Assembly: GCA_011772475.1 (NCBI GenBank)
Contig: WVZK01000134.1
Location: forward strand, 70,793-134,792
Direction of reading: 5' to 3'
Source: Candidatus Aminicenantes bacterium
Lineage (GTDB): Bacteria > Acidobacteriota > Aminicenantia > Aminicenantales > Aminicenantaceae
Length of the DNA: 64,000 nt
Shown in pieces: positions 1 to 64,000 of the stretch. The notes under the pieces were generated by a model. It ran no database searches, was not told the DNA's origin, and saw only the letters and a program-made list of their open reading frames with translations. The position numbers and the translations under genes are program-made. Within the stretch, counting starts at the first letter, position 1, and the number at the start of each line of letters is the position of its first letter.

Positions 1-372
1 AATACATACACGGATGCTGGGAGGCATCAGGAGGCCATAGCGGTGTTCCAAAAGGCAGCTGAGCTCTACCCAGAGCTGAGATTTCTCCTTGGACGCGCCT
101 ATGCACTGGCTGGTCGGAGGGATGAGGCGCTGAAGATACTGGCTGAATTGGAGGAAGAGGAAGCCACCCCATTCGGTGCTTTCGGTATAGCCTCATTGTG
201 CACAGCCCTGGGAGAAAAGGATAAGGCCTTCCGTTGGCTGAATTATGAGCATCCCCATGCGTGGTTTCCTTGGGTTAGGGTGGATCCTCAATTCGTTCCT
301 CTGCGCGACGATCCCCGCTTCAAGGATCTGCTGCGAAAGATGAACCTTCCTCAGCTGGACGAATCTCCCTGA
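1..372 (+). CDS. C-terminal fragment of a TPR-like repeat protein; the 5' end lies outside the window
   Basis: The ORF is open to the window edge. Its helical repeat composition (AELYPELRFLLGRAYALAGRRDEALKILAEL) is typical of TPR repeats. Confidence 0.35.
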   Translation, partial: NTYTDAGRHQEAIAVFQKAAELYPELRFLLGRAYALAGRRDEALKILAELEEEEATPFGAFGIASLCTALGEKDKAFRWLNYEHPHAWFPWVRVDPQFVPLRDDPRFKDLLRKMNLPQLDESP

Positions 373-535
373 ACAAGCTTTCTTTTGGGAAATTCCTTTT
401 TTGAACATAAAAGAGAGGTGCTTTGGGGAACGTGCCCAATTTCAGGGAGGTGTCTCCATTTTGGAAATCATCTCTCTCTATAAAAATTAATAAAGTATTA
501 AAATTCTAATCTCGCAGTTTCTCCGCAGTTTCCGG

Positions 536-564
536 TTGACATCTTATATAGGGAAATATATAAG
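536..564 (+). promoter_or_regulatory. Sigma70-like promoter for tdh: TTGACA (536-541), 17-nt spacer, TATAAG (559-564)
   Basis: Consensus -35 and near-consensus -10 with 17-bp spacing lie about 55 bp upstream of the 619 start. A GAGGTGAG RBS precedes the ATG. Confidence 0.35.
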
Positions 565-618
565 TAAAATCTCATATTTTCAAACTAACAAGAACTCATA
601 ACTTAAAGAGGTGAGAAA

Positions 619-1599
619 ATGGCAAAAGAAATGAAAAAAATCATGGTCACTGGCTCAGTTGGTCAGATTGGCTCTGAATTAACCATGGCTTTGCGAGAGA
701 AATACGGCAATGAGAATGTGCTCGCCACCGGACACAGAACAAAACCAAGTCCTGAGCTCCGCGATTCTGGACCGTTTGAATTTATCAATGTCGCCAAAAA
801 GGAGACGATTGAAGAAGTCGTTAAGAAATACAACATCGACACTATCTATCATCTCTCCGCCATCCTATCTGCCGTAGGAGAAAAAAACCCTGTGCTCTGC
901 TGGGATGTGAACATGAACGGAACATATAACATCCTTGAAGTTGCCTTGGAACATGAAATGACGAGAATCTTTGTTCCCAGCTCCATCGCTGCCTTTGGCC
1001 CAGAAACTCCCCTTGATAATACCCCCCAGGAAACAATTTTAAAACCAAAAACGATGTATGGAGTAACAAAAGTTGCCGGAGAGCTTCTCTGTGATTATTA
1101 TGTCAAGCGCTTCGGTCTTGATATTAGAGGCTGCCGCTATCCAGGCATCATAAGCTACGAGACACTTCCTGGCGGGGGAACAACAGACTATGCCGTAGCT
1201 ATCTATTTTGAAGCAGTAAAAAATAAAAAATACACATGCTTTGTGAAAGAAGATACCAGACTCCCCATGATGTACATGCCAGACTGCCTCAAAGCGGCGC
1301 TAGATTTAATGGAAGCAGACTTTTCTCGATTGAAGCATCACTCTGACTTCAATGTGACTGCTATGAGTTTTTCTGCTGGCGAATTAGCGGCTGAAATTAA
1401 AAAACATATTCCTGAGTTCACATGTGAATACGAGCCCGATTTCAGGCAAGAAATCGCTGATTCATGGCCCAACTCTCTTGACGACTCTGCTGCCCGCGAA
1501 GAATGGGGATGGGAGCCTAGCTACGATCTGGCTGCCATGACAAAGGATATGCTTGAAGTTCTTACTAAGCGCCACGCTGAAGGAAAGCTGAATTATTAG
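619..1599 (+). CDS. tdh: L-threonine 3-dehydrogenase, extended-SDR/UDP-glucose-4-epimerase-like type
   Basis: N-terminal Rossmann motif VTGSVGQIGSEL, catalytic YGVTK (YxxxK), and SDR-type TDH-like length and composition. A kbl gene 2 kb away in the window supports a threonine-to-glycine pathway. Confidence 0.7.
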   Translation: MAKEMKKIMVTGSVGQIGSELTMALREKYGNENVLATGHRTKPSPELRDSGPFEFINVAKKETIEEVVKKYNIDTIYHLSAILSAVGEKNPVLCWDVNMNGTYNILEVALEHEMTRIFVPSSIAAFGPETPLDNTPQETILKPKTMYGVTKVAGELLCDYYVKRFGLDIRGCRYPGIISYETLPGGGTTDYAVAIYFEAVKNKKYTCFVKEDTRLPMMYMPDCLKAALDLMEADFSRLKHHSDFNVTAMSFSAGELAAEIKKHIPEFTCEYEPDFRQEIADSWPNSLDDSAAREEWGWEPSYDLAAMTKDMLEVLTKRHAEGKLNY

Positions 1600-1652
1600 A
1601 ATAAAATTATTCGACTCTTCAAGCGAAAGCTAATCAATTTAGCTCAGTAATC

Positions 1653-2507
1653 TCAATCGCCGGAACCTAAGTCTTTTAAGAAATTTGGCAGTGAAAACGC
1701 TGCCTCGTGAATATTAAGATTAAAATATTTAAGTCCCCGAGGGGGACCTCTTTTTATTTTTAAGGGTTGGACTTCATCTGATAGGAATACAAAGCACCAG
1801 CTTCCTCCAGGATAAGTGGGAACAGGGCTGGTGTAGAAACAGACATTTTTAAAGAGTTTTTCAAGGAAAGCATCTTTCTTTTTAATTGACTCCAGGTGAT
1901 AAAAAGGCGATCCGGCTTGTGAGACTGCTATTCCTCTGCGGTTAAGACAACTTTTCAGTTTTTCGTAAAAATCACTTTCATGAAGAGAAACAGAAGGCCC
2001 TGCAGGATCAGAGGAATCTATAAAAACAATATCAAACTTCTTACCTGTTTTTTCGATAAATTCACTACCGTCAGCAATTATAAGCTCGGTTCTATCATCT
2101 TCAAGAGAGGGCAAAAGCCAGGGAAAATACTCCTTGGAGACATCTATAACCTGCTGATCGATCTCTACAAGGCAAGCATACTTAATCGGCCAGCGAAGAA
2201 TTTCCTTAAGTGCTCCCCCATCTCCGCCGCCGATTAACAGAATATTCTGAGGGGAGGGATGCGAGACTAAAGCCGGATGAACGAGCATCTCGTGATAGAA
2301 AAATTCGTCTTTTTCTGTAGTCTGTACCAGATCATCCAGAAGCAAAACTCTTCCAAAACACTCGTTCTCGATAACTTCTATTTTTTGATAATCAGATTTA
2401 TCCCTGTACAGAATTTTTTTCACCTTGAAAAAAATACCACTCGATGGGCTATGGTATTCTCTCTCCTCTAAAGGAACTGCTTCCCGGTTTTCTTTCTTAG
2501 TGCTCAT
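1653..2507 (-). CDS. speE: Spermidine synthase / polyamine aminopropyltransferase
   Basis: Motifs LLIGGGDGGALKEIL and VEIDQQVIDVSKEYFP (aminopropyltransferase signature and dcSAM binding), plus DSSDPAGP. Confidence 0.8.
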   Translation of the reverse strand: MSTKKENREAVPLEEREYHSPSSGIFFKVKKILYRDKSDYQKIEVIENECFGRVLLLDDLVQTTEKDEFFYHEMLVHPALVSHPSPQNILLIGGGDGGALKEILRWPIKYACLVEIDQQVIDVSKEYFPWLLPSLEDDRTELIIADGSEFIEKTGKKFDIVFIDSSDPAGPSVSLHESDFYEKLKSCLNRRGIAVSQAGSPFYHLESIKKKDAFLEKLFKNVCFYTSPVPTYPGGSWCFVFLSDEVQPLKIKRGPPRGLKYFNLNIHEAAFSLPNFLKDLGSGD

Positions 2508-3469
2508 AGTTTCCAGATGAAGGGCTTTTTATCAGTTAAAACCTTGCCCTGTTTCAGACTTTCGACCAAATAGAGAGGAAGAGCAAAGTAGCTCTGGTGA
2601 AAGCCAGGATGATAATATTTTAACTTCTTTACCGCACGCTGGTGCATTCTTTGAGCTATCTTTTTCTCATCCATGTCAAGAGGCTCCTTTGTCTTTGAAG
2701 CCAGGACAAAGCCCCAGGGCATGCTGAACGATAGAACAAAGGTCCAGTATGGCCGAACTATTGGAAAAACTTTTTCTAGCGTCTTCACCAAAGAGCAGAA
2801 AAATTGATTATAAGAAGGATCAGCGCTCCCTGCCTGAAGAACGAACAAGCCACCTTCCTTTAGGGCATCAAAGTTTTTCGAAAAAAATTCTTCGGTAAAA
2901 AGATAAACAGATGGCCCTTGCTTTATGGGCTCAGTCAAATCAGAAATAATGATGTCAAATCTCTCTTTTGTTTTTTCAATAAACTGGCGGGCATCTTCAA
3001 AGATGAGATCAGTTTTTGAGTTTGAAAACGCGCCCTCAGACCATTCTGGTAAATATTTCTGGCAAAGTTCCACCAGCTCTCTGTCGATATCCACCATTAT
3101 CACCTTTTCTACCGTATTGTGCCTAAGAACTTCCCTTATGGTAGCACCCTCTCCACCCCCTATCACCAGCACTCCTCGAGGGGAAGGATGAGTGATGAGG
3201 GCTGGATGGACCAAGGATTCATGGTAGATATATTCGTCTATTTGTGCCGATTGAATCTTTTTATCCAGAAAAAGAACCTTGCCAAGAAACTTGTTGTAAA
3301 AACACTGGACAAACTGATATTTTGTCTTCCCTTGATAATAGAATTTTTCGACTTTTAATCGTCTGCCGAATGATTCTGTTAACGGCTCAAAAAAATAAGA
3401 TCCTTCGCCTGCCATGGCAAAGATTATAGCAACTAAAAAATAAAGAGTAAACGCAATAAAAAACAGCAA
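2504..3469 (-). CDS. Second aminopropyltransferase (spermidine synthase family) with an N-terminal transmembrane helix
   Basis: VLVIGGGEGATIREVL, VDIDRELVELCQKYLPEW and ISDLTEP motifs. Hydrophobic N-terminus MLFFIAFTLYFLVAIIFAMA. Overlaps the upstream speE by 4 bp (ATGA). Confidence 0.75.
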   Translation of the reverse strand: MLFFIAFTLYFLVAIIFAMAGEGSYFFEPLTESFGRRLKVEKFYYQGKTKYQFVQCFYNKFLGKVLFLDKKIQSAQIDEYIYHESLVHPALITHPSPRGVLVIGGGEGATIREVLRHNTVEKVIMVDIDRELVELCQKYLPEWSEGAFSNSKTDLIFEDARQFIEKTKERFDIIISDLTEPIKQGPSVYLFTEEFFSKNFDALKEGGLFVLQAGSADPSYNQFFCSLVKTLEKVFPIVRPYWTFVLSFSMPWGFVLASKTKEPLDMDEKKIAQRMHQRAVKKLKYYHPGFHQSYFALPLYLVESLKQGKVLTDKKPFIWKL

Positions 3470-3536
3470 ACGGCTAAAAAAGATAGACCTGAAATTGGTT
3501 TTTTGATATAGTCTAAAAACTTAAAGGAGGTATTGA

Positions 3537-4739
3537 ATGTATGGCAAGATAAAGGAAGATTTGACAAAAGAAATTCAATCTATTCACGACGCAGGCCTCT
3601 ATAAATCGGAAAGAATCATAATGACTCCTCAGGGAGCAGAGATCGAAGTTAAAGGCGGTAAAGAAGTCCTGAATTTCTGCGCCAATAACTATTTGGGCCT
3701 ATCGAGCCACCCCAAAGTCATCGAGGCAGCCCATAAGACTCTTGATGAATGGGGTTACGGCATGAGCTCAGTTCGTTTTATCTGCGGGACTCAAGACATT
3801 CATAAGATTTTAGAGCAGAAGATATCTGCGTTTCTCCAGACAGATGATACCATCCTCTATGCTGCCTGTTTTGACGCCAACGGAGGAGCCTTTGAACCTC
3901 TTATAGGAGCAGAAGACGCCATAATAACCGATCAGCTTAACCATGCATCTATTATTGATGGCATCCGCCTCTGTAAAGCCCAAAGACTCATCTATAAGCA
4001 TGCTGACATGGCCGACCTTGAAGAGAAACTAAAGGAAACTCAGGGAGCCCGTTACAGGATGATAGCCACTGACGGTGTGTTTTCCATGGATGGCGATATT
4101 GCCAAGCTTGATGCGATCTGTGAGCTGGCAGATAAATACGATGCCATGGTCATGATTGACGACGCTCATTCAACAGGATTTATGGGCAAAAAAGGAAGAG
4201 GAACTCCTGAATATAGAGGGGTGATGGGCAGAATAGACATCATCACAGGGACTCTTGGAAAAGCCCTCGGAGGTGCCTCAGGCGGATTTATTTCCGGAAG
4301 AAAAGAGCTAATAGAACTTTACAGACAGCGCTCAAGGCCCTATCTTTTTAGCAATACTTTAGCCCCTGCTGTTGTTGGTGCATCTATTGCCGTCTTTAAT
4401 CTTCTCTCTGAAACAACCGAACTAAGGGATAAGCTGGAAGAAAACACAAAGTACTTCCGGGAAAAAATGACAGAAGCCGGATTTGATATAACACCCGGAG
4501 CCCATCCTATTGTTCCTATAATGCTCGGTAAATTTGAGAATGATGCCAAGCTTTCTCAAGATATGGCCCATGATCTCCTTGAAGAGGGAATCTATGTCAT
4601 AGGATTCTACTATCCGGTGGTCCCCAGAGGCCAAGCCAGGATAAGAGTTCAGCTCTCGGCAGCTCATGAAAGACATCACCTGGATAAAGCCATAGAAGCT
4701 TTCACCAAAGTCGGAAAGAAATATAACGTTATTCCCTAG
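3537..4739 (+). CDS. kbl: 2-amino-3-ketobutyrate CoA ligase (glycine C-acetyltransferase), a PLP-dependent alpha-oxoamine synthase
   Basis: [14 protein letters not shown] and the PLP-lysine region [17 protein letters not shown] upstream. About 400 aa, typical of Kbl. Confidence 0.85.
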
Positions 4740-4802
4740 CACCAATTAGTTAGATAAGCTTTGTAAGATTTTTTTCTATCCTACGCTACAGAGAAGGAAA
4801 AA

Positions 4803-4836
4803 AGGGACAGGCAACTTTTTGTCTGTCCCTTTTTTG
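4803..4836 (+). terminator. Rho-independent terminator downstream of kbl
   Basis: Perfect 8-bp stem AGGGACAG/CTGTCCCT with a 12-nt loop, followed by TTTTTT. Confidence 0.5.
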
Positions 4837-4940
4837 TTGGGTCTTATTCTCTTTTTTTAGGCAAAAAACAAAACCTGACTCCAACAAAATTTTTTAAAAG
4901 TAGCCTGTCCCCTTTTTTGTCCCTTTTTTTGCCGTTTTTA

Positions 4941-6335
4941 TTATGATTTGTCTGATTCTTTTACCTTTTCCATGGTGATCCCGGTATAGCCATAAAAAAT
5001 GGAAACAAGGGGATTTGAAAGATTCAGAAAAGCATAGGGAAGATAGAGGAGAGGGTTCACACCTAAGGTTGCTCCCATAAAAGCACCGCAGCTATTCCAG
5101 GGAATGAGAGGAGAAGTAAGCGTTCCTGAATCTTCTAAAGCGCGAGAAAGATTCTTAGGATGAAGGCCCCGCTTGTCAAATTCATTTTTGTACATCCTCC
5201 CAGGAATAACAATAGCTATGTACTGGTCTGAAGCAATCGCATTCAGCCCGATGCAGCTGAAAATTGTAGTAGCCACAAGCGACCCTATTCTCTTCACTCT
5301 TTCAAGGAGAGACATGGCTAATACCTCTAACATCCCTGTCTTCTCCATTATGCCGCCAAAGGAAAGGGCACAGATAATCAAGGCTACTGTCGTCATCATG
5401 CTTTCCAGACCGCCTCTGGTCAGCAGGCCATCTACCATCTTCACTCCTGACTGAGAAACATACCCAGATTGGGCAGCCTGGATTACTTCGGCTAAAGATT
5501 TCGATTGGGTAAGCATAGCAAAAATTCCGCCCAACACAGTTCCTCCTAACAGGGCAGGCAAAGGAGGAATCTTTTTTACGACCATCACAATGACCAGGAC
5601 GGGAGCAAGCAAAAGAATGGGGTGAATGAAAAAATTTGATTTGATGGTAGAAAGAATTACTTCTATGTTTTCTGCCTTGAGGCCTTGCCCTGAAAATCTG
5701 GTTCCGAGCAATCCATATAAAATAACAGAAATGATATAGCCTGGACCGGTAGTGTAGACCATATGCCTAATGTGGGAAAATAGGTCTGTGCCAGCAACAG
5801 CAGGAGCGAGATTGGTTGTATCTGAGAGAGGTGACATTTTATCACCAAAGTAAGCTCCTGAAATAATTGCTCCGGCTACCATGGCAACCGGAACTCCCAA
5901 GCCCTGGCCCACACCAATTAATGCAACTCCGACTGTACCAGCCGTCGACCAAGAAGATCCTGTTCCCAGAGAAACGATCGAACAGATGATAAGAGTAGCT
6001 ACAAGAAAAATTCCTGGAGAGAGAACCTTCAAGCCGTAATAAATCATGGAAGGGACAATCCCTCCCATAATCCAGGTGCCGATCATCGTGCCTACTACCA
6101 TCAGAATCAGGATTGCGCCCATGGCCAGCGTAATTCCATGGACCATCCCCTCGTGTATTTCCTTCCAGGGATGTCTTAAGATAACTGCAACGCAGGCAGC
6201 CACGGCTGCCGCCCCAATCAACGGGATGTGAGGCGGTTGTTTGAAAACACCGATTGTTAAGGATAAGGCAACGATTAAGAAAATAACGGGTATAAGGGCG
6301 GCTCCGAGCGTTATTCTCTTCTTTTTATCTGTCAC
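4941..6335 (-). CDS. nhaC: Na+/H+ antiporter, NhaC family
   Basis: 464-aa polytopic membrane protein with NhaC-like motifs (GAIISGAYFGDKMSPLSDTTNLAP). Confidence 0.75.
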   Translation of the reverse strand: MTDKKKRITLGAALIPVIFLIVALSLTIGVFKQPPHIPLIGAAAVAACVAVILRHPWKEIHEGMVHGITLAMGAILILMVVGTMIGTWIMGGIVPSMIYYGLKVLSPGIFLVATLIICSIVSLGTGSSWSTAGTVGVALIGVGQGLGVPVAMVAGAIISGAYFGDKMSPLSDTTNLAPAVAGTDLFSHIRHMVYTTGPGYIISVILYGLLGTRFSGQGLKAENIEVILSTIKSNFFIHPILLLAPVLVIVMVVKKIPPLPALLGGTVLGGIFAMLTQSKSLAEVIQAAQSGYVSQSGVKMVDGLLTRGGLESMMTTVALIICALSFGGIMEKTGMLEVLAMSLLERVKRIGSLVATTIFSCIGLNAIASDQYIAIVIPGRMYKNEFDKRGLHPKNLSRALEDSGTLTSPLIPWNSCGAFMGATLGVNPLLYLPYAFLNLSNPLVSIFYGYTGITMEKVKESDKS

Positions 6336-6529
6336 GCCTTATTATTCTCCTGTAAAGTTATGGAATTCTATGCGAAAAGATAGAAAAAAGCAAATAATTG
6401 TGGTCAAGCCTTGTCAGCGAGAAAAGAAACTTTGCTGCCCTTGATTATCTGAACCGGGATATGGCCTTGTCATTAGGAAGAGAAACTTTGCTGGCTTTTA
6501 TTATACAATCGCTCATTCCTAATTTCAGA

Positions 6530-8746
6530 TTAACGAATTTGGCCTATTTTTATACCACGATAATACTTTTTCAGTATCTTCTTATAGTCAGCTCCAGCCT
6601 GCGCCATCCCAAAAGCTCCTACCTGGCAAAGGCCTACTCCGTGTCCGAACCCTCTTCCATAAAATGTAAAATGCGTGATGCGACCTTCTCCATCATATTC
6701 TCTGTCTATTACAAAAAGCGTCTCCCTGAGGCCTAAAACTCTCCTTATTCTCAAGCCTTTAACAACAGTCTGAGTCTCCTTGCCTTTGATTAAAACCTCA
6801 ACTACTCTCTGGGACTTTCCTCTCCTTTGAGGAATAATATCCTCAAGCTCGCCAAGCGGATAATATTGATTTATCCTTTTCTCCAACGCCTCAAGTGATG
6901 TTCTAAACTCCCATCGGTTGAACGGCGAACTTCGGTCCATTATATTTGTATGAGATGGATAGATAACTTCCAGCAACCGGGCTTCTCCGTCCCTCTCAAT
7001 TATCCTTACCTCATCCCCTGCCAGGATATAAACACGAGGCGAAAAAAAGTAATCGCGTCCGTTACTTCTCAATAGAAAAATGTCGGGCGAAAGTTGGAAT
7101 TGTTTCTTTACTTTCTCCTCCTCCAATTCAATCACATTGTTGCTGAGAGATTTGAATATTCCTTGGTGATTTATATTATGATAACCTTGGAGGACCTTCC
7201 CCAGACAATAAGCCAACTCGCCCCTTGAAAGGAGTCTTTCCAAATCCAGAATTTCCTCCGATGACGGAAATATTCCTGCCTGGATAAGATATGCCAGACG
7301 ATCTCTTTCCTCGGCTTTGAGGCTTTTAAACTCTTGCATGATGTAATCTTTTTCTGTGTCGTACAACAAGTTTTCCACTCTGTTATGCCAATCAAAGGCA
7401 TCTATAATAAGATTCCCAAGAGTTACAAAATTCAAGGGAGAAGCTTCTGGAGTGAACATTTCATTCTTTCTTCCCAGTAAATCCAGAGCTTTATTGATCC
7501 AGCCTGTCGTTTCTTCAAAGGAACCCTCCTCTCTGTAATATTCAGGATTTATTTCTGGAGGTATCACTTTTAAACTTATGAGAAAAGCAATTTCCGGAAT
7601 GACATTCTTTCCATTCACATGAATTGGCTCAATCATATTTCTGCTCTTCAGCAACCACCCATTCTTCCCCTCGTAAACACACTCCATGCTTCTCAAATAG
7701 GGCAAAGCAGGACCGGTGAAGATGTTCTCTACATCCTCTGTCATTCCTCCACAAGTACTCGTATAAAGAGCATTGATCACTCTCCCTCTATAACGGGCTA
7801 CCTCTCCACGCGTTAGCTCCACGGCCTCGGTGCTCAAAGGGTGCTCAGCGTCCATTCCTTGGTAAAATTGAGCTTTTGGGGAAGCGTCAAGGTCAAAGCC
7901 CAGTTCTTTATTCAGTCCTAAGAATCTGATTGCGTAGGATCTGGCGGCTACTGCTTGGGCTTTATGAGCTTCAAGTTCGCCGTAAGTATAGGGAGAAATT
8001 TCGCTGGGGACAACACTTTTTAAGTAATCTTCAAGGTTCAAGGTATTGATCAGGACAATACCTTTGGGAGTGGCTTTGAGAACGAACATACCTCTATAAT
8101 CTCGTCCATTAAAAGTGAGAAAGCTCTGGGGATTGCTCGGAACAAAATAAAGAGCTGCGTTATCGCTTAAACCCTTCAGCTCATCATTCACAAGAATCCA
8201 GAGAAGTTTTGACTCTTCCTCTGTGATTTCTTCTCGCAAAATCCATGTTTCCGCTATCCCGACTTCATTCAGTTTCTTGATAAAGCTTAATGCGTCGCCT
8301 CGCGTTAAAAAATCTCCAACCTTGACTAAAAAAGCTCCAGAAATTTCATTCTCTGTATTCTCAGCAACATAAACCTTGGCCTCGATCTTTTGCCTTAGAT
8401 CTTGAGCTATTATCTCTGCTTCTTCCCTTTCTTTGCTCTGGGCAACCTGGATGACAAATTTTTCGGTTAATTTTTCCCTCCTGCCTTTTATATAGACCTC
8501 ATCAGCGTCATCAGCCAAAAGTTTGTAATCTGAATTGACCTCGTAGACCTTCATTCCAGAAGAAGAACGAATGTTTATGCTTCTTAGGTTTACTCCCAGG
8601 CCAATTTTTATTACAGGTTTCTTGATCAGATATCCATGAAAAAAAATCTGTTCTCTTCCGAATTCAACCGGTGCTCCCCAAAAAATACACAAGAAAAGAA
8701 CGATTATAATAATGTACTTAAGGGGATTGACGAAGGCGCGGCGCAT
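6530..8746 (-). CDS. SpoIID/LytB-domain protein with a large N-terminal extension; the likely start is the Met at 8746, within the longer ORF that runs to 8788
   Basis: C-terminal SpoIID/LytB signature GHGVGLCQVGAFGMAQAG. N-terminal signal/TM segment MRRAFVNPLKYIIIIVLFLCIFWGA. Confidence 0.6.
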   Translation of the reverse strand: MRRAFVNPLKYIIIIVLFLCIFWGAPVEFGREQIFFHGYLIKKPVIKIGLGVNLRSINIRSSSGMKVYEVNSDYKLLADDADEVYIKGRREKLTEKFVIQVAQSKEREEAEIIAQDLRQKIEAKVYVAENTENEISGAFLVKVGDFLTRGDALSFIKKLNEVGIAETWILREEITEEESKLLWILVNDELKGLSDNAALYFVPSNPQSFLTFNGRDYRGMFVLKATPKGIVLINTLNLEDYLKSVVPSEISPYTYGELEAHKAQAVAARSYAIRFLGLNKELGFDLDASPKAQFYQGMDAEHPLSTEAVELTRGEVARYRGRVINALYTSTCGGMTEDVENIFTGPALPYLRSMECVYEGKNGWLLKSRNMIEPIHVNGKNVIPEIAFLISLKVIPPEINPEYYREEGSFEETTGWINKALDLLGRKNEMFTPEASPLNFVTLGNLIIDAFDWHNRVENLLYDTEKDYIMQEFKSLKAEERDRLAYLIQAGIFPSSEEILDLERLLSRGELAYCLGKVLQGYHNINHQGIFKSLSNNVIELEEEKVKKQFQLSPDIFLLRSNGRDYFFSPRVYILAGDEVRIIERDGEARLLEVIYPSHTNIMDRSSPFNRWEFRTSLEALEKRINQYYPLGELEDIIPQRRGKSQRVVEVLIKGKETQTVVKGLRIRRVLGLRETLFVIDREYDGEGRITHFTFYGRGFGHGVGLCQVGAFGMAQAGADYKKILKKYYRGIKIGQIR

Positions 8747-9211
8747 TTGCTGGTTTTTCCTATAAATGCGTATACAAGAATGTATCACGATATGATGAAA
8801 AAATCAATATATGTAACCTATTTATTTTTTTATACAACATATAGTATTATCTCCAACTATTAAATATATATCCTATCGTATTAGTAAGAATAAGTCAACG
8901 ATTTCCTTTAGGTCGTAAGCATTCGACTTTCTATTATAAGGATGAGAGAACAGCGACTAGCCCCCTTTTTGAAAAGGAAATTGGGCCTAAGAAAATGGGG
9001 CCTGGCCCTAATGGCATGTCCTCATTCCATCAGAAAAAGGGCCCGTCCTCTTTTCTCCCGATGATCTCATCTGGCATTTTCTGTTGACTTGTAAAGGTCA
9101 AATGCCCAATATTTAGGTTATATGTATCCTGCATTATTCAAGAAGACTATCGATACCTATATTTTGTTAATAATTCAGGATAAATAATAGACGGGAAAAA
9201 AGGAGAAAAAA

Positions 9212-12200
9212 ATGAGAAAAAAACTCCTCTTCTTGTTGATTATGCTTGCCTTCTGCGTTCGCGGCATGGCGGAAACATCAAGCCTTTCTCAAATATTTCT
9301 TCTTGGTAAAGGAATAAAAGATTTGGATAAGGACAACTTCGGAGAAAAGGTCTCCCTCCATATCATCATCCCCGACACTCCTACAGCTTATGAGCTTGCT
9401 GTGGCTGGAGATATTGCTGCCAGAGCTAACCTGGAGAGTCTGGTTGTTGATTTCTCCCTAGTTAAAAAAGAATCAGAAGTTAAGAGCATACAAGATCTTG
9501 AGAATCCGATACTTATAGGCACAAACTTGAAGTGGATAAATAGGCTGAGGAAGGAAAAGAGTATAAATCTTCCCCAGCTCGAGAAAAATCAAGGGCTCGT
9601 CTCTCTCCTCCACTATAGAAATAAGCCGCTGGTGGTTTTGACTGCGGGGTCAGAAGATGCGCTCCTGCGTGCAGGCCGCTCTTTTTTTCTCAGATGGCCT
9701 TATCTCTGGGAAATCTGGGGACAACAGGAAGGTGTAACCTATTTCTCTCTGGAGAAGGATTTAACTCAATTCCTGGAAAAACCAGGTGCAAAGCCTGAAA
9801 GGATAACAATAAAAGAGGCTTTCTATGAATTCCTGCAGACAAAATCACCTTTTCAATCCTTAAGAAGACTGAAGTTTCGTTCAGGAGAGATAAGAAACCT
9901 ATCAGTCGAAATAGATTTTCCGGACAAAAGACAAAAAGACAAGGCATTCAAAGCCCTTGAATCTCTTCGCCTCCAGCACCAAAAAGGATTAAGTCCGGAT
10001 GTTCTCTCTTATCCAGGCTGTGCCCAAATAACTTTTATACTTCGTTCCAAGAGCGAAGGTTCCAAAATCATTCTACACCGAATGGGATACCCTAAGAGAA
10101 TTCTCACGCCTTCCTATAAAGCTCCTATGAAGCCGCGCTCTGCAGGAAAAAATTTTGATCTGTCCAATTTGTTCTCTGCTAAAGGATTCTATTCTGATAC
10201 TGATAAGGACAGCATCTTAGATAAGCTTGATACCTCTCTCATCATTCCTCAAAACTCAGGCCTGTTGGGCCAGGCTAGATTGGCATCAAGACTGGTTCTA
10301 AACACAACCGGAGCCTCCTTCCCTATCCTATTCTTGGACAAAGAAATTGAAGAGCAAAAAGCACTAATCTCCCCAGTCCTTATCGGCCAAGATAACAAGC
10401 TTAATAAGGAACTGATCAAAAAAGGGAAATTAAAAATACCGTCTTTACAGAAAAGCTGGGCAGTGGCAAGCGTGGTTCCTGAAGCCTTCAATAAATCCAA
10501 TGCATTAGCGATTGTCGGAAAAGATGCATATGGACTGGAAAAAATTTTAACCTTCCTGAGCAAGACCTTTCCCTATTTCGATGACTACAAACAAGGCAAT
10601 CCTCAAATTAATGATGTGTCTTCTGATCTAGAGGGATTCTTCAAAGGAGAAAAAGGAAGCGCTGAAGCGTATTTCGACCAAAAGATAAAAGAACTCGCTG
10701 AAGATATCAAAGGCAAAATTTTCGAGTCTATCAAAGCTGAAATCTATCTGCCTCAAAAGAACCAAAAATTTGATGAATTTACCAGGAAGTTCTTCGAGGA
10801 TTCAGCTCACCCGGAAAATCTAGAAATCAAGAGCTCTGAGCTCAGGGACAGTAAAACAATTTTTGAAAAAGAAAAGGAGTTTCTCTGGGAAGCAGATGAG
10901 GCACTAAAGTTGATTAAACAGAAAATGAAAACATTAGAAGGCTCCAAGCTTCCTCTAAAAATCAGCTTAGGTCTAAGCGAATCACCAAAGGTTAGAGAAG
11001 AAATAAAAAAGCAGATCGAGAAGCTACTAAGCCAGAGTAACATCGATGAGTTCGAAGTCAAAGTTCTGTCGGCTTATAAGCAGGGATTCTTCTGGATTTT
11101 GGAGGAAGTCCTCCCTTCTTTGAGCCGTAAAAATGTCAGCCGCCTGGCAATCCGCTTTGCTGAAGAAAAAGAAAACCTGAGCAAACCTAAGCGGTTTTAC
11201 GCTGAGCCCTATCGCTGGCTCCAAGAACTTTATCCTGTTGATGAAATCCTCTCTAAAGAAACCAATCTGCCTCTTGAAAGAATTGAATTTGAGCTAAAAA
11301 AGGAAAAAGACCCAGTCTACGAAGTCCTGGCTTTCGATGAAAAAAACAGAGCCTTACTGAACAAAAGCTTCTCTCCTCGAATACGAGAAGCAGTTTTCCT
11401 CAAAGTGCTTCCTGAATGGGGAAGGGTCAAACTCACAACAGGCTGGTTAAAAATTGAAAAAGGGAAAGAAATTCTGCTTGATGAATCAATAAAATGCGAC
11501 CTCGAAAGATTCTGGGAATACTACCAGGATGAAATTCTTCCTGCTGTCTATTCCTACGTGATGAAAAAGACAGGAAACGAACCCAAATTTTCCAAGCAGC
11601 CCTACTTTAAAAGAATACTGATAGAGATGTGGTTCAGCGAACCTGATTATAAATTAGGTCTGGACGAAGAAATTGTAAGCAGCCTAGAGGCCATTCATGA
11701 TGAAATCTATTTTGACACACTCGACTTTTTGCGCGGGATCACAGATGTTGAGATAGAGGAAAAGGATGCTCCAGAGGATACTTCCCGCTACTCGGCACCA
11801 GGAAATGTTCTCCCTCTCATTCACCCTTCACTAGAAGGTGGGAAGGGAAAAATAAAGGTTATCTTTGAAGATTGGCAGGCTAAAAGCCCTCAGCTTATCC
11901 TGAAATGGAAAGAGAAAGGGAAGGAAGAATACAGCAAAAAAATTGCCTTCCCTTCAATCAAACCTAAAGCCCTTCGAGTGCCGTCTTTTGTTTATAACGG
12001 CCAAAAAGAAAGGGTTGAAAATTTGATCATTGAGGTGAAGGTTGAAAAAGAAGCCGAATACCTGATGCTCATTGATCTTATGGATTCATACAGAAGCCTG
12101 TTGAGTGAAGGCATCATCCTACCGTTTAGTTATCCGAACCTCGAGAAGATAACGATTAAAATCCGATATAAGGAACTTGAAAAAGAGGAACCTCTCCTTG

Positions 12201-13354
12201 TAGTTCCTAGAAAACAGCCCGAGAGAAAAATTATTCCTTCAACTCAGCTAAAAGATATATTAATAATCCCCACAGACAAGATCATATCACCCCAGATGTG
12301 CCTGGACATCGTCCAGCGTCTTGGCAACTTCAATTCTATCCTTAGCTATTTTGCTGGCAGGTCTTACGAGAATAGAAGAATCCCAGTTTTGGAGATATTC
12401 ACTCCATTAGAAAGATATACATCCCTTCCGCGCCTTATCACCTTTAAGCCCACCTTATACATGAGCGCTCGCCAGCATGCTAACGAGGTCTCAGCTACAA
12501 ATTACTCCCTAAAATATGCGGAGCTACTGGCCAGAGATAAAACACACCAGGAATATGTAAAAAAGATGAATTTTGTGATTCATCCGATGGAAAATCCTGA
12601 TGGGGCTGAACTGGCCTATGAACTTCAAAATCTAACTCCGTTCCACAGCCTTCATGCCGGGCGATACAGTGCTCTTGGCATGGATGTCGGCTATCAAGTC
12701 AACGCACCCAAGCCGCTCCTTCCTGAGGCAAAAATAAGGCGTAATCTTTATAACCGCTGGCTTCCTGATATCTACCTTAACCTCCATGGATATCCTTCCC
12801 ATGAATGGGTACAGCAATTCTCTAATTACTCTCCCTATCTCTTCCGCGATTACTGGATTCCCCGCGGCTGGTTTTCTTATTACAGGAGCCTTTCTCTTCC
12901 CATCTACCAGAAATGGAAGGAAGCGGGAGACGAACTGCGGAAATTTATCACAGAAGAAATAGCCGCGAGTGAAAAAATAAGTGCTTCCAACAATAAATTT
13001 TATGACCGCTATTACCGCTGGGCCGCACGCTGGCAACCCCATATGAATTACCTTGAATTATACGATGGAGTTAACCTTTACTCAAAGAGACGATCTTCCA
13101 CGGAGAGCAAATTGTCAACGCGGCGCAAGATAACTTTTGTCGAGGAAACACCGGAGCTCATGGATGAAACAGCACACGGAAGCTGGCTGGAATTTCTCTG
13201 TGAGCAAGGATTGGCCTACTTGAGAGCACACAGCAAGTATCTTTCTCGGGCTGAGTTCGAAACTGCTCGCATAGAAGAAGAAAGCCAGGATAGAATCCAC
13301 ATTTGGTTCATCAGAAGCCGCCCCGGCAAGGCAAAAAACACAGATAAAAAATGA
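9212..13354 (+). CDS. Very large (1380 aa) secreted protein with a divergent C-terminal M14 zinc-carboxypeptidase-like domain
   Basis: Signal peptide MRKKLLFLLIMLAFCVRGMA. C-terminal HANEVS (HxxE zinc motif), IHPMENPDGAEL (NPDG) and LNLHGYPSHEW (third His) in M14 order. Upstream GGAG RBS. Confidence 0.5.
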   Translation: MRKKLLFLLIMLAFCVRGMAETSSLSQIFLLGKGIKDLDKDNFGEKVSLHIIIPDTPTAYELAVAGDIAARANLESLVVDFSLVKKESEVKSIQDLENPILIGTNLKWINRLRKEKSINLPQLEKNQGLVSLLHYRNKPLVVLTAGSEDALLRAGRSFFLRWPYLWEIWGQQEGVTYFSLEKDLTQFLEKPGAKPERITIKEAFYEFLQTKSPFQSLRRLKFRSGEIRNLSVEIDFPDKRQKDKAFKALESLRLQHQKGLSPDVLSYPGCAQITFILRSKSEGSKIILHRMGYPKRILTPSYKAPMKPRSAGKNFDLSNLFSAKGFYSDTDKDSILDKLDTSLIIPQNSGLLGQARLASRLVLNTTGASFPILFLDKEIEEQKALISPVLIGQDNKLNKELIKKGKLKIPSLQKSWAVASVVPEAFNKSNALAIVGKDAYGLEKILTFLSKTFPYFDDYKQGNPQINDVSSDLEGFFKGEKGSAEAYFDQKIKELAEDIKGKIFESIKAEIYLPQKNQKFDEFTRKFFEDSAHPENLEIKSSELRDSKTIFEKEKEFLWEADEALKLIKQKMKTLEGSKLPLKISLGLSESPKVREEIKKQIEKLLSQSNIDEFEVKVLSAYKQGFFWILEEVLPSLSRKNVSRLAIRFAEEKENLSKPKRFYAEPYRWLQELYPVDEILSKETNLPLERIEFELKKEKDPVYEVLAFDEKNRALLNKSFSPRIREAVFLKVLPEWGRVKLTTGWLKIEKGKEILLDESIKCDLERFWEYYQDEILPAVYSYVMKKTGNEPKFSKQPYFKRILIEMWFSEPDYKLGLDEEIVSSLEAIHDEIYFDTLDFLRGITDVEIEEKDAPEDTSRYSAPGNVLPLIHPSLEGGKGKIKVIFEDWQAKSPQLILKWKEKGKEEYSKKIAFPSIKPKALRVPSFVYNGQKERVENLIIEVKVEKEAEYLMLIDLMDSYRSLLSEGIILPFSYPNLEKITIKIRYKELEKEEPLLVVPRKQPERKIIPSTQLKDILIIPTDKIISPQMCLDIVQRLGNFNSILSYFAGRSYENRRIPVLEIFTPLERYTSLPRLITFKPTLYMSARQHANEVSATNYSLKYAELLARDKTHQEYVKKMNFVIHPMENPDGAELAYELQNLTPFHSLHAGRYSALGMDVGYQVNAPKPLLPEAKIRRNLYNRWLPDIYLNLHGYPSHEWVQQFSNYSPYLFRDYWIPRGWFSYYRSLSLPIYQKWKEAGDELRKFITEEIAASEKISASNNKFYDRYYRWAARWQPHMNYLELYDGVNLYSKRRSSTESKLSTRRKITFVEETPELMDETAHGSWLEFLCEQGLAYLRAHSKYLSRAEFETARIEEESQDRIHIWFIRSRPGKAKNTDKK

Positions 13355-13474
13355 TTAACTGCGCCTTGTCTGTCTAATAAAAAGCTTGCCTGTTTGCTAA
13401 AAAATAAATATTTTTTTATTTACTATTTAGAAATTTCTTATTAAAATTTACATTCCATTAAACAGGAGGCATTC

Positions 13475-14206
13475 ATGAAAAAAATCTTTTCCGCTTGTTT
13501 TTTAAGTCTTTTTCTTTTGAGCTTGGTGACTTCTTCCGGTCTTAGCCAGGAAGCTTCAGACATCCTGAAAAAAATGGTGGAAGCACAGGGAGGAAAAAAA
13601 GTTCTCGAGAAAATCGAAGACATGACTTCCACAGGCAACTTAGAGATGATACAGATGGGTATGAGCGGGTCGGTGACCATTTATAAGAAAGAGCCAAATA
13701 AAATGCGCATGGATATTGAAGTGATGGGAATGATAATAACCCAAGCATTTGATGGAGAAACAGCATGGTGGGTCAATCCTCAGACCGGAAGTAAAGAAGA
13801 AATGCCTGAACAGCAACAAGAAGATATGAAGAGGATGGGCTTGGGAATAGACGCCTTTATTTATCCTGAAAAATACGGCATTTCTTATGCTTTTAAAGGC
13901 AAAGAAAAAATTGAAGAAAAAGAATATTTGGTTTTAGAGCAAACTTTTGACGACGGTCATAAAGCGACTGTTTATGTCGATCCTAAAACATATCTTACGT
14001 ATAAAACCAAATCTACTACTATGAACCCTATGGGAGTTGAAGTTGAAACAGAAACCTTCGAGTCTGATTTTAAAAAAGTCAACGGGATGATAATCGCCTA
14101 CTCTATAGTTATTCTTCAAGATGGCGAGGAATTCATGAAACTTACTCTCACTGATATAACCCTCAACACGGGCTTAGAGGATTCTTTTTTTAAGATGAGT
14201 GAATAA
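13475..14206 (+). CDS. Secreted or lipoprotein-like protein, possibly a LolA-like fold (outer-membrane lipoprotein-sorting-protein-like)
   Basis: Signal peptide MKKIFSACFLSLFLLSLVTSSG and AGGAGG RBS. Size and composition are beta-rich and LolA-like. No catalytic motif. Confidence 0.35.
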   Translation: MKKIFSACFLSLFLLSLVTSSGLSQEASDILKKMVEAQGGKKVLEKIEDMTSTGNLEMIQMGMSGSVTIYKKEPNKMRMDIEVMGMIITQAFDGETAWWVNPQTGSKEEMPEQQQEDMKRMGLGIDAFIYPEKYGISYAFKGKEKIEEKEYLVLEQTFDDGHKATVYVDPKTYLTYKTKSTTMNPMGVEVETETFESDFKKVNGMIIAYSIVILQDGEEFMKLTLTDITLNTGLEDSFFKMSE

Positions 14207-14227
14207 AAATCTTTTTATTAGTTATTA

Positions 14228-14449
14228 GGGTCAAGTCTTGTTTTTTGCCTGCCTTGTCAAAAAAAACTCGTTCAAACGCATAAAAATTTCATTATAAGAA
14301 TGAAAATAATGCAGATATCTTCCTTCTTTTGGATGAGGTCTTAATTAGTTCCCCTGGCCCTTTATTAAAAGAGCGGCATCGCCACCAACCTAAGCTCTTA
14401 TTCTGAATTGGGTCTGGATCAAAGAAAGCAAAAAACAAGAACTGACCCC
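14228..14449. repeat. MITE-like element A: about 222 bp bounded by 22-bp inverted repeats GGGTCAAGTCTTGTTTTTTGCC / GCAAAAAACAAGAACTGACCCC
   Basis: Terminal inverted repeats are visible in the sequence. Related copies lie at 30531-30605, 25266-25344 and 4839-4882. Confidence 0.5.
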
Positions 14450-14454
14450 TTAGT

Positions 14455-15369
14455 TTATGTTTCTGCTTCTTGCAGGACGTTGTAGGCAAGCCTGAGGGCG
14501 CGAAGTCCTTCTTCGCCGCTCACTTTTCCCTCCTTCCCATCCCCGATGCATCTGAAAAAATTCTTGAGTTCTTTTTTAAGAGGCTCTTCTTTCTCTATCT
14601 TCAGGCTTTTAATATCAGTCTGTCTCCCGTTTAAAGGGAAAATTTTAACTTCCTGATCAATATAATCTATCGAATAACAAGACGTTGGCTCGAATATCCT
14701 CAGCTTTCTAACCTTTCCCTGGTGAACACGGCTGGCTGTAAGGGTAGCCACACAGCCCGAGTTAAACTCTAACCTCGCATTGGCAATATCAATTTTTTCT
14801 GAAAGGACATGTATTCCTGATGACCTGATAGATTTCACATCATCCTTAATCAAGGCCAAAATGATATCCAAATCATGAATCATAAGGTCGAGCACGACAT
14901 CAATATCCAAAGATCGAGCCGAGAAAGATCCCAATCTCTGAACTTCTATAAACCTTGGCTCAGAGATAACGTTTTCCAAAGCTTCTACAGCAGGGTTGAA
15001 TCGCTCCAAATGACCAACTTGAAGGATCGCCCCGCTCTTATCGGCCTTGGCTACTAACTTCTCTGCTTGTTCCACTGTCTCTGTTATGGGCTTTTCAACC
15101 AGAACAGACTTCCCCTTGCTCAATAATTTCATAGCGATAGAAAAATGCTCTGATGTTGGGGTGGCCACAATGGCTGCATCAATCTCATCCAGCATGTTTT
15201 CATAATTCTGATAGTACTGGACTCTATGACGATTTCCAATCTCAACTGCTTTCTTAAAATCAATATCCACAACTCCTTTGAGCTCAGCTTCTTCCAGATA
15301 GGATAAAATCCTAGCATGCTGGGTTCCCAAATATCCTACTCCGATTATTCCTACTCTTACTTTATCCAT
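14455..15369 (-). CDS. Gfo/Idh/MocA-family NAD(P)-dependent oxidoreductase in the lipid A cluster; possibly a GnnA-like UDP-GlcNAc 3-dehydrogenase
   Basis: N-terminal Rossmann motif VRVGIIGVGYLGTQHARIL and TPTSEHFSIAMKLLSKGKSVLVEKP. The start is taken at internal Met47 (GGAG RBS, avoids overlap with lpxI), although the ORF extends to 15507. Confidence 0.7.
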   Translation of the reverse strand: MDKVRVGIIGVGYLGTQHARILSYLEEAELKGVVDIDFKKAVEIGNRHRVQYYQNYENMLDEIDAAIVATPTSEHFSIAMKLLSKGKSVLVEKPITETVEQAEKLVAKADKSGAILQVGHLERFNPAVEALENVISEPRFIEVQRLGSFSARSLDIDVVLDLMIHDLDIILALIKDDVKSIRSSGIHVLSEKIDIANARLEFNSGCVATLTASRVHQGKVRKLRIFEPTSCYSIDYIDQEVKIFPLNGRQTDIKSLKIEKEEPLKKELKNFFRCIGDGKEGKVSGEEGLRALRLAYNVLQEAET

Positions 15370-15410
15370 CGAACTTTCTCCAGAAAATGCTCTAAATGCT
15401 TCTTCTATTC

Positions 15411-16220
15411 TTACCTCTTCTTTGCTACTATTGAAATTCTTTGGGCGTCTGCCAATGAGATAGCCTCCTCTTTTTGAAAAAAAGGTATGCTTTGAGCTTC
15501 GATACAAAGAACTCTGCTTCTCGCCTCGATAAGACTCTTTACAGTATTTAGCCCCACGGCCGGCAAATCCACTCTTGGATCTTGAAAAGATCGGCTCACT
15601 TTTACTACGACTGTCCCCTCTCCCGCCAGCCTTCCCCCTCTTCTTATTGCCTCGTCAGTCCCCTCCATTCCTTCCATGGCCACAACAGCCTTATTCTTGA
15701 CAATCACAGTCTGTCCTATATCCAAGTCAGCAATATTTTTGGCAATTCTTAGGCCAAATTCTATATCCTCTTCCGTATCTGGGGAAGGCTTTGTTTTTGT
15801 CAGGACACCCTCCTGGCAAAAAGAAGAAGCGATGAATGATGTCGGGTCCATTATTTGGATTCCTTCTTTAGCCATAAAATCAATAATTGTCTTTAAAACT
15901 GCAGTAGGACCTCGATCTTTACTTTGAGCCAAAAGGCGCCGAGAATCCTCATTTAATTTTTCTTCAGCAAAGATTTTCCGGGGATCTACCTTTCCGGCGA
16001 ACACTGCCTCTTTAACTCCGTTTTTTTTGAAAAAAGATACAAGGCCTAAAATATCACCAACATCAACCCACTCAAATATATCAACCTTATTCCTAAGGTC
16101 AGTTTCGGCTTCTTGCTTAATACCAGCGACTAAACAAGAGTAGCCCATTTTCTGAGCCTCTGCAAGTAAAAAAAACGGAAATTCTCCTGAGCCTGCGATT
16201 ATTCCGATTCTGGGTCCCAT
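15411..16220 (-). CDS. lpxI: UDP-2,3-diacylglucosamine hydrolase LpxI (DUF1009 family)
   Basis: IGIIAGSGEFP N-terminus and LDIGQTVIVKNKAVVAMEGMEGTDEAIRRG, with a C-terminal VDLPAVG region like Caulobacter LpxI. Lies directly downstream of lpxA. Confidence 0.65.
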   Translation of the reverse strand: MGPRIGIIAGSGEFPFFLLAEAQKMGYSCLVAGIKQEAETDLRNKVDIFEWVDVGDILGLVSFFKKNGVKEAVFAGKVDPRKIFAEEKLNEDSRRLLAQSKDRGPTAVLKTIIDFMAKEGIQIMDPTSFIASSFCQEGVLTKTKPSPDTEEDIEFGLRIAKNIADLDIGQTVIVKNKAVVAMEGMEGTDEAIRRGGRLAGEGTVVVKVSRSFQDPRVDLPAVGLNTVKSLIEARSRVLCIEAQSIPFFQKEEAISLADAQRISIVAKKR

Positions 16221-17023
16221 TTTTCAGCTGTCTTTTTTACGATTCCTCTTTCGGAGGACTGGATGAAGTTAAGAATCTCATCTCTGTCTTCCCCTGGAGG
16301 GAATTTTTCATTGATTTTAGCTGCGGCTTGAGTTGTGTTCAAGTCAGAATAAAAGAAAATTTTGAAAATTTCCTTAATTACTTTTATCCTCTCTTTGGAA
16401 AAGCCTCTCCGCCGCAACCCGATAGCATTTAACCCTAAAAGGATATTGGGGCGACTTCCGGCTACTTTTGAGAACGGGAAAACATCCTGAGTGATTACGG
16501 TATAACCACCTACAAAGGCATGTTTTCCAACCCGACAGAATTGATGAACACCGCTGAATGCTCCTACTGTAGAAAAATCATGGACAGTGACATGTCCTGC
16601 GAGCGTAGCCGCGTTTATAAAGATGGTTTCATTCCCGACAAAACAGTCATGTCCTACATGAGAGTAAGCCATGAAATAATTATCATTCCCGATAACAGTT
16701 TTCCCTCCGCCCTTAGCCGTTCCCCTGTTAACAGTCATGAATTCTCTAAAAATATTTCTATCCCCGATCTTAACCAGTGTATCTTCCCCTTTATAAGTTA
16801 CGTCTTGAGGTTCTGTTCCTATGGACGAATATGGAGAAAACCGGCAGTTTTTTCCTATTTCTGTCTGACCATCAATGAAAACATTCGCCTCTATTTTAGT
16901 ATTTTCATGGATGCTGACTTTTTCCCCTATAAATGAATATGGCCCTACCCAGACTCCTGAATCCAACCGGGCTTTAGGATGGACTGTGGCAGTGGAATGA
17001 ACAAAAATATCATTCTTTTTCAT
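16199..17023 (-). CDS. lpxA: UDP-N-acetylglucosamine O-acyltransferase
   Basis: Left-handed beta-helix hexapeptide repeats throughout, with an LpxA-like C-terminal helical domain. Confidence 0.85.
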   Translation of the reverse strand: MKKNDIFVHSTATVHPKARLDSGVWVGPYSFIGEKVSIHENTKIEANVFIDGQTEIGKNCRFSPYSSIGTEPQDVTYKGEDTLVKIGDRNIFREFMTVNRGTAKGGGKTVIGNDNYFMAYSHVGHDCFVGNETIFINAATLAGHVTVHDFSTVGAFSGVHQFCRVGKHAFVGGYTVITQDVFPFSKVAGSRPNILLGLNAIGLRRRGFSKERIKVIKEIFKIFFYSDLNTTQAAAKINEKFPPGEDRDEILNFIQSSERGIVKKTAEKWDPESE

Positions 17024-17492
17024 TCAATTCCTCAAGATTTGTAAGCGTAGCCATAGCCTCGCTTTCGGCAACAGCTTCTCCATCTACAAACGCTTTCCCA
17101 ACAATATGGCAGAATTTTGATTTGAGCCTTAGGATCTCCACCTCCAACTTCAGTTGATCACCAGGAACAACCGGCCTTCTGAATTTTGCTTTATCAATCT
17201 TAGTTAAAAGCATAAGAATTTTCTCAGGATCTGGAATGGAATGATACAGAAGAATGCCTCCTGCCTGGGCTAAGGCTTCGACAATTAAAACGCCAGGCAT
17301 TACCTTTATGTGAGGAAAATGACCCTGGAAAAATGGTTCATTAGAGGTAACGTTCTTGATGGCAGTAATTGACTTCCCCTTGTCGAGCTTTAATACTCTA
17401 TCCACTAATAGAAAGGGATAGCGATGGGGAAGGATCTTGAGGATTTTCTCGATAGTGAGCAAGTCTTTATTTTTTTGTGGCCTTTGAGGCAT
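17010..17492 (-). CDS. fabZ: 3-hydroxyacyl-ACP dehydratase FabZ; the start is taken at the internal Met, as the longer ORF overlaps skp
   Basis: LPHRYPFLLVDRVL and FFQGHFPHIKVMPGVLIVEALAQ hot-dog dehydratase motifs. Confidence 0.85.
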   Translation of the reverse strand: MPQRPQKNKDLLTIEKILKILPHRYPFLLVDRVLKLDKGKSITAIKNVTSNEPFFQGHFPHIKVMPGVLIVEALAQAGGILLYHSIPDPEKILMLLTKIDKAKFRRPVVPGDQLKLEVEILRLKSKFCHIVGKAFVDGEAVAESEAMATLTNLEELNEKE

Positions 17493-18003
17493 CGTATCTT
17501 CTGATGACTTCTTCGGTGAGATCGATTGTCGGATTGATATAGACAGCCCCACTATTCGCCAGGTCAAAAATTATATCCAGGTTTCTTTCTTTCCCCAATC
17601 CTTCGATAATCGGAATTACCTCATCCTGGACTTTGGTGAACAGCCTGAACCTGAGCTCCTGTAATTCTCTTAAGGAATCTTCTGCAAACCGTTTCCTTTC
17701 CGTCCGCTTTCTTTCCAACTCAGAAGTTAGCTGAAGGATAGATTCCTGCGTGAGTGTAAGCCGCTGGGTATTTAGCTTCGTCTCTAACTCGCGGATTTTC
17801 TCATCCATCGTAGAGATTTTAGACGAATTGCTTTTGTCTTTGTCTTGCAGCTGGGCCATTACCGCTTTTCCTTCGTTAGATTTTGAGATTACTTCATTTG
17901 AGTTGACGACACCGATCTTAACTGCTTCCTGAGCTAAGCTTATAAAGGCCAGAAATATAACTAGTAGAGCGAGTAAAGCAATTTTGCTACTGGTTCTCCA
18001 CAT
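17467..18003 (-). CDS. skp: Periplasmic chaperone Skp/OmpH
   Basis: Signal peptide and a coiled-coil-rich 178-aa protein located between bamA and fabZ, the canonical position. Confidence 0.65.
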   Translation of the reverse strand: MWRTSSKIALLALLVIFLAFISLAQEAVKIGVVNSNEVISKSNEGKAVMAQLQDKDKSNSSKISTMDEKIRELETKLNTQRLTLTQESILQLTSELERKRTERKRFAEDSLRELQELRFRLFTKVQDEVIPIIEGLGKERNLDIIFDLANSGAVYINPTIDLTEEVIRRYDASKATKK

Positions 18004-18045
18004 ATCTTTTGCCTCCTTAATAATATGAAATGCGCTCTTTATCGC

Positions 18046-20316
18046 CTAAAAAGTGGTTCCAATCGCAAAACGAAATGCGAAATTGGAATCATCAGCATGT
18101 ATCTTTCGGTTATTATAAGCAAAAATTAGCCTGAAAGGAACTCTTAGGGCAGGAACAAATATCCTCACCTCCAGACCTGTCGAGGAATACAAATTGCTTA
18201 AATTAATTTTCTGATCTCGAGCGAAAGCATTCCCCATATCATAAAAGAAAATAGCATATAGGGGGCCGCCGACTGGAATTATATATTCTGCGTTAAAAAC
18301 AAAAGATTTCTCGCCGCCTATATTCTGGTCTCCCCTGATAGAATAAATTTCGTAGCCTCTTATAGACCTTTCTCCTCCAAGATAGAATTTTTCCCAGATA
18401 GGAACGCCTGAGTCTCCTAAAACCTTTATAAACTGATACTCTACGTGGAATCCCACAACATGGTTCAGGACTAATGGATGGAAAAAACTCCACTCAAAGC
18501 GGGGCTTGATAAAGCTCATATCTCCGCCTAAAAAACCACCTGAGAACTTGCTTGAAACCATATACAAAGAACCTCTTGTTGGAGTCAAGGGGCTATTTAC
18601 TGTAGAACGATATACCATAGGAGTTATACTGCTTATGCCGTAACCTCCCCGGAAATCGTAGTAATAGCTGCCTTCTTCGGCATTAATATCGATGTATTCA
18701 TAGGCATAAGTAAGACTTGATCTCAAATATCCTTTGACCCTTCCTCCTACCGTAAGATTAGCTCCTTTTGCTTTTTGATCGAACAGAAAGGGATATATTA
18801 TATAACGATTATACACATTAAATCCCAAACTCACCGGATAATCAAGAAAATAGGGCTCAGAAAAGCCAAACATATAGTTTTTAATTCGCTTTCCATGTTG
18901 AACCATAAGTTCTAATTTTTCTCCAGCGCCTAAGAAATTTACCGTGGAGTAGCTTAGGGCGATAAAAGTTCCTTCATAACCACTGTAGCCAGCCGAAAAC
19001 TGGATGTTGTTCCTTTGAAGTTCTTTAACATTCATGACAACATCCATTTTATTGGGATCTTTTGGATCAGGCCTTATTTCAGGCTCCCCGACAGGCTCCA
19101 CCAGTCCAAGCTGGCTCATCCTTAAAATGCTGTCTTTGAACAAAGCTAAACTAAATCTGTCTCCTTCTCTTAGGAGCATTTCGCGCCTGATAACTTTGTC
19201 TTTGGTGAAGGTATTGCCTTTGAATTCAAGCCTGCCTAAATAAACCACATCCCCTTCAATTATATTGAATGTCACGTTTACACGTTTTCTCTTGGGCTCC
19301 AGTTTTTCTACAGGATATACTGCGGAACGAATATAGCCGAGGTTTCTGTAAATCTCTCCTATCTCTTCAATACTTTTTTCTCTTATTTTGGTGCTATAAA
19401 CATCGCCTTCTTTGAATTTAATGAGCCTGCGTAAGCCTTTAGTTGAAAGAATCTCATTCCCCTCGATCTTAACCTCTCCTACAGTATAACGATAGCCAGG
19501 ATTGACTGGAATAATGATCTTCTTCATCTTCTGTTTTTTGAACAAAACTGTCCTTTTTGTGATTTCCTCAATCCTGGGTTCGCCAACTGTAACTTCCATG
19601 TATCCGTATTCACGGTACTTCTCTTTTATACTTTCCAGATCTTCACTAAGCTTGTTCTGCTTAAAGACATCCTTTCCTGTTATCCAGGGAATAATTCCGT
19701 GCTTCTTATTCTGCTTCATTGCTCCTCTAACAACACTCTTTAGTAACTTTGTGCTTCCTTCGAATTCGACCTCGCCTACTCGAACTTTTGGCCCTTCGCT
19801 GATATCAAACACGACCTCTAACTCGTTCTTTCCTTTTTTGTCTACTTTGACCTTAACCTTGCCAGAAGTAAGGCCCTTTTCGAGGAGCAAATCTTCGATC
19901 GTCTCCTGGATTCTCTTAATTTTGAACTCGTTATAATAAGAATAAGGCAGGATGTATTCATCATTTTCCTTCAGTTTGTTGGTGATATCATTCTCCTTCA
20001 GTTTTTTTCCCGTTTTATAGATGATATTCTTGATTACTGGATTCTCCTCTACGATGATCTTTACTATCTTGCCTCTTACGCCATCTTCTTTTTCTATTCT
20101 GATATTGGAGAAAAATCCTGTCGACCATAAAACTCTAAAATCTCTTCTCAACAACTCCTCGCTGTAGTAGTCTCCTTCTCTTGAAGAAAGATAATAAAGA
20201 ACCGTATCCCGAGTGACGCGCTCGTTGCCGATAATTTCAATCTTCTCTAGCGTCTCCTGTCCGAATAGATAGGGCACAATGCACAAAACGACAAAACATA
20301 ATAGGATTCTTTTCAT
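18046..20316 (-). CDS. bamA: Outer membrane protein assembly factor BamA (POTRA repeats plus C-terminal beta-barrel); the start is at the Met with a GGAAAGAG RBS
   Basis: Signal peptide MKRILLCFVVLCIVPYLFG, repeated POTRA-like modules, and a C-terminal barrel ending in an aromatic residue (F). Confidence 0.85.
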   Translation of the reverse strand: MKRILLCFVVLCIVPYLFGQETLEKIEIIGNERVTRDTVLYYLSSREGDYYSEELLRRDFRVLWSTGFFSNIRIEKEDGVRGKIVKIIVEENPVIKNIIYKTGKKLKENDITNKLKENDEYILPYSYYNEFKIKRIQETIEDLLLEKGLTSGKVKVKVDKKGKNELEVVFDISEGPKVRVGEVEFEGSTKLLKSVVRGAMKQNKKHGIIPWITGKDVFKQNKLSEDLESIKEKYREYGYMEVTVGEPRIEEITKRTVLFKKQKMKKIIIPVNPGYRYTVGEVKIEGNEILSTKGLRRLIKFKEGDVYSTKIREKSIEEIGEIYRNLGYIRSAVYPVEKLEPKRKRVNVTFNIIEGDVVYLGRLEFKGNTFTKDKVIRREMLLREGDRFSLALFKDSILRMSQLGLVEPVGEPEIRPDPKDPNKMDVVMNVKELQRNNIQFSAGYSGYEGTFIALSYSTVNFLGAGEKLELMVQHGKRIKNYMFGFSEPYFLDYPVSLGFNVYNRYIIYPFLFDQKAKGANLTVGGRVKGYLRSSLTYAYEYIDINAEEGSYYYDFRGGYGISSITPMVYRSTVNSPLTPTRGSLYMVSSKFSGGFLGGDMSFIKPRFEWSFFHPLVLNHVVGFHVEYQFIKVLGDSGVPIWEKFYLGGERSIRGYEIYSIRGDQNIGGEKSFVFNAEYIIPVGGPLYAIFFYDMGNAFARDQKINLSNLYSSTGLEVRIFVPALRVPFRLIFAYNNRKIHADDSNFAFRFAIGTTF

Positions 20317-20618
20317 TTCTCTTTCCTTATAACATATTATTCTTTTTATTTCAACGATATCCGTGGGCTCGTTGATTCGGCCCAAAGGCTGATCCGCGAT
20401 CCTTCAAATCATCAAATTCTGTTTATTTCTTAGGGATTGCAATACCAAGGAATCTTGTTCTAAATATCTAGGATACCCGATATGCAATCCAGGCACATTG
20501 ACTGAATAAACGGAAAAGGCCGACCTGTTTAATGCCGGCGTCCGATACTCTTCCATTGGCTTTTATTATTTTATTCTTTACAAACTTCAACCTTCTCATT
20601 GCTACATTAATAATAACT

Positions 20619-21308
20619 CTATGACGGGGACAAAAGTTTCAATTCCCTTCCTTCCATCAAGTATACTTTGTTACAGAATTGAGCAACCTTTTCATTATGT
20701 GTGACAATAATAGATGATAATCCTTTTTTCTTGTGCAGCTCTTGAATGAGAGCCAGAATCATCTGTCCTGTTTTCCAATCCATGTTTCCTGTAGGTTCAT
20801 CGGCCAAAAGCAACTTGGGCTCGTTAACCAATGCTCTGGCAATTGCTACTCTCTGCTGTTCTCCTCCTGAAAGCTGTGCTGGTCTTATATGAGCTTTTTC
20901 TTCCAAAGAAACTTCCTTGAGGATTTCATGAGCTTTCCTCTCAGCTTCTTTTCTCTCCGTTCCGCTTATCAAAAGAGGGAAAGCAATATTTTCCAAAGCT
21001 GTAAATTCGGGCAGAAGGTGGTAAAACTGAAAGATAAAGCCAATCTTCCTATTTCTTAATTCGGCTAATTCTTTTTTACTTCGATTAGAAAGGAGGTCAT
21101 CGCCCTCAAACAGGATTTTCCCTTCGCTCGGCTTATCCAGAGCTCCCAGTAAATTAAGGAAAGTTGTCTTTCCAACTCCAGAAACTCCCATTATTGCCAC
21201 AAGATCGCCCTCGAGCAGCTCAAAATTTATTCCTTCAAAAACACGCAGCACTCCCTTTGGCAACGGATATTCTTTGCCAAGATTTAAAGTTTTGAGCAAG
21301 CTATTCAT
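20619..21308 (-). CDS. lolD: Lipoprotein-releasing ABC transporter ATP-binding protein
   Basis: Walker A GVSGVGKTT, ABC signature LSGGEQQRVAIARAL, Walker B LLLADEP. Confidence 0.8.
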   Translation of the reverse strand: MNSLLKTLNLGKEYPLPKGVLRVFEGINFELLEGDLVAIMGVSGVGKTTFLNLLGALDKPSEGKILFEGDDLLSNRSKKELAELRNRKIGFIFQFYHLLPEFTALENIAFPLLISGTERKEAERKAHEILKEVSLEEKAHIRPAQLSGGEQQRVAIARALVNEPKLLLADEPTGNMDWKTGQMILALIQELHKKKGLSSIIVTHNEKVAQFCNKVYLMEGRELKLLSPS

Positions 21309-22521
21309 ATTTTAAGGCAATAACCGGGTCGACTTTTGATGCTCGATTCGAAGGGAAAAATGTCGAGATAAAACTGATTATAAGAGCAACTCCCACAATC
21401 AAGATTAAATCAAAAAGCTTGATATGAAAGGGAACGAAAGAAATTTGGTAGATATCCACTGGCACCTTGATAAGCTCAAAGGTATTTGCCAGAAGACACC
21501 AAAGCAACCCAAGGACCACTCCAGCAGCTGTTCCGACGATGCCTATCATAGCTCCCTGGAGAAAAAATATTTTCTTTATGCTTTGAGAAGTGGCACCCAT
21601 GGCCATCAGAATGCCTATGTCTTTTGTCTTCTCCATAACCATCAAAATAAGAGTGGCGATAATGTTCAAGGCAGCAACAAAAACAATAAGGGCAATGGTA
21701 AGAAACATTATGTTTTTCTCGAGTTTCAAGGCAGAGAATAGGGATTTATTCAACTCCATCCAAGTCGTCACATAGGCCAAAGGAGGGATAATATCCTTAA
21801 TTTTATTGCCTATTTTCGGAGCATCAAAAATGTCATCTATTCTGACTTGAATGTAGCTTATTCCCTCCCCGAGGCCAAAGAATTTCTGCGCTGATTCCAG
21901 CCAGACGAGAGCTGTTGAGGAATCAAACTCATATAAGCCCGTGTTGAAAATGCCGGTTACTATGAATCTCTTTCTCTTGGGAATGGGTCCGATGGGCGAT
22001 AGACGGGAAGAGGACGTAATAACAGTCACCACTTCTCCAATTCCTGCTCCAATGCTTGCGGCTATTTCACTACCAAGAAGGATGCCCTCCCTTTTGGAGT
22101 CACGTTCAGGAATATTTCCTCTCTCTAACTCTTGAAGCCACTTTGACTGTTTTTTCTCCAAATCAAAATCAATTCCCTTGAACATAGCACCTTTATTCTC
22201 AGAGGACCCTATCAGGAACACTCCATCATGAACAACAGGAGAAACAGATTTCACCCCTTTGAGACTCTCTATTTTCGATATTAGTTGAGGGTAATCTTTC
22301 AATCCTTCATCGGAGAGATCAGAAACCATGAGATGAGAGGTAGCCCCCAGGATTTTATCCTGAACATCATCTTGAAAACCCGTAATCAGAGCTATTGCTA
22401 TAATAAGAGCCATAACTCCGATAGTAATACCCAGAATAGAGATGAAGGTGATGACAGAAATAAAAGCCTGCTTCCTCTTTGCTGTCAGGTATCGTCTGGC
22501 TACGAACGACTCAAAGCTCAT
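21301..22521 (-). CDS. lolC: Lipoprotein-releasing system permease of the LolC/LolE family (FtsX-like)
   Basis: N-terminal FVARRYLTAKRKQAFISVITFISILGI motif typical of LolC/E, with a periplasmic domain and three C-terminal TM helices. Overlaps lolD. Confidence 0.7.
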   Translation of the reverse strand: MSFESFVARRYLTAKRKQAFISVITFISILGITIGVMALIIAIALITGFQDDVQDKILGATSHLMVSDLSDEGLKDYPQLISKIESLKGVKSVSPVVHDGVFLIGSSENKGAMFKGIDFDLEKKQSKWLQELERGNIPERDSKREGILLGSEIAASIGAGIGEVVTVITSSSRLSPIGPIPKRKRFIVTGIFNTGLYEFDSSTALVWLESAQKFFGLGEGISYIQVRIDDIFDAPKIGNKIKDIIPPLAYVTTWMELNKSLFSALKLEKNIMFLTIALIVFVAALNIIATLILMVMEKTKDIGILMAMGATSQSIKKIFFLQGAMIGIVGTAAGVVLGLLWCLLANTFELIKVPVDIYQISFVPFHIKLFDLILIVGVALIISFISTFFPSNRASKVDPVIALKYE

Positions 22522-22534
22522 GGCAAAAACTCAA

Positions 22535-24067
22535 TTATTCCTTTCTGGGGCGAAGAAGAGGAAAAAGAATAACATCCCTTATGGACTTTCTGTCGGCAAA
22601 AATCATCACCAATCGGTCAATCCCAATCCCTTCGCCCCCAGTTGGGGGAAGTCCGTATTCTAAAGCATTGATATAATCGGTATCAACCAGGTGGGCATCC
22701 TCGTCTCCTTTTTTTCTCGCTTCTGCCTGCTGTTCAAACCTCTTTCGTTGTTCTGCAGGGTCAGATAACTCGCTAAAAGCATTGGCGATTTCTAAGCCGC
22801 CCATGACGAGTTCGAACCGTTCAGCTTCATCCGGATTTTCCTTCAATGCCTTGGCCAAAGGTGAGACTTCCTTAGGAAGATCAATCACAAAAGTCGGCTC
22901 GATAAGGTTTTGCTTGACATGTTTATCAAAAATTATATCCAAAGCTTTCCCGTATGAAAGGGCCTTTTTATCAGGGGCCAGAGTCGAAGCCAATTCTATA
23001 GTGCCGGACTTGTCATCAAAACGATCAGGAGCAAGGCCACTGTAATAAACAAGTGCTTCTTTGAACTTAATTCTTTTCCAGGGTCTTTTTACAGAAATTT
23101 TCTTTCCCATAAAAGAGATCTTTTCTGTTCCGAGAAGAGAGAGACTCATGCCATGGATAAGTTCTTCGGTTAATTCCATCATATCATTATAATCGCTGTA
23201 AGCTTCGTAAAATTCCAGCATGGTGAACTCTGGATTATGCTCGGAAGAGATCCCTTCATTCCTAAAGTTTCGATTAATCTCGTAGACCTTTTCAAAGCCT
23301 CCCACAATTAACTTCTTCAAATAAAGCTCTGGAGCTATTCTCAAATAAAGATCAATGCCCAAGGCATTGTGAAAGGTCTTAAACGGCCTGGCCAAAGCAC
23401 CCCCAGGGATGCTATGCATCATAGGCGTTTCGACCTCTATATATCCTTTATCATCAAAAAACTTTCTTATATGCGAGATCATGGCGCTTCTGAGTCTAAA
23501 CACATCTCTTACCCCAGGATTCATAATCAAGTCCAGGTATCTTTTTCGATAACGAAGCTCAACATCATGCAATCCGTGCCATTTTTCCGGAAGAGGATGA
23601 AGGCATTTAGCCAAAAATGTGTATGAATCTACAAATACAGTCAGCTCTCCTGTCTTGGTCTTAAACAAATCTCCTTCAACGGAGAGGAAATCACCTATAT
23701 CTATTAATGAGAAAAGCTTGTAGTTTTTCTTGCCTACTTTATCTTCTTTCAAGTAAGCCTGAATCTTAGATCGGCTGTCCGCTATGTGCAAAAAAGTGGC
23801 TCGGCCCATCGCGCGGATAGACATGACTCTACCGGCTAGGATGACTCTCACTTTTTTCTTTTCAAGATCTTCTTTCGAGGCCGACGAGAAACCTTCAGTC
23901 ACTTCAAAAACAGTATGAGTTGTCTTTGCTTTGCGAGGAAAAACATCAACTTTTTCTTGGGTAAGTTTTTCCATCTTAGCCTGGCGAGCAATTTCCTGGT
24001 CTCCTGTTTTTCGGTCCTGGGCTTGACCCAAGGTTCCTTTTCCTTTTGGACTTTTCTTTTCAGGCAT
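22535..24067 (-). CDS. lysS: Lysyl-tRNA synthetase, class II
   Basis: OB-fold anticodon-binding N-domain and class II motifs (FRNEG, GGEGIGIDRLVM). Confidence 0.9.
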   Translation of the reverse strand: MPEKKSPKGKGTLGQAQDRKTGDQEIARQAKMEKLTQEKVDVFPRKAKTTHTVFEVTEGFSSASKEDLEKKKVRVILAGRVMSIRAMGRATFLHIADSRSKIQAYLKEDKVGKKNYKLFSLIDIGDFLSVEGDLFKTKTGELTVFVDSYTFLAKCLHPLPEKWHGLHDVELRYRKRYLDLIMNPGVRDVFRLRSAMISHIRKFFDDKGYIEVETPMMHSIPGGALARPFKTFHNALGIDLYLRIAPELYLKKLIVGGFEKVYEINRNFRNEGISSEHNPEFTMLEFYEAYSDYNDMMELTEELIHGMSLSLLGTEKISFMGKKISVKRPWKRIKFKEALVYYSGLAPDRFDDKSGTIELASTLAPDKKALSYGKALDIIFDKHVKQNLIEPTFVIDLPKEVSPLAKALKENPDEAERFELVMGGLEIANAFSELSDPAEQRKRFEQQAEARKKGDEDAHLVDTDYINALEYGLPPTGGEGIGIDRLVMIFADRKSIRDVILFPLLRPRKE

Positions 24068-24500
24068 GTTCTTTGTCCTTTAACGATTTCTTTATATCCT
24101 TTAGATTTTTTCGTATGGCATCTAAAATTCCATTCACAAACGTTGCAGCCTCATCTCCGCTGTATTTTTTGGCTATTTCAATCGCTTCATTGATTATTAT
24201 AGCCGGAGCTATATTTTTTTCGTAGAGAAGCTCAAAAACAGCCATTCTCAATATATTGCGATCCACGATAGCCATGCGAGAGATGCGCCAATGCTCAGAA
24301 ACCTGTTGAATGATATTATCGATTTTCTCTTGATCGGAGATTATGCCGTTGACTAACCAGGTACTGTATTCCTTAATTTCCTCAGTAGTTTTTTTGCTCT
24401 CCCAGTATTGATTCAGAGTTTTTTCAATTTGTTTGTTCTCGAATTCTAATCTAAACAGAATGCGGAGTGTTTCCTCTCGGGCTTTCCTTCTTCGGCCCAT
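24060..24500 (-). CDS. nusB: Transcription antitermination factor NusB
   Basis: RRKAREETLRILFRLEF N-terminus and NusB-like length. Confidence 0.85.
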   Translation of the reverse strand: MGRRRKAREETLRILFRLEFENKQIEKTLNQYWESKKTTEEIKEYSTWLVNGIISDQEKIDNIIQQVSEHWRISRMAIVDRNILRMAVFELLYEKNIAPAIIINEAIEIAKKYSGDEAATFVNGILDAIRKNLKDIKKSLKDKEHA

Positions 24501-24515
24501 GAAGCAGTTTCCACT

Positions 24516-24986
24516 CTACTCAAGTCCAGATTCTTTTATCAAGTTGAGTGTTTCCACAACAGATAATACTGCATCCCAACCTTTGTTACCTCCTTTTGTG
24601 CCCGCACGTTCAATTCCTTGTTCGATCGTATCCACCGTCAAGATGCCAAAGGAAACAGGCAATCCCTCTTCCATAGAGATTTGGGCTAATCCCTTGGTTA
24701 TTTCAGCACTTAAAAAATCAAAATGCGGCGTGTCCCCTCGAACCAGGGCACCTAAACAGACAATTCCATCCACTTTTTTTCCCCGGGCCAATTTTTTAAC
24801 AACAACCGGGACCTCGAAGGAACCTGGAACTCTGTAAACGGATATATCTTGCTCAGCTGCTCCTAACTTATGGAGAGCATCAAGAGCACCTTCCAGCAGT
24901 CTTTCTGAAATAAATTGGTTAAAGCGGCTGACTACGATTCCAATCTTTAAACCCTTTGCCTGAAGTTTTCCTTGGTATGTTTTCAT
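24516..24986 (-). CDS. ribH: 6,7-dimethyl-8-ribityllumazine synthase
   Basis: [26 protein letters not shown] and VPGSFEVP lumazine synthase motifs. Confidence 0.9.
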
Positions 24987-25265
24987 TTTAATCTCCCTTT
25001 AACATTCCTGTAAGTTAGCTTTTCACCTTTCCAAATCTCAGAGGAACTCTATCGAAATCTCTCCTGCAAGCTTTCCAAGAAAAAATAAATTTTTTTAGCT
25101 CCGATTTGCTCTTTACATTCTCAACCTGGAAGGCTCTCAATTTTGTTCCTCCCTCCAAAATTTTACCTATTTTAACAGATAAAAGTTTTTTTTGCACTAG
25201 TATTGTATTAGGTCGCATCACCTATCTCTAAAAACTAATATCTTATGGTTGACTGTTTCATCACC

Positions 25266-25344
25266 GGGGTCAGGCCTTTCCATTGTGAATAGATATTTTC
25301 TTTCCTCCAGTCCTTGTGGCATTACCAAGGATAAGGCCTGACCC
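25266..25344. repeat. Short MITE-like element C with inverted repeats GGGGTCAGGCCTT ... AAGGCCTGACCC
   Basis: Terminal inverted repeats related to elements A and B. Lies in the ribH / Lon-like divergent promoter region. Confidence 0.4.
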
Positions 25345-25442
25345 TAAAAACATCTTTAGGTCTTGAGAGGGTTTGTGTTTGAAATAGTTTTATGATAATT
25401 TTTTATAATTCAGATTAAAATTGTGTTGAACTTTAGGAGGAT

Positions 25443-27887
25443 ATGATGAAAAGAGCAACAAATTTTAAAGAACTTCCCGCAGACCTGCTGAGGTGGAGCT
25501 GCGACCTTGAAAAAATTCCTTTCCGCACCACAGATGAGTGCAAACCTTGTGAAGGAATTATCGGTCAAGAAAGAGCGCTCAAGGCCATACAGACGGGCTT
25601 AGAAATCAAAAGCCTCGGCTATAATATATTTATAACTGGAATGGTGGGGACAGGCCGAACCACAACCATTAAAAAACTCTTGGAAAAAATGGAAAAGGGA
25701 GACATAACTCCTGATGATCTTCTTTACGTTAATAATTTCAAGAATCCTGATGAACCGACGCTCGTAACCCTTCCAGCCGGAAAAGGAAAACTCTTTAAAG
25801 AAGTCATTGAGAATCTTATTGAGATGCTGAAAACAACCGTTCCAGAAATGCTCAAAAGCAAGTATTATTCAGAAAAAAGGGACAGCATCGTCGAATCCCA
25901 ACAAAGAAAGCAAAAAGAAATCCTTAAGAGTTTTGAAGCAGAAGTAGCCGAGCAAGGTTTTTCCGTCATCCAGGTCCAGATGGGTCTTTTTGTAAAGCCT
26001 GACCTCGTCCCTTTAATCAACGGACAGCCAACTCCTTTCAACAAACTCGAAGAACTTGTCAAACAAGGAGAATTCCCAAAAGAAAAGCTGGAAGAGTTGA
26101 GCAAAAAGTATGAAGAATTGACGGATAAGCTTGAAGAAATATTCGAAAGGATGAAAGAGATAGAGGAGGAAACCCGAAAGCAGTTGAAAAAGTGGGATGC
26201 TGAGTCAATAACCCCTATAATCACAGGAGCCATCAACGAGATAAGGTCAAAATTCAACTATCCAAAAATCTCTGATTACCTGAATGAAATTGAAAATAAT
26301 CTCATCAGGAACATTGACCTCTTTAAAGGCCAAAAAAAGGAAGGGAGGGAAATGGAACCCATGGACCCATTCGCCGCATTCAGAGTTAATCTCCTCATCG
26401 ATAATTCAGATGTGAAGGGTTCCCCTGTTATCATGGAAACAAACCCGAATTATATTAATCTCTTTGGCTCGATAGAACTTGTCTCTTCCCGATATGGCAT
26501 CATCCAAACCGATTTTACGAAAATCAAAGCTGGCTCCTTACTCAAGGCCAATGGCGGTTATTTGGTCATAAATGCCTTAGATGCCCTGATTGAACCAGGT
26601 GTCTGGCCTACCCTTAAGAGAACCTTGAGGAATCAAAAATTAGAAATCCAAAATTACGCTTCTCTTTTCCTCATCTCCCCAACCAGACTCAAGCCTCAGC
26701 CCGTTAAATGCAATGTCAAAGTTGCCATGATAGGAGATGCTTATATCTATAACATTCTTTACTACATGGATGAAGATTTTAAGAAAATATTCAAGGTAAA
26801 AGCTGAATTTGATTCAGAGATGAAGAAGGACAATAAAACTGCCAAAGAGTATGGAACCTTTATAAAGAAAATAACAGATGACGATAAGCTAACACCATTT
26901 GATAAAAGTGGAATCGCTGCTGTCATCGAATACGGTACACGACTTGCTGGGAGACAGAAGAAAATTTCCACACGTTTCCATATTATCGCTGATGTCCTGC
27001 GTGAGGCCAACTACTGGGCTCAAAAAGACAAGAAAAAGACAGTCAGCAGAGAGCACGTCGAAAAAGCCATCAAGGAGCGCTTCGAACGGGTAAGCCTCGT
27101 AGAGGATAAAATTCAAGAGTTCATCGAAGAAGGCACTATTATGATCGATACCGATGGCAAAGTTATAGGTCAGGTCAACGGCCTTTCAGTCTATCTTATG
27201 GGCGAATTTGCTTTCGGTAAGCCTACCCGGATCACAGCAAGCACAGCCGTCGGAAGAGCAGGAGTCATAAACATTGAAAGAGAAGCTGATTTAAGCGGCC
27301 GAACACACAACAAAGGAGTCCTCATCTTAGGAGGGTACTTAAGAGGAAAATATGCTCAGAAAAAACCCTTTTCCCTTTCGGCAAGCATCGCTTTTGAACA
27401 ATCCTATTCCGGAGTTGAAGGAGACAGCGCTTCCTCTACCGAGGTTTACGCCATTCTTTCCAGCCTTTCTAAATTGCCCTTAAGACAAGACATAGCTGTT
27501 ACAGGATCGCTCAACCAGAAGGGAGAAATTCAGCCCATAGGCGGCGTAAACGAAAAAATTGAGGGCTTTTTCGAGGTCTGTAAGGCAAAAGGCCTTACCG
27601 GAAAACAGGGAGTAATCATCCCCCATCAAAACGTCCAAAATCTTATGCTGCGCAATGATGTGGTTGAAGCAGTTAAGAAAAGTAAATTTCACGTTTATCC
27701 TGTTAAATCCATAGATGAGGGAGTTGAAATACTGACAGAAGTCAAAGCAGGACAAAGAAAAAAGGATGGGACATTTGAGGAAGGTACGGTGAATTATCTT
27801 GTTGATCAGGAACTGCAGAGATTGGCTAAAAGCTGGAAGACATTTGCCGCTGAACCCGAAAAAGGAAAAGAAAAGGAATCAGAATGA
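25443..27887 (+). CDS. Lon-like ATP-dependent protease (LonB/COG1067-like: AAA+ module plus C-terminal S16 Ser-Lys protease domain)
   Basis: Walker A GMVGTGRTT. C-terminal GDSASS (catalytic Ser context) and TGSLNQKGEIQPIGGVNEKIEG (catalytic Lys context). Confidence 0.65.
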   Translation: MMKRATNFKELPADLLRWSCDLEKIPFRTTDECKPCEGIIGQERALKAIQTGLEIKSLGYNIFITGMVGTGRTTTIKKLLEKMEKGDITPDDLLYVNNFKNPDEPTLVTLPAGKGKLFKEVIENLIEMLKTTVPEMLKSKYYSEKRDSIVESQQRKQKEILKSFEAEVAEQGFSVIQVQMGLFVKPDLVPLINGQPTPFNKLEELVKQGEFPKEKLEELSKKYEELTDKLEEIFERMKEIEEETRKQLKKWDAESITPIITGAINEIRSKFNYPKISDYLNEIENNLIRNIDLFKGQKKEGREMEPMDPFAAFRVNLLIDNSDVKGSPVIMETNPNYINLFGSIELVSSRYGIIQTDFTKIKAGSLLKANGGYLVINALDALIEPGVWPTLKRTLRNQKLEIQNYASLFLISPTRLKPQPVKCNVKVAMIGDAYIYNILYYMDEDFKKIFKVKAEFDSEMKKDNKTAKEYGTFIKKITDDDKLTPFDKSGIAAVIEYGTRLAGRQKKISTRFHIIADVLREANYWAQKDKKKTVSREHVEKAIKERFERVSLVEDKIQEFIEEGTIMIDTDGKVIGQVNGLSVYLMGEFAFGKPTRITASTAVGRAGVINIEREADLSGRTHNKGVLILGGYLRGKYAQKKPFSLSASIAFEQSYSGVEGDSASSTEVYAILSSLSKLPLRQDIAVTGSLNQKGEIQPIGGVNEKIEGFFEVCKAKGLTGKQGVIIPHQNVQNLMLRNDVVEAVKKSKFHVYPVKSIDEGVEILTEVKAGQRKKDGTFEEGTVNYLVDQELQRLAKSWKTFAAEPEKGKEKESE

Positions 27888-27888
27888 C

Positions 27889-28617
27889 CTATTGCTTCAG
27901 TGCTGACAGTTTTTTCAGAGTGCCAATTTCTTTTTTGGTGAGATAGCGCCATTTTCCTGCCTTAAGAGTCCCCAATCTTAGGCTTCCAAAACCTATTCTT
28001 TGCAGATGAAGAACCTTGTGGCCGACAGCTTTGAACATCCTTTTAACCTCTCTTTTTCTGCCCTCAAATATTTCAATCTTAAAGAGACTCTTTTTTGGAT
28101 CGCTTTTAATCTGAGCAACCTTGGCTGGAGCTGTCTTTTTGCCGTCGAGGTAAATTCCTTTTTCGATTCTTGCAAGATCTGAAGAATCTGGCTCGCCCAT
28201 GACTTTAGCCAGATAAACTTTTGGGACTTTAAAGCGAGGATGAGTCAGGCGATATGCCAATTCTCCGTCATTCATCATGAGCAGAAGGCCGCTGCTGTCA
28301 TAGTCCAACCTTCCGACAGGAAAGATCCTCTGCCTCAAAGAAGGTAGCAATTTCTCAATCGTTGGCCTTTTGAAATTATCTCTGAGAGTTACCAGATACC
28401 CTGGAGGCTTATTCAGCATCAAATAGACCATTCCTTCCTCTTTATCCACTCTCCTGCCATCAACTTCTACTCTGTCCTTCTCATCATCTATTTTGCTTCC
28501 CAGTACCTTGACCACCTGCCCGTTTACTTTAACTCTTCCCTCAGTAATCATCTTATCGACTTCTCTTCTTGAAGCAATCCCTGCCTGAGATAAAAATTTA
28601 TTCAGCCTAATCTGCAT
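27889..28617 (-). CDS. rRNA pseudouridine synthase (RsuA/RluB family) with an S4 domain
   Basis: S4 motif RLNKFLSQAGIASRREVDKMI and catalytic VGRLDYDSSGLLL. Confidence 0.8.
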   Translation of the reverse strand: MQIRLNKFLSQAGIASRREVDKMITEGRVKVNGQVVKVLGSKIDDEKDRVEVDGRRVDKEEGMVYLMLNKPPGYLVTLRDNFKRPTIEKLLPSLRQRIFPVGRLDYDSSGLLLMMNDGELAYRLTHPRFKVPKVYLAKVMGEPDSSDLARIEKGIYLDGKKTAPAKVAQIKSDPKKSLFKIEIFEGRKREVKRMFKAVGHKVLHLQRIGFGSLRLGTLKAGKWRYLTKKEIGTLKKLSALKQ

Positions 28618-28619
28618 TT

Positions 28620-29726
28620 TTAGTAGTCTCTTCCCAAAAGGTGTATGTTCCCAATCCTTACTCTCTTAAGACCAGCTTCTGCGGCAGCCTCCTTGCATTC
28701 CTCGGCGTGGCGGCGAGATGTTGGAGGCATATCACGAAAATAAAAATGAGGGAAAAAACCCAGCAGGGAGTATGGGATTTCAGGATCGAGTGAAGCTATG
28801 AATTTTGCTATAAGATAAACCTCGTTTCTATCTATATAGCCTGGAACAAGGAGTGTGCTGGCCACGACCAAAGGCGGATCTTTTCTCTTTTTAATCCAAC
28901 CTGCTGCCAGCTCAAAATTGATCTTAGTTTGATCGTTGCTCCTTCCGCATAAGGCAATGTTCAGGCTGGGATGAAACGTTTTCAGATCAAATTTCACACA
29001 ACCACCGCTCTCTAATGCAACATCCAAAATCTCTTCCAAGAATCGGCTGTTCATGGTTCCGTTTGTTTCCCAGCAGAACCTCAATATTTTTTTGTCTTTT
29101 TGGGCCAGGGCAAGGCGGGAGGTGTGGAGTGAATGGAGGAGCTGCGGCGAAGGATCCCCCCCGAAATAGCAGACACAGGAAGTCTTATTGTCAACGGCCA
29201 GAGACAATTCAGCAGACGAATCAGGCATTTTCATTTTTAAATCTTCCCTGAAATGCCAGTTTTGACAGAAAAGGCAGTTGAAGGTGCAGCCGTGATAAAA
29301 TACAGCCAGGTTTTTATACCCATATTCAGCAGTTTGGGCATAAGCATAACGGGGAAAACCAGCACCAGTCCCACCAGGACAAACCCAATCCCCGACACAA
29401 TTTGTGGGAAGCGCGTCGTAATACCAAGAGAAAAAGCCCTGCTTGGGGGGAGGGCTGATTTTTTTGCCATCTTCATTCTCCCTTACTCCGCAGTAACCTA
29501 CTTCACCTTTTCCTATCTGGCACTTGTTGAAACAGTAATTGCACGATATTCCACCCTTTTCTTGAGGCGGGGATGGAGGAAGATTAAAGGCTTCCCTTGA
29601 GATTTGATGAGCCTTACGAATAAGAGACTCAACGCCCTTGAAATCAGAAAGGATGCAATCGCGGCATATGCCCAGGAACTTAGATATAGTGGTATATTCG
29701 TTGCCACAATTTATGCATTTGCCCAT
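28620..29726 (-). CDS. Radical SAM enzyme with an N-terminal Cys-rich extension (PflA-like / AmmeMemoRadiSam-type)
   Basis: CTFNCLFCQN (Cx3Cx2C) radical SAM cluster motif. N-terminal CINCGN...CRDC and CNYCFNKC Cys clusters. FGGDPS glycine-rich SAM motif. Confidence 0.55.
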   Translation of the reverse strand: MGKCINCGNEYTTISKFLGICRDCILSDFKGVESLIRKAHQISREAFNLPPSPPQEKGGISCNYCFNKCQIGKGEVGYCGVRENEDGKKISPPPKQGFFSWYYDALPTNCVGDWVCPGGTGAGFPRYAYAQTAEYGYKNLAVFYHGCTFNCLFCQNWHFREDLKMKMPDSSAELSLAVDNKTSCVCYFGGDPSPQLLHSLHTSRLALAQKDKKILRFCWETNGTMNSRFLEEILDVALESGGCVKFDLKTFHPSLNIALCGRSNDQTKINFELAAGWIKKRKDPPLVVASTLLVPGYIDRNEVYLIAKFIASLDPEIPYSLLGFFPHFYFRDMPPTSRRHAEECKEAAAEAGLKRVRIGNIHLLGRDY

Positions 29727-29734
29727 TGTTTCAA

Positions 29735-29836
29735 AGGTGGGTTTGATAAATCAAACCCCTACATTGATTATAAATCATTGATTGTATTTTAAAAGGTGGA
29801 TTTAATAAATTAAACCCCTACGATAAATCAAGCGCC
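29735..29836. repeat. Hairpin repeat family 1 copies (GGTGGGTTTGATAAATCAAACCCCTAC plus variant GGTGGATTTAATAAATTAAACCCCTAC) in a tandem-gene intergenic region
   Basis: Palindromic arms GGGTTTGAT/ATCAAACCC, with a second divergent copy 50 bp away. Confidence 0.6.
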
Positions 29837-29844
29837 TAAATCTT

Positions 29845-30450
29845 TTATAGTTCTTCCAGTCGAGGCTTGGCAAGGATTTCCATGATTCTGAGGTCAAAAA
29901 AATTTTGAGCATGGGCTGGCTTCATTAGGATAGCTGTATCAGCCCCTCGGCCAGAGCCCCCTACAGAAATACAGGGTTCGCTTGTCGGGATGAGCCCTGC
30001 ATCTGCAGTCATGAGCGCAATCTCAACAGCAACCTTTGTTCCTTCGCCAAAAATTCGCAGAGTATAAGCAATTATCTCTTCCAGCTCATAGGTTTCCAGT
30101 TTTTTCCTGACTGCCCGACCTACTCCTCCAAAAGCATGCTGACAGGTCAGAATTTTGGCTCCAGCTTCTTCGATTTTCTTCCGAAATTCTGGAAGAAGTT
30201 GCTGGTAATCAGGCTTTACAAAACCCGTAGAATGGCTAACAACTACCAAATTTTTCGAGGCAAAAATATTGGCTGCCATTAAGCCTGTCTCTCCCGATGT
30301 GCTGGCTACAACAACATTTTGAATCCCCAACTCCTCGGCCCTCTTCGCTGCTGCTTCCAGAGTTTTGCTAGTATTCTCCTTACCAGTTTTTTTGAAATAA
30401 ACACAAGAACCAGTCAATTCAGATGAATCGCTTTTATTTTCTGCTGACAT
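29845..30450 (-). CDS. Pyruvate-kinase C-terminal (alpha/beta) domain-like stand-alone protein; function unknown
   Basis: A 201-aa protein with Rossmann-like composition (VVVASTSGETGL, AGAKILTC). Resembles stand-alone PK_C domain proteins. Weak assignment. Confidence 0.4.
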   Translation of the reverse strand: MSAENKSDSSELTGSCVYFKKTGKENTSKTLEAAAKRAEELGIQNVVVASTSGETGLMAANIFASKNLVVVSHSTGFVKPDYQQLLPEFRKKIEEAGAKILTCQHAFGGVGRAVRKKLETYELEEIIAYTLRIFGEGTKVAVEIALMTADAGLIPTSEPCISVGGSGRGADTAILMKPAHAQNFFDLRIMEILAKPRLEEL

Positions 30451-30530
30451 TGATCATTCTCCTTTCTAACAAAAGTGCCTTGCTCACATCTCCGCTTATT
30501 TTGTTTTCTCCATAAAGAGTTGTCAAGAGT

Positions 30531-30605
30531 GGTCAGACCTTGCTTTTTGCCTGTCTGTAAAAATTGAGTTTGTATGGGCAAAAGCAAAAAACAAGACCTG
30601 ACCCC
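30531..30605. repeat. Short MITE-like element B: GGTCAGACCTTGCTTTTTGCC ... GGGCAAAAGCAAAAAACAAGACCTGACCCC
   Basis: A 75-bp element with terminal inverted repeats that match element A's ends. Confidence 0.5.
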
Positions 30606-30660
30606 ATAAACCTTTGCTTTTCTGTTGCGTATCAAATAATGTAAAATATTAACACGGAAG

Positions 30661-31896
30661 ATGGCTAGAATTAACCTTAATGAATCTGTCTCTATGGCCA
30701 TGAGCTCTCTCTGGTCAAATAAACTAAGGACATTCCTGACTTTACTGGGAATAATCATCGGAGTTCTCACTATTATCGCGGTTGTCTCAATAATCCAGGG
30801 TTTGAATAACTATGTCTATACAAAATTTGCTTTCTATGGCGCCAATGATTTTTCAGTCTCAAAATATCCGATGAATATTACCTCTTTGAAACAATGGCGA
30901 GAAATACTCAAGAGAAAAAATCTTACCTTAGACGATATGAGGCTTCTCCGCAGCCAGTGCAAATCATGCGAGCTTGTGGGAGCAACTGTCAATACCATGA
31001 GGACCGTGAAATTCGGGAATCAATACCTTAAAGATGTTAACATAAGAGGAGTTACCCACCTTGACCACATAATCGGATCAGTTGTGGAGCTGGAGAGAGG
31101 ACGGCATTTCCAAAGAGAAGACGAAGAGCACTCCCGCTATGTCTGTATCATCGGAGCAGATATAGTAGAGAAACTGTTTCCTTATCTGGACCCCCTGGGG
31201 AAGCGGATAAAAATCGGCAACCACAATTTTTTAGTTGTCGGCCTCGGGAAGAAGAAAGGAAAAGTTATTGGATTTAGTCAGGACAACTACGTCCGTATGC
31301 CGATCTCAACTTTTCATAAAATATACGGCTCAAGAAGAAGCATCGACATCAATATCCATACGCTCTCACAGGAGCAGCTGAAAACGGCTCAAGAGGAAGT
31401 GAGAACAATCCTTCGATCCAAGCGCCATCTTTCGTTCAAAGATTCTGACGACTTTTCTTTTGCGAGTTCAGATACTTTTATTCAAATGTACAAAACACTG
31501 ACTTCAAGCATCTATTTTGCCATGGTTGCTATCTCCTCCATTGCCCTGCTGGTGGGAGGTATTGTGGTCATGAATATCATGCTCGTTGCTGTAACTGAAA
31601 GAACAAAGGAGATAGGCATTCGTATGGCAATAGGCGCTCGCCGTAGTGACATATTGGTCCAATTTTTGATAGAGGCTGCTGCTATTTCCACAACTGGCGG
31701 AATGATAGGCATCCTGATTGGGTTTGTGATTGCCAAGATCTTCACGGCTGCCACTTCTTGGCCTTCAAGCATAGAGCCTGTCTCAATCGCGGTGGCTATT
31801 TTTGTTTCAGCTTCAGTGGGCATCTTTTTCGGCATCTATCCTGCCAACAAAGCTGCAAAGCTTGATCCTATTGAAGCGTTGAGGGCAGAACAATGA
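30661..31896 (+). CDS. ABC transporter permease, FtsX/MacB-type (N-terminal TM, periplasmic domain, three C-terminal TMs)
   Basis: KLRTFLTLLGIIIGVLTIIAVVSIIQGLN N-terminal helix and a C-terminal FtsX domain with ERTKEIGIRMAIGARRSDIL. Confidence 0.75.
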   Translation: MARINLNESVSMAMSSLWSNKLRTFLTLLGIIIGVLTIIAVVSIIQGLNNYVYTKFAFYGANDFSVSKYPMNITSLKQWREILKRKNLTLDDMRLLRSQCKSCELVGATVNTMRTVKFGNQYLKDVNIRGVTHLDHIIGSVVELERGRHFQREDEEHSRYVCIIGADIVEKLFPYLDPLGKRIKIGNHNFLVVGLGKKKGKVIGFSQDNYVRMPISTFHKIYGSRRSIDINIHTLSQEQLKTAQEEVRTILRSKRHLSFKDSDDFSFASSDTFIQMYKTLTSSIYFAMVAISSIALLVGGIVVMNIMLVAVTERTKEIGIRMAIGARRSDILVQFLIEAAAISTTGGMIGILIGFVIAKIFTAATSWPSSIEPVSIAVAIFVSASVGIFFGIYPANKAAKLDPIEALRAEQ

Positions 31897-33137
31897 GATT
31901 GGGAATCCTTAAAGAAATTGTTCAGATGGCTCTTGAATCCCTTAGGAGCCATAAACTCCGGTCTTTCTTAACCTTGCTGGGAATCATGATCGGTGTGATG
32001 ACAGTTATCGGGATGGTTTCTATCATCCAAGGCTTAAACCGTTCTTTCATCGGAGAGCTTGAATCAATCGGCTCGGATTTGATCTTCGTGGGCAAACACG
32101 AGCCAATTCAAGTTGGCCATCGTACAGAGGAGGAAAGAAAGAGAAAAGACCTTACGTTCGAAGATGCGCAGGCCATAGAGCGGGAATGTTCATTGGTTAA
32201 AGCTGTGGCGGTCGACCTCGTTGCGGATGTGTGGGAAAGCATCCCGATCAAATACAAGAATATTAAAAGTCTGGACTCCGTAGTATTGGGGATGAACGAA
32301 AAATTCCCTCAGGTTCTATCTGTTTATCTCCCAGAGGAAGGAAGATTCTTGATAGAATCGGATATTACCCATAGCACAAAAGTCTGTGTCCTCGGCTCTG
32401 AACTAAATGATATTCTCTTTCCCCATACAAATGCTCTAGGAAAGGAGATAAGGATCGGTCCGGAAAAGTTCACGGTCGTGGGCACACTTGAAAAAAGGGG
32501 TAGCATCTTCGGTCAGAGCCAGGACAATTTTGTAGGTATCCCGATCACAACGCTGATGAAGTATTATCCCTACCACCTTGAAAATATTGAGATAACGGCC
32601 GCACCCAAAAAACATGGCTATCTAGAAGAAACCATCGACCAGATAACCAACGTTCTTCGAAAAAGAAGAAAAGTCGAGTTTGGAAAACCCAACGATTTTG
32701 TTATCTCCACCCAGGGCACGTTTGTTGAACTTTATAACCAGATCACTGGAGCCGTCTATATGGTCATGATTGTCATCTCTTCCATCGGCCTTCTAGTGGG
32801 TGGGATCGGAGTCATGAACATCATGCTCGTTTCCGTCAAAGAAAGAACGAGGGAGATCGGAATACGAAAAGCTATCGGAGCTCGCTCAGCAGACATTTTG
32901 AAGCAGTTTCTTATCGAGGCGATTTTTCTGACCGGCACAGGAGGGACATTAGGCGTAATTATCGGATTCGGTATAGCTTTCTTGGTCAGAGCAGCGACTC
33001 CTCTTCCGACTTCTGTCACCTCTTGGTCAATTATTTTGGGATTATTTGTCTCAATCTCTGTTGGTCTTTTCTTTGGAATTTTCCCTGCCCGAAAAGCAGC
33101 CAACCTTGATCCAATTGTTTCTTTAAGATACGAATAA
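31893..33137 (+). CDS. Second FtsX/MacB-type ABC permease, paralogous to the upstream gene and overlapping it by 4 bp
   Basis: KLRSFLTLLGIMIGVMTVIGMVSIIQGLN and ERTREIGIRKAIGARSADIL. Confidence 0.75.
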   Translation: MRLGILKEIVQMALESLRSHKLRSFLTLLGIMIGVMTVIGMVSIIQGLNRSFIGELESIGSDLIFVGKHEPIQVGHRTEEERKRKDLTFEDAQAIERECSLVKAVAVDLVADVWESIPIKYKNIKSLDSVVLGMNEKFPQVLSVYLPEEGRFLIESDITHSTKVCVLGSELNDILFPHTNALGKEIRIGPEKFTVVGTLEKRGSIFGQSQDNFVGIPITTLMKYYPYHLENIEITAAPKKHGYLEETIDQITNVLRKRRKVEFGKPNDFVISTQGTFVELYNQITGAVYMVMIVISSIGLLVGGIGVMNIMLVSVKERTREIGIRKAIGARSADILKQFLIEAIFLTGTGGTLGVIIGFGIAFLVRAATPLPTSVTSWSIILGLFVSISVGLFFGIFPARKAANLDPIVSLRYE

Positions 33138-33166
33138 GCAGCTTGGAGCCACTCTAAAAATATTAA

Positions 33167-33364
33167 CGTAGGATTTGATTTATCAAACCCACCTATGATT
33201 GATTTATTTGTAGGGGTTTGATTTATCAAACCTACCTATGATTGATTTATTTGTAGGGGTTTGATTTATCAAACCTACCGTTTTATTCGGAAATTTGGGA
33301 AGAGGGGCTTGATGAATCAAGCCCCTACAATGAATCAAGCCCCTACGGTGAATCAAGCCCACCC
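33167..33364. repeat. Tandem array of hairpin repeat family 1: two full 44-bp units (33193-33236, 33237-33279) plus a partial, then three GAATCAAGCCCCTAC-type units
   Basis: TATGATTGATTTATTTGTAGGGGTTTGATTTATCAAACCTACC repeated with period 44, followed by GAGGGGCTTGATGAATCAAGCCCCTACAATGAATCAAGCCCCTACGGTGAATCAAGCCC. Confidence 0.7.
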
Positions 33365-33394
33365 AAGAAGGACTGTTTTCTAAATAATTATGTT

Positions 33395-34606
33395 TTAAAG
33401 ATTTGGTCCTATCTTTTTTTTGACAAACTCAAAGGCTTTGTTCAAAGCCTGGTTAAGATTCTCTTTTTCCTCTCCAGCGACTTCAACCAAAGAAGGCCTC
33501 CCTCCTCCTTTGCCTTTTATCAAGGGAGATACCAGAGGAACAAGTTCTCTCATGTCTATGTCGAGATTCTCAGAGCAGGCCAGAATAAGATGTCCCCTTT
33601 CTTCTCCCTCCTGGCCAAAGAGAACAACAAAATCCCCCTTTTTTATAATGTTCAGTGCCAGGTATCTCGCCTCTTCTAGTGTTTTATCAACAAAGACTTC
33701 TTTTATTATCTTTTCCTTCGCATCTTGAGTGATTTCCTGAGCTTCATACTGGGCAATTTTTTCCTGCAGCTTCTTCCCCGCTCTTCTTTGTGACTTTAAA
33801 TCTGAAGAAAGTTTCTCAACAGTATTGAGAACCTCCTCCTCACTTACAGTGAACCTGGTGGAAAGCTCACGAACAATTCTGCTTTTCCGCAAATAGTCTT
33901 CTAATGCCCTTGCGCCGCAGATGAATTCAAACCGAATATTGTTCCTTATTCTTTCCAGCCTTAGAATTTTTATCAAGCCGATTTCACCTGTCCTGCGGAC
34001 ATGCGTCCCTCCACAGGCAGAAAAATCAAAATCCGAGACCTCCACGACTCGAATGAGCCCCTTTTTTTTAGGCGGTCTTCTCAGCGGAACACTCTCGATC
34101 TTTTCTTCAGGAACGAAGTAGCATTTTATCTCTCTGTCCTCATACACAATCTCATTAGCGCGCCTCTCTATCTGCTCAATCTCGTCTTCTGAAATCTTCC
34201 TTAAGTCCATCTCTAAGGTAGAAAAAGATTCTCCCAGATGGAAAGCGAGAGTCTCTGCCGCCAAGAGCTCATGAAAACTCTGGGAAAGAATATGCTGACC
34301 AGAGTGCTGCTGCATATGGTCGAAACGAGTCTTCCAGTCAATTTTTCCCGCCACTTTGCCGGCAGGCATGTCCTCAGCAACAAGGTGGATAATCCTTGCC
34401 TCATCTTCTAATACCTTTAGCACTTCCACTTCATTTATCGATCCTTTATCACTAGGCTGCCCCCCCGATTCTGGATAAAAGCAGGTTTGGTCAAGGATTA
34501 AGGCAGGTTTTTTCTCCCATATCATTTTGTCTGCGACTCGAGCCTCAAACTCGACCTGGTAAGGATTTTCAAGATACAGCCGTTTTGTTTCCTGTTTCAT
34601 TTTCAA
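33395..34606 (-). CDS. alaX: Alanyl-tRNA editing protein, AlaX-L type (AlaRS/ThrRS second additional domain)
   Basis: HSGQHIL (HxxxH) and CGGTHV (CxxxH) zinc motifs of the AlaX editing domain. About 400 aa with a C-terminal GGGRP DHHA1-like region. Confidence 0.7.
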   Translation of the reverse strand: MKMKQETKRLYLENPYQVEFEARVADKMIWEKKPALILDQTCFYPESGGQPSDKGSINEVEVLKVLEDEARIIHLVAEDMPAGKVAGKIDWKTRFDHMQQHSGQHILSQSFHELLAAETLAFHLGESFSTLEMDLRKISEDEIEQIERRANEIVYEDREIKCYFVPEEKIESVPLRRPPKKKGLIRVVEVSDFDFSACGGTHVRRTGEIGLIKILRLERIRNNIRFEFICGARALEDYLRKSRIVRELSTRFTVSEEEVLNTVEKLSSDLKSQRRAGKKLQEKIAQYEAQEITQDAKEKIIKEVFVDKTLEEARYLALNIIKKGDFVVLFGQEGEERGHLILACSENLDIDMRELVPLVSPLIKGKGGGRPSLVEVAGEEKENLNQALNKAFEFVKKKIGPNL

Positions 34607-35274
34607 CCCTTCAATGAAGCCAGAATACGGCGAGTGATCTTAAAATGCTTCTTGGCAACTTTATCCAGGATTTCCGCTTTATGAAGTTTGATAAGCTTTA
34701 GCCCGGCTTCTTCAACCAGAGATGATGATCCCTTAGGAAGTTCAAGCCCTAAATCCTGGGAGATAAAATAAAGGCGCTTCAGGAATTCAGCTCTCGCCAT
34801 AATCGAAGCCGCGGCCACGGCCAGATCCTCCTCAGCTTTTGGCTTCTGGATGAGCTCAATCTCCCTTCCTTTTTTCATAAGAGCGTTCAACACAAAAGAC
34901 TTATCGCCGAACTGGTCAGTGACGGCAACAGAGCAGTTTACTTCTTCCAGGATGTTCTCTATGGCGCGTGAATGAGCCCAAGCCAGGATTCTGTTTAGAT
35001 TTCTCAGCTTGGCATAAAGTTCATTGTACTTTTCAGGGCCGATAGCGACCAAGGAATGCTTGTATCCCTTTTTCAGGAGGTCTGCCAATTCCCTGACACG
35101 ATTATCAGAGATCTTTTTGCTGTCTCTTATGCCCAGCTCCTTAATGACATCCTGCTGGTCCTCGGGGATAAAAACTCCTGCAACCACGAGAGGTCCGAAA
35201 TAGTCTCCCTTTCCGGACTCATCCGTCCCGATTCGTCCTTTTTCGGGTGGAAATAGTTTTTCTTGCCGCATCAA
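34603..35274 (-). CDS. rnhB: Ribonuclease HII
   Basis: GTDESGKGDYFGPLVVAGVFI active-site N-terminus and RNase HII length. Confidence 0.8.
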   Translation of the reverse strand: MMRQEKLFPPEKGRIGTDESGKGDYFGPLVVAGVFIPEDQQDVIKELGIRDSKKISDNRVRELADLLKKGYKHSLVAIGPEKYNELYAKLRNLNRILAWAHSRAIENILEEVNCSVAVTDQFGDKSFVLNALMKKGREIELIQKPKAEEDLAVAAASIMARAEFLKRLYFISQDLGLELPKGSSSLVEEAGLKLIKLHKAEILDKVAKKHFKITRRILASLKG

Positions 35275-35288
35275 ACTATTATAATTGC

Positions 35289-36599
35289 TTAGCGCAGAAG
35301 ATATCTACCTTTAGCTTCTTTTATCAAATCCGGTCTGAATTTAGGGTGAGCAACATTTATCAGGGCAATGGTTCTCTCCTGCAAATTTTTCCCATGGAGA
35401 TAGGCAATTCCGTATTCTGTTACCACATACTTTACATCAGCTCTGGTTGTGACTACTCCTGCTCCTTTTTTCAAAAAAGGAACAATCCTGGAGACCTCCC
35501 CATCCTTAGCTGTAGAATGCAGTGCAATTATGGGTTTACCTCCTTTTGAATGAGCTGCTCCCCTTATGAAGTCAACCTGCCCTCCGAAGCCGCTATAGAT
35601 ATAAGTGCCGATTGAGTCAGAGCAGACCTGGCCTGTTATATCAACTTCTATGGCAGAATTGATGGCTATCATATTATCATTTCGGGAAACATTAAAAGGG
35701 TGATTTGTATAATTAGTAGGATGAGCTTCAAGGATTGGATTATTATCAGCAAACTCGTAAATTTTTTTGGAGCCCAAAATAAAGGTTAGGATGACTTTAT
35801 TAGGATGAAATGTCTTTCTAGCTCCAGTGATTATTCCTGCTTCGATGGCTTCCATAACTCCATCTGAAACCATTTCGGTATGTATACCTAAATCCCGTCT
35901 TTCCTTTAGAGCAGAAAGGACAGCATCAGGAATCCCCCCTATGCCTAACTGCAGAGTCGACCCATCCTCGATCAGCTCCGCGATAAAATGACCTATTTTT
36001 CGCTCCACCTCACTAAAAGGCTTTCTCTTCAATTCTGGCAATTCTTCAGACATTTCAACAATCTTGTCGACTCGAGAGACATGGATAAACGAATCCCCTA
36101 AAACACGAGGCATCTTCTCATTCACCTGAGCTATTACCTTTTTTGCTCTCTCTGCAGCAGCCTTGGAAGCCAACACTTCAACTCCAAAACTCATGAATCC
36201 ATGCTCATCAGGAGGGGAAAGATGAAGCATAGCCACATCGAGAGGCATTTGCTCTGAATAAATAAGGTCAGGAATCTGGTGTAAGAAGATAGGAATATAG
36301 TCGGCCCTTCCCTCGTTTATAGCTTTCCTATCTGCAGGACCTACAAACAGGGAATTATGACGAAAATGACCTTCCATCTCCGGCTTGGAGAGAGGATCCT
36401 CTCCCAAAAGAAGAACATGAACAAGTTCAACTTCTTCCAGCTCATCCTTTCTTCGAGCCAAGGAATTCATCAAGACACAAGGAGTGGCTGCGTTGCCGCT
36501 GATATAGATACGGTCATCGCTCTTGATCAAGGCTGCTGCTTCCTCTGCAGTTACCAGCTTTTCTTTATAGTCGTCCACCCAGCTCATCTGGATCCCCAT
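35289..36599 (-). CDS. Acetyl-CoA hydrolase/transferase family enzyme (4-hydroxybutyrate or succinyl-CoA:acetate CoA-transferase-like)
   Basis: YISGNAATP N-terminal motif, GIGGIPDAV and the GQVDF region typical of Cat1/Ach1-family CoA-transferases. Confidence 0.75.
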   Translation of the reverse strand: MGIQMSWVDDYKEKLVTAEEAAALIKSDDRIYISGNAATPCVLMNSLARRKDELEEVELVHVLLLGEDPLSKPEMEGHFRHNSLFVGPADRKAINEGRADYIPIFLHQIPDLIYSEQMPLDVAMLHLSPPDEHGFMSFGVEVLASKAAAERAKKVIAQVNEKMPRVLGDSFIHVSRVDKIVEMSEELPELKRKPFSEVERKIGHFIAELIEDGSTLQLGIGGIPDAVLSALKERRDLGIHTEMVSDGVMEAIEAGIITGARKTFHPNKVILTFILGSKKIYEFADNNPILEAHPTNYTNHPFNVSRNDNMIAINSAIEVDITGQVCSDSIGTYIYSGFGGQVDFIRGAAHSKGGKPIIALHSTAKDGEVSRIVPFLKKGAGVVTTRADVKYVVTEYGIAYLHGKNLQERTIALINVAHPKFRPDLIKEAKGRYLLR

Positions 36600-36749
36600 G
36601 TATCAATAAATAGCATTGAGATAAATTATTAATTATCGTTTCGTTCAATAAGACTAGATTATATCTCTTTACTTAAATATACCTTAATATACTTTTCGTT
36701 ACTTTTATACCAGTTATGTTTGTTCTTTGCTGTTCACAGAGTTAAGCTT

Positions 36750-36783
36750 TAATGAATCAAATCCCTACAAATAAATCCTCTAC
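36750..36783. repeat. Degenerate hairpin repeat family 1 copy (AATGAATCAAATCCCTACAAATAAATCCTCTACA)
   Basis: Shares the ATCAAA(C/T)CCCTAC core. Lies at the 3' end of the nfnB-like gene. Confidence 0.35.
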
Positions 36784-36786
36784 ATC

Positions 36787-39139
<2,353 letters not shown>

Positions 39140-39140
<1 letters not shown>

Positions 39141-41704
39141 TATTTTTCTCTTTTTATTTTTACAGGTATCATTCCCAAAGAATGTAGCTCCTGAAAAACG
39201 CTGGGAATAAGGCCGTTCACGGAAAACTCAGAATCTTCGCTCAAAAGGAAGCTGGCTCCTAAAACTCCCTTGGGTAAGGATTTATCAATCTTGACGAAGC
39301 CCTTAAACTTCCCCGAGGAGGATTCAACCACTATTCTCTCACCTTGTTCCAAATTCAATTTTTCTGTATCCTCAGGAGAGACCTTGATCCACCTTGAATC
39401 CCTTATAGCCTTCAGACCTTTATTCTCTTGACTCAAAGCAAGGCTCCTGTAGTAGTCCAAACTGTATTCCAGGATCATTAAAAAAGGATATTTTTTGCTT
39501 TTATTATGATTTAAATCTATATGCCTTACAGGGAGAAATGACTTCTCTTTCTTCATCTTTTTCTGAGCAAAGACTTTATGTCCTTTTTCCAGATCAGCGT
39601 AGGAAATATTCGAAAAACCTGGAATAACCTTGATCATCTGCTTTGTGATTTCTGACGGATTCTTAAAGGGGAAGCCTATACTCCCCATCCTGCGGGCTAA
39701 TTGAGATATAATCCACCAATCGGGCTTTGCATCTCCAAGAGGGTCGATGACCCTCTTAAATCTCTGAAGCCTGCCCTCTCCATTAATGAACGTGCCATCA
39801 GTCTCGGCAAATGTTGAGGCAGGTAGAACTGCATCAGCAAGCTCAAAATTCTCGTTTACGAAACTATCCTGGATAACCAAGAACTCAAGATTAGCTTTCT
39901 TTAGATAAGGCACTGGACCTGCCAGATAGAGGGCCTTTAGTTCTCCGGATGATGCCGCTTGCAAGATTTGATTAAAATTTAGCCCCTTATCTGAGGAATT
40001 ATGGCCTATCTCAGACACTCCTCTCAGGTTATTCTCAAGGCCGAGGGGAAAAATCTTTGCCTGGGCCTGAAGGGCCAAATTCCAGAGCGCGGCCACATTC
40101 TGAGTTCCCCAGGGATGTTGAGTCAGTCCTGTACCGAAAAGAAAGGCAGCGTCCTCTGCTTCTCGAAGAAGCACAAACGCTTCGTCCAATTCCTCTCGAG
40201 TTATGCCCGTCATCTCAAAAACCCTGGATAGATCAAACTCGCCAAGTGAATCTTTAAAAGAGTCAAAACCTTCAATTCCGGGATTCTTGGTTTCTTGCTC
40301 TTCATGAAAAAAGAGCTTAGATAAAAAACTGAATAAATAGAATTCAGTTCCCGGTTTTATCTGAAGCCATAGCGACGAGTAGCGATTCAGAGAGAGTTCT
40401 GTCGGACTGGCAACTATGAGTTTTGCACCCTGCTGAACAGCCTTTAATACCTCAAGCCACATTATAGGGTGAGATTTTGGGATATCTTCGCCAGTGAGAA
40501 ATAGAGTCTTCGCTTTTGAGATATCTTTAAATTCAAAATTTAGGTTTAATTCGAATCCATTTTCTCGAGCCATTTCGTCTATACGGGGTAAGGGAGAAAA
40601 ACGATATGAACTGTCCACGTTTTCTGTTTTTAGCTCTTCGCTTGCAAACTTTCGGAGGAGAAAATTTTCTTCGCAAGAGATATGGGGAGAAGCAATCAAA
40701 GCAATATTTTTTCCCTTGAATTTTTTGAGTTTTTGAGCAACAAAATCAAGAGCTTCCTCCCAGCTGACTTCTTCAAGCTCCTTATTCAATCTGATTAGAG
40801 GCATTAGAATCCTTCGCGGGCTATGGACAACGTCCTTTATCAAGAATCGTCCTCTAACACATGCCTGCCCTTGGTTCACTGCACCCTCGTCTGAGGGTTT
40901 AGAGCTTAATATCTTCTGCTTCTTTAGATCTATTTCTAGCTCACATCCCATACTGCAGAAAGGACAGATCGTCTTGGCCCGCTCATCCGGCAGGTCTTCA
41001 TACCTTATACCTCTCTCGGCTAAGGATCCTGTAGGACAAACATCCACGCAGGCCCCGCAGAACTGACAGCCTGACTCTAAAAGAGGTAAATCTAGTACGG
41101 TTCCTACTACAGCCTGAGATCCTCTGTAGATAAAGGAAACTGCAGCCGCTCCCCTCAACTCCTGGCATACCCGTACACATCTTCCGCACAGAATGCACAG
41201 GTTGTAATCTCGATCAAAGAAGGGATCGCCTTTTTTTACTTCTAAATTACGATAAACAGATGGGAATCTGACTTTATCTATCTTTAAGGTTTCAACTACA
41301 TCCTGAAGCTCGCAGCGTCCATTATTAGAGCAAAGGACGCAGCCGGTTACTTCTCCCACCTTCCGAATAGTTGATTTATATTCATCGCAATTCTCTTTTT
41401 CGCTGCAAATAAGGCATGCATTAGGATGTTCAGAGAGAATGAGTTCCAGGATCTCTTTTCTTAAATTTTGGAGCCTGGGAGTTCTTGTCTTTATCTCCAT
41501 CCCGTTTTCCACATAAGTACTGCAGGATGGTGGATAGCCCCCTTTTTCCTTAATCTCCACGATGCAGAGTCGGCAGCCGCCGAACGGAGTTAACCTAGGA
41601 TGGTCGCAAAGTGAAGGAATATAGATACCTTTTTCCCGAGCAACTTCTAAGATAGTTCTTTTTCCTTCAACTTCAATCTTTTTCCCATCTATTGTGACTT
41701 TCAT
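39140..41704 (-). CDS. NuoG / formate-dehydrogenase-alpha-like subunit: N-terminal [2Fe-2S] plus [4Fe-4S] clusters fused to a molybdopterin-oxidoreductase (MopB) domain
   Basis: CDHPRLTPFGGCRLC (2Fe-2S), CILCGRCVRVC and CQFCGACVDVCP (4Fe-4S), CPFCSMGC (MopB N-terminal cluster), then a long MopB-like body and a C-terminal barrel-like tail. No obvious catalytic (A/S)R(V/L)(C/U)HG motif. Confidence 0.7.
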
Positions 41705-43617
41705 TTCTGGACTCTTTGTCTGGAAGCTTTCTTGAGAATTCTATCTTTCTTGTTGCCCGTATATTTAGAAACAGCACTGACCTTTGGAGGGCAGACATCA
41801 AGGCAAGCCCCGCACTTAATACATAATTCCTGGTCAATCACATGGACTTTTTTCCTCTCTCCGCTTATGGCATCGACCGGACAATTCTTTAAGCATAAAA
41901 GACATCCAACGCACTTATCTGGCTCGATGTTGTAAATGATCAAATCTTTACATACCAAAGCCGGACAGCTCTTTTCCTTGATGTGAGCCTCATATTCATG
42001 CCTGAAGTAACGGATGGTTGTCAGCACTGGATTAGGAGCAGTCTGTCCTAAGCCGCAGAGAGATCCATCCTTTACGGATTTGGACAAATCATTGAGCTTT
42101 TCTAGATCCTTCTCATCACCTTTCCCTTGAGTGATGCGTGTCAAAATATCTACAAGTTGGCGTGTTCCAATACGACAGGGCACACACTTACCGCAGGATT
42201 CTTCCTGAGTAAAATCGAGAAAATACCGGGCAACATCAACCATGCAGGTATCCTCATCCATGACTATCATGCCGCCTGAACCCATCATTGACCCAGCTCT
42301 TGTCAATGATTCAAAGTCGATGGCTAAATCAAGCTTATCAGCCGGGACGCAACCTCCAGAAGGCCCACCGGTTTGGACAGCCTTAAATTTTTTATTATCT
42401 TTAATACCGCCTCCGATATCGTAGATAATCTCTCTCAGCTTCATCCCCATGGGCACTTCTACCAGGCCAGTATTGTTTATTTTGCCCACAAGAGAGAAAA
42501 TCTTTGTCCCTTTGCTATTCTTAGTGCCTATCCCAGAATACCATTCAGCTCCCTTATTTATTACCAGGGGGACATTAGCCCACGTCTCGACATTGTTGAT
42601 ATTGGTTGGCTTTCCCCACAATCCTTCCTGAGCCGGATAGGGTGGTCTTTGCCTGGGAAAAGCCCGTCTTCCTTCTATAGAAGCCATCAAGGACGTCTCT
42701 TCGCCCGAAACAAAGGCTCCTGCTCCTCTAAAAATACGAATATCGAACTTAAATTCAGACCCAAGGATAGTTTCGCCGAGCAAACCGAGACTTTTAGCCT
42801 GCTCTACAGCCAAGGTAATATTCTTCACTGCAAGGGGATATTCCATTCGGACGTAGATAAAACCCAGCGACGCTCCGATAGCATAGGCACCGATTACCAT
42901 CCCTTCTATGACACTGTGCGGATTGCCTTCTAAAAGACTCCGGTCCATATATGCTCCTGGGTCTCCTTCGTCTGCGTTACAGATGATGTATTTCACATCA
43001 GAGTTATTTTCACGACAAATCTCCCATTTTTTTCCCGCAAGGAAACCTGCTCCTCCTCTCCCCTTGAGACCAGAAGCTTTGATATCAGCGATGACTTCCT
43101 CCGAAGTCATATCAAAAAGGACCTTAACCAGAGCTTTATACCCATCCAAGGCTATATAATCATTTATATCAGTCGGGTCTATGAAACCATTATTCCCGAA
43201 AATAATACGCCTTTGCTTTTTATAAAAAGGAACTTCTTCTTCCAAAACTATTTTTTCTTTTGTCCTGGGTTCAGTATAAAGGAGTCTGTCTACAATTTTT
43301 TTATTGATTATCGTTTCAGAGATGACTTCTCTTATATCCTTTAGTTGAATCCTTTGGTAGAAAATTCCCTCCGGTTGAATGACAGTAATAGGTCCCCTTT
43401 CACAGAAGCCATGGCAGCCGGTGATTCTCACGTCAACTGAATCTTGAAGATTTTGCTTTTTTATCTCGTCCTTAAATGCTTCTGCCACCTTCAAACAGCC
43501 ATAGGCGTGACAACCTGTTCCGCCGCAGACAGTGATACACTTTTTCTTTTCCTTTTGGGATTCGGAAATTTTAGCTCTTATCTCGTCCAGTTTTGTAGGA
43601 TTAAATTCATCCATCAT
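41701..43617 (-). CDS. NuoF/HydB-like NAD(H)-binding FMN flavoprotein with an N-terminal thioredoxin-like [2Fe-2S] and a C-terminal 2x[4Fe-4S] ferredoxin domain
   Basis: GAGAFVSGEETSLMASIEG (FMN/NADH site), CGKCVPCRIG (N3 cluster), C-terminal CVGCLLCLKNCP and CIKCGACLDVCP, N-terminal CGGTGCHAYGC. Confidence 0.85.
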   Translation of the reverse strand: MMDEFNPTKLDEIRAKISESQKEKKKCITVCGGTGCHAYGCLKVAEAFKDEIKKQNLQDSVDVRITGCHGFCERGPITVIQPEGIFYQRIQLKDIREVISETIINKKIVDRLLYTEPRTKEKIVLEEEVPFYKKQRRIIFGNNGFIDPTDINDYIALDGYKALVKVLFDMTSEEVIADIKASGLKGRGGAGFLAGKKWEICRENNSDVKYIICNADEGDPGAYMDRSLLEGNPHSVIEGMVIGAYAIGASLGFIYVRMEYPLAVKNITLAVEQAKSLGLLGETILGSEFKFDIRIFRGAGAFVSGEETSLMASIEGRRAFPRQRPPYPAQEGLWGKPTNINNVETWANVPLVINKGAEWYSGIGTKNSKGTKIFSLVGKINNTGLVEVPMGMKLREIIYDIGGGIKDNKKFKAVQTGGPSGGCVPADKLDLAIDFESLTRAGSMMGSGGMIVMDEDTCMVDVARYFLDFTQEESCGKCVPCRIGTRQLVDILTRITQGKGDEKDLEKLNDLSKSVKDGSLCGLGQTAPNPVLTTIRYFRHEYEAHIKEKSCPALVCKDLIIYNIEPDKCVGCLLCLKNCPVDAISGERKKVHVIDQELCIKCGACLDVCPPKVSAVSKYTGNKKDRILKKASRQRVQK

Positions 43618-44075
43618 TCACTACTTTTTCTTTTTTCCTGTTTTAATTTCTTAATGATCTCGTCGACTTCTCTCGTCTTCATCTGCCCATGATAATCTCC
43701 ATCGGCAATCGCGATCGGCCCCAAGGCACAAGCTCCAACACAGTTCACGGTCTCCAAGGTAAACTGATTATCCTCAGATGTTTCTCCAGCTTTTATTCCC
43801 AGCTTTCTCTCGAATTCATCAAGGATCATCGGGGCTCCCCTCACGTGGCAGGCTGTTCCCATACAGATTGTTATCAGGTGCTCGCCCCGTGGTTTGAGGG
43901 TAAAGGCTTTATAGAAGGTGAGAACTCCGAATATCTCACTCTCAGAGATTTTTAATTCCCTAGATATCTGAGAAATCATCTGGGCCGGGATATAACCGAA
44001 TTTACTCTGCGCATCATGAAGCAGGTGAATTAGCTCTCTTTGAACCTTCGTATACTCACTCATAATTTTTTCCAT
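43614..44075 (-). CDS. NuoE/HydC/HoxE-like thioredoxin-fold [2Fe-2S] subunit
   Basis: CMGTACHVRG ... CVGACALGP four-Cys pattern and a roughly 150-aa length. Confidence 0.85.
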   Translation of the reverse strand: MEKIMSEYTKVQRELIHLLHDAQSKFGYIPAQMISQISRELKISESEIFGVLTFYKAFTLKPRGEHLITICMGTACHVRGAPMILDEFERKLGIKAGETSEDNQFTLETVNCVGACALGPIAIADGDYHGQMKTREVDEIIKKLKQEKRKSSE

Positions 44076-44087
44076 TTTCTGCAGCCC

Positions 44088-45203
44088 TTATAAAGATGAA
44101 AGGAAGTCCTCATAATCCAACCCAAATCTTTCCGCAATATTCTTTCTGGCTATTTTTCCGCGGAAGACATAAACACCCCTCGCCAGAGATCTGTTTGCTT
44201 TCAAACACTTCTCAAGCCCTAATTCTCCCATCTCGAGCAGACAGGGAGCAACCAAATTGGACAGGACTTTTGTTGAAGTCCGGCTTACAGAAGATGTGAT
44301 GTTGGGAACACAATAATGAATTACTCCCTCTTCAACATAAGTCGGCTGCTCAAGTGTCGTTAAGCGGCTTGTCTCGATACAGCCTCCCTGGTCGATGGCC
44401 AGATCAATGATGATTGAACCTTTTTTCATGGTCTTAACCATATCCTTCGTTATCATGATAGGAGCTTTCTCGCCGGGTCGAAGCACCGCTCCTATCAGAA
44501 TATCTGCAACTCTTGTCATTCGCGCTAGATTGTAGTTGCTGGCGAAGAGAGTAATCAATCTGCCTGAAGTTATCTCCTCTAATTCTCTCAACCTGTCCAT
44601 ATGTCGGCCCAAAGCAATAGTATGCGCTCCGGCTCCGAGCATACTCTTAATAGCACTTTTGGCCAATACACCACTTCCGACTACAACAGCGGTAACAGGA
44701 GGAACGCTTACCACACCGCCGATGATAACGCCTCGGCCGCCCTGACTGGTTTGAAGATAGTGACCTGATATGGCCAGACACATTTGGCCCGCAATTTCGC
44801 TTAGACTCTCGATAAAAGGAAGAACTTCGTTCTCTTCCTGGACTATTTCATAACCGATAATTGTAGCTTTTTTCTTAAGGAGAACTTCAATATTGCACTT
44901 TCTTGTTACAGCTAAATGATGAAATCCGAATAAAATTTGGTCTTTTTTAACGAGCTTACATTCCTCTTCGTCGAGGGGCGATATATTGAGCACAATATCT
45001 GAGCGCCCAAAAACTTCATCTTTTGTAAAAACAATTTCTGCGCCTTGATCAGCATACTCTTCGTTGGCGTATCCAGCTTTCAACCCGGTTCCCGCCTGCA
45101 CATATACTTTGTGCCCTTTTTCTGCAAGCAAAGAAACACTGCTAGGAGTCAAACCAGCTCTGTTCTCTATTTTGGAGCTTTCATTTATAACACCAACGTT
45201 CAA
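44088..45203 (-). CDS. ald: Alanine dehydrogenase / PNT (transhydrogenase dI) family NAD(H)-binding protein; most likely alanine dehydrogenase
   Basis: AlaDH/PNT N-domain start MNVGVINESSKIENRAGLTP and Rossmann motif AVVVGSGVLAKSAIKSMLGAGA. A 371-aa protein, 13 bp upstream of the nuoE-like gene. Confidence 0.6.
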   Translation of the reverse strand: MNVGVINESSKIENRAGLTPSSVSLLAEKGHKVYVQAGTGLKAGYANEEYADQGAEIVFTKDEVFGRSDIVLNISPLDEEECKLVKKDQILFGFHHLAVTRKCNIEVLLKKKATIIGYEIVQEENEVLPFIESLSEIAGQMCLAISGHYLQTSQGGRGVIIGGVVSVPPVTAVVVGSGVLAKSAIKSMLGAGAHTIALGRHMDRLRELEEITSGRLITLFASNYNLARMTRVADILIGAVLRPGEKAPIMITKDMVKTMKKGSIIIDLAIDQGGCIETSRLTTLEQPTYVEEGVIHYCVPNITSSVSRTSTKVLSNLVAPCLLEMGELGLEKCLKANRSLARGVYVFRGKIARKNIAERFGLDYEDFLSSL

Positions 45204-45298
45204 TCTTTCCTCCCGCTACTCAGAAACAAGATATAATAACAAATAAATTCTTTAGGAACAACAATAATCGAATAAATGCTATTAAAAATAATAAAATT

Positions 45299-45382
45299 GG
45301 TAGGAAATGGTAGGAAATGGGGCCAGGCCCCATTTTTCAGGCCCCAATTTTTTGTAGGAAATGGGGCCTGGCCCCATTTTTT
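45299..45382. repeat. Two copies of the GC-clamp palindrome GTAGGAAATGGGGCC(A/T)GGCCCCATTTTT (hairpin family 2), each followed by T-runs
   Basis: AAATGGGGCCAGGCCCCATTT is a perfect palindrome. A second copy has a T at the centre. A related partial lies at 8993-9008. Confidence 0.55.
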
Positions 45383-45401
45383 GGGGACATTTCCACCGGA
45401 T

Positions 45402-45516
45402 GTAGGGATGTGATTTATCAAACCCACCTTTCAAAATATAATCAATAACTTAAAATTAATATAGGGGCTTGATTTATCAAATCCATATTATTGTAGGGGC
45501 TTGATTCATCAAGCCC
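45402..45516. repeat. Three hairpin family 1 copies (GTAGGGATGTGATTTATCAAACCCACC; TAGGGGCTTGATTTATCAAATCC; GTAGGGGCTTGATTCATCAAGCCC)
   Basis: Each has the same GTAGGGG..TTGAT..ATCAA..CCC architecture, with T/C and A/G variants in the stem. Confidence 0.6.
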
Positions 45517-45546
45517 GAAGGAAAAAACTAGCCTTCCCCCTTCTTT

Positions 45547-46530
45547 CTATGTGAACAATTTGAGAGTTAAAACTAAGTAAACGATATAAAGCCCGAAAAG
45601 AATAAAACCCTTCACCTTTCCTAATCGACAGCCGATTCTCATAGCCACTAGCATGGTAATCACTATCAAGATCATGAAAGGAAAGGCAAAGTTTATAACT
45701 TTCAATTCAACCGTTATAGGATTGGCAATCGAGGAAACGCCGATAATCCAAAGGATGTTGAGAATGTCTGCCCCTATAATATTTCCGACCGCAATCTCCC
45801 CTTCTCCTTTTAGCGCTGCGGTTACACAGGTACTAATCTCAGGAAGAGATGTCCCGATGGCAATTATAGTCAACCCGATTATTGTCTTCGAAACAGAAAA
45901 ATATTCAGCGATGTTAACAGATGCCCAGATGACTGCCCGGCAGGTAAGGATGACTCCGATAATACCAACGGAAAATCTAAAAAGGGGCTTCTTCAACAAG
46001 GCTAGCTTTGAGGCAGGGAGATTCTCTTCCTTACAGCTTAGCGCTTCTCCTTCCCTGTCTTCTTTGCTGGTAACGTATCTCTGCTTTCGGAGCAAGAAGA
46101 TAAAATAAAGGCATAAGATAACAAGAAAAAGAGCTCCCTCCATCCTGCCAATTGTTCCGTTTCTTGCCAAAATATAGGACAGAATGTCTATCGAGATAAG
46201 AAAAAGGCCAGCGGTCTTCAAGATTCGACAGTTGATTAAGATCGCCGTGGGAGCAACGATTGCAGCCAGGGCAAGCGCGATTCCATCATCGCAAATGACA
46301 GAGCCTATAGCATTACCCAAGGCAATCTCAGGATGACCCACAATGGCGGCGATGACTGAAGCCCCAAACTCTGGAGCAGTTGTGGCCATACCAACAAGCA
46401 CTATGCCCACGACCATTTTGGATATATTCAACACCCTGGCTATACTACAGGCTCCTTCGACAAAAAAGCCTGCAGACTTGAACAGTACCGCAAACGAAAC
46501 GATTAAAACAGCGATGTAAATATAAATCAT
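45547..46530 (-). CDS. Ca2+/Na+ (cation/Ca2+) antiporter, CaCA / YrbG family
   Basis: Two alpha-repeat motifs GNAIGSVICDDGIALA and GNIIGADILNILWIIG. About ten TM helices. Confidence 0.8.
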   Translation of the reverse strand: MIYIYIAVLIVSFAVLFKSAGFFVEGACSIARVLNISKMVVGIVLVGMATTAPEFGASVIAAIVGHPEIALGNAIGSVICDDGIALALAAIVAPTAILINCRILKTAGLFLISIDILSYILARNGTIGRMEGALFLVILCLYFIFLLRKQRYVTSKEDREGEALSCKEENLPASKLALLKKPLFRFSVGIIGVILTCRAVIWASVNIAEYFSVSKTIIGLTIIAIGTSLPEISTCVTAALKGEGEIAVGNIIGADILNILWIIGVSSIANPITVELKVINFAFPFMILIVITMLVAMRIGCRLGKVKGFILFGLYIVYLVLTLKLFT

Positions 46531-46539
46531 TTAATCTAG

Positions 46540-48213
46540 CTATTTTTTGTAAATGACTTTTCCGTTAAGGATAGTCATTTTGACTTCGGTTTTTTTAATT
46601 TCTTCAGGCGGAATCTTAAAAATATTTCGACTCAGGACAACCAGATCAGCCAGCTTTTCTTTTTCTACAGAACCCTTTATATTCTCAGAAAACTCTGCAT
46701 AAGCGCCGTTCAGCGTGTAGCCTTTTACAGCTTCCTCCAAGGAAATTTTTTGTTCTGGAAACCAGCCTTCGGGATGCTTCCCATCCAATGTCTGTCTTGT
46801 CACAGCCGCGTAGATCCCGCTTATAGGATCTAAGGGAGCCACTGTCCAATCTGAACCACAGGCCAGGATTACTCCTTTTTCCAGCAGAGATTTAAAAGCA
46901 TACGTATACTGGCATCTCTTTCTTCCGATCTTTCTCTCTGCCCACCTGCCATCATCAATGGCATGATAAGGTTGAACAGAAGCAACGATGTCAAGGTTGG
47001 CTATGCGCTCAATATCCGCAGGAAGAAGATGCTGGGCATGCTCTATTCGCCAGCGCCTATCTCTTTTTTCGCTCTTAGCGATTATCCTCTCAAATATGTC
47101 AAGAAGAAGGTTATTTCCCTTGTCACCAATAGCGTGAATGGCCACTTGAAGACCAGCCTTGTCAGCCTGGATAATCCTCTTCTCCATTATTCCCTCAGGA
47201 AACATTTGAGAATGGAGCAGGCCTTTTTTCTGTGGATCGTCTGAGTAGGGATCAAAAAACAAGGCAGTCGATGAGCCTAATGACCCATCAACAAATCCCT
47301 TTAATCCCCCGATCTTTAATAAATTGTTGCCAAATGGAGTCTTTAATCTAAGTCGCGCGTAAACTTCAACTTCGGTTATGGGAATATAAACATAGAGGCG
47401 AGCCGTCAGTTTATTTAGCCTTAAAAGCTCCTGGTAAACCTCAAAGTTACCGGCATAAGCCATATCATGGATAGAAGTAACGCCCAATTCAGCAGCATGT
47501 TTCAGAGCAACCTCAGCAGCCTTCAACTTTTCTTTGAAAGAAGGCTCAGGTATATGCCTCATCACTAGATCCATGGCTGCATCTTTTAAAATTCCTGTTG
47601 GCTCTCCAGTGTTAGGATCTTTGATTATTTCTCCTCCCAAAGGATGGAGAGTATCTTTGGTGACTCCAGCAAGTTTAAGCGCCAGGCTGTTTACAAGAAC
47701 CATATGGCCATCATGGCGGCTTACACAAACAGGATTGTGGAGAGTGACCGGATCAATCCATTCTTTCCTCGGAAGCTCAGGAGGATCAAAAGACTGATGG
47801 TCCCAGTCGCCTTCAAGAATCCAGGCTCCTTTGCCGATTTCTTTAGCCCTATCTTCGATCCTTCTAATAAATTCTTCCCGGCTTCCTGCGTCTTTCAAAC
47901 GAACGCTTAAAAGAGAGAATCCTCCATCAAGGAAATGAGTATGGCTATCTATGAAGCCAGGAAGGACCAAATCTCCTTTTAAATCTACTACTTGCGTGCT
48001 GTCTCCGATCATCTTGCTTATTTCTTGTGAGGAGCCCGCTTCAAGAATTTTACCGCCTTTTATGGCAACTGCTTCCGCCCAAGGCTGAGCGGAGTTGACT
48101 GTCCAGATAGCTCCGTTGAGAAGAACGAGGTCAGCCACCTCTCTCTTGAGATTAGTCTGCCAGGCAAGAGCTAAGGAGAAAAACAATATTGATATAAAGG
48201 CTAATCCTTTCAT
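46540..48213 (-). CDS. Secreted metal-dependent amidohydrolase (Amidohydro_3-like)
   Basis: Signal peptide. GFIDSHTHF metal-binding HxH motif, a later AIHAIGD and a C-terminal D. Confidence 0.7.
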   Translation of the reverse strand: MKGLAFISILFFSLALAWQTNLKREVADLVLLNGAIWTVNSAQPWAEAVAIKGGKILEAGSSQEISKMIGDSTQVVDLKGDLVLPGFIDSHTHFLDGGFSLLSVRLKDAGSREEFIRRIEDRAKEIGKGAWILEGDWDHQSFDPPELPRKEWIDPVTLHNPVCVSRHDGHMVLVNSLALKLAGVTKDTLHPLGGEIIKDPNTGEPTGILKDAAMDLVMRHIPEPSFKEKLKAAEVALKHAAELGVTSIHDMAYAGNFEVYQELLRLNKLTARLYVYIPITEVEVYARLRLKTPFGNNLLKIGGLKGFVDGSLGSSTALFFDPYSDDPQKKGLLHSQMFPEGIMEKRIIQADKAGLQVAIHAIGDKGNNLLLDIFERIIAKSEKRDRRWRIEHAQHLLPADIERIANLDIVASVQPYHAIDDGRWAERKIGRKRCQYTYAFKSLLEKGVILACGSDWTVAPLDPISGIYAAVTRQTLDGKHPEGWFPEQKISLEEAVKGYTLNGAYAEFSENIKGSVEKEKLADLVVLSRNIFKIPPEEIKKTEVKMTILNGKVIYKK

Positions 48214-48268
48214 TCATTCCTCCAACAGGTCGCTGCCAAAATAAAGCTAATCGTTCCTTAACCTCAGT

Positions 48269-49045
48269 CTATATGGTTATTTTTTTAAAATCTTCCGGAA
48301 TGATAAGCCTCCCTTGGTAATTCTTTCTTATCTCATCCTCGATTTCAGAAAGCGGAAATTCCAATTCACCGAAAAAATGACAGGGAATGAGACATTTGAC
48401 CTTCGCCTGTTGGGAAAGCTTCCCCAGCTCAAGCGAATTGGTATGCATAGTCTTAAGGGAAGAATATTTTTTAAAAAAGCGAGAGGGAGCGCTGCAGTCA
48501 TGAATGAGATAATCTATACCTGAAGCTTCTTTAAAAAGCAAAGGATTGAGAGGCGTGTCTCCTGAATAAAGCAAGTCTTTCTTTATGTCCTCGAAGTGAA
48601 AACGAAAGGCCATGGATGAAGAACTATGGGGAACCTTAAAAGAGGCACATTTAAGAGATTCTTTCAATTCAAAGCTTTCTCCTGAATCAACGGAGGCAAA
48701 CTCAATCTTCGCCTTTATTTTCTCATCCCGCAAGTGAAACAAATCAAGGAGATCCTGGCAGAAATGGACAGCTTCTTTAGAGCCAAAAAACCGGATGAGG
48801 CATTTATCCAGCATGAGGCTATGGATAAAAGAAGGTAGACCATAAATATGGTCAGGATGAATATGCGTTACAATAATCGTGACTACCTTGCGGGGATCAT
48901 AGTTGAATTTCTTTATCTTCTGGATAACACCCCCCGGACAGTCAACCAAAATCAAGGTCTCATCATGGTCAATCAGAAAAGACATGTTATCCCGCTCTCT
49001 TGTCGCGACGGCTCCCCCTGTCCCTAAAAAGCATATCTCAGTCAT
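48269..49045 (-). CDS. MBL-fold metallo-hydrolase (RNase Z / beta-lactamase-like)
   Basis: THIHPDHIYGL (HxHxDH) motif. Confidence 0.7.
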   Translation of the reverse strand: MTEICFLGTGGAVATRERDNMSFLIDHDETLILVDCPGGVIQKIKKFNYDPRKVVTIIVTHIHPDHIYGLPSFIHSLMLDKCLIRFFGSKEAVHFCQDLLDLFHLRDEKIKAKIEFASVDSGESFELKESLKCASFKVPHSSSSMAFRFHFEDIKKDLLYSGDTPLNPLLFKEASGIDYLIHDCSAPSRFFKKYSSLKTMHTNSLELGKLSQQAKVKCLIPCHFFGELEFPLSEIEDEIRKNYQGRLIIPEDFKKITI

Positions 49046-49196
49046 TTTGCTGTCTTTTTAAGATGATACTCCTTTATAAAAAAAATCCCTTCTAAAATCA
49101 ACTCCTCCATAACATTTGTAAGAATCTCCATTTCTCTAATTATTATATTCACTTGCTTGGCGAAGGCTGTATGGCGAAAAAACCGTGAGAAAGGAA

Positions 49197-49345
49197 AGCT
49201 CGGGCTAGTGGCTTCAAAAACACACAACTTTTGCCCCAGCGAGGCAAAAGTTGTTCGGTTTCAGGCTTCGCTCTCCTCTCCTGCAGAGAGGAACCATGCC
49301 CGCTCAGCCTTCAAACGGTTTTTTCACCCACTAGCCCTCGCTAAA
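49197..49345. other. Candidate structured element or small RNA: about 150 nt closed by a perfect 10-bp stem GGGCTAGTGG/CCACTAGCCC, with internal hairpins (AACTTTTGCC-CCAGCGAG-GGCAAAAGTT; TCCTCTC-CTGCA-GAGAGGA)
   Basis: Nested palindromes seen directly in the sequence. Lies in the divergent promoter region between the MBL hydrolase and the GHMP kinase. Confidence 0.3.
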
Positions 49346-49443
49346 CAAGAATATTTGACTCGCCGGGACAAAAGCAACGTGTTTTTGATCCATATAGCCT
49401 GAGCCATTGACAGTTTTCAGCTCAGTTTGTATAAAAAGAAGTC

Positions 49444-50523
49444 ATGGAAGAAGAGGAACTACGGGTATCTGCGCCAGGAAGAATCTGCCTCTTCGGTGAA
49501 CACCAAGACTATTTCGGTTTATCCATTATCGCTGCTGCCATAAATCTGAGAATTTCCATAAGCGGCACAAAAAGAAAAGACAGGACGTTTAAGATTAACC
49601 TCCCTGATATCGAAGATACTGAAGAATTTTCTGTTGAAAAAAAGCTAGACTACACCAAAGAAAGAGATTACTTAAAAAGCTCCGTCAACTTACTAAAAAG
49701 AAAAGGCATAGATTTGCCGGCAGGGTGGGATTGCATTATTCAAGGCACTATTCCGATAAATGCGGGCTCGGCAAGCTCCTCTGCCCTCGTCGTTGCCTGG
49801 ATAAAATTCTTGTTGGAAACGGCCAAGGACGAGAGAGCCAAAATGGCCGGTGAAATAGCAGAGCTGGGCTTCCTGGCAGAAGTGGCTGAGTTCAGAGAGC
49901 CGGGAGGCAAAATGGATCATTACACATCATCCCTTGGTGGTGTGATTTCTATAGATTTTGGCGAAGAATTAAAAGTAAGAAAGCTCAAAAATCCTCTTAA
50001 AGAATTCGTGCTGGCCGATTCCCTCGAGAAAAAGGACACAACCGGAATGCTTGGCTACATCAAGAACTACGTTCTTCAAGGGTTAGCTAACCTTCGAAAA
50101 AAAAGAGAGGGCTTCAGTCTAAAAAGCTCCTCAATTCAGGAAGTAAAAGATGAGATTGAAAAGCTTTCTCCTGACACGAGAAGACTCTTAAGAGGAACTC
50201 TGCTCACGAGGGATTTAGCTGCTGAAGGTAAAACCCTTTTCGAAGCGGATGTCTTTGATCACACCCGATTCGGTGCGCTGCTTACCTCCCAGCATGAAGT
50301 TCTTAGAGACCATCTCCGTATTTCCACTCCTAAAATAGAGCAGATGATAGAAACAGCCCTTAAAGCCGGAGCTCTCGGAGCAAAAACAAACGGTTCAGGC
50401 GGAGGTGGCTGCATTTTTGCTTATGCCTATGATCAAGCTGAAAGAATAGCCGAGGCTTTGAAAAAAATAGGAGCTAAAGTGTATATTGTTCATATCGATG
50501 ATGGAGTAAGAAAAGAGGATTAA
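49444..50523 (+). CDS. GHMP-family sugar kinase (galactokinase-like)
   Basis: Galactokinase-like signature APGRICLFGEHQDYFG, GHMP motif PINAGSASSSALVVA, and C-terminal GSGGGGCIFA. Confidence 0.65.
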   Translation: MEEEELRVSAPGRICLFGEHQDYFGLSIIAAAINLRISISGTKRKDRTFKINLPDIEDTEEFSVEKKLDYTKERDYLKSSVNLLKRKGIDLPAGWDCIIQGTIPINAGSASSSALVVAWIKFLLETAKDERAKMAGEIAELGFLAEVAEFREPGGKMDHYTSSLGGVISIDFGEELKVRKLKNPLKEFVLADSLEKKDTTGMLGYIKNYVLQGLANLRKKREGFSLKSSSIQEVKDEIEKLSPDTRRLLRGTLLTRDLAAEGKTLFEADVFDHTRFGALLTSQHEVLRDHLRISTPKIEQMIETALKAGALGAKTNGSGGGGCIFAYAYDQAERIAEALKKIGAKVYIVHIDDGVRKED

Positions 50524-50533
50524 GGAGTAAAAA

Positions 50534-51097
50534 TTGATAAACGCAACTCAAATTAGAAAAGGAATGATAATAAAAGTTGAGGGACAAATCTACAAGGTTC
50601 TCGAGGCCACGCACGTCACCCCAGGTAAAGGACAAGCACTGATGCAGATAAAACTTCGAAACCTCAAGGATCAGACTCTGTTAGATTACAGGTTCCGCTC
50701 AAAAGATAAAGTGGAACAGGCCTTCCTGGAAACGGTCGAGATGGAATATCTGTACAAGAGCGGAGATGAATATGTCTTTATGAATCTTGATAACTTCGAG
50801 CAGATCAAACTTGCTTCGGATATAATTGGAGATCGAGTCAATTACCTCGTTCCCAATGTTGTCTTCCTTGTAGAAATGCATCAAGGGAAACCTGTAGGGA
50901 TAGAACCTCCCCTGACCATAGATTTAAAAGTGGTCAAAACCGAGCCTTTTCTAAAAGGAGCTACTCAGACTGCCAGCTCAAAGCCTGCTGTGCTTGAAAC
51001 CGGCATTACTATCAATGTTCCTCAATTCATAAAAGAAGGGGAAATCGTTCGTATCGATACCAGAGAAGATAAGTATCTAGAAAGAATAAAGAGTTAG
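50534..51097 (+). CDS. efp: Translation elongation factor P (TTG start, AGGAG RBS)
   Basis: KGMIIKVEGQIYKVLEATHVTPGKGQALMQIKLRNL, including the conserved K residue loop. 187 aa. Confidence 0.9.
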   Translation: MINATQIRKGMIIKVEGQIYKVLEATHVTPGKGQALMQIKLRNLKDQTLLDYRFRSKDKVEQAFLETVEMEYLYKSGDEYVFMNLDNFEQIKLASDIIGDRVNYLVPNVVFLVEMHQGKPVGIEPPLTIDLKVVKTEPFLKGATQTASSKPAVLETGITINVPQFIKEGEIVRIDTREDKYLERIKS

Positions 51098-51127
51098 GCA
51101 AATCCCGTTTAGTTCAAAGCGATTAAC

Positions 51128-53281
51128 TTAAAAGGTGAACTTGTAAACACCGATATTCCCGTGGCGGTCTTTGACCCTGACGGTAAGGAGATTGTCAAAT
51201 CTTGGAGGTAAGGTCAAAGTCAAGCTAAAGTTCTCCCATTTTGAGTCACAAATTCCATCCACAGGAAAAATGCTTTGCCACTCGTCAGGCCTGATAAGGT
51301 ATTTGACTTCTGTGATGTACGACAGTGAGTCCTCAGCAGAAAAAGTTACTTTAATGTTATTCTTTTCTATCTCAGCTTTGAAATTTTTGATTAGGGGAAG
51401 AGAGTTATCGATTATAAAGGGACTGCTCGTTCTATCTGACTTCAGCTCCGTCCCCATAGGATTAGAAGGAATATCAGAAACCACAAGCTTCAGAAAATAA
51501 ACCCCATCAGGATATGAGAGTGTATCAAAGGCATAGATCGCATCTGTCCATTTCTCGTTTAAAACTCTCCATTGACTCTCATCTTCTCCTTTAATGTAGC
51601 AGGAGAAAAGGAGAGCATCTCCATTCTCATCTTCCGCTTCCCATATAATTGTCTGGTATCCCTTTCTTTCAGCTTTCTTTGCAACAAGTAAGGATTTTTC
51701 TTTATCTTTGCTAACAGCCCGCTCTGGGACCTTGACATCTGCGCCCCATATAATCTCTTCCTGTTCTGGCGGTTTAAGATAAACTTCGTTGGGAGGAAGA
51801 ATTTCTAGCTTTCTGATTGCAGGGGCAACATTTGCTTGAAGATAGAAAAGAGAAACTTTTTGAAGAAGAGGAGATCGCTCACCAGATTGAGTTTTAAACA
51901 TGACCTTAAACTGGACGTATCTAGCCTTGGGATTTAAGACCTGCTCTCCTTGCTTTTTTTGATATGGCGGAGACCAATTGTTCCAAGTCTCGTTGGGGTT
52001 GCTTGAATTTCCGCTACGCGTTTGAAACTGCAGAGTCGCTCCAGAAGGGATTGTGGCTTCCCATTCTATTCTCCCCCATGACGAAATTGTTCCCGTATCT
52101 GTAACTTGACTTAGATACTCCCCACTAAATCTCTGGTCAGGAAAAAAGATGCTTAAATCGGGGGGATTATTAGCAATAAAATAAGTTTGTGAATCATACG
52201 GAAGGAGGAGATAAACAAGTTCCGATTCTTTCTGGACAACAAGAGAAGTCTTTTCATCCTTATCGACAGAATAGATCCTTCCTTTATCTCCGGTACCAAA
52301 AATGAGTTTTCCCTCTCTTTCACTCCAGAGCAGGCTGTAAATCAACTCATCGCTGGAATGCCAAAGTCTTTTAGCTACTCCCTGTTTATCTATCTTATAA
52401 AGGGCACTTGGTTGCTCTCGTACTAAAGAGAGAACCTGCTTGGTGTCAGGTGTGGAAGGCGACACAGCAACAGTAATAGCTGTATCTCCTTTTAGGGAAA
52501 TTGGCGTTTCTTCTTTTATTGGCTTGATAACAGTCCCACTGGCTGCAGCATAAATATTCCCCTCCCTGTCGAGAGCGATGCTCTTTATCTCCTCATACGA
52601 GGATTCAAACAGAATGGAAGCTTTCTTTGCTTTGGTAATTCGGTAAAGAAGACCCTTCCCACCGCTTCCAGCGAAAAGGTCTCCATTGGTGTCTCTTTCG
52701 ATGCAAAGAATATGGTTTTCCTCTGCTTTAAGGATTAGCTTTCCTTCTCCCTCGCTGTTTATCTCGTAAATACCTCCATTCTCACCAACTGCAGCAAGTA
52801 GCACGCCTTTGTCTACAAACAATAGATCCCAGATATATTTCTCGCGCGGGTTGAAAAAAATATCTCCTTTGCCCTTATCGGTAATTTTCCAAATCTTCCC
52901 GTTGGGCGATGTCCCTGCATAAAGATCTCCTTTTCTGTCCCGGGCAAGACAGTAGACATCCATCTCCGGCACTTGGAAATATATTTCTGGTTCCTCTCCT
53001 TTTCTGATTCTGTATATTTTTCCTCCGTGACCTGTTCCAAGGTATAATGTTCCATCTGGAGTGATAAGGAGGGATAGATAGAATTCCTCTTCAGGCCCAT
53101 TAATTTTTTCCTCTTTAGGAGAGAGAGAAAGTATGCCATCATAAGATACTGAGATCCCATCGAACTTGCCTTTCAAAAAGTCATCCTTACTTCGTACTTC
53201 CCATTTTTTTGGGACTACTCCTTGAAGAGCCTGAACCAAAAAGACAAGAATAACGAACACAACAACCAAAAGTCTTCTCAT
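51128..53281 (-). CDS. Secreted beta-propeller repeat protein with a C-terminal Ig-like/beta-sandwich region
   Basis: Signal peptide. Many roughly 40-aa repeats with G..G.IY.I-type signatures (GKIYRIRKGE, GKIWKITDKG, GGIYEINSEG, GLLYRITKAK). No catalytic motifs. Confidence 0.45.
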   Translation of the reverse strand: MRRLLVVVFVILVFLVQALQGVVPKKWEVRSKDDFLKGKFDGISVSYDGILSLSPKEEKINGPEEEFYLSLLITPDGTLYLGTGHGGKIYRIRKGEEPEIYFQVPEMDVYCLARDRKGDLYAGTSPNGKIWKITDKGKGDIFFNPREKYIWDLLFVDKGVLLAAVGENGGIYEINSEGEGKLILKAEENHILCIERDTNGDLFAGSGGKGLLYRITKAKKASILFESSYEEIKSIALDREGNIYAAASGTVIKPIKEETPISLKGDTAITVAVSPSTPDTKQVLSLVREQPSALYKIDKQGVAKRLWHSSDELIYSLLWSEREGKLIFGTGDKGRIYSVDKDEKTSLVVQKESELVYLLLPYDSQTYFIANNPPDLSIFFPDQRFSGEYLSQVTDTGTISSWGRIEWEATIPSGATLQFQTRSGNSSNPNETWNNWSPPYQKKQGEQVLNPKARYVQFKVMFKTQSGERSPLLQKVSLFYLQANVAPAIRKLEILPPNEVYLKPPEQEEIIWGADVKVPERAVSKDKEKSLLVAKKAERKGYQTIIWEAEDENGDALLFSCYIKGEDESQWRVLNEKWTDAIYAFDTLSYPDGVYFLKLVVSDIPSNPMGTELKSDRTSSPFIIDNSLPLIKNFKAEIEKNNIKVTFSAEDSLSYITEVKYLIRPDEWQSIFPVDGICDSKWENFSLTLTLPPRFDNLLTVRVKDRHGNIGVYKFTF

Positions 53282-53293
53282 TCCCTTTCTCTC

Positions 53294-55120
53294 CTATCTC
53301 TTTATTTTAATCGGAATCATGACAGCTCCTTTGAAAACGTAAGGAAGAGGCAACTGATATTCGCTTAGAGTGGATTTATTAAGTTCGGTAGGGGAAGAAG
53401 CTGCTGCCCGAGGAGAAGAAAACATGGATTTCATCGTCGGGGGTAAATTCGGCATTTCTTCGCCTTTCAGAAAAATGCCGGGCTTAGAAGCGATTATTTT
53501 AAAATAAATGCGGTTATTCTTCCTGAGATTATTTAATACTCTTATCAATTGGTTCAAACTTCGGGGAATAAAGGTCCCTAGTTTATATTGACTCATCTCT
53601 ACTTGAGCCATCGATGCCGCATCTCCGATAACAAGCTGAAATTCAGAACTCGATGGGAGCTGGGGGGCAAAAATTCCCACCTCCTGGAGCATGGTTGTTC
53701 CTCTGAAAGTGCGGTGATATACCTTTATTCTTATCCTCTCACCGGGCGAGACCTCGTATTTATCAAGCCAAACTTTTTCTAGGTACGAGAATTTGGCCTC
53801 TTCAGAAGTATGAACACTCAGGTCTATGCGATGGATGCCTAATTCTGTGAATTCATTATTGATCAAGAAATAAACAACTGCAGCAATCAGGTTCGAGAGC
53901 CTCGTTCCAGAAGTATTAAAACTCCCGGAAAAAAGATCCTCAAGATGAACGCTCATCCCATTTTCCAGGTAAACATCACACCTGAGCTCAAGAGAAAGAT
54001 CTCCAAGAGCTCTCTCTTCAAATGACAAGATGCTCGCCAGCGAAAGATTTACAAGAGCTGGAGTCAAAATTTTATCAGTGACTACTTCTATTTTGAAATT
54101 CTTAATATTGCCCTCTGCATCCGTCATCTGGACATTGACGGGAACGAGTTTGGGTACTTTCCCTATCTTTCCGAACACCCCGGGAATCCGGTCTTGAACA
54201 AAGCTCCCTAAAAGGGCGTCTGTGGAAGATATCTTAAAAGAAGTGGAGAGCCTTGGAACAACAGTTATAACTCTGGCTTTGCTCATGACATAATCAACCG
54301 GGCCCAAATTATATAAAGAATGACCAAAGGCAAAGACCTTATTGCCATCTACGTGGGTTACAGTCCCGACCGCAGACAGGTCGATGTCTCCCCTTACCAG
54401 TTGAACAGCAACAGGATCCCCCTCATGAAGAGTAAGATCGGGAGAGGAAATTCTTTGAAGTGATTGTCCTGAAGGACCTCCTCTAACAGGATAAAAACCC
54501 AGATTAGAAAAAAACATTTTGGCTTTTTCAAACGCGTTTGAGGAAAAGCCGCTAAACACAAGCGGAATACCCAAAGGAGCTAATGTTTGCCCTTCAGAAA
54601 TGAAAGAAGACCTGGGAGTTAGGAATTCCTTGTTTATTTCAAAAAGCTCTTCCAAACTCAGGTTCTTCTTGAAGGGGATTAGAGGAGAATAGGAAGATTT
54701 CGCAGTTTCCTCTTTCTCAATAGAGAGCATTTCTTCAATTGGAGTTATCCCGGCGATTGCTTCTTTGGCGAAATCTCCAATACTGTAGGCAACTGCTCCG
54801 ATAAGTTTCCCTCCCACATAGACCGGGCTTCCACTCATCCCCTGGATGACACCGGCCTTATCAAATATTTCCCCCTTTAGCTTGACCAAGATGATATTTC
54901 TTTTTGGGGCAATATTATATAAAACGTCCAGAATTTCGACGTCAAATTCCTCGATTTTATTCTCCTCAAAAACAGTCTTCCCCTTGCCTTTCATGCCTGC
55001 TTTGATCTGTTCCAAAGGAAGCGTAGAAACAGAACCTTCAACAGTCGAAAAGCAGAAGCAGATTATGAATAAAACCGAGAATATTCGTCCATACTTTGCT
55101 ATCATTTTATTATCATCCAC
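53294..55120 (-). CDS. Secreted protein with an N-terminal SpoIVB-like S55 serine peptidase domain
   Basis: GMSGSPVYVGGKLIGAV, which is GxSGSP, the SpoIVB/S55 catalytic serine context. Signal peptide. A long C-terminal region is unassigned. Confidence 0.5.
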   Translation of the reverse strand: MDDNKMIAKYGRIFSVLFIICFCFSTVEGSVSTLPLEQIKAGMKGKGKTVFEENKIEEFDVEILDVLYNIAPKRNIILVKLKGEIFDKAGVIQGMSGSPVYVGGKLIGAVAYSIGDFAKEAIAGITPIEEMLSIEKEETAKSSYSPLIPFKKNLSLEELFEINKEFLTPRSSFISEGQTLAPLGIPLVFSGFSSNAFEKAKMFFSNLGFYPVRGGPSGQSLQRISSPDLTLHEGDPVAVQLVRGDIDLSAVGTVTHVDGNKVFAFGHSLYNLGPVDYVMSKARVITVVPRLSTSFKISSTDALLGSFVQDRIPGVFGKIGKVPKLVPVNVQMTDAEGNIKNFKIEVVTDKILTPALVNLSLASILSFEERALGDLSLELRCDVYLENGMSVHLEDLFSGSFNTSGTRLSNLIAAVVYFLINNEFTELGIHRIDLSVHTSEEAKFSYLEKVWLDKYEVSPGERIRIKVYHRTFRGTTMLQEVGIFAPQLPSSSEFQLVIGDAASMAQVEMSQYKLGTFIPRSLNQLIRVLNNLRKNNRIYFKIIASKPGIFLKGEEMPNLPPTMKSMFSSPRAAASSPTELNKSTLSEYQLPLPYVFKGAVMIPIKIKR

Positions 55121-55178
55121 AACTGATAAATTGAGATAGAAATTCTAAAAGACGACACGGTCGATTTCTCCAATCTTT

Positions 55179-56363
55179 TTATTTTATTATTCCCAGTTTC
55201 TTACCGCTCTTCTCGAAGCTTGCAAGCACAGTATTTAGTTCCTCATCGGTATGTGTGGCAGAATAGCTCGTTCTAATGAGGGCTTGATCCTTGGGTACAG
55301 CAGGATAAATCACAGGATTTGCAAAAATGCCATCCTCTCTGAGCAATCTCCACAGCATGAAAGCCCTCTCATCATTCCCGATGATGGCCGGGATGATTGG
55401 AGTTTCTGTTGGCCCTGTGTTGAAGCCCATGGCTTGGAATCCTGATTTCATTTTTTTTGTGATACCCCATAATCTTTCTCTTCTTTCAGGTTCAGTTTGG
55501 ATGATATCGACCGTTGCCAGAGCGGTGGCAACTGAAGCAGGGGTGATGCTTGCGCTAAAAATCAGGGACCGAGCAAAATGTTTGATATAAGAGATAACTT
55601 TAGCCTCTCCAGCTACAAATCCTCCCAAAGAAGCTACAGATTTACTGAATGTGCCCATTACTATATCGACGTCGTCCTCGACTCCAAAATGTTCACAGGT
55701 CCCTCTCCCGTTATTTCCCATGACACCTATCCCATGAGCATCGTCGACCATGACCTTAGCGTTATATTTCCTGGAGAGCTCTACAACTTTAGGTAAATTT
55801 GCTAGATCTCCTTCCATGCTGAAGACTCCATCCACTATAACCAGCTTCCCTGCATCCTTTCCCATGGAAGAAAGGACCTTCTCTAAATCATCCATGTCAT
55901 TATGGTTGAAGCGGTATGCTTTTCCGTAGCTAAGGCGGCAAGCATCAACTATGCTGCCATGAACCATCCTGTCTGTGATGACTGAATCTGCCTTGCCAAC
56001 GAGTGTAGGAATTATTCCTAGATTGGTCTGAAAACCTGTGCTGAAAGCAAGAGCTGCTTCTTTTTTCATAAATTCCGCTAATTTTTTTTCGAGTTCAATA
56101 TGAATATCCAGAGTGCCGTTTAAGAACCTCGAACCGCAGGTCGCAACGCCATATCTATCCACGGCCTCCTGAGCTGCCTTCATTACTTTGGGATGATTCA
56201 TCAGCCCTAGGTAATTATTAGACCCGACCATGATCATCTCTTTCCCATCAACTTTAACTTTATTACCTTTCACTTCTTGAATAGGCGTGAAATAGGGATA
56301 TATCCCCAGTGCTTTGGCCTCATCAGCACGTGTGAAGTTATAACACTTATCAAAAAGATCCAC
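55179..56363 (-). CDS. PLP-dependent alpha-oxoamine synthase, serine palmitoyltransferase-like (SPT/BioF/Kbl family)
   Basis: MVGSNNYLGLMNHPKV, PLP-lysine region GTFSKSVASLGG and DDAHGIGV. There is no bio operon context. Confidence 0.65.
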   Translation of the reverse strand: MDLFDKCYNFTRADEAKALGIYPYFTPIQEVKGNKVKVDGKEMIMVGSNNYLGLMNHPKVMKAAQEAVDRYGVATCGSRFLNGTLDIHIELEKKLAEFMKKEAALAFSTGFQTNLGIIPTLVGKADSVITDRMVHGSIVDACRLSYGKAYRFNHNDMDDLEKVLSSMGKDAGKLVIVDGVFSMEGDLANLPKVVELSRKYNAKVMVDDAHGIGVMGNNGRGTCEHFGVEDDVDIVMGTFSKSVASLGGFVAGEAKVISYIKHFARSLIFSASITPASVATALATVDIIQTEPERRERLWGITKKMKSGFQAMGFNTGPTETPIIPAIIGNDERAFMLWRLLREDGIFANPVIYPAVPKDQALIRTSYSATHTDEELNTVLASFEKSGKKLGIIK

Positions 56364-56479
56364 CCTCTCCTCCTTTTTAAAAGTCTCTCCTTATCATAGA
56401 AAATATCTCCACTAATTCTTCACAGCCCTAAATTGGCTAAGGTTTGACCATGGTAGGCAATTTTCATACAATCTAAGCA

Positions 56480-57451
56480 ATGAAAGCTCTTCTCACCGGA
56501 GGAACCGGCTTTATCGGAAGCCATCTCGCAGAATTTCTGTTGGATAAAGGTGCCGAAGTATTTGCACTTGTCCGAGATCCTCACAACCTGAGATGGTTAA
56601 ATGGACTCAATATTCATCTCTTAAAAGGAAATCTTCTCTCTATTCCTGCTCTTCCTCCTGACTTCGACTATGTCTTTCATCTCGCCGGCTTAACCAAATC
56701 TTCCGATGTGGCTGATTATTATACAGTAAATCAACAAGGAACGGCAAGCCTTTTCAAGGCTCTACATGATCAAGAGATACTTCCCAAAAAAATTATCTGC
56801 CTCAGCAGCCTTGCAGCTGTTGGGCCTTCCTCGGATGGAAAGCCAGTCCAGGAAAGCGACGTACCTCATCCGATCACACCTTACGGTAAAAGCAAACTAA
56901 TGGGCGAAAACGAAGCTCTAAAATTCAAGGATGTCTATCCGATAATCATTATTAGAGCTCCAGGAGTTATTGGCCCCAGGGATAAGGATTTCCTTAATTA
57001 TTTCAAATGGATAAAAAAAGGGGCCCTTCCCACGATCGGTTCAAGGCAAAGATACATGAGTGTGTGTTATGTTAAAGATCTTATCAGAGCTTTATATGTT
57101 TGCTCTCAAAAAGAACTGAAAAGCGGAGAAATCTTCAATATCGGCGACCCGAATCCCTGCAGTTATGAAGAGTTCGGAGAATTTGCAGGACAAGCCCTTG
57201 GTAAAAAACTAAAAAAAGTTAAAATTCCGATTCCCGTAGGCTATCTTGTAGCTTTGATCGCTGATGTTGCAGGCAAGATAAGCAAGAAACCGGGCATTCT
57301 CAATCTACATAAATTCAAACAAATGAGGCAGAAGGGATGGGTCGCAGATATGAGAAAAGCAACAGAAGAATTATCCTTTCAACCTCGGTATTCTTTGCAG
57401 GAAGCTATTAAGGAAACGCTTGACTGGTACCTCATACACAACTGGCTGTAA
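56480..57451 (+). CDS. NAD-dependent epimerase/dehydratase-family (extended SDR) protein
   Basis: LLTGGTGFIGSHLAEFLL Rossmann motif and YGKSK (YxxxK) catalytic dyad. Confidence 0.75.
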   Translation: MKALLTGGTGFIGSHLAEFLLDKGAEVFALVRDPHNLRWLNGLNIHLLKGNLLSIPALPPDFDYVFHLAGLTKSSDVADYYTVNQQGTASLFKALHDQEILPKKIICLSSLAAVGPSSDGKPVQESDVPHPITPYGKSKLMGENEALKFKDVYPIIIIRAPGVIGPRDKDFLNYFKWIKKGALPTIGSRQRYMSVCYVKDLIRALYVCSQKELKSGEIFNIGDPNPCSYEEFGEFAGQALGKKLKKVKIPIPVGYLVALIADVAGKISKKPGILNLHKFKQMRQKGWVADMRKATEELSFQPRYSLQEAIKETLDWYLIHNWL

Positions 57452-57495
57452 ATTTAATTCATAACAAAGGGGACAGGCTACTTTTTTAAAAATGT

Positions 57496-57534
57496 GCGGG
57501 TTTCATAAATCAAACCCCTACGAAATTTATGAAA
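57496..57534. repeat. Hairpin repeat family 1 copy (GCGGGTTTCATAAATCAAACCCCTACGAAATTTATGAAA)
   Basis: GGGTTT(C/G)AT AA ATCAAACCCCTAC in a convergent intergenic region, flanked by GGGGACAGGC / GCCTGTCCCC inverted repeats. Confidence 0.55.
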
Positions 57535-57577
57535 AAGAAGCCTGTCCCCTTTTATTTTCTGGCTGTAAATTTAATTC

Positions 57578-58033
57578 TTATTTTATGTAGAAGGCAACAG
57601 AAAACTTTGATGTATACTTCAAGCACCATCCTTCTTCTTTTGAGTGGGCAAAATATTTGATTTTTCCCTCAAGAAGATGCTTGCCTTGCTTCGCCATCAA
57701 GCGGACTGTAAAAGGTATTTCAATGTCCTCACTCAGGTTTAGGTAATCTTTTCCGTTTTCTTCCAAGACATCTATCTTCAAATCATAGTCCGTAGATAAA
57801 CTTTTGGGAACAATAAGCTCCTCGCAAGGACTAAATTCGATGATAAAAGAAGGTTCAGGACTAATAAACATACCTTCTTCTAAACTAAGCTTCAGAACTA
57901 TCGTCCCTTTTTGACCCCTGGAAAGCCTTTTTGGATTTGAAGAAGCTTCAATCCTTAGAAGAGCTTCATCCTCAGCTACAGCGAAAAGAGAAAGACAAAG
58001 AATTAGAATACAAAGAAAAACATTCTTTCTCAA
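57578..58033 (-). CDS. Small secreted hypothetical protein
   Basis: Signal peptide MRKNVFLCILILCLSLFAVA. No recognisable motifs. Confidence 0.35.
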   Translation of the reverse strand: MRKNVFLCILILCLSLFAVAEDEALLRIEASSNPKRLSRGQKGTIVLKLSLEEGMFISPEPSFIIEFSPCEELIVPKSLSTDYDLKIDVLEENGKDYLNLSEDIEIPFTVRLMAKQGKHLLEGKIKYFAHSKEEGWCLKYTSKFSVAFYIK

Positions 58034-58146
58034 CTGAGTTCCTCCTGCCTTCTCCCGTAAAAAGCATATTACTCTCTCCCCTTTGCTGCGTCAAGGAAAT
58101 TATGCCTTTATTTTTCCCTGTCCATCTATTATAATTTATCGAAATT

Positions 58147-59151
58147 ATGATGAACACAAAATCATTCATAGCAGGAACAGGTCACTTTGTCCCCCCTAAA
58201 GTTATAACTAACTCCGACTTAGAGAAAAAGATGGACACCTCGGATGAGTGGATTCGCCAGAGGTCAGGGATAGTAGAAAGGCGTTATGTGGAACCTGGTG
58301 TTGGAAGTTCAGACTTAGCCTATGAAGCGGCCCTGCGAACTATTGATGACGCCAAAATCGACAAATCAGAAATAGACTTTATAATTGCCGCCACCCTTTC
58401 CCCAGATCATTACTTTCCTGGAATAGGCGTTATAGTCCAGGCTAAACTTGGGCTTTCTGGAATAGGAGCCCTCGATGTGAGAAATCAGTGCACAGGGTTT
58501 ATTTATGGACTTTCTGTGGCTGATCAGTACATCAAAACTCACAACTATAAGAAAATCCTGCTTGTTGCATCTGAAGTCCAATCATCAAACTTGGATTATT
58601 CTGATGAGGGGAGAGATATGGCTGTCCTTTTCGGAGATGGAGCTGCTGCTGTCATCCTTGAACCCAATGAGAAAAATGACGGTCGAGGCATCCTTTCTAC
58701 CCATCTTTTTTCAGATGGAAGGCATGTATCTGATTTATGGATGGAGAAACCAAGTCCTAAGGATAACCCCACTTTTGCCGAAGAATTCTTCAAAAACAAA
58801 AGATTCTTCCCTAAAATGGACGGAAGGAATGTTTTCAAAAACGCTTCAGAAAAAATGCCTGAAGCGGTAAGAATTGCTTTAAAACATAATGATCTCTCTA
58901 TTGAAGACGTTGACCATCTTATACCCCATCAAGCTAACGAACGAATCTCTCAAATGGTAGCCAGGAGTCTGAAAATTCCAGTTGAAAAAGTGATTAGAAA
59001 CATAGACCGCTTCGGAAACACGACAGCCGCCTCGATTCCTATTGCAATGGATGAAGCTCTGAAAGAAGGAATAATAAAAGAAGGCGATATTGTAGTCCTC
59101 ACAGCTTTCGGTTCTGGCTACACGTGGGGCTCGGCAGTAATCCAGTTCTAA
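58147..59151 (+). CDS. fabH: 3-oxoacyl-ACP synthase III
   Basis: FabH N-terminus (DEWIRQRSGIVERRY) with active-site Cys in NQCTGF and His/Asn in HQANERI and GNTTAAS. Confidence 0.85.
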   Translation: MMNTKSFIAGTGHFVPPKVITNSDLEKKMDTSDEWIRQRSGIVERRYVEPGVGSSDLAYEAALRTIDDAKIDKSEIDFIIAATLSPDHYFPGIGVIVQAKLGLSGIGALDVRNQCTGFIYGLSVADQYIKTHNYKKILLVASEVQSSNLDYSDEGRDMAVLFGDGAAAVILEPNEKNDGRGILSTHLFSDGRHVSDLWMEKPSPKDNPTFAEEFFKNKRFFPKMDGRNVFKNASEKMPEAVRIALKHNDLSIEDVDHLIPHQANERISQMVARSLKIPVEKVIRNIDRFGNTTAASIPIAMDEALKEGIIKEGDIVVLTAFGSGYTWGSAVIQF

Positions 59152-59282
59152 GGCAAGGATTGAGGAGATGAAAGTGTTGCCTCCTGCTATAGTTTTATGG
59201 TAGGATTTCAGTTTCATAAAACAAAACATATCCCAGGACGGCTTAACTTGTACGAAATAAAGCTCATATAGAGGAGGATTCA

Positions 59283-61052
59283 ATGAGGAAAGCAATCATT
59301 CCATTCGTCATCCTACTCTTTGTTTTTTTGAGCGCTAGTCTACTTCTATCTAAAGCAGATAATGAAGACGAAAAATTCAAAAAAACATTAGAAGCTTATC
59401 TTGATGCACTTTGGAAGTTCTACCCGACCTCAGCTACGTTAGCTGGCTACCACAAGTACGACAACCAGTTAGAAAACCTCAGCAGTAAAAGCATCGAGAA
59501 CCGGCACGAAGCTTTAGATGAATTTAACCAAGAATTCGTGGCTAAAGTTGATAAAACCAAGCTTAGCCCTGAGCTTCAAATCGACCATGAGATGGTACTC
59601 GACGCTTTAGACCTTGAGCTTTTCAGGCACGAAAATCTTGTTCCCTGGGAATACAATCCTGTTTTTTACAACGAAATCTTTGCAAATTGCGTGCGACCCC
59701 TCCTTACCAAGGAATTTGCTCCTATGGATACAAGGGCAAAGAACGCAACAGACAGGCTAAAAGCACTGCCAAAGCTCATCAAACAAGCTAAAGAGAACTT
59801 GAAAACTCCTCCTCAAATATTCACAGAGACAGCCATAAAGCAATTCACGGGAATAATGAATTTTTATAAAAATGAACTCCCTGAATTGATTGAACAAGCC
59901 CCGGAAGCTAACAAATCCAAACTTAAAGAAAATTTAACCAAGGTCATTGCTGCCTTAGTTGATTATCAGAATTTTCTTCAGAATGAACTTCTTCCCAAGT
60001 CCACAGGAAATTTCCGTTTAGGAGAACAGGCTCACTTAAGGCTGACTCGGTTAACATTGCAGAACGATATTCCTCTCCAGGAACTTAACGCCAGAGCAGA
60101 TGCTGATTATAAAAATATCCGGCGTGAAATGTTCCTTGTTTGCATACCACTCTATAAGATAATGGAACCGAAAATAGACCTGGATAATCCTCCCCCTAAT
60201 CTCAATGAAGACCAACTCATAAATACCACCGTAGCCCATGTATTAGATAAAATAAAAGCTGAACATGATGCAAAAGAAAATTATATTAACAGGATAAAAA
60301 CATCAGCAGAGGAAATAAAAAATTTTATCATCGAGAACGAGATTCTTGAGCTGCCTGAGAATAATCTCGAAATCGTACCTATGCCGCTTGATTCCCAGGG
60401 AATAACCTGGACTCGCCTTTCATCCCCCGGAGCTTATGAGAGTTCAGGTACCTACTCTTTAGAGGTCACTCCCATTCCCGAAGATTGGGAAGAGGATAAG
60501 ACCAAATCCTTCTTTGAGGAATACAATAATTTCTTTCTCTATTTATGGGCTATCCGGAAAGCATATCCCGGACAGTTCGTCCCCTTGTTTTATACTCGTA
60601 AATACCCATCATTGGCAAGAAATCTCTATCCCAATATGCCGTTGATCAAAGGATGGCCCGTCCATCTTGAAGAGGAGTTTATTTTCAAAGGTTTTGGAAA
60701 TTATGACCTAAGACTCCGCTTGAATCAGCTTAAGCTCCTTCTTAAAGCAGTTATGGATTTCAAACTCGAACTAAATATCCATCAAGGCGGCATGACAAAA
60801 GAAATGGCGGTTGCCTATATGACAAGAGGCGGGTTTCAGACTCAGGCTGAAGCCGAAAGAAAATGGAATCGCATTATTCTAAAGCCTGTCGACTGCGCCT
60901 GCACCTATGTTGGCTTCCAGGAAATCCTGGACATGGAAAAGGAATACAAAAATCTTAAGGGCGAAGCATTCAGCAAAAAAGAATTTCTCGCAAAACTTCT
61001 CAGTTACGGCGCCCTTCCTATTCGTCATTTGAAGAAAAAGATTTTGGAATAA
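59283..61052 (+). CDS. Secreted hypothetical protein, about 590 aa (possibly DUF885-like)
   Basis: Signal peptide MRKAIIPFVILLFVFLSASLLLS and AGGAGG RBS. No confident catalytic motif. Confidence 0.35.
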   Translation: MRKAIIPFVILLFVFLSASLLLSKADNEDEKFKKTLEAYLDALWKFYPTSATLAGYHKYDNQLENLSSKSIENRHEALDEFNQEFVAKVDKTKLSPELQIDHEMVLDALDLELFRHENLVPWEYNPVFYNEIFANCVRPLLTKEFAPMDTRAKNATDRLKALPKLIKQAKENLKTPPQIFTETAIKQFTGIMNFYKNELPELIEQAPEANKSKLKENLTKVIAALVDYQNFLQNELLPKSTGNFRLGEQAHLRLTRLTLQNDIPLQELNARADADYKNIRREMFLVCIPLYKIMEPKIDLDNPPPNLNEDQLINTTVAHVLDKIKAEHDAKENYINRIKTSAEEIKNFIIENEILELPENNLEIVPMPLDSQGITWTRLSSPGAYESSGTYSLEVTPIPEDWEEDKTKSFFEEYNNFFLYLWAIRKAYPGQFVPLFYTRKYPSLARNLYPNMPLIKGWPVHLEEEFIFKGFGNYDLRLRLNQLKLLLKAVMDFKLELNIHQGGMTKEMAVAYMTRGGFQTQAEAERKWNRIILKPVDCACTYVGFQEILDMEKEYKNLKGEAFSKKEFLAKLLSYGALPIRHLKKKILE

Positions 61053-61222
61053 AAAAGGGCTTTCTTTATTCTATTTCTCGCTTGAATCTATACAAAACCA
61101 TATTTGACCGCGAAAGAAACGCTTTCTGGGCCCTTTAGCGTTACAGAATATACTTTTTGCTGTCTAACTTTTATATAATAAGGACTATTGCTTTTGTCGA
61201 ACTATCTTCATAAGAGAAATAA

Positions 61223-62026
61223 ATGACATTCACCCTAGTTGATTCGCATGCTCATTTGGACATGGAGGATTTTGACAAAGACCGCGATCAGGTTGTCCAG
61301 AGAGCATTCCAGGAGGGGATCAAATCCATACTTTGCCCTGCAGACGTTACAAATCCTAAAAGCATCGAAAAGACATTCAATCTAGCCAAAAAATACAAGA
61401 GCCTCATCGCTGCAGTAGGAATACACCCTCATCAAGCTAAACACTTCACTGCGAGCCACACCCAAAGAATACAGGAACTAGCGGGAGAGGAAAAAGTAAA
61501 AGCCGTAGGAGAAATCGGGCTTGATTTCCACTACGATTTCTCCCCGCGCCATGAACAAGAAGAAGTTTTCCGTCATCAACTCAACTTAGCTCAGAAATTG
61601 GAGCTTCCTGTCGTCGTCCATAGTCGAAATGCGGGCAAGGAGATTACCAGGGCTATTGAAGAAGAAAACTTCAGCAAAGGAGGCATCCTGCACTGCTTCA
61701 CCGAAGATTGGGTACTAGCAAAGCGAATGATGGATAAAAATTTCTATATCTCCTTTTCCGGGATTCTCACCTTTCCAAAAGCCCAGCCACTTAGAGAGAT
61801 CGCTGAAAAAATACCCTTAGAAAAACTTCTGATTGAAACTGATTCCCCTTACCTTGTTCCTTTTCCCCTTAAAGGCAAAATAAAGAGAAACGAACCAGCC
61901 CACGTGATAGAAATCGCCAAAGTTCTGGCTGAGCTAAAGAAGATTTCTTTAGATAAACTGGCTTGCGCCACTTCTCAAAATTTCGAATCTCTTTTTATGT
62001 TTGAAATTAAAAACCCTAGATGCTAA
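61223..62026 (+). CDS. tatD: TatD-family metal-dependent deoxyribonuclease/hydrolase
   Basis: LVDSHAHLD N-terminal metal-binding motif and characteristic His/Glu/Asp positions (VVHSR, HCF, ETDSP). Confidence 0.85.
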   Translation: MTFTLVDSHAHLDMEDFDKDRDQVVQRAFQEGIKSILCPADVTNPKSIEKTFNLAKKYKSLIAAVGIHPHQAKHFTASHTQRIQELAGEEKVKAVGEIGLDFHYDFSPRHEQEEVFRHQLNLAQKLELPVVVHSRNAGKEITRAIEEENFSKGGILHCFTEDWVLAKRMMDKNFYISFSGILTFPKAQPLREIAEKIPLEKLLIETDSPYLVPFPLKGKIKRNEPAHVIEIAKVLAELKKISLDKLACATSQNFESLFMFEIKNPRC

Positions 62027-62167
62027 GATATGAGGGGCTTCTTGAATCATTTCAAGTAAATAATGTTCAGGATCCGAGTAAGGATCAGAACTAGAAAGTG
62101 CTAATATCCTTTAAAAAAAGAGGATATAAAGAGGCCTTGGAAGATGCATGCTATTTAGAAATTAAAG

Positions 62168-63190
62168 ATGAGTGAATCAGCCACTAATTCTATCAAATCT
62201 CGCGTGGAAAAAAGTCCAAGCCTGAGAAGATTGTATAACAATATCATGAAGGATCTGGAAAAAGTAGAGCAGGAGCTCAGACTTTTTTCTCGCTCTCCTA
62301 ATAAGCTCATCTCCGATATCAGCACCTATCTTTTTCAAGCGAACGGAAAAAGGATAAGACCTGCTCTCGTATTACTTTGTTCCAAATTATTCGGATACAA
62401 GGGAAAAGAGCATATCCTAATGTCGACCTTGGTTGAAGCTATCCACACTGCCAGCCTAATCCATGATGATATCATCGATAATTCAAAAATAAGGAGGGGA
62501 AGGGAGTCCATCCACGCCAAATGGGGCCCAAACGTCACTGTTCTTTTGGGTGACTATCTGTATATTAAGGCGCTTAGCCTCTCTTTACAGAGTGAACACA
62601 GCCAGATAATCCAGATTCTTACCAGCATTTCCGCTAGGATGGTTGAAGGGGAACTAACAGAATACTATCTGAGCGGAAACTTGGATATGGCTGAAAAAGA
62701 TTACTTGGATATCATCAATAAAAAGACCGCGTCTCTTTTCTCCGCTTCCTGCCAAATAGGGGGTATTCTTGGAAGAGCTACCAAGAAAGAAGAAAATCAC
62801 CTGGCAGAATACGGTGCAAACCTGGGTATGAGTTTTCAAATAATTGACGATCTTCTTGACTTTACAGGAGAAGAAAAAACCCTGGGTAAGCCAATTCTTT
62901 CCGATTTAAGTGAAGGCCGCATCACTTTACCCCTAATATACACTCTGCACAATGACGGCAGAGAAAACCGAAAACTTGTCATTGAGTTAATGAAGCAGAA
63001 GGATCAGGATAAGGAATCCCTTAGGGAGATTCTCAAAATTGTCAAATCCAACGGTGCGCTTGATTACACATACAAAAAAGCAGAAGAATTCTCGCGTAAA
63101 TCAAGAGAAATCATGTCTCAATTTCCTAAATCTACCCATCAGGAAGCCTTAAGTTTATTATCAGAGTTCATCATAAAAAGAAGGAAATAG
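62168..63190 (+). CDS. ispB: Long-chain polyprenyl diphosphate synthase (octa- or heptaprenyl type)
   Basis: First DDxxD LIHDDIIDNSKIRRG and second DDxxD FQIIDDLLDFTG. Confidence 0.85.
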   Translation: MSESATNSIKSRVEKSPSLRRLYNNIMKDLEKVEQELRLFSRSPNKLISDISTYLFQANGKRIRPALVLLCSKLFGYKGKEHILMSTLVEAIHTASLIHDDIIDNSKIRRGRESIHAKWGPNVTVLLGDYLYIKALSLSLQSEHSQIIQILTSISARMVEGELTEYYLSGNLDMAEKDYLDIINKKTASLFSASCQIGGILGRATKKEENHLAEYGANLGMSFQIIDDLLDFTGEEKTLGKPILSDLSEGRITLPLIYTLHNDGRENRKLVIELMKQKDQDKESLREILKIVKSNGALDYTYKKAEEFSRKSREIMSQFPKSTHQEALSLLSEFIIKRRK

Positions 63191-63377
63191 CCTGTAAAAA
63201 AGGGTTAGAGTCAAGAAAACTTTAAAGGAATTCAAGTTATCTTTACTGATTACTATTCACGATTTTCCAAATTGTGCCCCTCTACTTCTTTAATCCCTTG
63301 AATATTGTGATGCACGAAATGCAAAAGTCTCCAAAGCAGGAAACTCGTAAAAATGAAGATCTTACCGAAGAGAACTG

Positions 63378-63920
63378 ATGATTGAAATAGAAGTAAAAAT
63401 CCGGATTGATGACCTAAAGAACCTCCGAGAAAAGATCTTGGAGCTCGGAGCTAAACTGGAAAAAGAACGTTTCTATGAAGAAAACACTCTTTATGATTTT
63501 CCTTCAAAGACTCTTTATAAAAAGCAACAAGCATTAAGACTTCGAAGAATGAATAAGAAATCCTTCTTAACCTTCAAAGGCCCTCCTCAAAAATCAAGGA
63601 AATTTAAAATAAGAGAAGAATATGAAACAGAACTGAAAAATGAAAAACAATTGATAAAAATACTAAAATCCTTAGGATATATTCCTGTCTTCAATTATGA
63701 AAAACACAGAACTATCTACAGAAAAAAAAGCTTAAGAATTTCTCTGGATGAATTGTCAATAGGAAACTTTATCGAGCTGGAAGGGGAAAGAGAGGAAATC
63801 GTAAAATTTACCAACGCCTTGGGCATTTCGAAGAAGGAATTCATCAAGCTGGATTATATACAGCTTATTAAAAAAGAGTCGGCAAAAACTAAGATAGGCT
63901 CTAAAAACCTCTCCTTCTAA
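63378..63920 (+). CDS. CYTH-domain protein (class IV adenylate cyclase / triphosphate tunnel metalloenzyme family)
   Basis: N-terminal EIEVKIRI motif (ExExK) and a roughly 180-aa size. Confidence 0.65.
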   Translation: MIEIEVKIRIDDLKNLREKILELGAKLEKERFYEENTLYDFPSKTLYKKQQALRLRRMNKKSFLTFKGPPQKSRKFKIREEYETELKNEKQLIKILKSLGYIPVFNYEKHRTIYRKKSLRISLDELSIGNFIELEGEREEIVKFTNALGISKKEFIKLDYIQLIKKESAKTKIGSKNLSF

Positions 63921-64000
63921 GTCTTATCCCCCTAAGTTTTCTTTTTGGGTATTTCCTTGGCCTTTTTTCTGAGCGTCTCTTTGGATTTTGCTTTTGGTTT

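Follow-up and report, generated by a model that had tools for sequence, protein, structure and literature searches.

Hairpin repeats in the window

The stretch of DNA analysed here (the window, 64 kb) carries 11 full and four half hairpin units at five intergenic sites: 29736-29839 (between the PK_C and radical-SAM genes), 33168-33364 (between the convergent AlaX and permease genes), 36742-36783 (between gltD and acetyl-CoA hydrolase), 45402-45519 and 57495-57521. All units fall between long ORFs with clear Pfam identities and adjoin gene 3' ends, in agreement with an earlier note on this DNA that had placed the copies between genes and near their 3' ends. The dispersed hairpin repeat family proposed in that note is real; the half-motif GTAGGGGYTTGAT, with up to two mismatches allowed, has 14 matches in the 64-kb window against 2.52 expected, and none of 100 shuffles gave 14 or more. 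A search of the whole window against Rfam at the gathering threshold returned no match, and a tRNA scan returned none. The units, which are probably REPs (see below), are:

29736..29762, minus strand: full unit, T variant (GTAGGGGTTTGATTTATCAAACCCACC); 9-bp perfect stem; DNA fold -7.3 kcal/mol, z -4.3
29795..29821, minus strand: full unit, TTTA/TAAA stem variant (GTAGGGGTTTAATTTATTAAATCCACC), with a second compensated pair beside the loop and one G.T at the foot; weak fold, -2.7 kcal/mol
29822..29839, minus strand: 18-nt half-unit, degenerate GTAG + left arm + loop (TTAGGCGCTTGATTTATC)
33168..33193, plus strand: full unit, T variant lacking 1 nt of the foot (GTAGGATTTGATTTATCAAACCCACC); unit 1 of the 43-nt array
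33210..33236, plus strand: full unit, T variant; unit 2 of the 43-nt array; DNA fold -5.5 kcal/mol, z -3.7
33253..33279, plus strand: full unit, T variant; unit 3 of the 43-nt array, followed by GTTTTAT
33302..33328, minus strand: full unit, C variant (GTAGGGGCTTGATTCATCAAGCCCCTC); 11-bp stem; DNA fold -11.1 kcal/mol, z -7.1
33329..33346, minus strand: 18-nt half-unit (GTAGGGGCTTGATTCATT)
33347..33364, minus strand: 18-nt half-unit, degenerate (GGGTGGGCTTGATTCACC)
36742..36768, minus strand: decayed unit (GTAGGGATTTGATTCATTAAAGCTTAA); fold lost
36769..36783, minus strand: degenerate half-unit (GTAGAGGATTTATTT)
45402..45428, plus strand: decayed unit, T type (GTAGGGATGTGATTTATCAAACCCACC); fold at shuffle level
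45461..45487, plus strand: decayed unit, left arm C-type, right arm A-type (ATAGGGGCTTGATTTATCAAATCCATA)
45493..45519, plus strand: full unit, C variant (GTAGGGGCTTGATTCATCAAGCCCGAA); antisense to both flanking genes
57495..57521, minus strand: full unit, T variant with one stem mismatch (GTAGGGGTTTGATTTATGAAACCCGCA)

The unit is laid out as a GTAG head, a 9-bp stem (GGG(T/C)TTGAT / ATCAA(A/G)CCC), a loop of TT or TC and, usually, a CACC(T) tail. GTAG sits directly at the stem foot in nine of the 11 full units, the rest having either ATAG or GTAG with a damaged foot, and tails in the window read CCCACC, CCTACC or CCCGNN. The units are asymmetric, strand-specific modules, and no single window copy is the perfect 28-nt palindrome that had been described; the two compensated stem variants (T-A or C-G) described with it are both present. 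Intact units have a perfect stem of 8-11 bp and a formal loop of 2 nt that folds as a 4-nt loop. As single-stranded DNA they reach -5.5 to -11.1 kcal/mol (z -3.7 to -7.1), while four of the 11 full units are decayed and have lost the capacity to fold.

At the AlaX-permease site, TRF reports a period of 43, rather than the 44 bp first proposed, at 33174-33279 (2.5 copies, 98% matches), and a period of 18 at 33312-33360 (2.7 copies, 93% matches). The 43-nt array holds three plus-strand units of the form GTAGG(G)GTTTGATTTATCAAACC(C/T)ACC, the second and third of which are preceded by the 16-nt spacer TATGATTGATTTATTT. On the 3' side of the array, the minus strand carries the full hairpin GTAGGGGCTTGATTCATCAAGCCCC, preceded by the two half-units; an 18-nt half-unit consists of GTAG, the left arm and the loop. 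Repeats are thus present where the earlier note had read three GAATCAAGCCCCTAC units, but they are better described as one full hairpin preceded by two 18-nt half-units on the minus strand. The sole inverted junction among the window units spans 33253-33328. A CRISPR array was considered for this site and rejected: the spacers of the 43-nt array are mutually identical (98% matches), there are 2.5 copies and no cas genes, and the flanks are housekeeping genes. Elsewhere in the window, the 57495..57521 unit is flanked by the arms of a 28-nt inverted repeat (57466-57493 / 57525-57552), and a relic proposed at 62029-62053 needs an indel plus mismatches and is indistinguishable from chance.

Turnover at orthologous sites in Aminicenantes relatives

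The window comes from the MAG of an uncultured Candidatus Aminicenantes bacterium: the tRNA-editing-like protein encoded at 33395-34606 has a 100% identical homologue in such a MAG, on a contig of 144 kb. Exact look-ups of two window ORFs matched no recorded protein, probably owing to the choice of start codon. We compared the window with four syntenic contigs (L125, L126, L127 and L128). Relative to the tRNA-editing-like protein, the counterparts in L125-L127 are 83-85% identical and that in L128 is 72% identical. Three intergenic sites compare as follows:

AlaX and permease (convergent): 257-nt array in the window; 66 nt without a REP in L125; 17 nt without a REP in L126; 241 nt with the same architecture as the window in L127; an unrelated 373-nt sequence in L128
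gltD and acetyl-CoA hydrolase: one decayed unit in the window (36742..36768); three units at the orthologous site in L125, four in L126 and five in L127; no units in L128
PK_C and radical-SAM: two T-type hairpins and one half-unit (29822..29839) in the window; only a half-unit remnant in L125; one C-type hairpin and one half-unit in L126; one T-type hairpin and three half-units in L127; none in L128

The L127 array between AlaX and permease runs in the order half-unit, C-type hairpin and three T-type units at 43-nt spacing. Within either genome the array spacers are all the same, but the two genomes do not share them, a pattern that indicates concerted evolution of the arrays. The window and L125-L127 carry 1.4-5.3 units per 10 kb; L128 carries none. 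Given the empty sites, copy-number changes and variant swap among relatives, the repeat family is dynamic: units come and go, multiply locally and, at one orthologous position, change from one compensated type (T or C) to the other.

In Aminicenantes-type loci, just one of 93 units lies inside an ORF, and 41 of the 93 have the CACC tail. Neighbouring units are head-to-tail in 34 cases, have GTAG outside in seven and GTAG inside in none, and runs of half-units recur (L017, L022, L034, L039, L069, L108, L126 and L127). Stems in these loci are CTTG (36), TTTG (29) or others (2).

The hairpins could also be primarily RNA elements, either terminators or 3'-end stabilisers, kept by selection at the RNA level downstream of genes and spread only incidentally, but we regard this as very unlikely. 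Every window copy is near a gene 3' end, many tails read CCCACCTTT, 33257-33276 was flagged as terminator-like, and the array region folds as RNA far better than shuffles do on both strands (z -8.0 on the plus and -5.3 on the minus strand); REPs elsewhere have been reported to influence mRNA stability and termination (PMC3733652, PMC8266576). The bias in orientation relative to the upstream gene is, however, weak (38 sense vs. 27 antisense), and at 45402-45519 the units run antisense to both flanking genes. A simple terminator pattern occurs in one of 11 units (33253..33279), and the regional terminator count of 14 is below the shuffle mean of 17.5. Identity as a terminator in the first place is therefore unsupported by the simple scan and the orientation statistics.

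Hairpin structure and RAYT genes across phyla

The core of the hairpin (GTAGGGGYTTGATNNATCAARCC) was used to query a scan of 596 Gb comprising one genome per species, in which about one chance match is estimated. It was found in at least 117 stretches from at least 74 assemblies and about 25 phylum-level groups. Labels among the matches listed include Aminicenantes, Omnitrophota, Elusimicrobia, Chloroflexi, Planctomycetes, Patescibacteria, WOR-3, Ignavibacteria and Thermodesulfobacteriota, among others, together with one Altiarchaeota-labelled assembly and one cultured Formosimonas. This distribution rules out a species-specific REP. Carriage by phages was also rejected, the motif being present in just seven IMG/VR contigs, and the window stem sequence is not among the terms in the searchable literature.

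Many of these genomes have a second hairpin with the same constant parts and another stem (e.g., GGGTCGGAT-AA-ATCCGACCCCTAC), and the general unit across the family can be written GTAG-GGG-N4-AT-TY-AT-N4'-CCC; over 20 stem variants of it are fully compensated. On the GTAG strand, the loop reads TT, TC or TA in 220 of 241 cases. The GGG...CCC foot is (near-)invariant (columns 5-7 paired with 22-24; G-C in 100%, 100% and 86%) and is kept in the intact window units.

Covariation was assessed on matches to GTAGGG-N5-AT-NN-AT-N5-CC with ascertained matches left out (n = 93). All five variable stem positions are Watson-Crick paired in 66 of the 93, compared to a chance rate of 1/1024, and the fully paired sequences in this non-ascertained sample contribute 19 additional stem types. 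Across 76 distinct sequences, 96.5% of cells are paired (81% when shuffled, at most 48% in slid controls), and double-sided stem changes number 117, compared to 32.7 in shuffles (none of 500 shuffles as high). Counts for the T/C by A/G pair are T-A 71, T.G 4, C.A 4 and C-G 92 (Fisher p = 8e-38). The hairpin structure is thus clearly conserved across the wider family, and the compensatory changes that had been taken as a sign of selection on the hairpin stand at this level. Within the Aminicenantes lineage they do not: the covariation there is that of two master sequences, to judge from the stem types, and the possibility raised in the earlier note, that both variants are just two fixed types, holds inside the lineage and fails family-wide. 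Since the lineage has just two fixed stem types, the structural argument rests on the cross-phylum family and on the orthologous T-to-C swap rather than on the window by itself.

The near-palindromic core TTGAT-NN-ATCAA and its intergenic location would also suit an operator-like site for a dimeric protein that binds double-stranded DNA, either a regulator or a nucleoid protein. We consider this explanation extremely improbable. Stem bases vary freely while pairing is kept (more than 20 stem types), which is a hairpin signature and not one of base-specific duplex recognition; moreover, a GTAG head, a T-rich loop and a CACC tail make each unit asymmetric and specific to one strand, and the copies are at 3' ends rather than promoters. 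The covariation data also bear on RNA-specific selection, of which they give no sign, since G.T wobbles are no commoner than C.A mismatches (4 vs. 4).

That identical stems recur across phyla was not taken to prove horizontal transfer. With four variable stem pairs (256 combinations) and many stems in single genomes, YTTG would in part be expected to recur; e.g., L118, which belongs to the Omnitrophota MAG that also supplied six REP loci, has 14 GTAG-tagged hairpins with 11 distinct stems in 20 kb.

In other genomes, small ORFs beside the hairpins contain the HUH and Tyr motifs and match Pfam Y1_Tnp, with NCBIfam REP_Tyr_transpos as the best model. The lone PDB match of a hairpin-adjacent RAYT is the E. 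coli TnpA-REP (4ER8), and these proteins have more than 4,800 homologues, many labelled RayT. Members of the RAYT clade are 142-165 aa long; the best 120 homologues are 57-71% identical and include the names Endomicrobiales, Omnitrophota, Caldatribacteriota and Nitrospinota. RAYT genes bracketed by a plus-strand hairpin 5' and a minus-strand hairpin 3' were found in L104, L118, L119/L120, L121, L123/L124 and L029. This REPtron layout, in which a plus-strand GTAGGGG hairpin lies about 60 nt or less from the start and a minus-strand one lies at the stop, holds for six RAYT proteins.

Among 80 metagenomic RAYT loci, the exact window-type (T-type) hairpin lies beside or inside the RAYT gene in L156, L179, L189 and L208. 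Hairpin apex class co-varies with RAYT clade: in these 80 loci, the RAYTs nearest to that of L104 are always accompanied by hairpins with the GAT-TY-ATC apex, and remoter RAYTs by other apex classes. In 58 of the 80, a hairpin resides within the RAYT gene, just past the HUH motif, and the frame is open in 68 of 69. Window-type hairpins in the RAYT genes of L023, L098 and L189 are translated as GLINQTPT or GFDKSNPY, and a RAYT with an internal REP 91% identical to a window copy over 44 nt was the seed of a third homologue search, which yielded no Aminicenantes RAYT. The invariant GTAG, the flanking of RAYT genes and the in-frame copies inside them are left unexplained if the hairpins act only as RNA. 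ORF calls that run into hairpins also give rise to N-terminal 'VGARFIEP' and C-terminal 'GSDKSDPYK' peptides.

A profile search found no RAYT or Y1 transposase in the 64-kb window, as had been noted before. A RAYT sought elsewhere was found beside the same hairpin class in other phyla and not in the Aminicenantes-type loci, about 317 kb of which were covered by an HMM search and by tblastx of the RAYT loci against them. No Aminicenantes-named protein is among the best 120 matches of either of two RAYT searches. With no RAYT in the examined Aminicenantes sequence, current mobilisation in trans in this lineage is unproven.

One explanation of this absence is that the Aminicenantes repeats are orphan REPs, which would descend from a RAYT/REP system whose RAYT has been lost. 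Their copies would now change through local processes alone (replication slippage at the hairpin, unequal recombination and gene conversion), and these would yield the runs of 18-nt half-units and the 43-nt arrays. The lack of a RAYT in the window and the Aminicenantes-type loci fits this explanation, as do the prevalence of head-to-tail arrays (34 vs. 7), the concerted evolution implied by spacers that are identical within and different between genomes at an orthologous site, the occurrence of two stem types alone in the lineage and the decay of many copies. However, the loci sample little of any Aminicenantes genome, and RAYT genes are usually present in one copy. Some transposition-like step must have taken place at one time to account for the contrast between the empty and filled site (17 nt in L126, 257 nt in the window) and for the dispersal over many unrelated intergenic sites, and perfect copies with strong folds persist. 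On balance, we regard orphan REPs as unlikely.

Relation to known REP systems and proposed mechanism

REPs, the short repeats recognised by REP-associated tyrosine transposases (RAYTs), are defined by a GTAG tag set directly against a short perfect hairpin (PMC3733652, PMC6006769, PMC8266576), and the GTAG, foot and stem-loop anatomy of the window units assigns them to this class. Published descriptions of GTAG-REPs specify GT[AG]G 0-2 nt 5' of the stem-loop, a fully paired basal stem of at least 7 nt, a loop of 2-5 nt and numerous, largely extragenic copies in a genome (PMC3733652, PMC6006769). The window units agree in tag position, in stem and loop size and in having complementary stem subfamilies; their extragenic repetition is seen in the window itself (10-11 full units in 64 kb, all intergenic).

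With the GTAG-tagged REP superfamily (Di Nocera, De Gregorio & Rocco 2013, PMC3733652), the repeats share the terminal unpaired GTAG, a stem of 6-13 bp with a loop of 2-3 nt, often TY, and subfamilies set apart by complementary stem changes. Also shared are a position 3' of genes, with the flanking ORFs unidirectional or convergent, clusters that reiterate units in tandem with flanking DNA, and RAYT genes with flanking repeats (REPtrons), which for this hairpin class occur in other genomes (L104, L118, L119/L120, L121, L123/L124, L029, L156, L179, L189 and L208). They differ in their Aminicenantes host, which is not among the phyla exemplified in the abstract of that paper.

The closest likeness within this superfamily is to TnpA-REP (TnpA-Y1) subclass 2.4 (Quentin, Siguier, Chandler & Fichant 2018, PMC6006769), an assignment based on the hallmarks described there. 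Shared features are the canonical long REP with three G-C foot pairs, the 'double-foot' GTAG...CTAC variants (here in other phyla), the in-frame REP copies inside tnpA-REP between the HuH and Tyr motifs, and scattered occurrence in many phyla. Insertion of REPs in frame within RAYT genes has already been published for subclass 2.4 (PMC6006769). As in-frame insertion, the GGG/CCC foot and double-foot palindromes are its published hallmarks, the system is already known, and the Aminicenantes repeats extend a known REP class rather than representing a new kind of element.

Like the present repeats, REPINs (Bertels & Rainey 2011, PMC3116915) are non-autonomous, consist of REP hairpins and go with a RAYT present in one copy; their replicating unit is two inverted REPs, a short spacer apart, that make one long hairpin. 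Tight inverted doublets (e.g., GTAGGGGCTTGAT..ATCAAGCCC-gc-GGGTCGGAT..ATCCGACCCCTAC) are shared with them in other phyla. In contrast, the Aminicenantes-type units are not inverted pairs (34 head-to-tail vs. 7 inverted), and, unlike E. coli BIMEs with their regularly spaced, alternating REPs, their arrays repeat units in a single orientation, at periods of 43 and 18 nt. With head-to-tail far above inverted arrangements, these units are neither REPINs nor BIMEs; the REP/BIME-like reading in the earlier note holds for REP, on the GTAG tag, the stem-loop and the RAYT flanking elsewhere, and not for the BIME layout, given the head-to-tail arrays. The E. coli REP/TnpA-REP system (4ER8; Messing 2012, Corneloup 2021, PMC8266576) shares the GTAG guide and hairpin, recognised there on single-stranded DNA, and a CT dinucleotide 3' of the stem (here in the CACCT tail). 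The stems of E. coli REPs are bulged, longer and GC-rich, and within BIMEs successive units face opposite ways, whereas those of Aminicenantes have perfect, short, AT-rich stems and lie in tandem arrays.

We conclude that the units are likely GTAG-tagged REPs of the canonical long GGG/CCC-foot type that belongs to TnpA-REP/RAYT subclass 2.4-like enzymes (Y1 HUH transposases). Counted against this conclusion are the lack of a RAYT in the window and the Aminicenantes-type loci, the presence of only two stem types in the lineage, which is also the outcome of copying two masters, the head-to-tail excess, which could come from tandem duplication alone, and the decay of several window copies that no longer fold.

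Going by published work on TnpA-REP in E. coli, Stenotrophomonas and Marinomonas, copies would spread when a RAYT, working in trans, binds the hairpin and GTAG on single-stranded DNA, cleaves a CT or CA dinucleotide next to the hairpin and rejoins the strands (PMC8266576). The conserved CACCT tail could supply the CT for cleavage. The 18-nt half-units and the 43-nt arrays most likely arise via slippage, unequal exchange or aberrant cleavage-rejoining, and the arrays would then be homogenised inside each genome. A secondary action of the hairpins on transcript 3' ends is possible but unsupported, and would follow from the survival of insertions mainly at sites just 3' of genes; the RNA-stability and protein-site alternatives put forward earlier are not needed, but may apply as secondary roles.

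A bolder proposal, which we put forward tentatively and consider rather doubtful, is that this REP class and a small RAYT clade have spread horizontally through about 25 phyla, and that the Aminicenantes system is RAYT-independent, with head-to-tail arrays that grow by 18-nt half-units and evolve in concert. The half-units are possibly footprints of cleavage-rejoining at the hairpin. In the prevailing picture, REPIN-RAYT pairs are vertically inherited and lineage-specific; horizontal spread across mostly uncultured sediment and groundwater bacteria, if true, would contradict it.

To our knowledge, REP/RAYT biology has been studied almost entirely in Proteobacteria and Cyanobacteria, and the repeats described here would extend it to Aminicenantes and a broad set of candidate phyla. 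The consensus GTAG-GGG-N4-AT-TY-AT-N4'-CCC offers a compact rule for annotation and accounts for the spurious VGARFIEP, GLINQTPT and GSDKSDPYK peptides. The empty and filled orthologous sites, together with the tandem half-unit arrays, provide material on how REPs multiply outside REPINs.

Tandem REP units at an orthologous site

The REP array between the AlaX and permease genes contains three 43-nt units that are near-identical within each genome, both in the window (33168-33279) and in a syntenic contig from an Aminicenantes relative (L127, 5275-5383). At this orthologous site, however, the spacers of the units differ between the two genomes (AAATAAATCAATCATAGG in the window vs. AAGCAGATCAATCAAAGG in L127). 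Near-identity within genomes combined with spacer divergence between them indicates that the array underwent either concerted evolution or independent re-amplification.

Other repeated elements in the window

Several further repeated elements were observed, with window copies as follows.

Window positions of other repeated elements
4861-4892, 14221-14256, 14406-14452, 30562-30615: dispersed intergenic repeat GCAAAAAACAAGACCTGACCCC
4876-4918: AAAGGGGACAGGCTAC(T)n / GTAGCCTGTCCCC motif
8988-9015, 45310-45337, 45354-45381: hairpin AAATGGGGCC(A/T)GGCCCCATTTTT
49160-49385: intergenic element of ~230 nt
57466-57493 / 57525-57552: AAAGGGGACAGGCTAC(T)n / GTAGCCTGTCCCC motif, paired

The AAAGGGGACAGGCTAC(T)n / GTAGCCTGTCCCC motif is found repeatedly alongside REPs on Aminicenantes-type contigs, including L005, L038 and L059. 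The pair of copies at 57466-57552 makes up an inverted repeat of 28 nt (89% complementary) with a REP between its arms, as though the REP had entered a bidirectional terminator at its loop, or a small TIR element.

The AAATGGGGCC(A/T)GGCCCCATTTTT hairpins constitute a second repeated hairpin family, also present at loci L001 and L090, and are flanked by an A run on one side and a T run on the other, resembling a bidirectional terminator. Two window copies (45310-45337 and 45354-45381) lie 44 nt apart and adjoin a REP cluster.

The ~230-nt element has long internal inverted repeats and shares 72% identity with positions 11351-11567 of another syntenic contig (L128). The match is at a non-orthologous place, namely the AlaX/permease gap, which in the window holds the REP array. 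The element is possibly a MITE or else a structured RNA; its only Rfam match was insignificant (E = 0.78). Copies of the dispersed repeat (families D5, D15 and I17-I19 of the repeat search) occur in both orientations and are 79-86% identical.

REPs within and around RAYT genes

In 58 of the 80 metagenomic RAYT loci (L136-L215), an in-frame REP hairpin or inverted REP pair directly follows the HUH motif, an arrangement previously reported for TnpA-REP subclass 2.4 (PMC6006769). Translation of such REPs yields peptides such as VGAGLKPAPT, RGGSRTAPT and GLINQTPT.

Positions of individual RAYT genes with such internal REPs
L023, 4698-5198
L098, 318-960 (appears frameshifted near 780)
L189, 250-897

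Head-to-tail runs of identical REPs flank the RAYT at L156 (3898-4350) on both sides.

REP runs flanking the L156 RAYT
5' flank: three GTAGGGGTCGGATTTATCCGACCC, spacing 56 nt
3' flank: three GTAGGGGTTTGATTTATCAAACCC, spacing 32 nt

These runs show that REPs can also be amplified in tandem at a REPtron itself, a RAYT gene with its flanking REPs.

Follow-up and report, generated by a model that had tools for sequence, protein, structure and literature searches.

The window, that is, the whole stretch of 64,000 nucleotides that was analysed, is MAG-derived and belongs to an uncultured Candidatus Aminicenantes whose habitat is sediment. The open reading frames (ORFs) which a sequence-only reading had placed here, encoding an alpha-oxoamine synthase (AOS), an extended SDR, FabH, an S55-like protein and a beta-propeller protein, are all present at the same coordinates in the ORF list of the window. 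They also match the NCBI gene calls on contig JABAOF010000320.1 (GCA_012974965.1, Candidatus Aminicenantes), except for the S55 start, which differs by five codons. The genes and features are the following:

51128-53281, minus strand: beta-propeller protein, 717 aa, with a hydrophobic, signal-peptide-like N-terminus and Reg_prop repeats
53294-55120, minus strand: S55-like protein, 608 aa, with a hydrophobic, signal-peptide-like N-terminus and a partial Peptidase_S55/SpoIVB match
55179-56363, minus strand: spt, serine palmitoyltransferase-type AOS, 394 aa; Pfam Aminotran_1_2, best NCBIfam match NF047600
56444-56472, plus strand: promoter-like TTGACC-N17-TACAAT, its layout kept across Aminicenantes-type loci
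56480-57451, plus strand: CerR-like extended SDR, 323 aa; Pfam Epimerase/3Beta_HSD
57466-57552, no strand: long hairpin, probable bidirectional terminator
57578-58033, minus strand: p151, small protein of 151 aa with a hydrophobic N-terminus
58147-59151, plus strand: fabH (KAS III), 334 aa; NCBIfam match above cut-off
3537-4739: genuine Kbl, 673 bits against a cut-off of 493
619-1599: SDR-type L-threonine dehydrogenase (Tdh), 443 bits to PDB 7cgv

The spt gene starts with a GTG codon, shows an AGGAGG Shine-Dalgarno sequence upstream, and is followed head-to-tail by the S55-like and propeller genes with gaps of 58 and 12 bp. The kbl gene that had been described elsewhere in the window in a tdh context corresponds to the genuine Kbl, near the SDR-type Tdh. 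A search of the whole window turned up no genes for biotin synthesis, ACP or acyl-ACP synthetase.

According to NCBIfam, the best model for the AOS is NF047600 (SerpalmtaseCFB) with 547.5 bits, followed by TIGR01825 (430), Kbl (411) and BioF (397). The score lies under the NF047600 equivalog cut-off of 640 bits; Spt homologues from clusters of other phyla that contain a GNAT-like gene and an SDR are likewise under it (551.5 in L024 and 495.7 in L039), so the cut-off appears to be tuned to Bacteroidota. The alphaproteobacterial-type model NF047603 gives 344.7 bits against a cut-off of 670, and the window Spt is of the Bacteroidota type and not of the alphaproteobacterial type. Among solved structures, the best match is the SPT of S. 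multivorum (PDB: 3a2b/8guh) with 448 bits, while S. paucimobilis SPT reaches 312, Kbl 290, the cysteate acyltransferases 284 and 270, and BioF 219 bits.

The AOS and S. multivorum SPT align over 381 ungapped residues with 50% identity; they belong to the same length class (about 395 aa) and both lack a dedicated ACP gene alongside. This gapless alignment shows the catalytic set Schiff-base Lys241, His135, Asp207, His210 and Arg364 in the AOS. Furthermore, 15 of the 16 active-site residues listed for S. multivorum SPT (PMC10196870) are identical, every serine-contacting residue is conserved, and the shared positions include the equivalents of Asn, Ser81, His138, Asp210, His213, Thr241, Lys244 and Ala274. 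The sole change is S. multivorum Met271 to Ile, and this Met contacts the substrate via its main chain (PMC10196870). The window enzyme also differs from S. multivorum SPT in belonging to another phylum, in its score under the NF047600 cut-off and in having a predicted activity. A neighbor-joining tree (100 bootstraps, with outgroups labelled HemA and BioF-like) places the AOS inside the Spt supergroup (99% bootstrap), apart from the Kbl clade (100%) and from the outgroups, with weak resolution within the Spt clade (58%). A phylogeny of the AOS had been proposed by the sequence-only reading, and the outcome of this tree, as well as the NCBIfam and PDB matches and the active site, agrees with the view that the AOS is closer to Spt than to BioF or Kbl. 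The 394-residue PLP enzyme is a homologue of Bacteroidota-type Spt, with a probable serine palmitoyltransferase activity.

It is quite improbable that the AOS takes a different amino acid or acyl donor, such as cysteate (SulA/CapB with a CapC-like reductase), glycine or alanine (in the role of a deoxy-base synthase or of a second Kbl), or a BioF-type substrate, to give a product that is not serine-derived. The score below the Spt equivalog cut-off is compatible with this, Spt enzymes can work inefficiently on Ala, Gly and homoserine (PMC10196870), and Kbl with SDR-type Tdh is a pair of AOS and extended SDR outside sphingolipids. However, the conservation of all serine contacts stands against it. 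The sulfonolipid pathway (SulA/CapB and 3-ketocapnine reductase) runs by the same two reactions, an AOS condensation and then a keto reduction, but the discriminating and essential active-site Lys281 of SulA (PMC9304779) aligns with Ala271 of the AOS. All 45 sequences of the Spt clade carry Ala at this position, where Kbl, HemA and BioF-like sequences have Asn or Thr. Together with a similarity to cysteate acyltransferase structures that is no higher than to Kbl, it led us to reject a cysteate acyltransferase. A Kbl was also rejected: both Kbl models are under their cut-offs (411 against 460 and 341 against 493 bits), the genuine Kbl and Tdh are found at 619-4739, and the AOS shows the Spt-type Ser78 (Ser81 in S. 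multivorum), which is Val in Kbl. BioF was rejected because the model is under its cut-off (397 against 426 bits) and bioA, bioB and bioD were not found in the window.

The SDR divergent from spt shows GGTGFIG at residues 7-13 (GxxGxxG), Ser110/111, Tyr135 and Lys139. Its matches to the NCBIfam models HpnA, OleD and SdmB are full-length but sub-threshold, and the best curated one, HpnA, is far under its cut-off. A single-sequence structure model of the protein had a pLDDT of 34, too low for use. In Sphingomonas (L051) the gene order SDR-ACP-spt matches the order cerR-acpR-spt of Caulobacter (CC_1164 to CC_1162; PMC11324152), so its SDR gene was considered the cerR-position gene. The window SDR aligns over its full length with this protein, assigned by position beside spt, with 26% identity (E-value 6e-22) and with the GxxGxxG and Ser/Tyr/Lys motifs in register. 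Such a pairwise value would probably miss the 1e-30 filter of PMC11334938, which used a different reference set. In hhalign, using a profile of 28 spt-adjacent SDRs, the window SDR obtained an E-value of 3e-41 and a Tdh-type control SDR 1e-12; at the latter value the spt-side SDR and the window Tdh are weakly similar.

In Aminicenantes, the SDR is linked to spt in 15 of 16 genome loci. Outside this lineage, SDR orthologues adjoin spt in 12 of 27 loci, eight divergent and four on the same strand, upstream or downstream, in taxa that include KSB1, Calditrichaceae, Planctomycetota, Lentisphaerae, Acidobacteria and Myxococcota. These data support the sequence-only reading in so far as the SDR shares a subfamily with the alphaproteobacterial cerR-position reductase and recurs beside spt across phyla. 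Five Aminicenantes-type metagenome loci, scattered across the S55 tree, show an intact SDR directly divergent from S55, without spt or a spt remnant. The SDR is equally conserved there (46-58% identity) and thus needs no adjacent spt. Furthermore, the Aminicenantes contig L010 carries spt in a different context and without the SDR.

These loci speak for a reading that accepts the AOS as a true Spt and takes the SDR for a functionally unrelated reductase, of the HpnA/3beta-HSD type and acting on a lipid or a sugar, which stands beside spt by inherited gene order only; HpnA as best curated match, the 26% identity to the cerR-position gene, and the monocistronic SDR with its own conserved promoter also point that way. 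We find this reading doubtful, although less so than a change of substrate. Adjacency of spt and SDR, in three arrangements, recurs in at least six other phyla, which makes inherited order alone hard to credit, and the cerR-position SDR profile match is 29 orders of magnitude better than that of the same-genome control extended SDR. The sites without spt are also compatible with spt relocation, as in L010. Based on these sequence comparisons, the SDR is proposed to be the NAD(P)H-dependent 3-keto reductase of a long-chain base or of its N-acyl form.

The promoter-like sequence ends 7 nt before the SDR ATG, and the layout TTGAC[CG]-N17/18-TAnAAT-N7-9-ATG is shared by every Aminicenantes-type locus, even where SDR identity drops to 45%. 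The promoter scan overall was not enriched over shuffles, so the evidence for this promoter is its conservation. The short distance to the ATG and the absence of a Shine-Dalgarno sequence suggest a leaderless SDR mRNA. Between the convergent SDR and p151 genes lies the hairpin, with 28-nt arms, a predicted energy of -42.8 kcal/mol and z = -6.5. It is a probable bidirectional terminator. Pieces of it recur at 4896-4915, 29739-29762 and 33210-33275, and it belongs to a small family of intergenic repeats.

The sequence-only reading had also assigned FabH and the two secreted proteins to a sphingolipid locus. Their positions and the three-gene array headed by spt are as described, but their membership of such a locus was not supported. 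FabH is above both NCBIfam cut-offs (371.8 against 249 and 366.3 against 292 bits), a family assignment which says nothing for membership of the sphingolipid unit, and its association with spt is weak. No family match was found for p151 in Pfam and NCBIfam searches. In the S55-like protein, the Peptidase_S55/SpoIVB match is confined to residues 34-114 (41 bits against a cut-off of 305), and the Ser motif (GMSGSP) comes before the His motif (AFGH), the reverse of the SpoIVB order. A full SpoIVB/S55 peptidase was rejected for these reasons.

That the whole block 51128-59151 is one sphingolipid or aminolipid locus, with FabH as the source of the acyl chain and a role for the two secreted proteins in lipid handling or export, seems very unlikely. 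All 15 genome loci of Aminicenantes with this synteny retain the block from propeller to FabH, as do 10 metagenome loci, the spacing of spt, S55 and propeller is operon-like, and in L010 the relocated spt has a paralogous KAS III fragment 0.5 kb downstream. However, this synteny also takes in the housekeeping genes EF-P, TatD and polyprenyl synthase and is thus not specific to the genes of the spt region. FabH, p151, S55 and propeller are syntenic with spt only inside Aminicenantes, and are found in none of the 27 non-Aminicenantes spt loci. Furthermore, S55 was found without spt at 64 distant loci, and in at least 45 of these the propeller gene comes after it as a stand-alone pair, away from any spt or SDR hit. 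This largely refutes a single dedicated locus from propeller to FabH, and the pair persists unchanged at the Aminicenantes-type sites without spt. We conclude that S55 and propeller, in that order, are an independent two-gene module, that the S55-like gene is probably co-transcribed with spt here but outside the pathway, and that these four genes are lineage-specific neighbours which do not appear to be part of the sphingoid-base unit.

A GNAT-like gene of about 375 aa, a candidate bacterial ceramide synthase (bCerS), is located directly after spt in 11 other loci. These include clusters from KSB1, Calditrichaceae, Planctomycetota, Acidobacteria and Myxococcota MAGs (L024, L029, L030, L032, L039, L043), with 52-62% identity in spt and 27-42% in the SDR and mostly the same divergent SDR/spt layout, whereas in the window the position after spt is taken by the unrelated S55 and propeller genes. 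Six-frame translation of the window and of every Aminicenantes-type locus fetched gave no HMM hit (E ≤ 1) to the GNAT-like protein. At the level of the locus, bCerS is thus the absent member of a complete ceramide pathway (Spt, bCerS and CerR); the suggested search near spt for bCerS, ACP and acyl-ACP synthetase genes gave no candidate in the window. The alphaproteobacterial ceramide cluster, represented by Caulobacter CC_1162-1165 and CC_1154 (spt, acpR, cerR, aasR and bcerS) and by Sphingomonas L051, also places spt directly next to an extended SDR; this SDR falls in the subfamily of the window SDR and shares with it a full-length alignment and the conserved motifs. The window differs from it in the absence of acpR, aasR and bcerS, in the low SDR identity and in genes that are divergent instead of co-directional.

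We give a probability of about 60% to a two-gene unit in Candidatus Aminicenantes, formed by Spt and a 3-keto reductase for a sphingoid base. Family placement, active-site conservation and the cross-phylum linkage of spt and SDR are its basis, and from them we infer the substrates, the order of steps and the lipid product. Soluble Spt would bind L-serine as an external aldimine on PLP (Lys241) and condense it with a long-chain acyl thioester, with loss of CO2, to give 3-ketodihydrosphingosine. The acyl donor would most likely be acyl-CoA or bulk acyl-ACP, since a dedicated ACP gene is absent. The SDR, expressed from its own conserved promoter as a putative leaderless mRNA, would reduce the 3-keto group to a 3-hydroxyl with NAD(P)H, on the free base or, by analogy with the proposal for Caulobacter CerR, on the N-acylated form. 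A ceramide-forming N-acyltransferase, if any, would be encoded outside this locus and the window. The novelty of the finding is limited by earlier predictions of Spt-like genes, which cover MAGs from 38 phyla (PMC11334938); the Aminicenantes pair would be an added member of a pathway already predicted in many bacterial phyla.

The 394-aa alpha-oxoamine synthase (AOS), a PLP enzyme whose gene we read as spt (serine palmitoyltransferase, Spt), is encoded divergently from a 323-aa extended SDR. The region contains the following features:

51128-53281, minus strand, beta-propeller protein of 717 aa, downstream of the S55-like gene with a gap of 12 bp
53294-55120, minus strand, S55-like protein of 608 aa, downstream of the AOS gene with a gap of 58 bp
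55179-56363, minus strand, spt (AOS), an open reading frame confirmed at this position
56444-56479, promoter-like element of the SDR gene
56480-57451, plus strand, extended SDR, divergent from the AOS gene with 116 bp between them
57442-57580, hairpin region with a flanking 22-nt direct repeat
57578-58033, minus strand, p151, a 151-aa protein with a hydrophobic N-terminus
58147-59151, plus strand, FabH (KAS III)

The window corresponds to a stretch of contig JABAOF010000320.1 (133 kb), which belongs to the Candidatus Aminicenantes MAG GCA_012974965.1. Pfam and NCBIfam upheld the family assignments of these open reading frames. GC content is even throughout the region, so there is no hint of recent transfer. 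In the databases, spt is named as a generic PLP enzyme (NCBI) or as BioF (JGI).

Several independent lines concur in predicting that the AOS is an Spt-type enzyme. The sequence-only reading had placed its N-terminal region closer to Spt than to BioF, and the scores for the protein agree: the top NCBIfam model was NF047600 (Bacteroidota-type serine palmitoyltransferase, 547.5 bits), followed by TIGR01825 (430), Kbl (411) and BioF (397), with the AOS under the cut-off of every model matched, NF047600 (640) included. Among solved structures, the SPT of Sphingobacterium multivorum scored 448 bits, well clear of the Sphingomonas SPT (312), Kbl (290), two cysteate acyltransferases (284 and 270) and BioF (219). 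Sequence identity to the S. multivorum enzyme is 50% across 381 residues with no gaps, and alignment mapping of its active-site residue set (PMC10196870) found 15 of 16 residues identical; the sole change is Met271 to Ile, at a residue which touches the substrate via its backbone. The sulfonolipid SulA enzymes have an essential Lys at a discriminating position (PMC9304779), where the AOS and all 45 Spt-clade sequences carry Ala and the Kbl, HemA and BioF-like proteins either Asn or Thr. Furthermore, the equivalent of Ser81 is Ser in the AOS and Val in Kbl. A phylogeny generated by the neighbor-joining method with 100 bootstraps, and with outgroups identified as HemA and BioF-like, joins the AOS with the two crystallised Spts in one supergroup (99%), apart from a Kbl clade (100%) which holds the second AOS of the window. 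The equivalents of Ser81 and Asn52 are missing from a few Spt-clade sequences, probably those of Heimdallarchaeota. In three Candidatus Heimdallarchaeota MAG contigs (L040, L041 and L042) the AOS is 42-43% identical to the window Spt and groups with the Spt supergroup, set apart from Kbl with 99% bootstrap, although its NCBIfam scores are ambiguous (TIGR01825 420, SerpalmtaseCFB 407); neither an SDR nor a GNAT gene is found beside it.

The second AOS, described from sequence as a kbl in a tdh context, proved to be a genuine Kbl (3537-4739, 673 bits against a cut-off of 493), and the gene at 619-1599 encodes an L-threonine dehydrogenase of the SDR type (Tdh; 443 bits to PDB 7cgv). The Kbl/Tdh role is thus already filled elsewhere in the window, and interpretation of the AOS and its divergent SDR as a Kbl/Tdh pair was rejected on the basis of this genuine pair at 619-4739. 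BioF and SulA were rejected as identities of the AOS by the scores and the discriminating residues. Two tandem spermidine-synthase-like genes lie on the opposite strand between the Kbl and Tdh genes.

The divergent SDR is predicted to be similar to the bacterial ceramide reductase, CerR. Its NCBIfam matches to lipid-type extended SDRs (HpnA with 103 bits, OleD and SdmB) are full-length and sub-threshold, while its GalE match is limited to the Rossmann half and solved sugar epimerases reach at most 63 bits. As a proxy for cerR we used the SDR gene of a Sphingomonas spt locus; this locus shows the order SDR (301 aa), ACP and spt, which is that of cerR-acpR-spt in Caulobacter (CC_1164 to CC_1162; PMC11324152). 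The window SDR aligns end to end with the Sphingomonas SDR (26% identity, E 6e-22), with the GxxGxxG, Ser, Tyr135 and Lys139 motifs in register, while the Tdh-type SDR of the window gave no significant alignment with it. A profile of 28 spt-adjacent SDRs matched the Sphingomonas protein with an E-value of 3e-41, compared to 1e-12 for the Tdh control. A single-sequence AlphaFold model of the SDR was unusable (pLDDT 34).

A scan for spt loci with one genome per species recovered 48 loci, whose neighborhoods were compared by tblastn. The SDR adjoins spt in 15 of 16 Aminicenantes loci and in 12 of 27 loci of other lineages. Among the latter, eight show the two genes divergent (L019-21, L024 of KSB1, L026, L029 of Calditrichaceae, and L030 and L043 of Planctomycetota) and four show the SDR on the same strand, upstream or downstream of spt (L031, L032 of Acidobacteria, L036 of Lentisphaerae and L039 of Myxococcota). 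That the two genes adjoin in several layouts speaks for a functional link between spt and the SDR. Several loci with near-identical Aminicenantes synteny (L003, L006, L009, L015, L016 and L019-L021) bear the public record titles "uncultured Eubacteriales" or "uncultured Clostridia", which are probably taxonomic mislabels of these MAGs. In L022, L027, L028 and L045 (Cloacimonadota and Celaenobacter), the gene of a large patatin-POTRA-Omp85 (PlpD-like) protein lies beside spt.

Fifteen Aminicenantes-type metagenome loci cover the region, and in ten of them spt lies between the SDR and S55 genes. The other five are L055, L056, L058 and a near-identical pair, L065 and L066; in these, the SDR and S55 genes diverge directly from one another across 60-200 bp, an interval that holds no trace of spt. 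These spt-less loci are dispersed through the S55 tree, whose internal support is weak, and their SDR is intact and no more divergent than elsewhere. Furthermore, the Aminicenantes contig L010 shows an 80%-identical spt without the SDR and in a different context of TetR, patatin, radical SAM/SPASM and F420-ligase-like genes; downstream of this spt are a TetR gene and then a paralogous KAS III fragment. The patatin homologue near the relocated spt is stand-alone. The five spt-less loci and L010 indicate that spt was lost or moved from this site more than once, and the gene appears to be either movable or dispensable in the class. Retention of the SDR at spt-less sites weakens the case for its strict dependence on an adjacent spt and is the main support for the rival explanation, that the SDR has a role independent of spt. 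L010 makes relocation a real alternative to loss of spt.

Clustering of all open reading frames highlighted a GNAT-like protein of about 375 aa, encoded directly downstream of spt in 11 loci from at least eight lineages (L023-L026, L029-L033, L039 and L043). It shows weak Acetyltransf_1 matches and has neither an NCBIfam model nor a solved relative; the family has thousands of members annotated as "GNAT superfamily N-acetyltransferase", and NCBI labels it hypothetical or N-acetyltransferase. By position and family, this protein is presumably the bacterial ceramide synthase (bCerS). Its HMM gave no match in six-frame translations of the window and of every Aminicenantes-type locus. None of the best 120 matches of the profile in the protein database was labelled Aminicenantes, a result that is uninformative for the whole genome.

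The sequence-only reading had also counted FabH and the two secreted proteins with a candidate sphingolipid locus, and here the comparison went against it. Synteny of FabH, p151, DUF885, S55 and the propeller with spt is confined to Aminicenantes, where it also takes in the housekeeping genes of EF-P, TatD and a polyprenyl synthase. A metagenome scan with the S55-like protein alignment, followed by a neighbor check, found distant homologues in 64 loci (L067-L131; 31-37% identity). The propeller gene is directly downstream in at least 45 of the 64, and none shows an spt or SDR match, so S55 and propeller form an independent two-gene module, which happens to follow spt in the Aminicenantes class. 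The S55-like protein has its Ser motif GMSGSPVY (94-101) ahead of its His motif AFGH (264-267), the reverse of the SpoIVB order, and its match to the SpoIVB structure 9lnf is confined to residues 34-111; the S55 protease domain may be split or permuted in this protein. An envelope cluster at 14455-20385, with a UDP-GlcNAc 3-dehydrogenase-like gene (245 bits, under the cut-off of 450) beside lpxI, lpxA, fabZ, skp and bamA, places LPS genes and spt in the same organism and gives a hint of lipid A of the GlcN3N type.

Upstream of the SDR ATG, TTGAC[CG]-N17/18-TAnAAT followed by only 7-9 nt is present in all Aminicenantes-type loci (at matching positions in L003-L018 and L052-L066), even where SDR identity falls to 45%, and no Shine-Dalgarno sequence precedes this ATG. 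This pattern suggests a conserved promoter giving a leaderless mRNA, while spt has a normal AGGAGG site. A generic promoter and terminator scan gave counts not above shuffles, and the only meaningful signal is that the SDR promoter is conserved from locus to locus. The SDR and p151 genes converge on a strong hairpin (28-nt arms, −42.8 kcal/mol, z = −6.5) that probably terminates both. Parts of it are seen again in three other intergenic regions of the window (4896-4915, 29739-29762 and 33210-33275), suggesting a repeat family of REP-like or terminator type; no Rfam families were found in the window.

The placement of the proteins in their families, the conserved residues and the linkage of the genes are observations; substrates and product are inferred as follows. 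Spt would condense L-serine with a long-chain acyl thioester to 3-ketodihydrosphingosine, and the SDR would reduce the 3-keto group before or after N-acylation, an order debated even for Caulobacter (PMC11087976, PMC11324152). Because acpR and aasR genes are absent, the chain would probably come from acyl-CoA or from a general acyl-ACP as the donor. The N-acyltransferase would be encoded elsewhere or be absent; sphingolipid genes are dispersed in Bacteroidota and Cloacimonadota (PMC11334938). In a more novel reading, to which we give a probability of only about 0.12, Aminicenantia would make long-chain-base lipids from the Spt and CerR-like pair alone, without a bCerS homologue, as free or otherwise-modified sphingoid bases or as ceramide via a non-homologous N-acyltransferase. 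In this same unlikely reading, spt would be dispensable and relocatable, with several losses from an ancestral site, and its co-transcription with the secreted S55-like protease and propeller might reflect a class-specific envelope function.

Spt-like proteins were described by Ding et al. in 1,271 MAGs of 38 phyla (PMC11334938). A Black Sea Aminicenantes MAG (L007) is among the loci recovered here; the portion of the Black Sea paper's supplements that was available mentions neither Aminicenantes nor Acidobacteriota. Literature searches on sphingolipids of Aminicenantes and on serine palmitoyltransferase of Acidobacteriota gave nothing relevant, and no paper was found that names Aminicenantes as sphingolipid producers. 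The window spt is at present mis-annotated and of a kind already known, not a new kind of system; what is unusual is that no ceramide synthase is adjacent and that spt was repeatedly lost or relocated with the reductase kept.

Aminicenantes are abundant uncultured bacteria of sediments and the subsurface. A credible pair of Spt and reductase predicts sphingoid-base lipids from Aminicenantes in anoxic sediments, which would bear on the interpretation of environmental sphingolipid and ceramide biomarkers. Furthermore, lineages that keep the reductase with spt on site, without spt or with spt relocated are a natural comparison set for questions of reductase function and of the completeness of ceramide synthesis.
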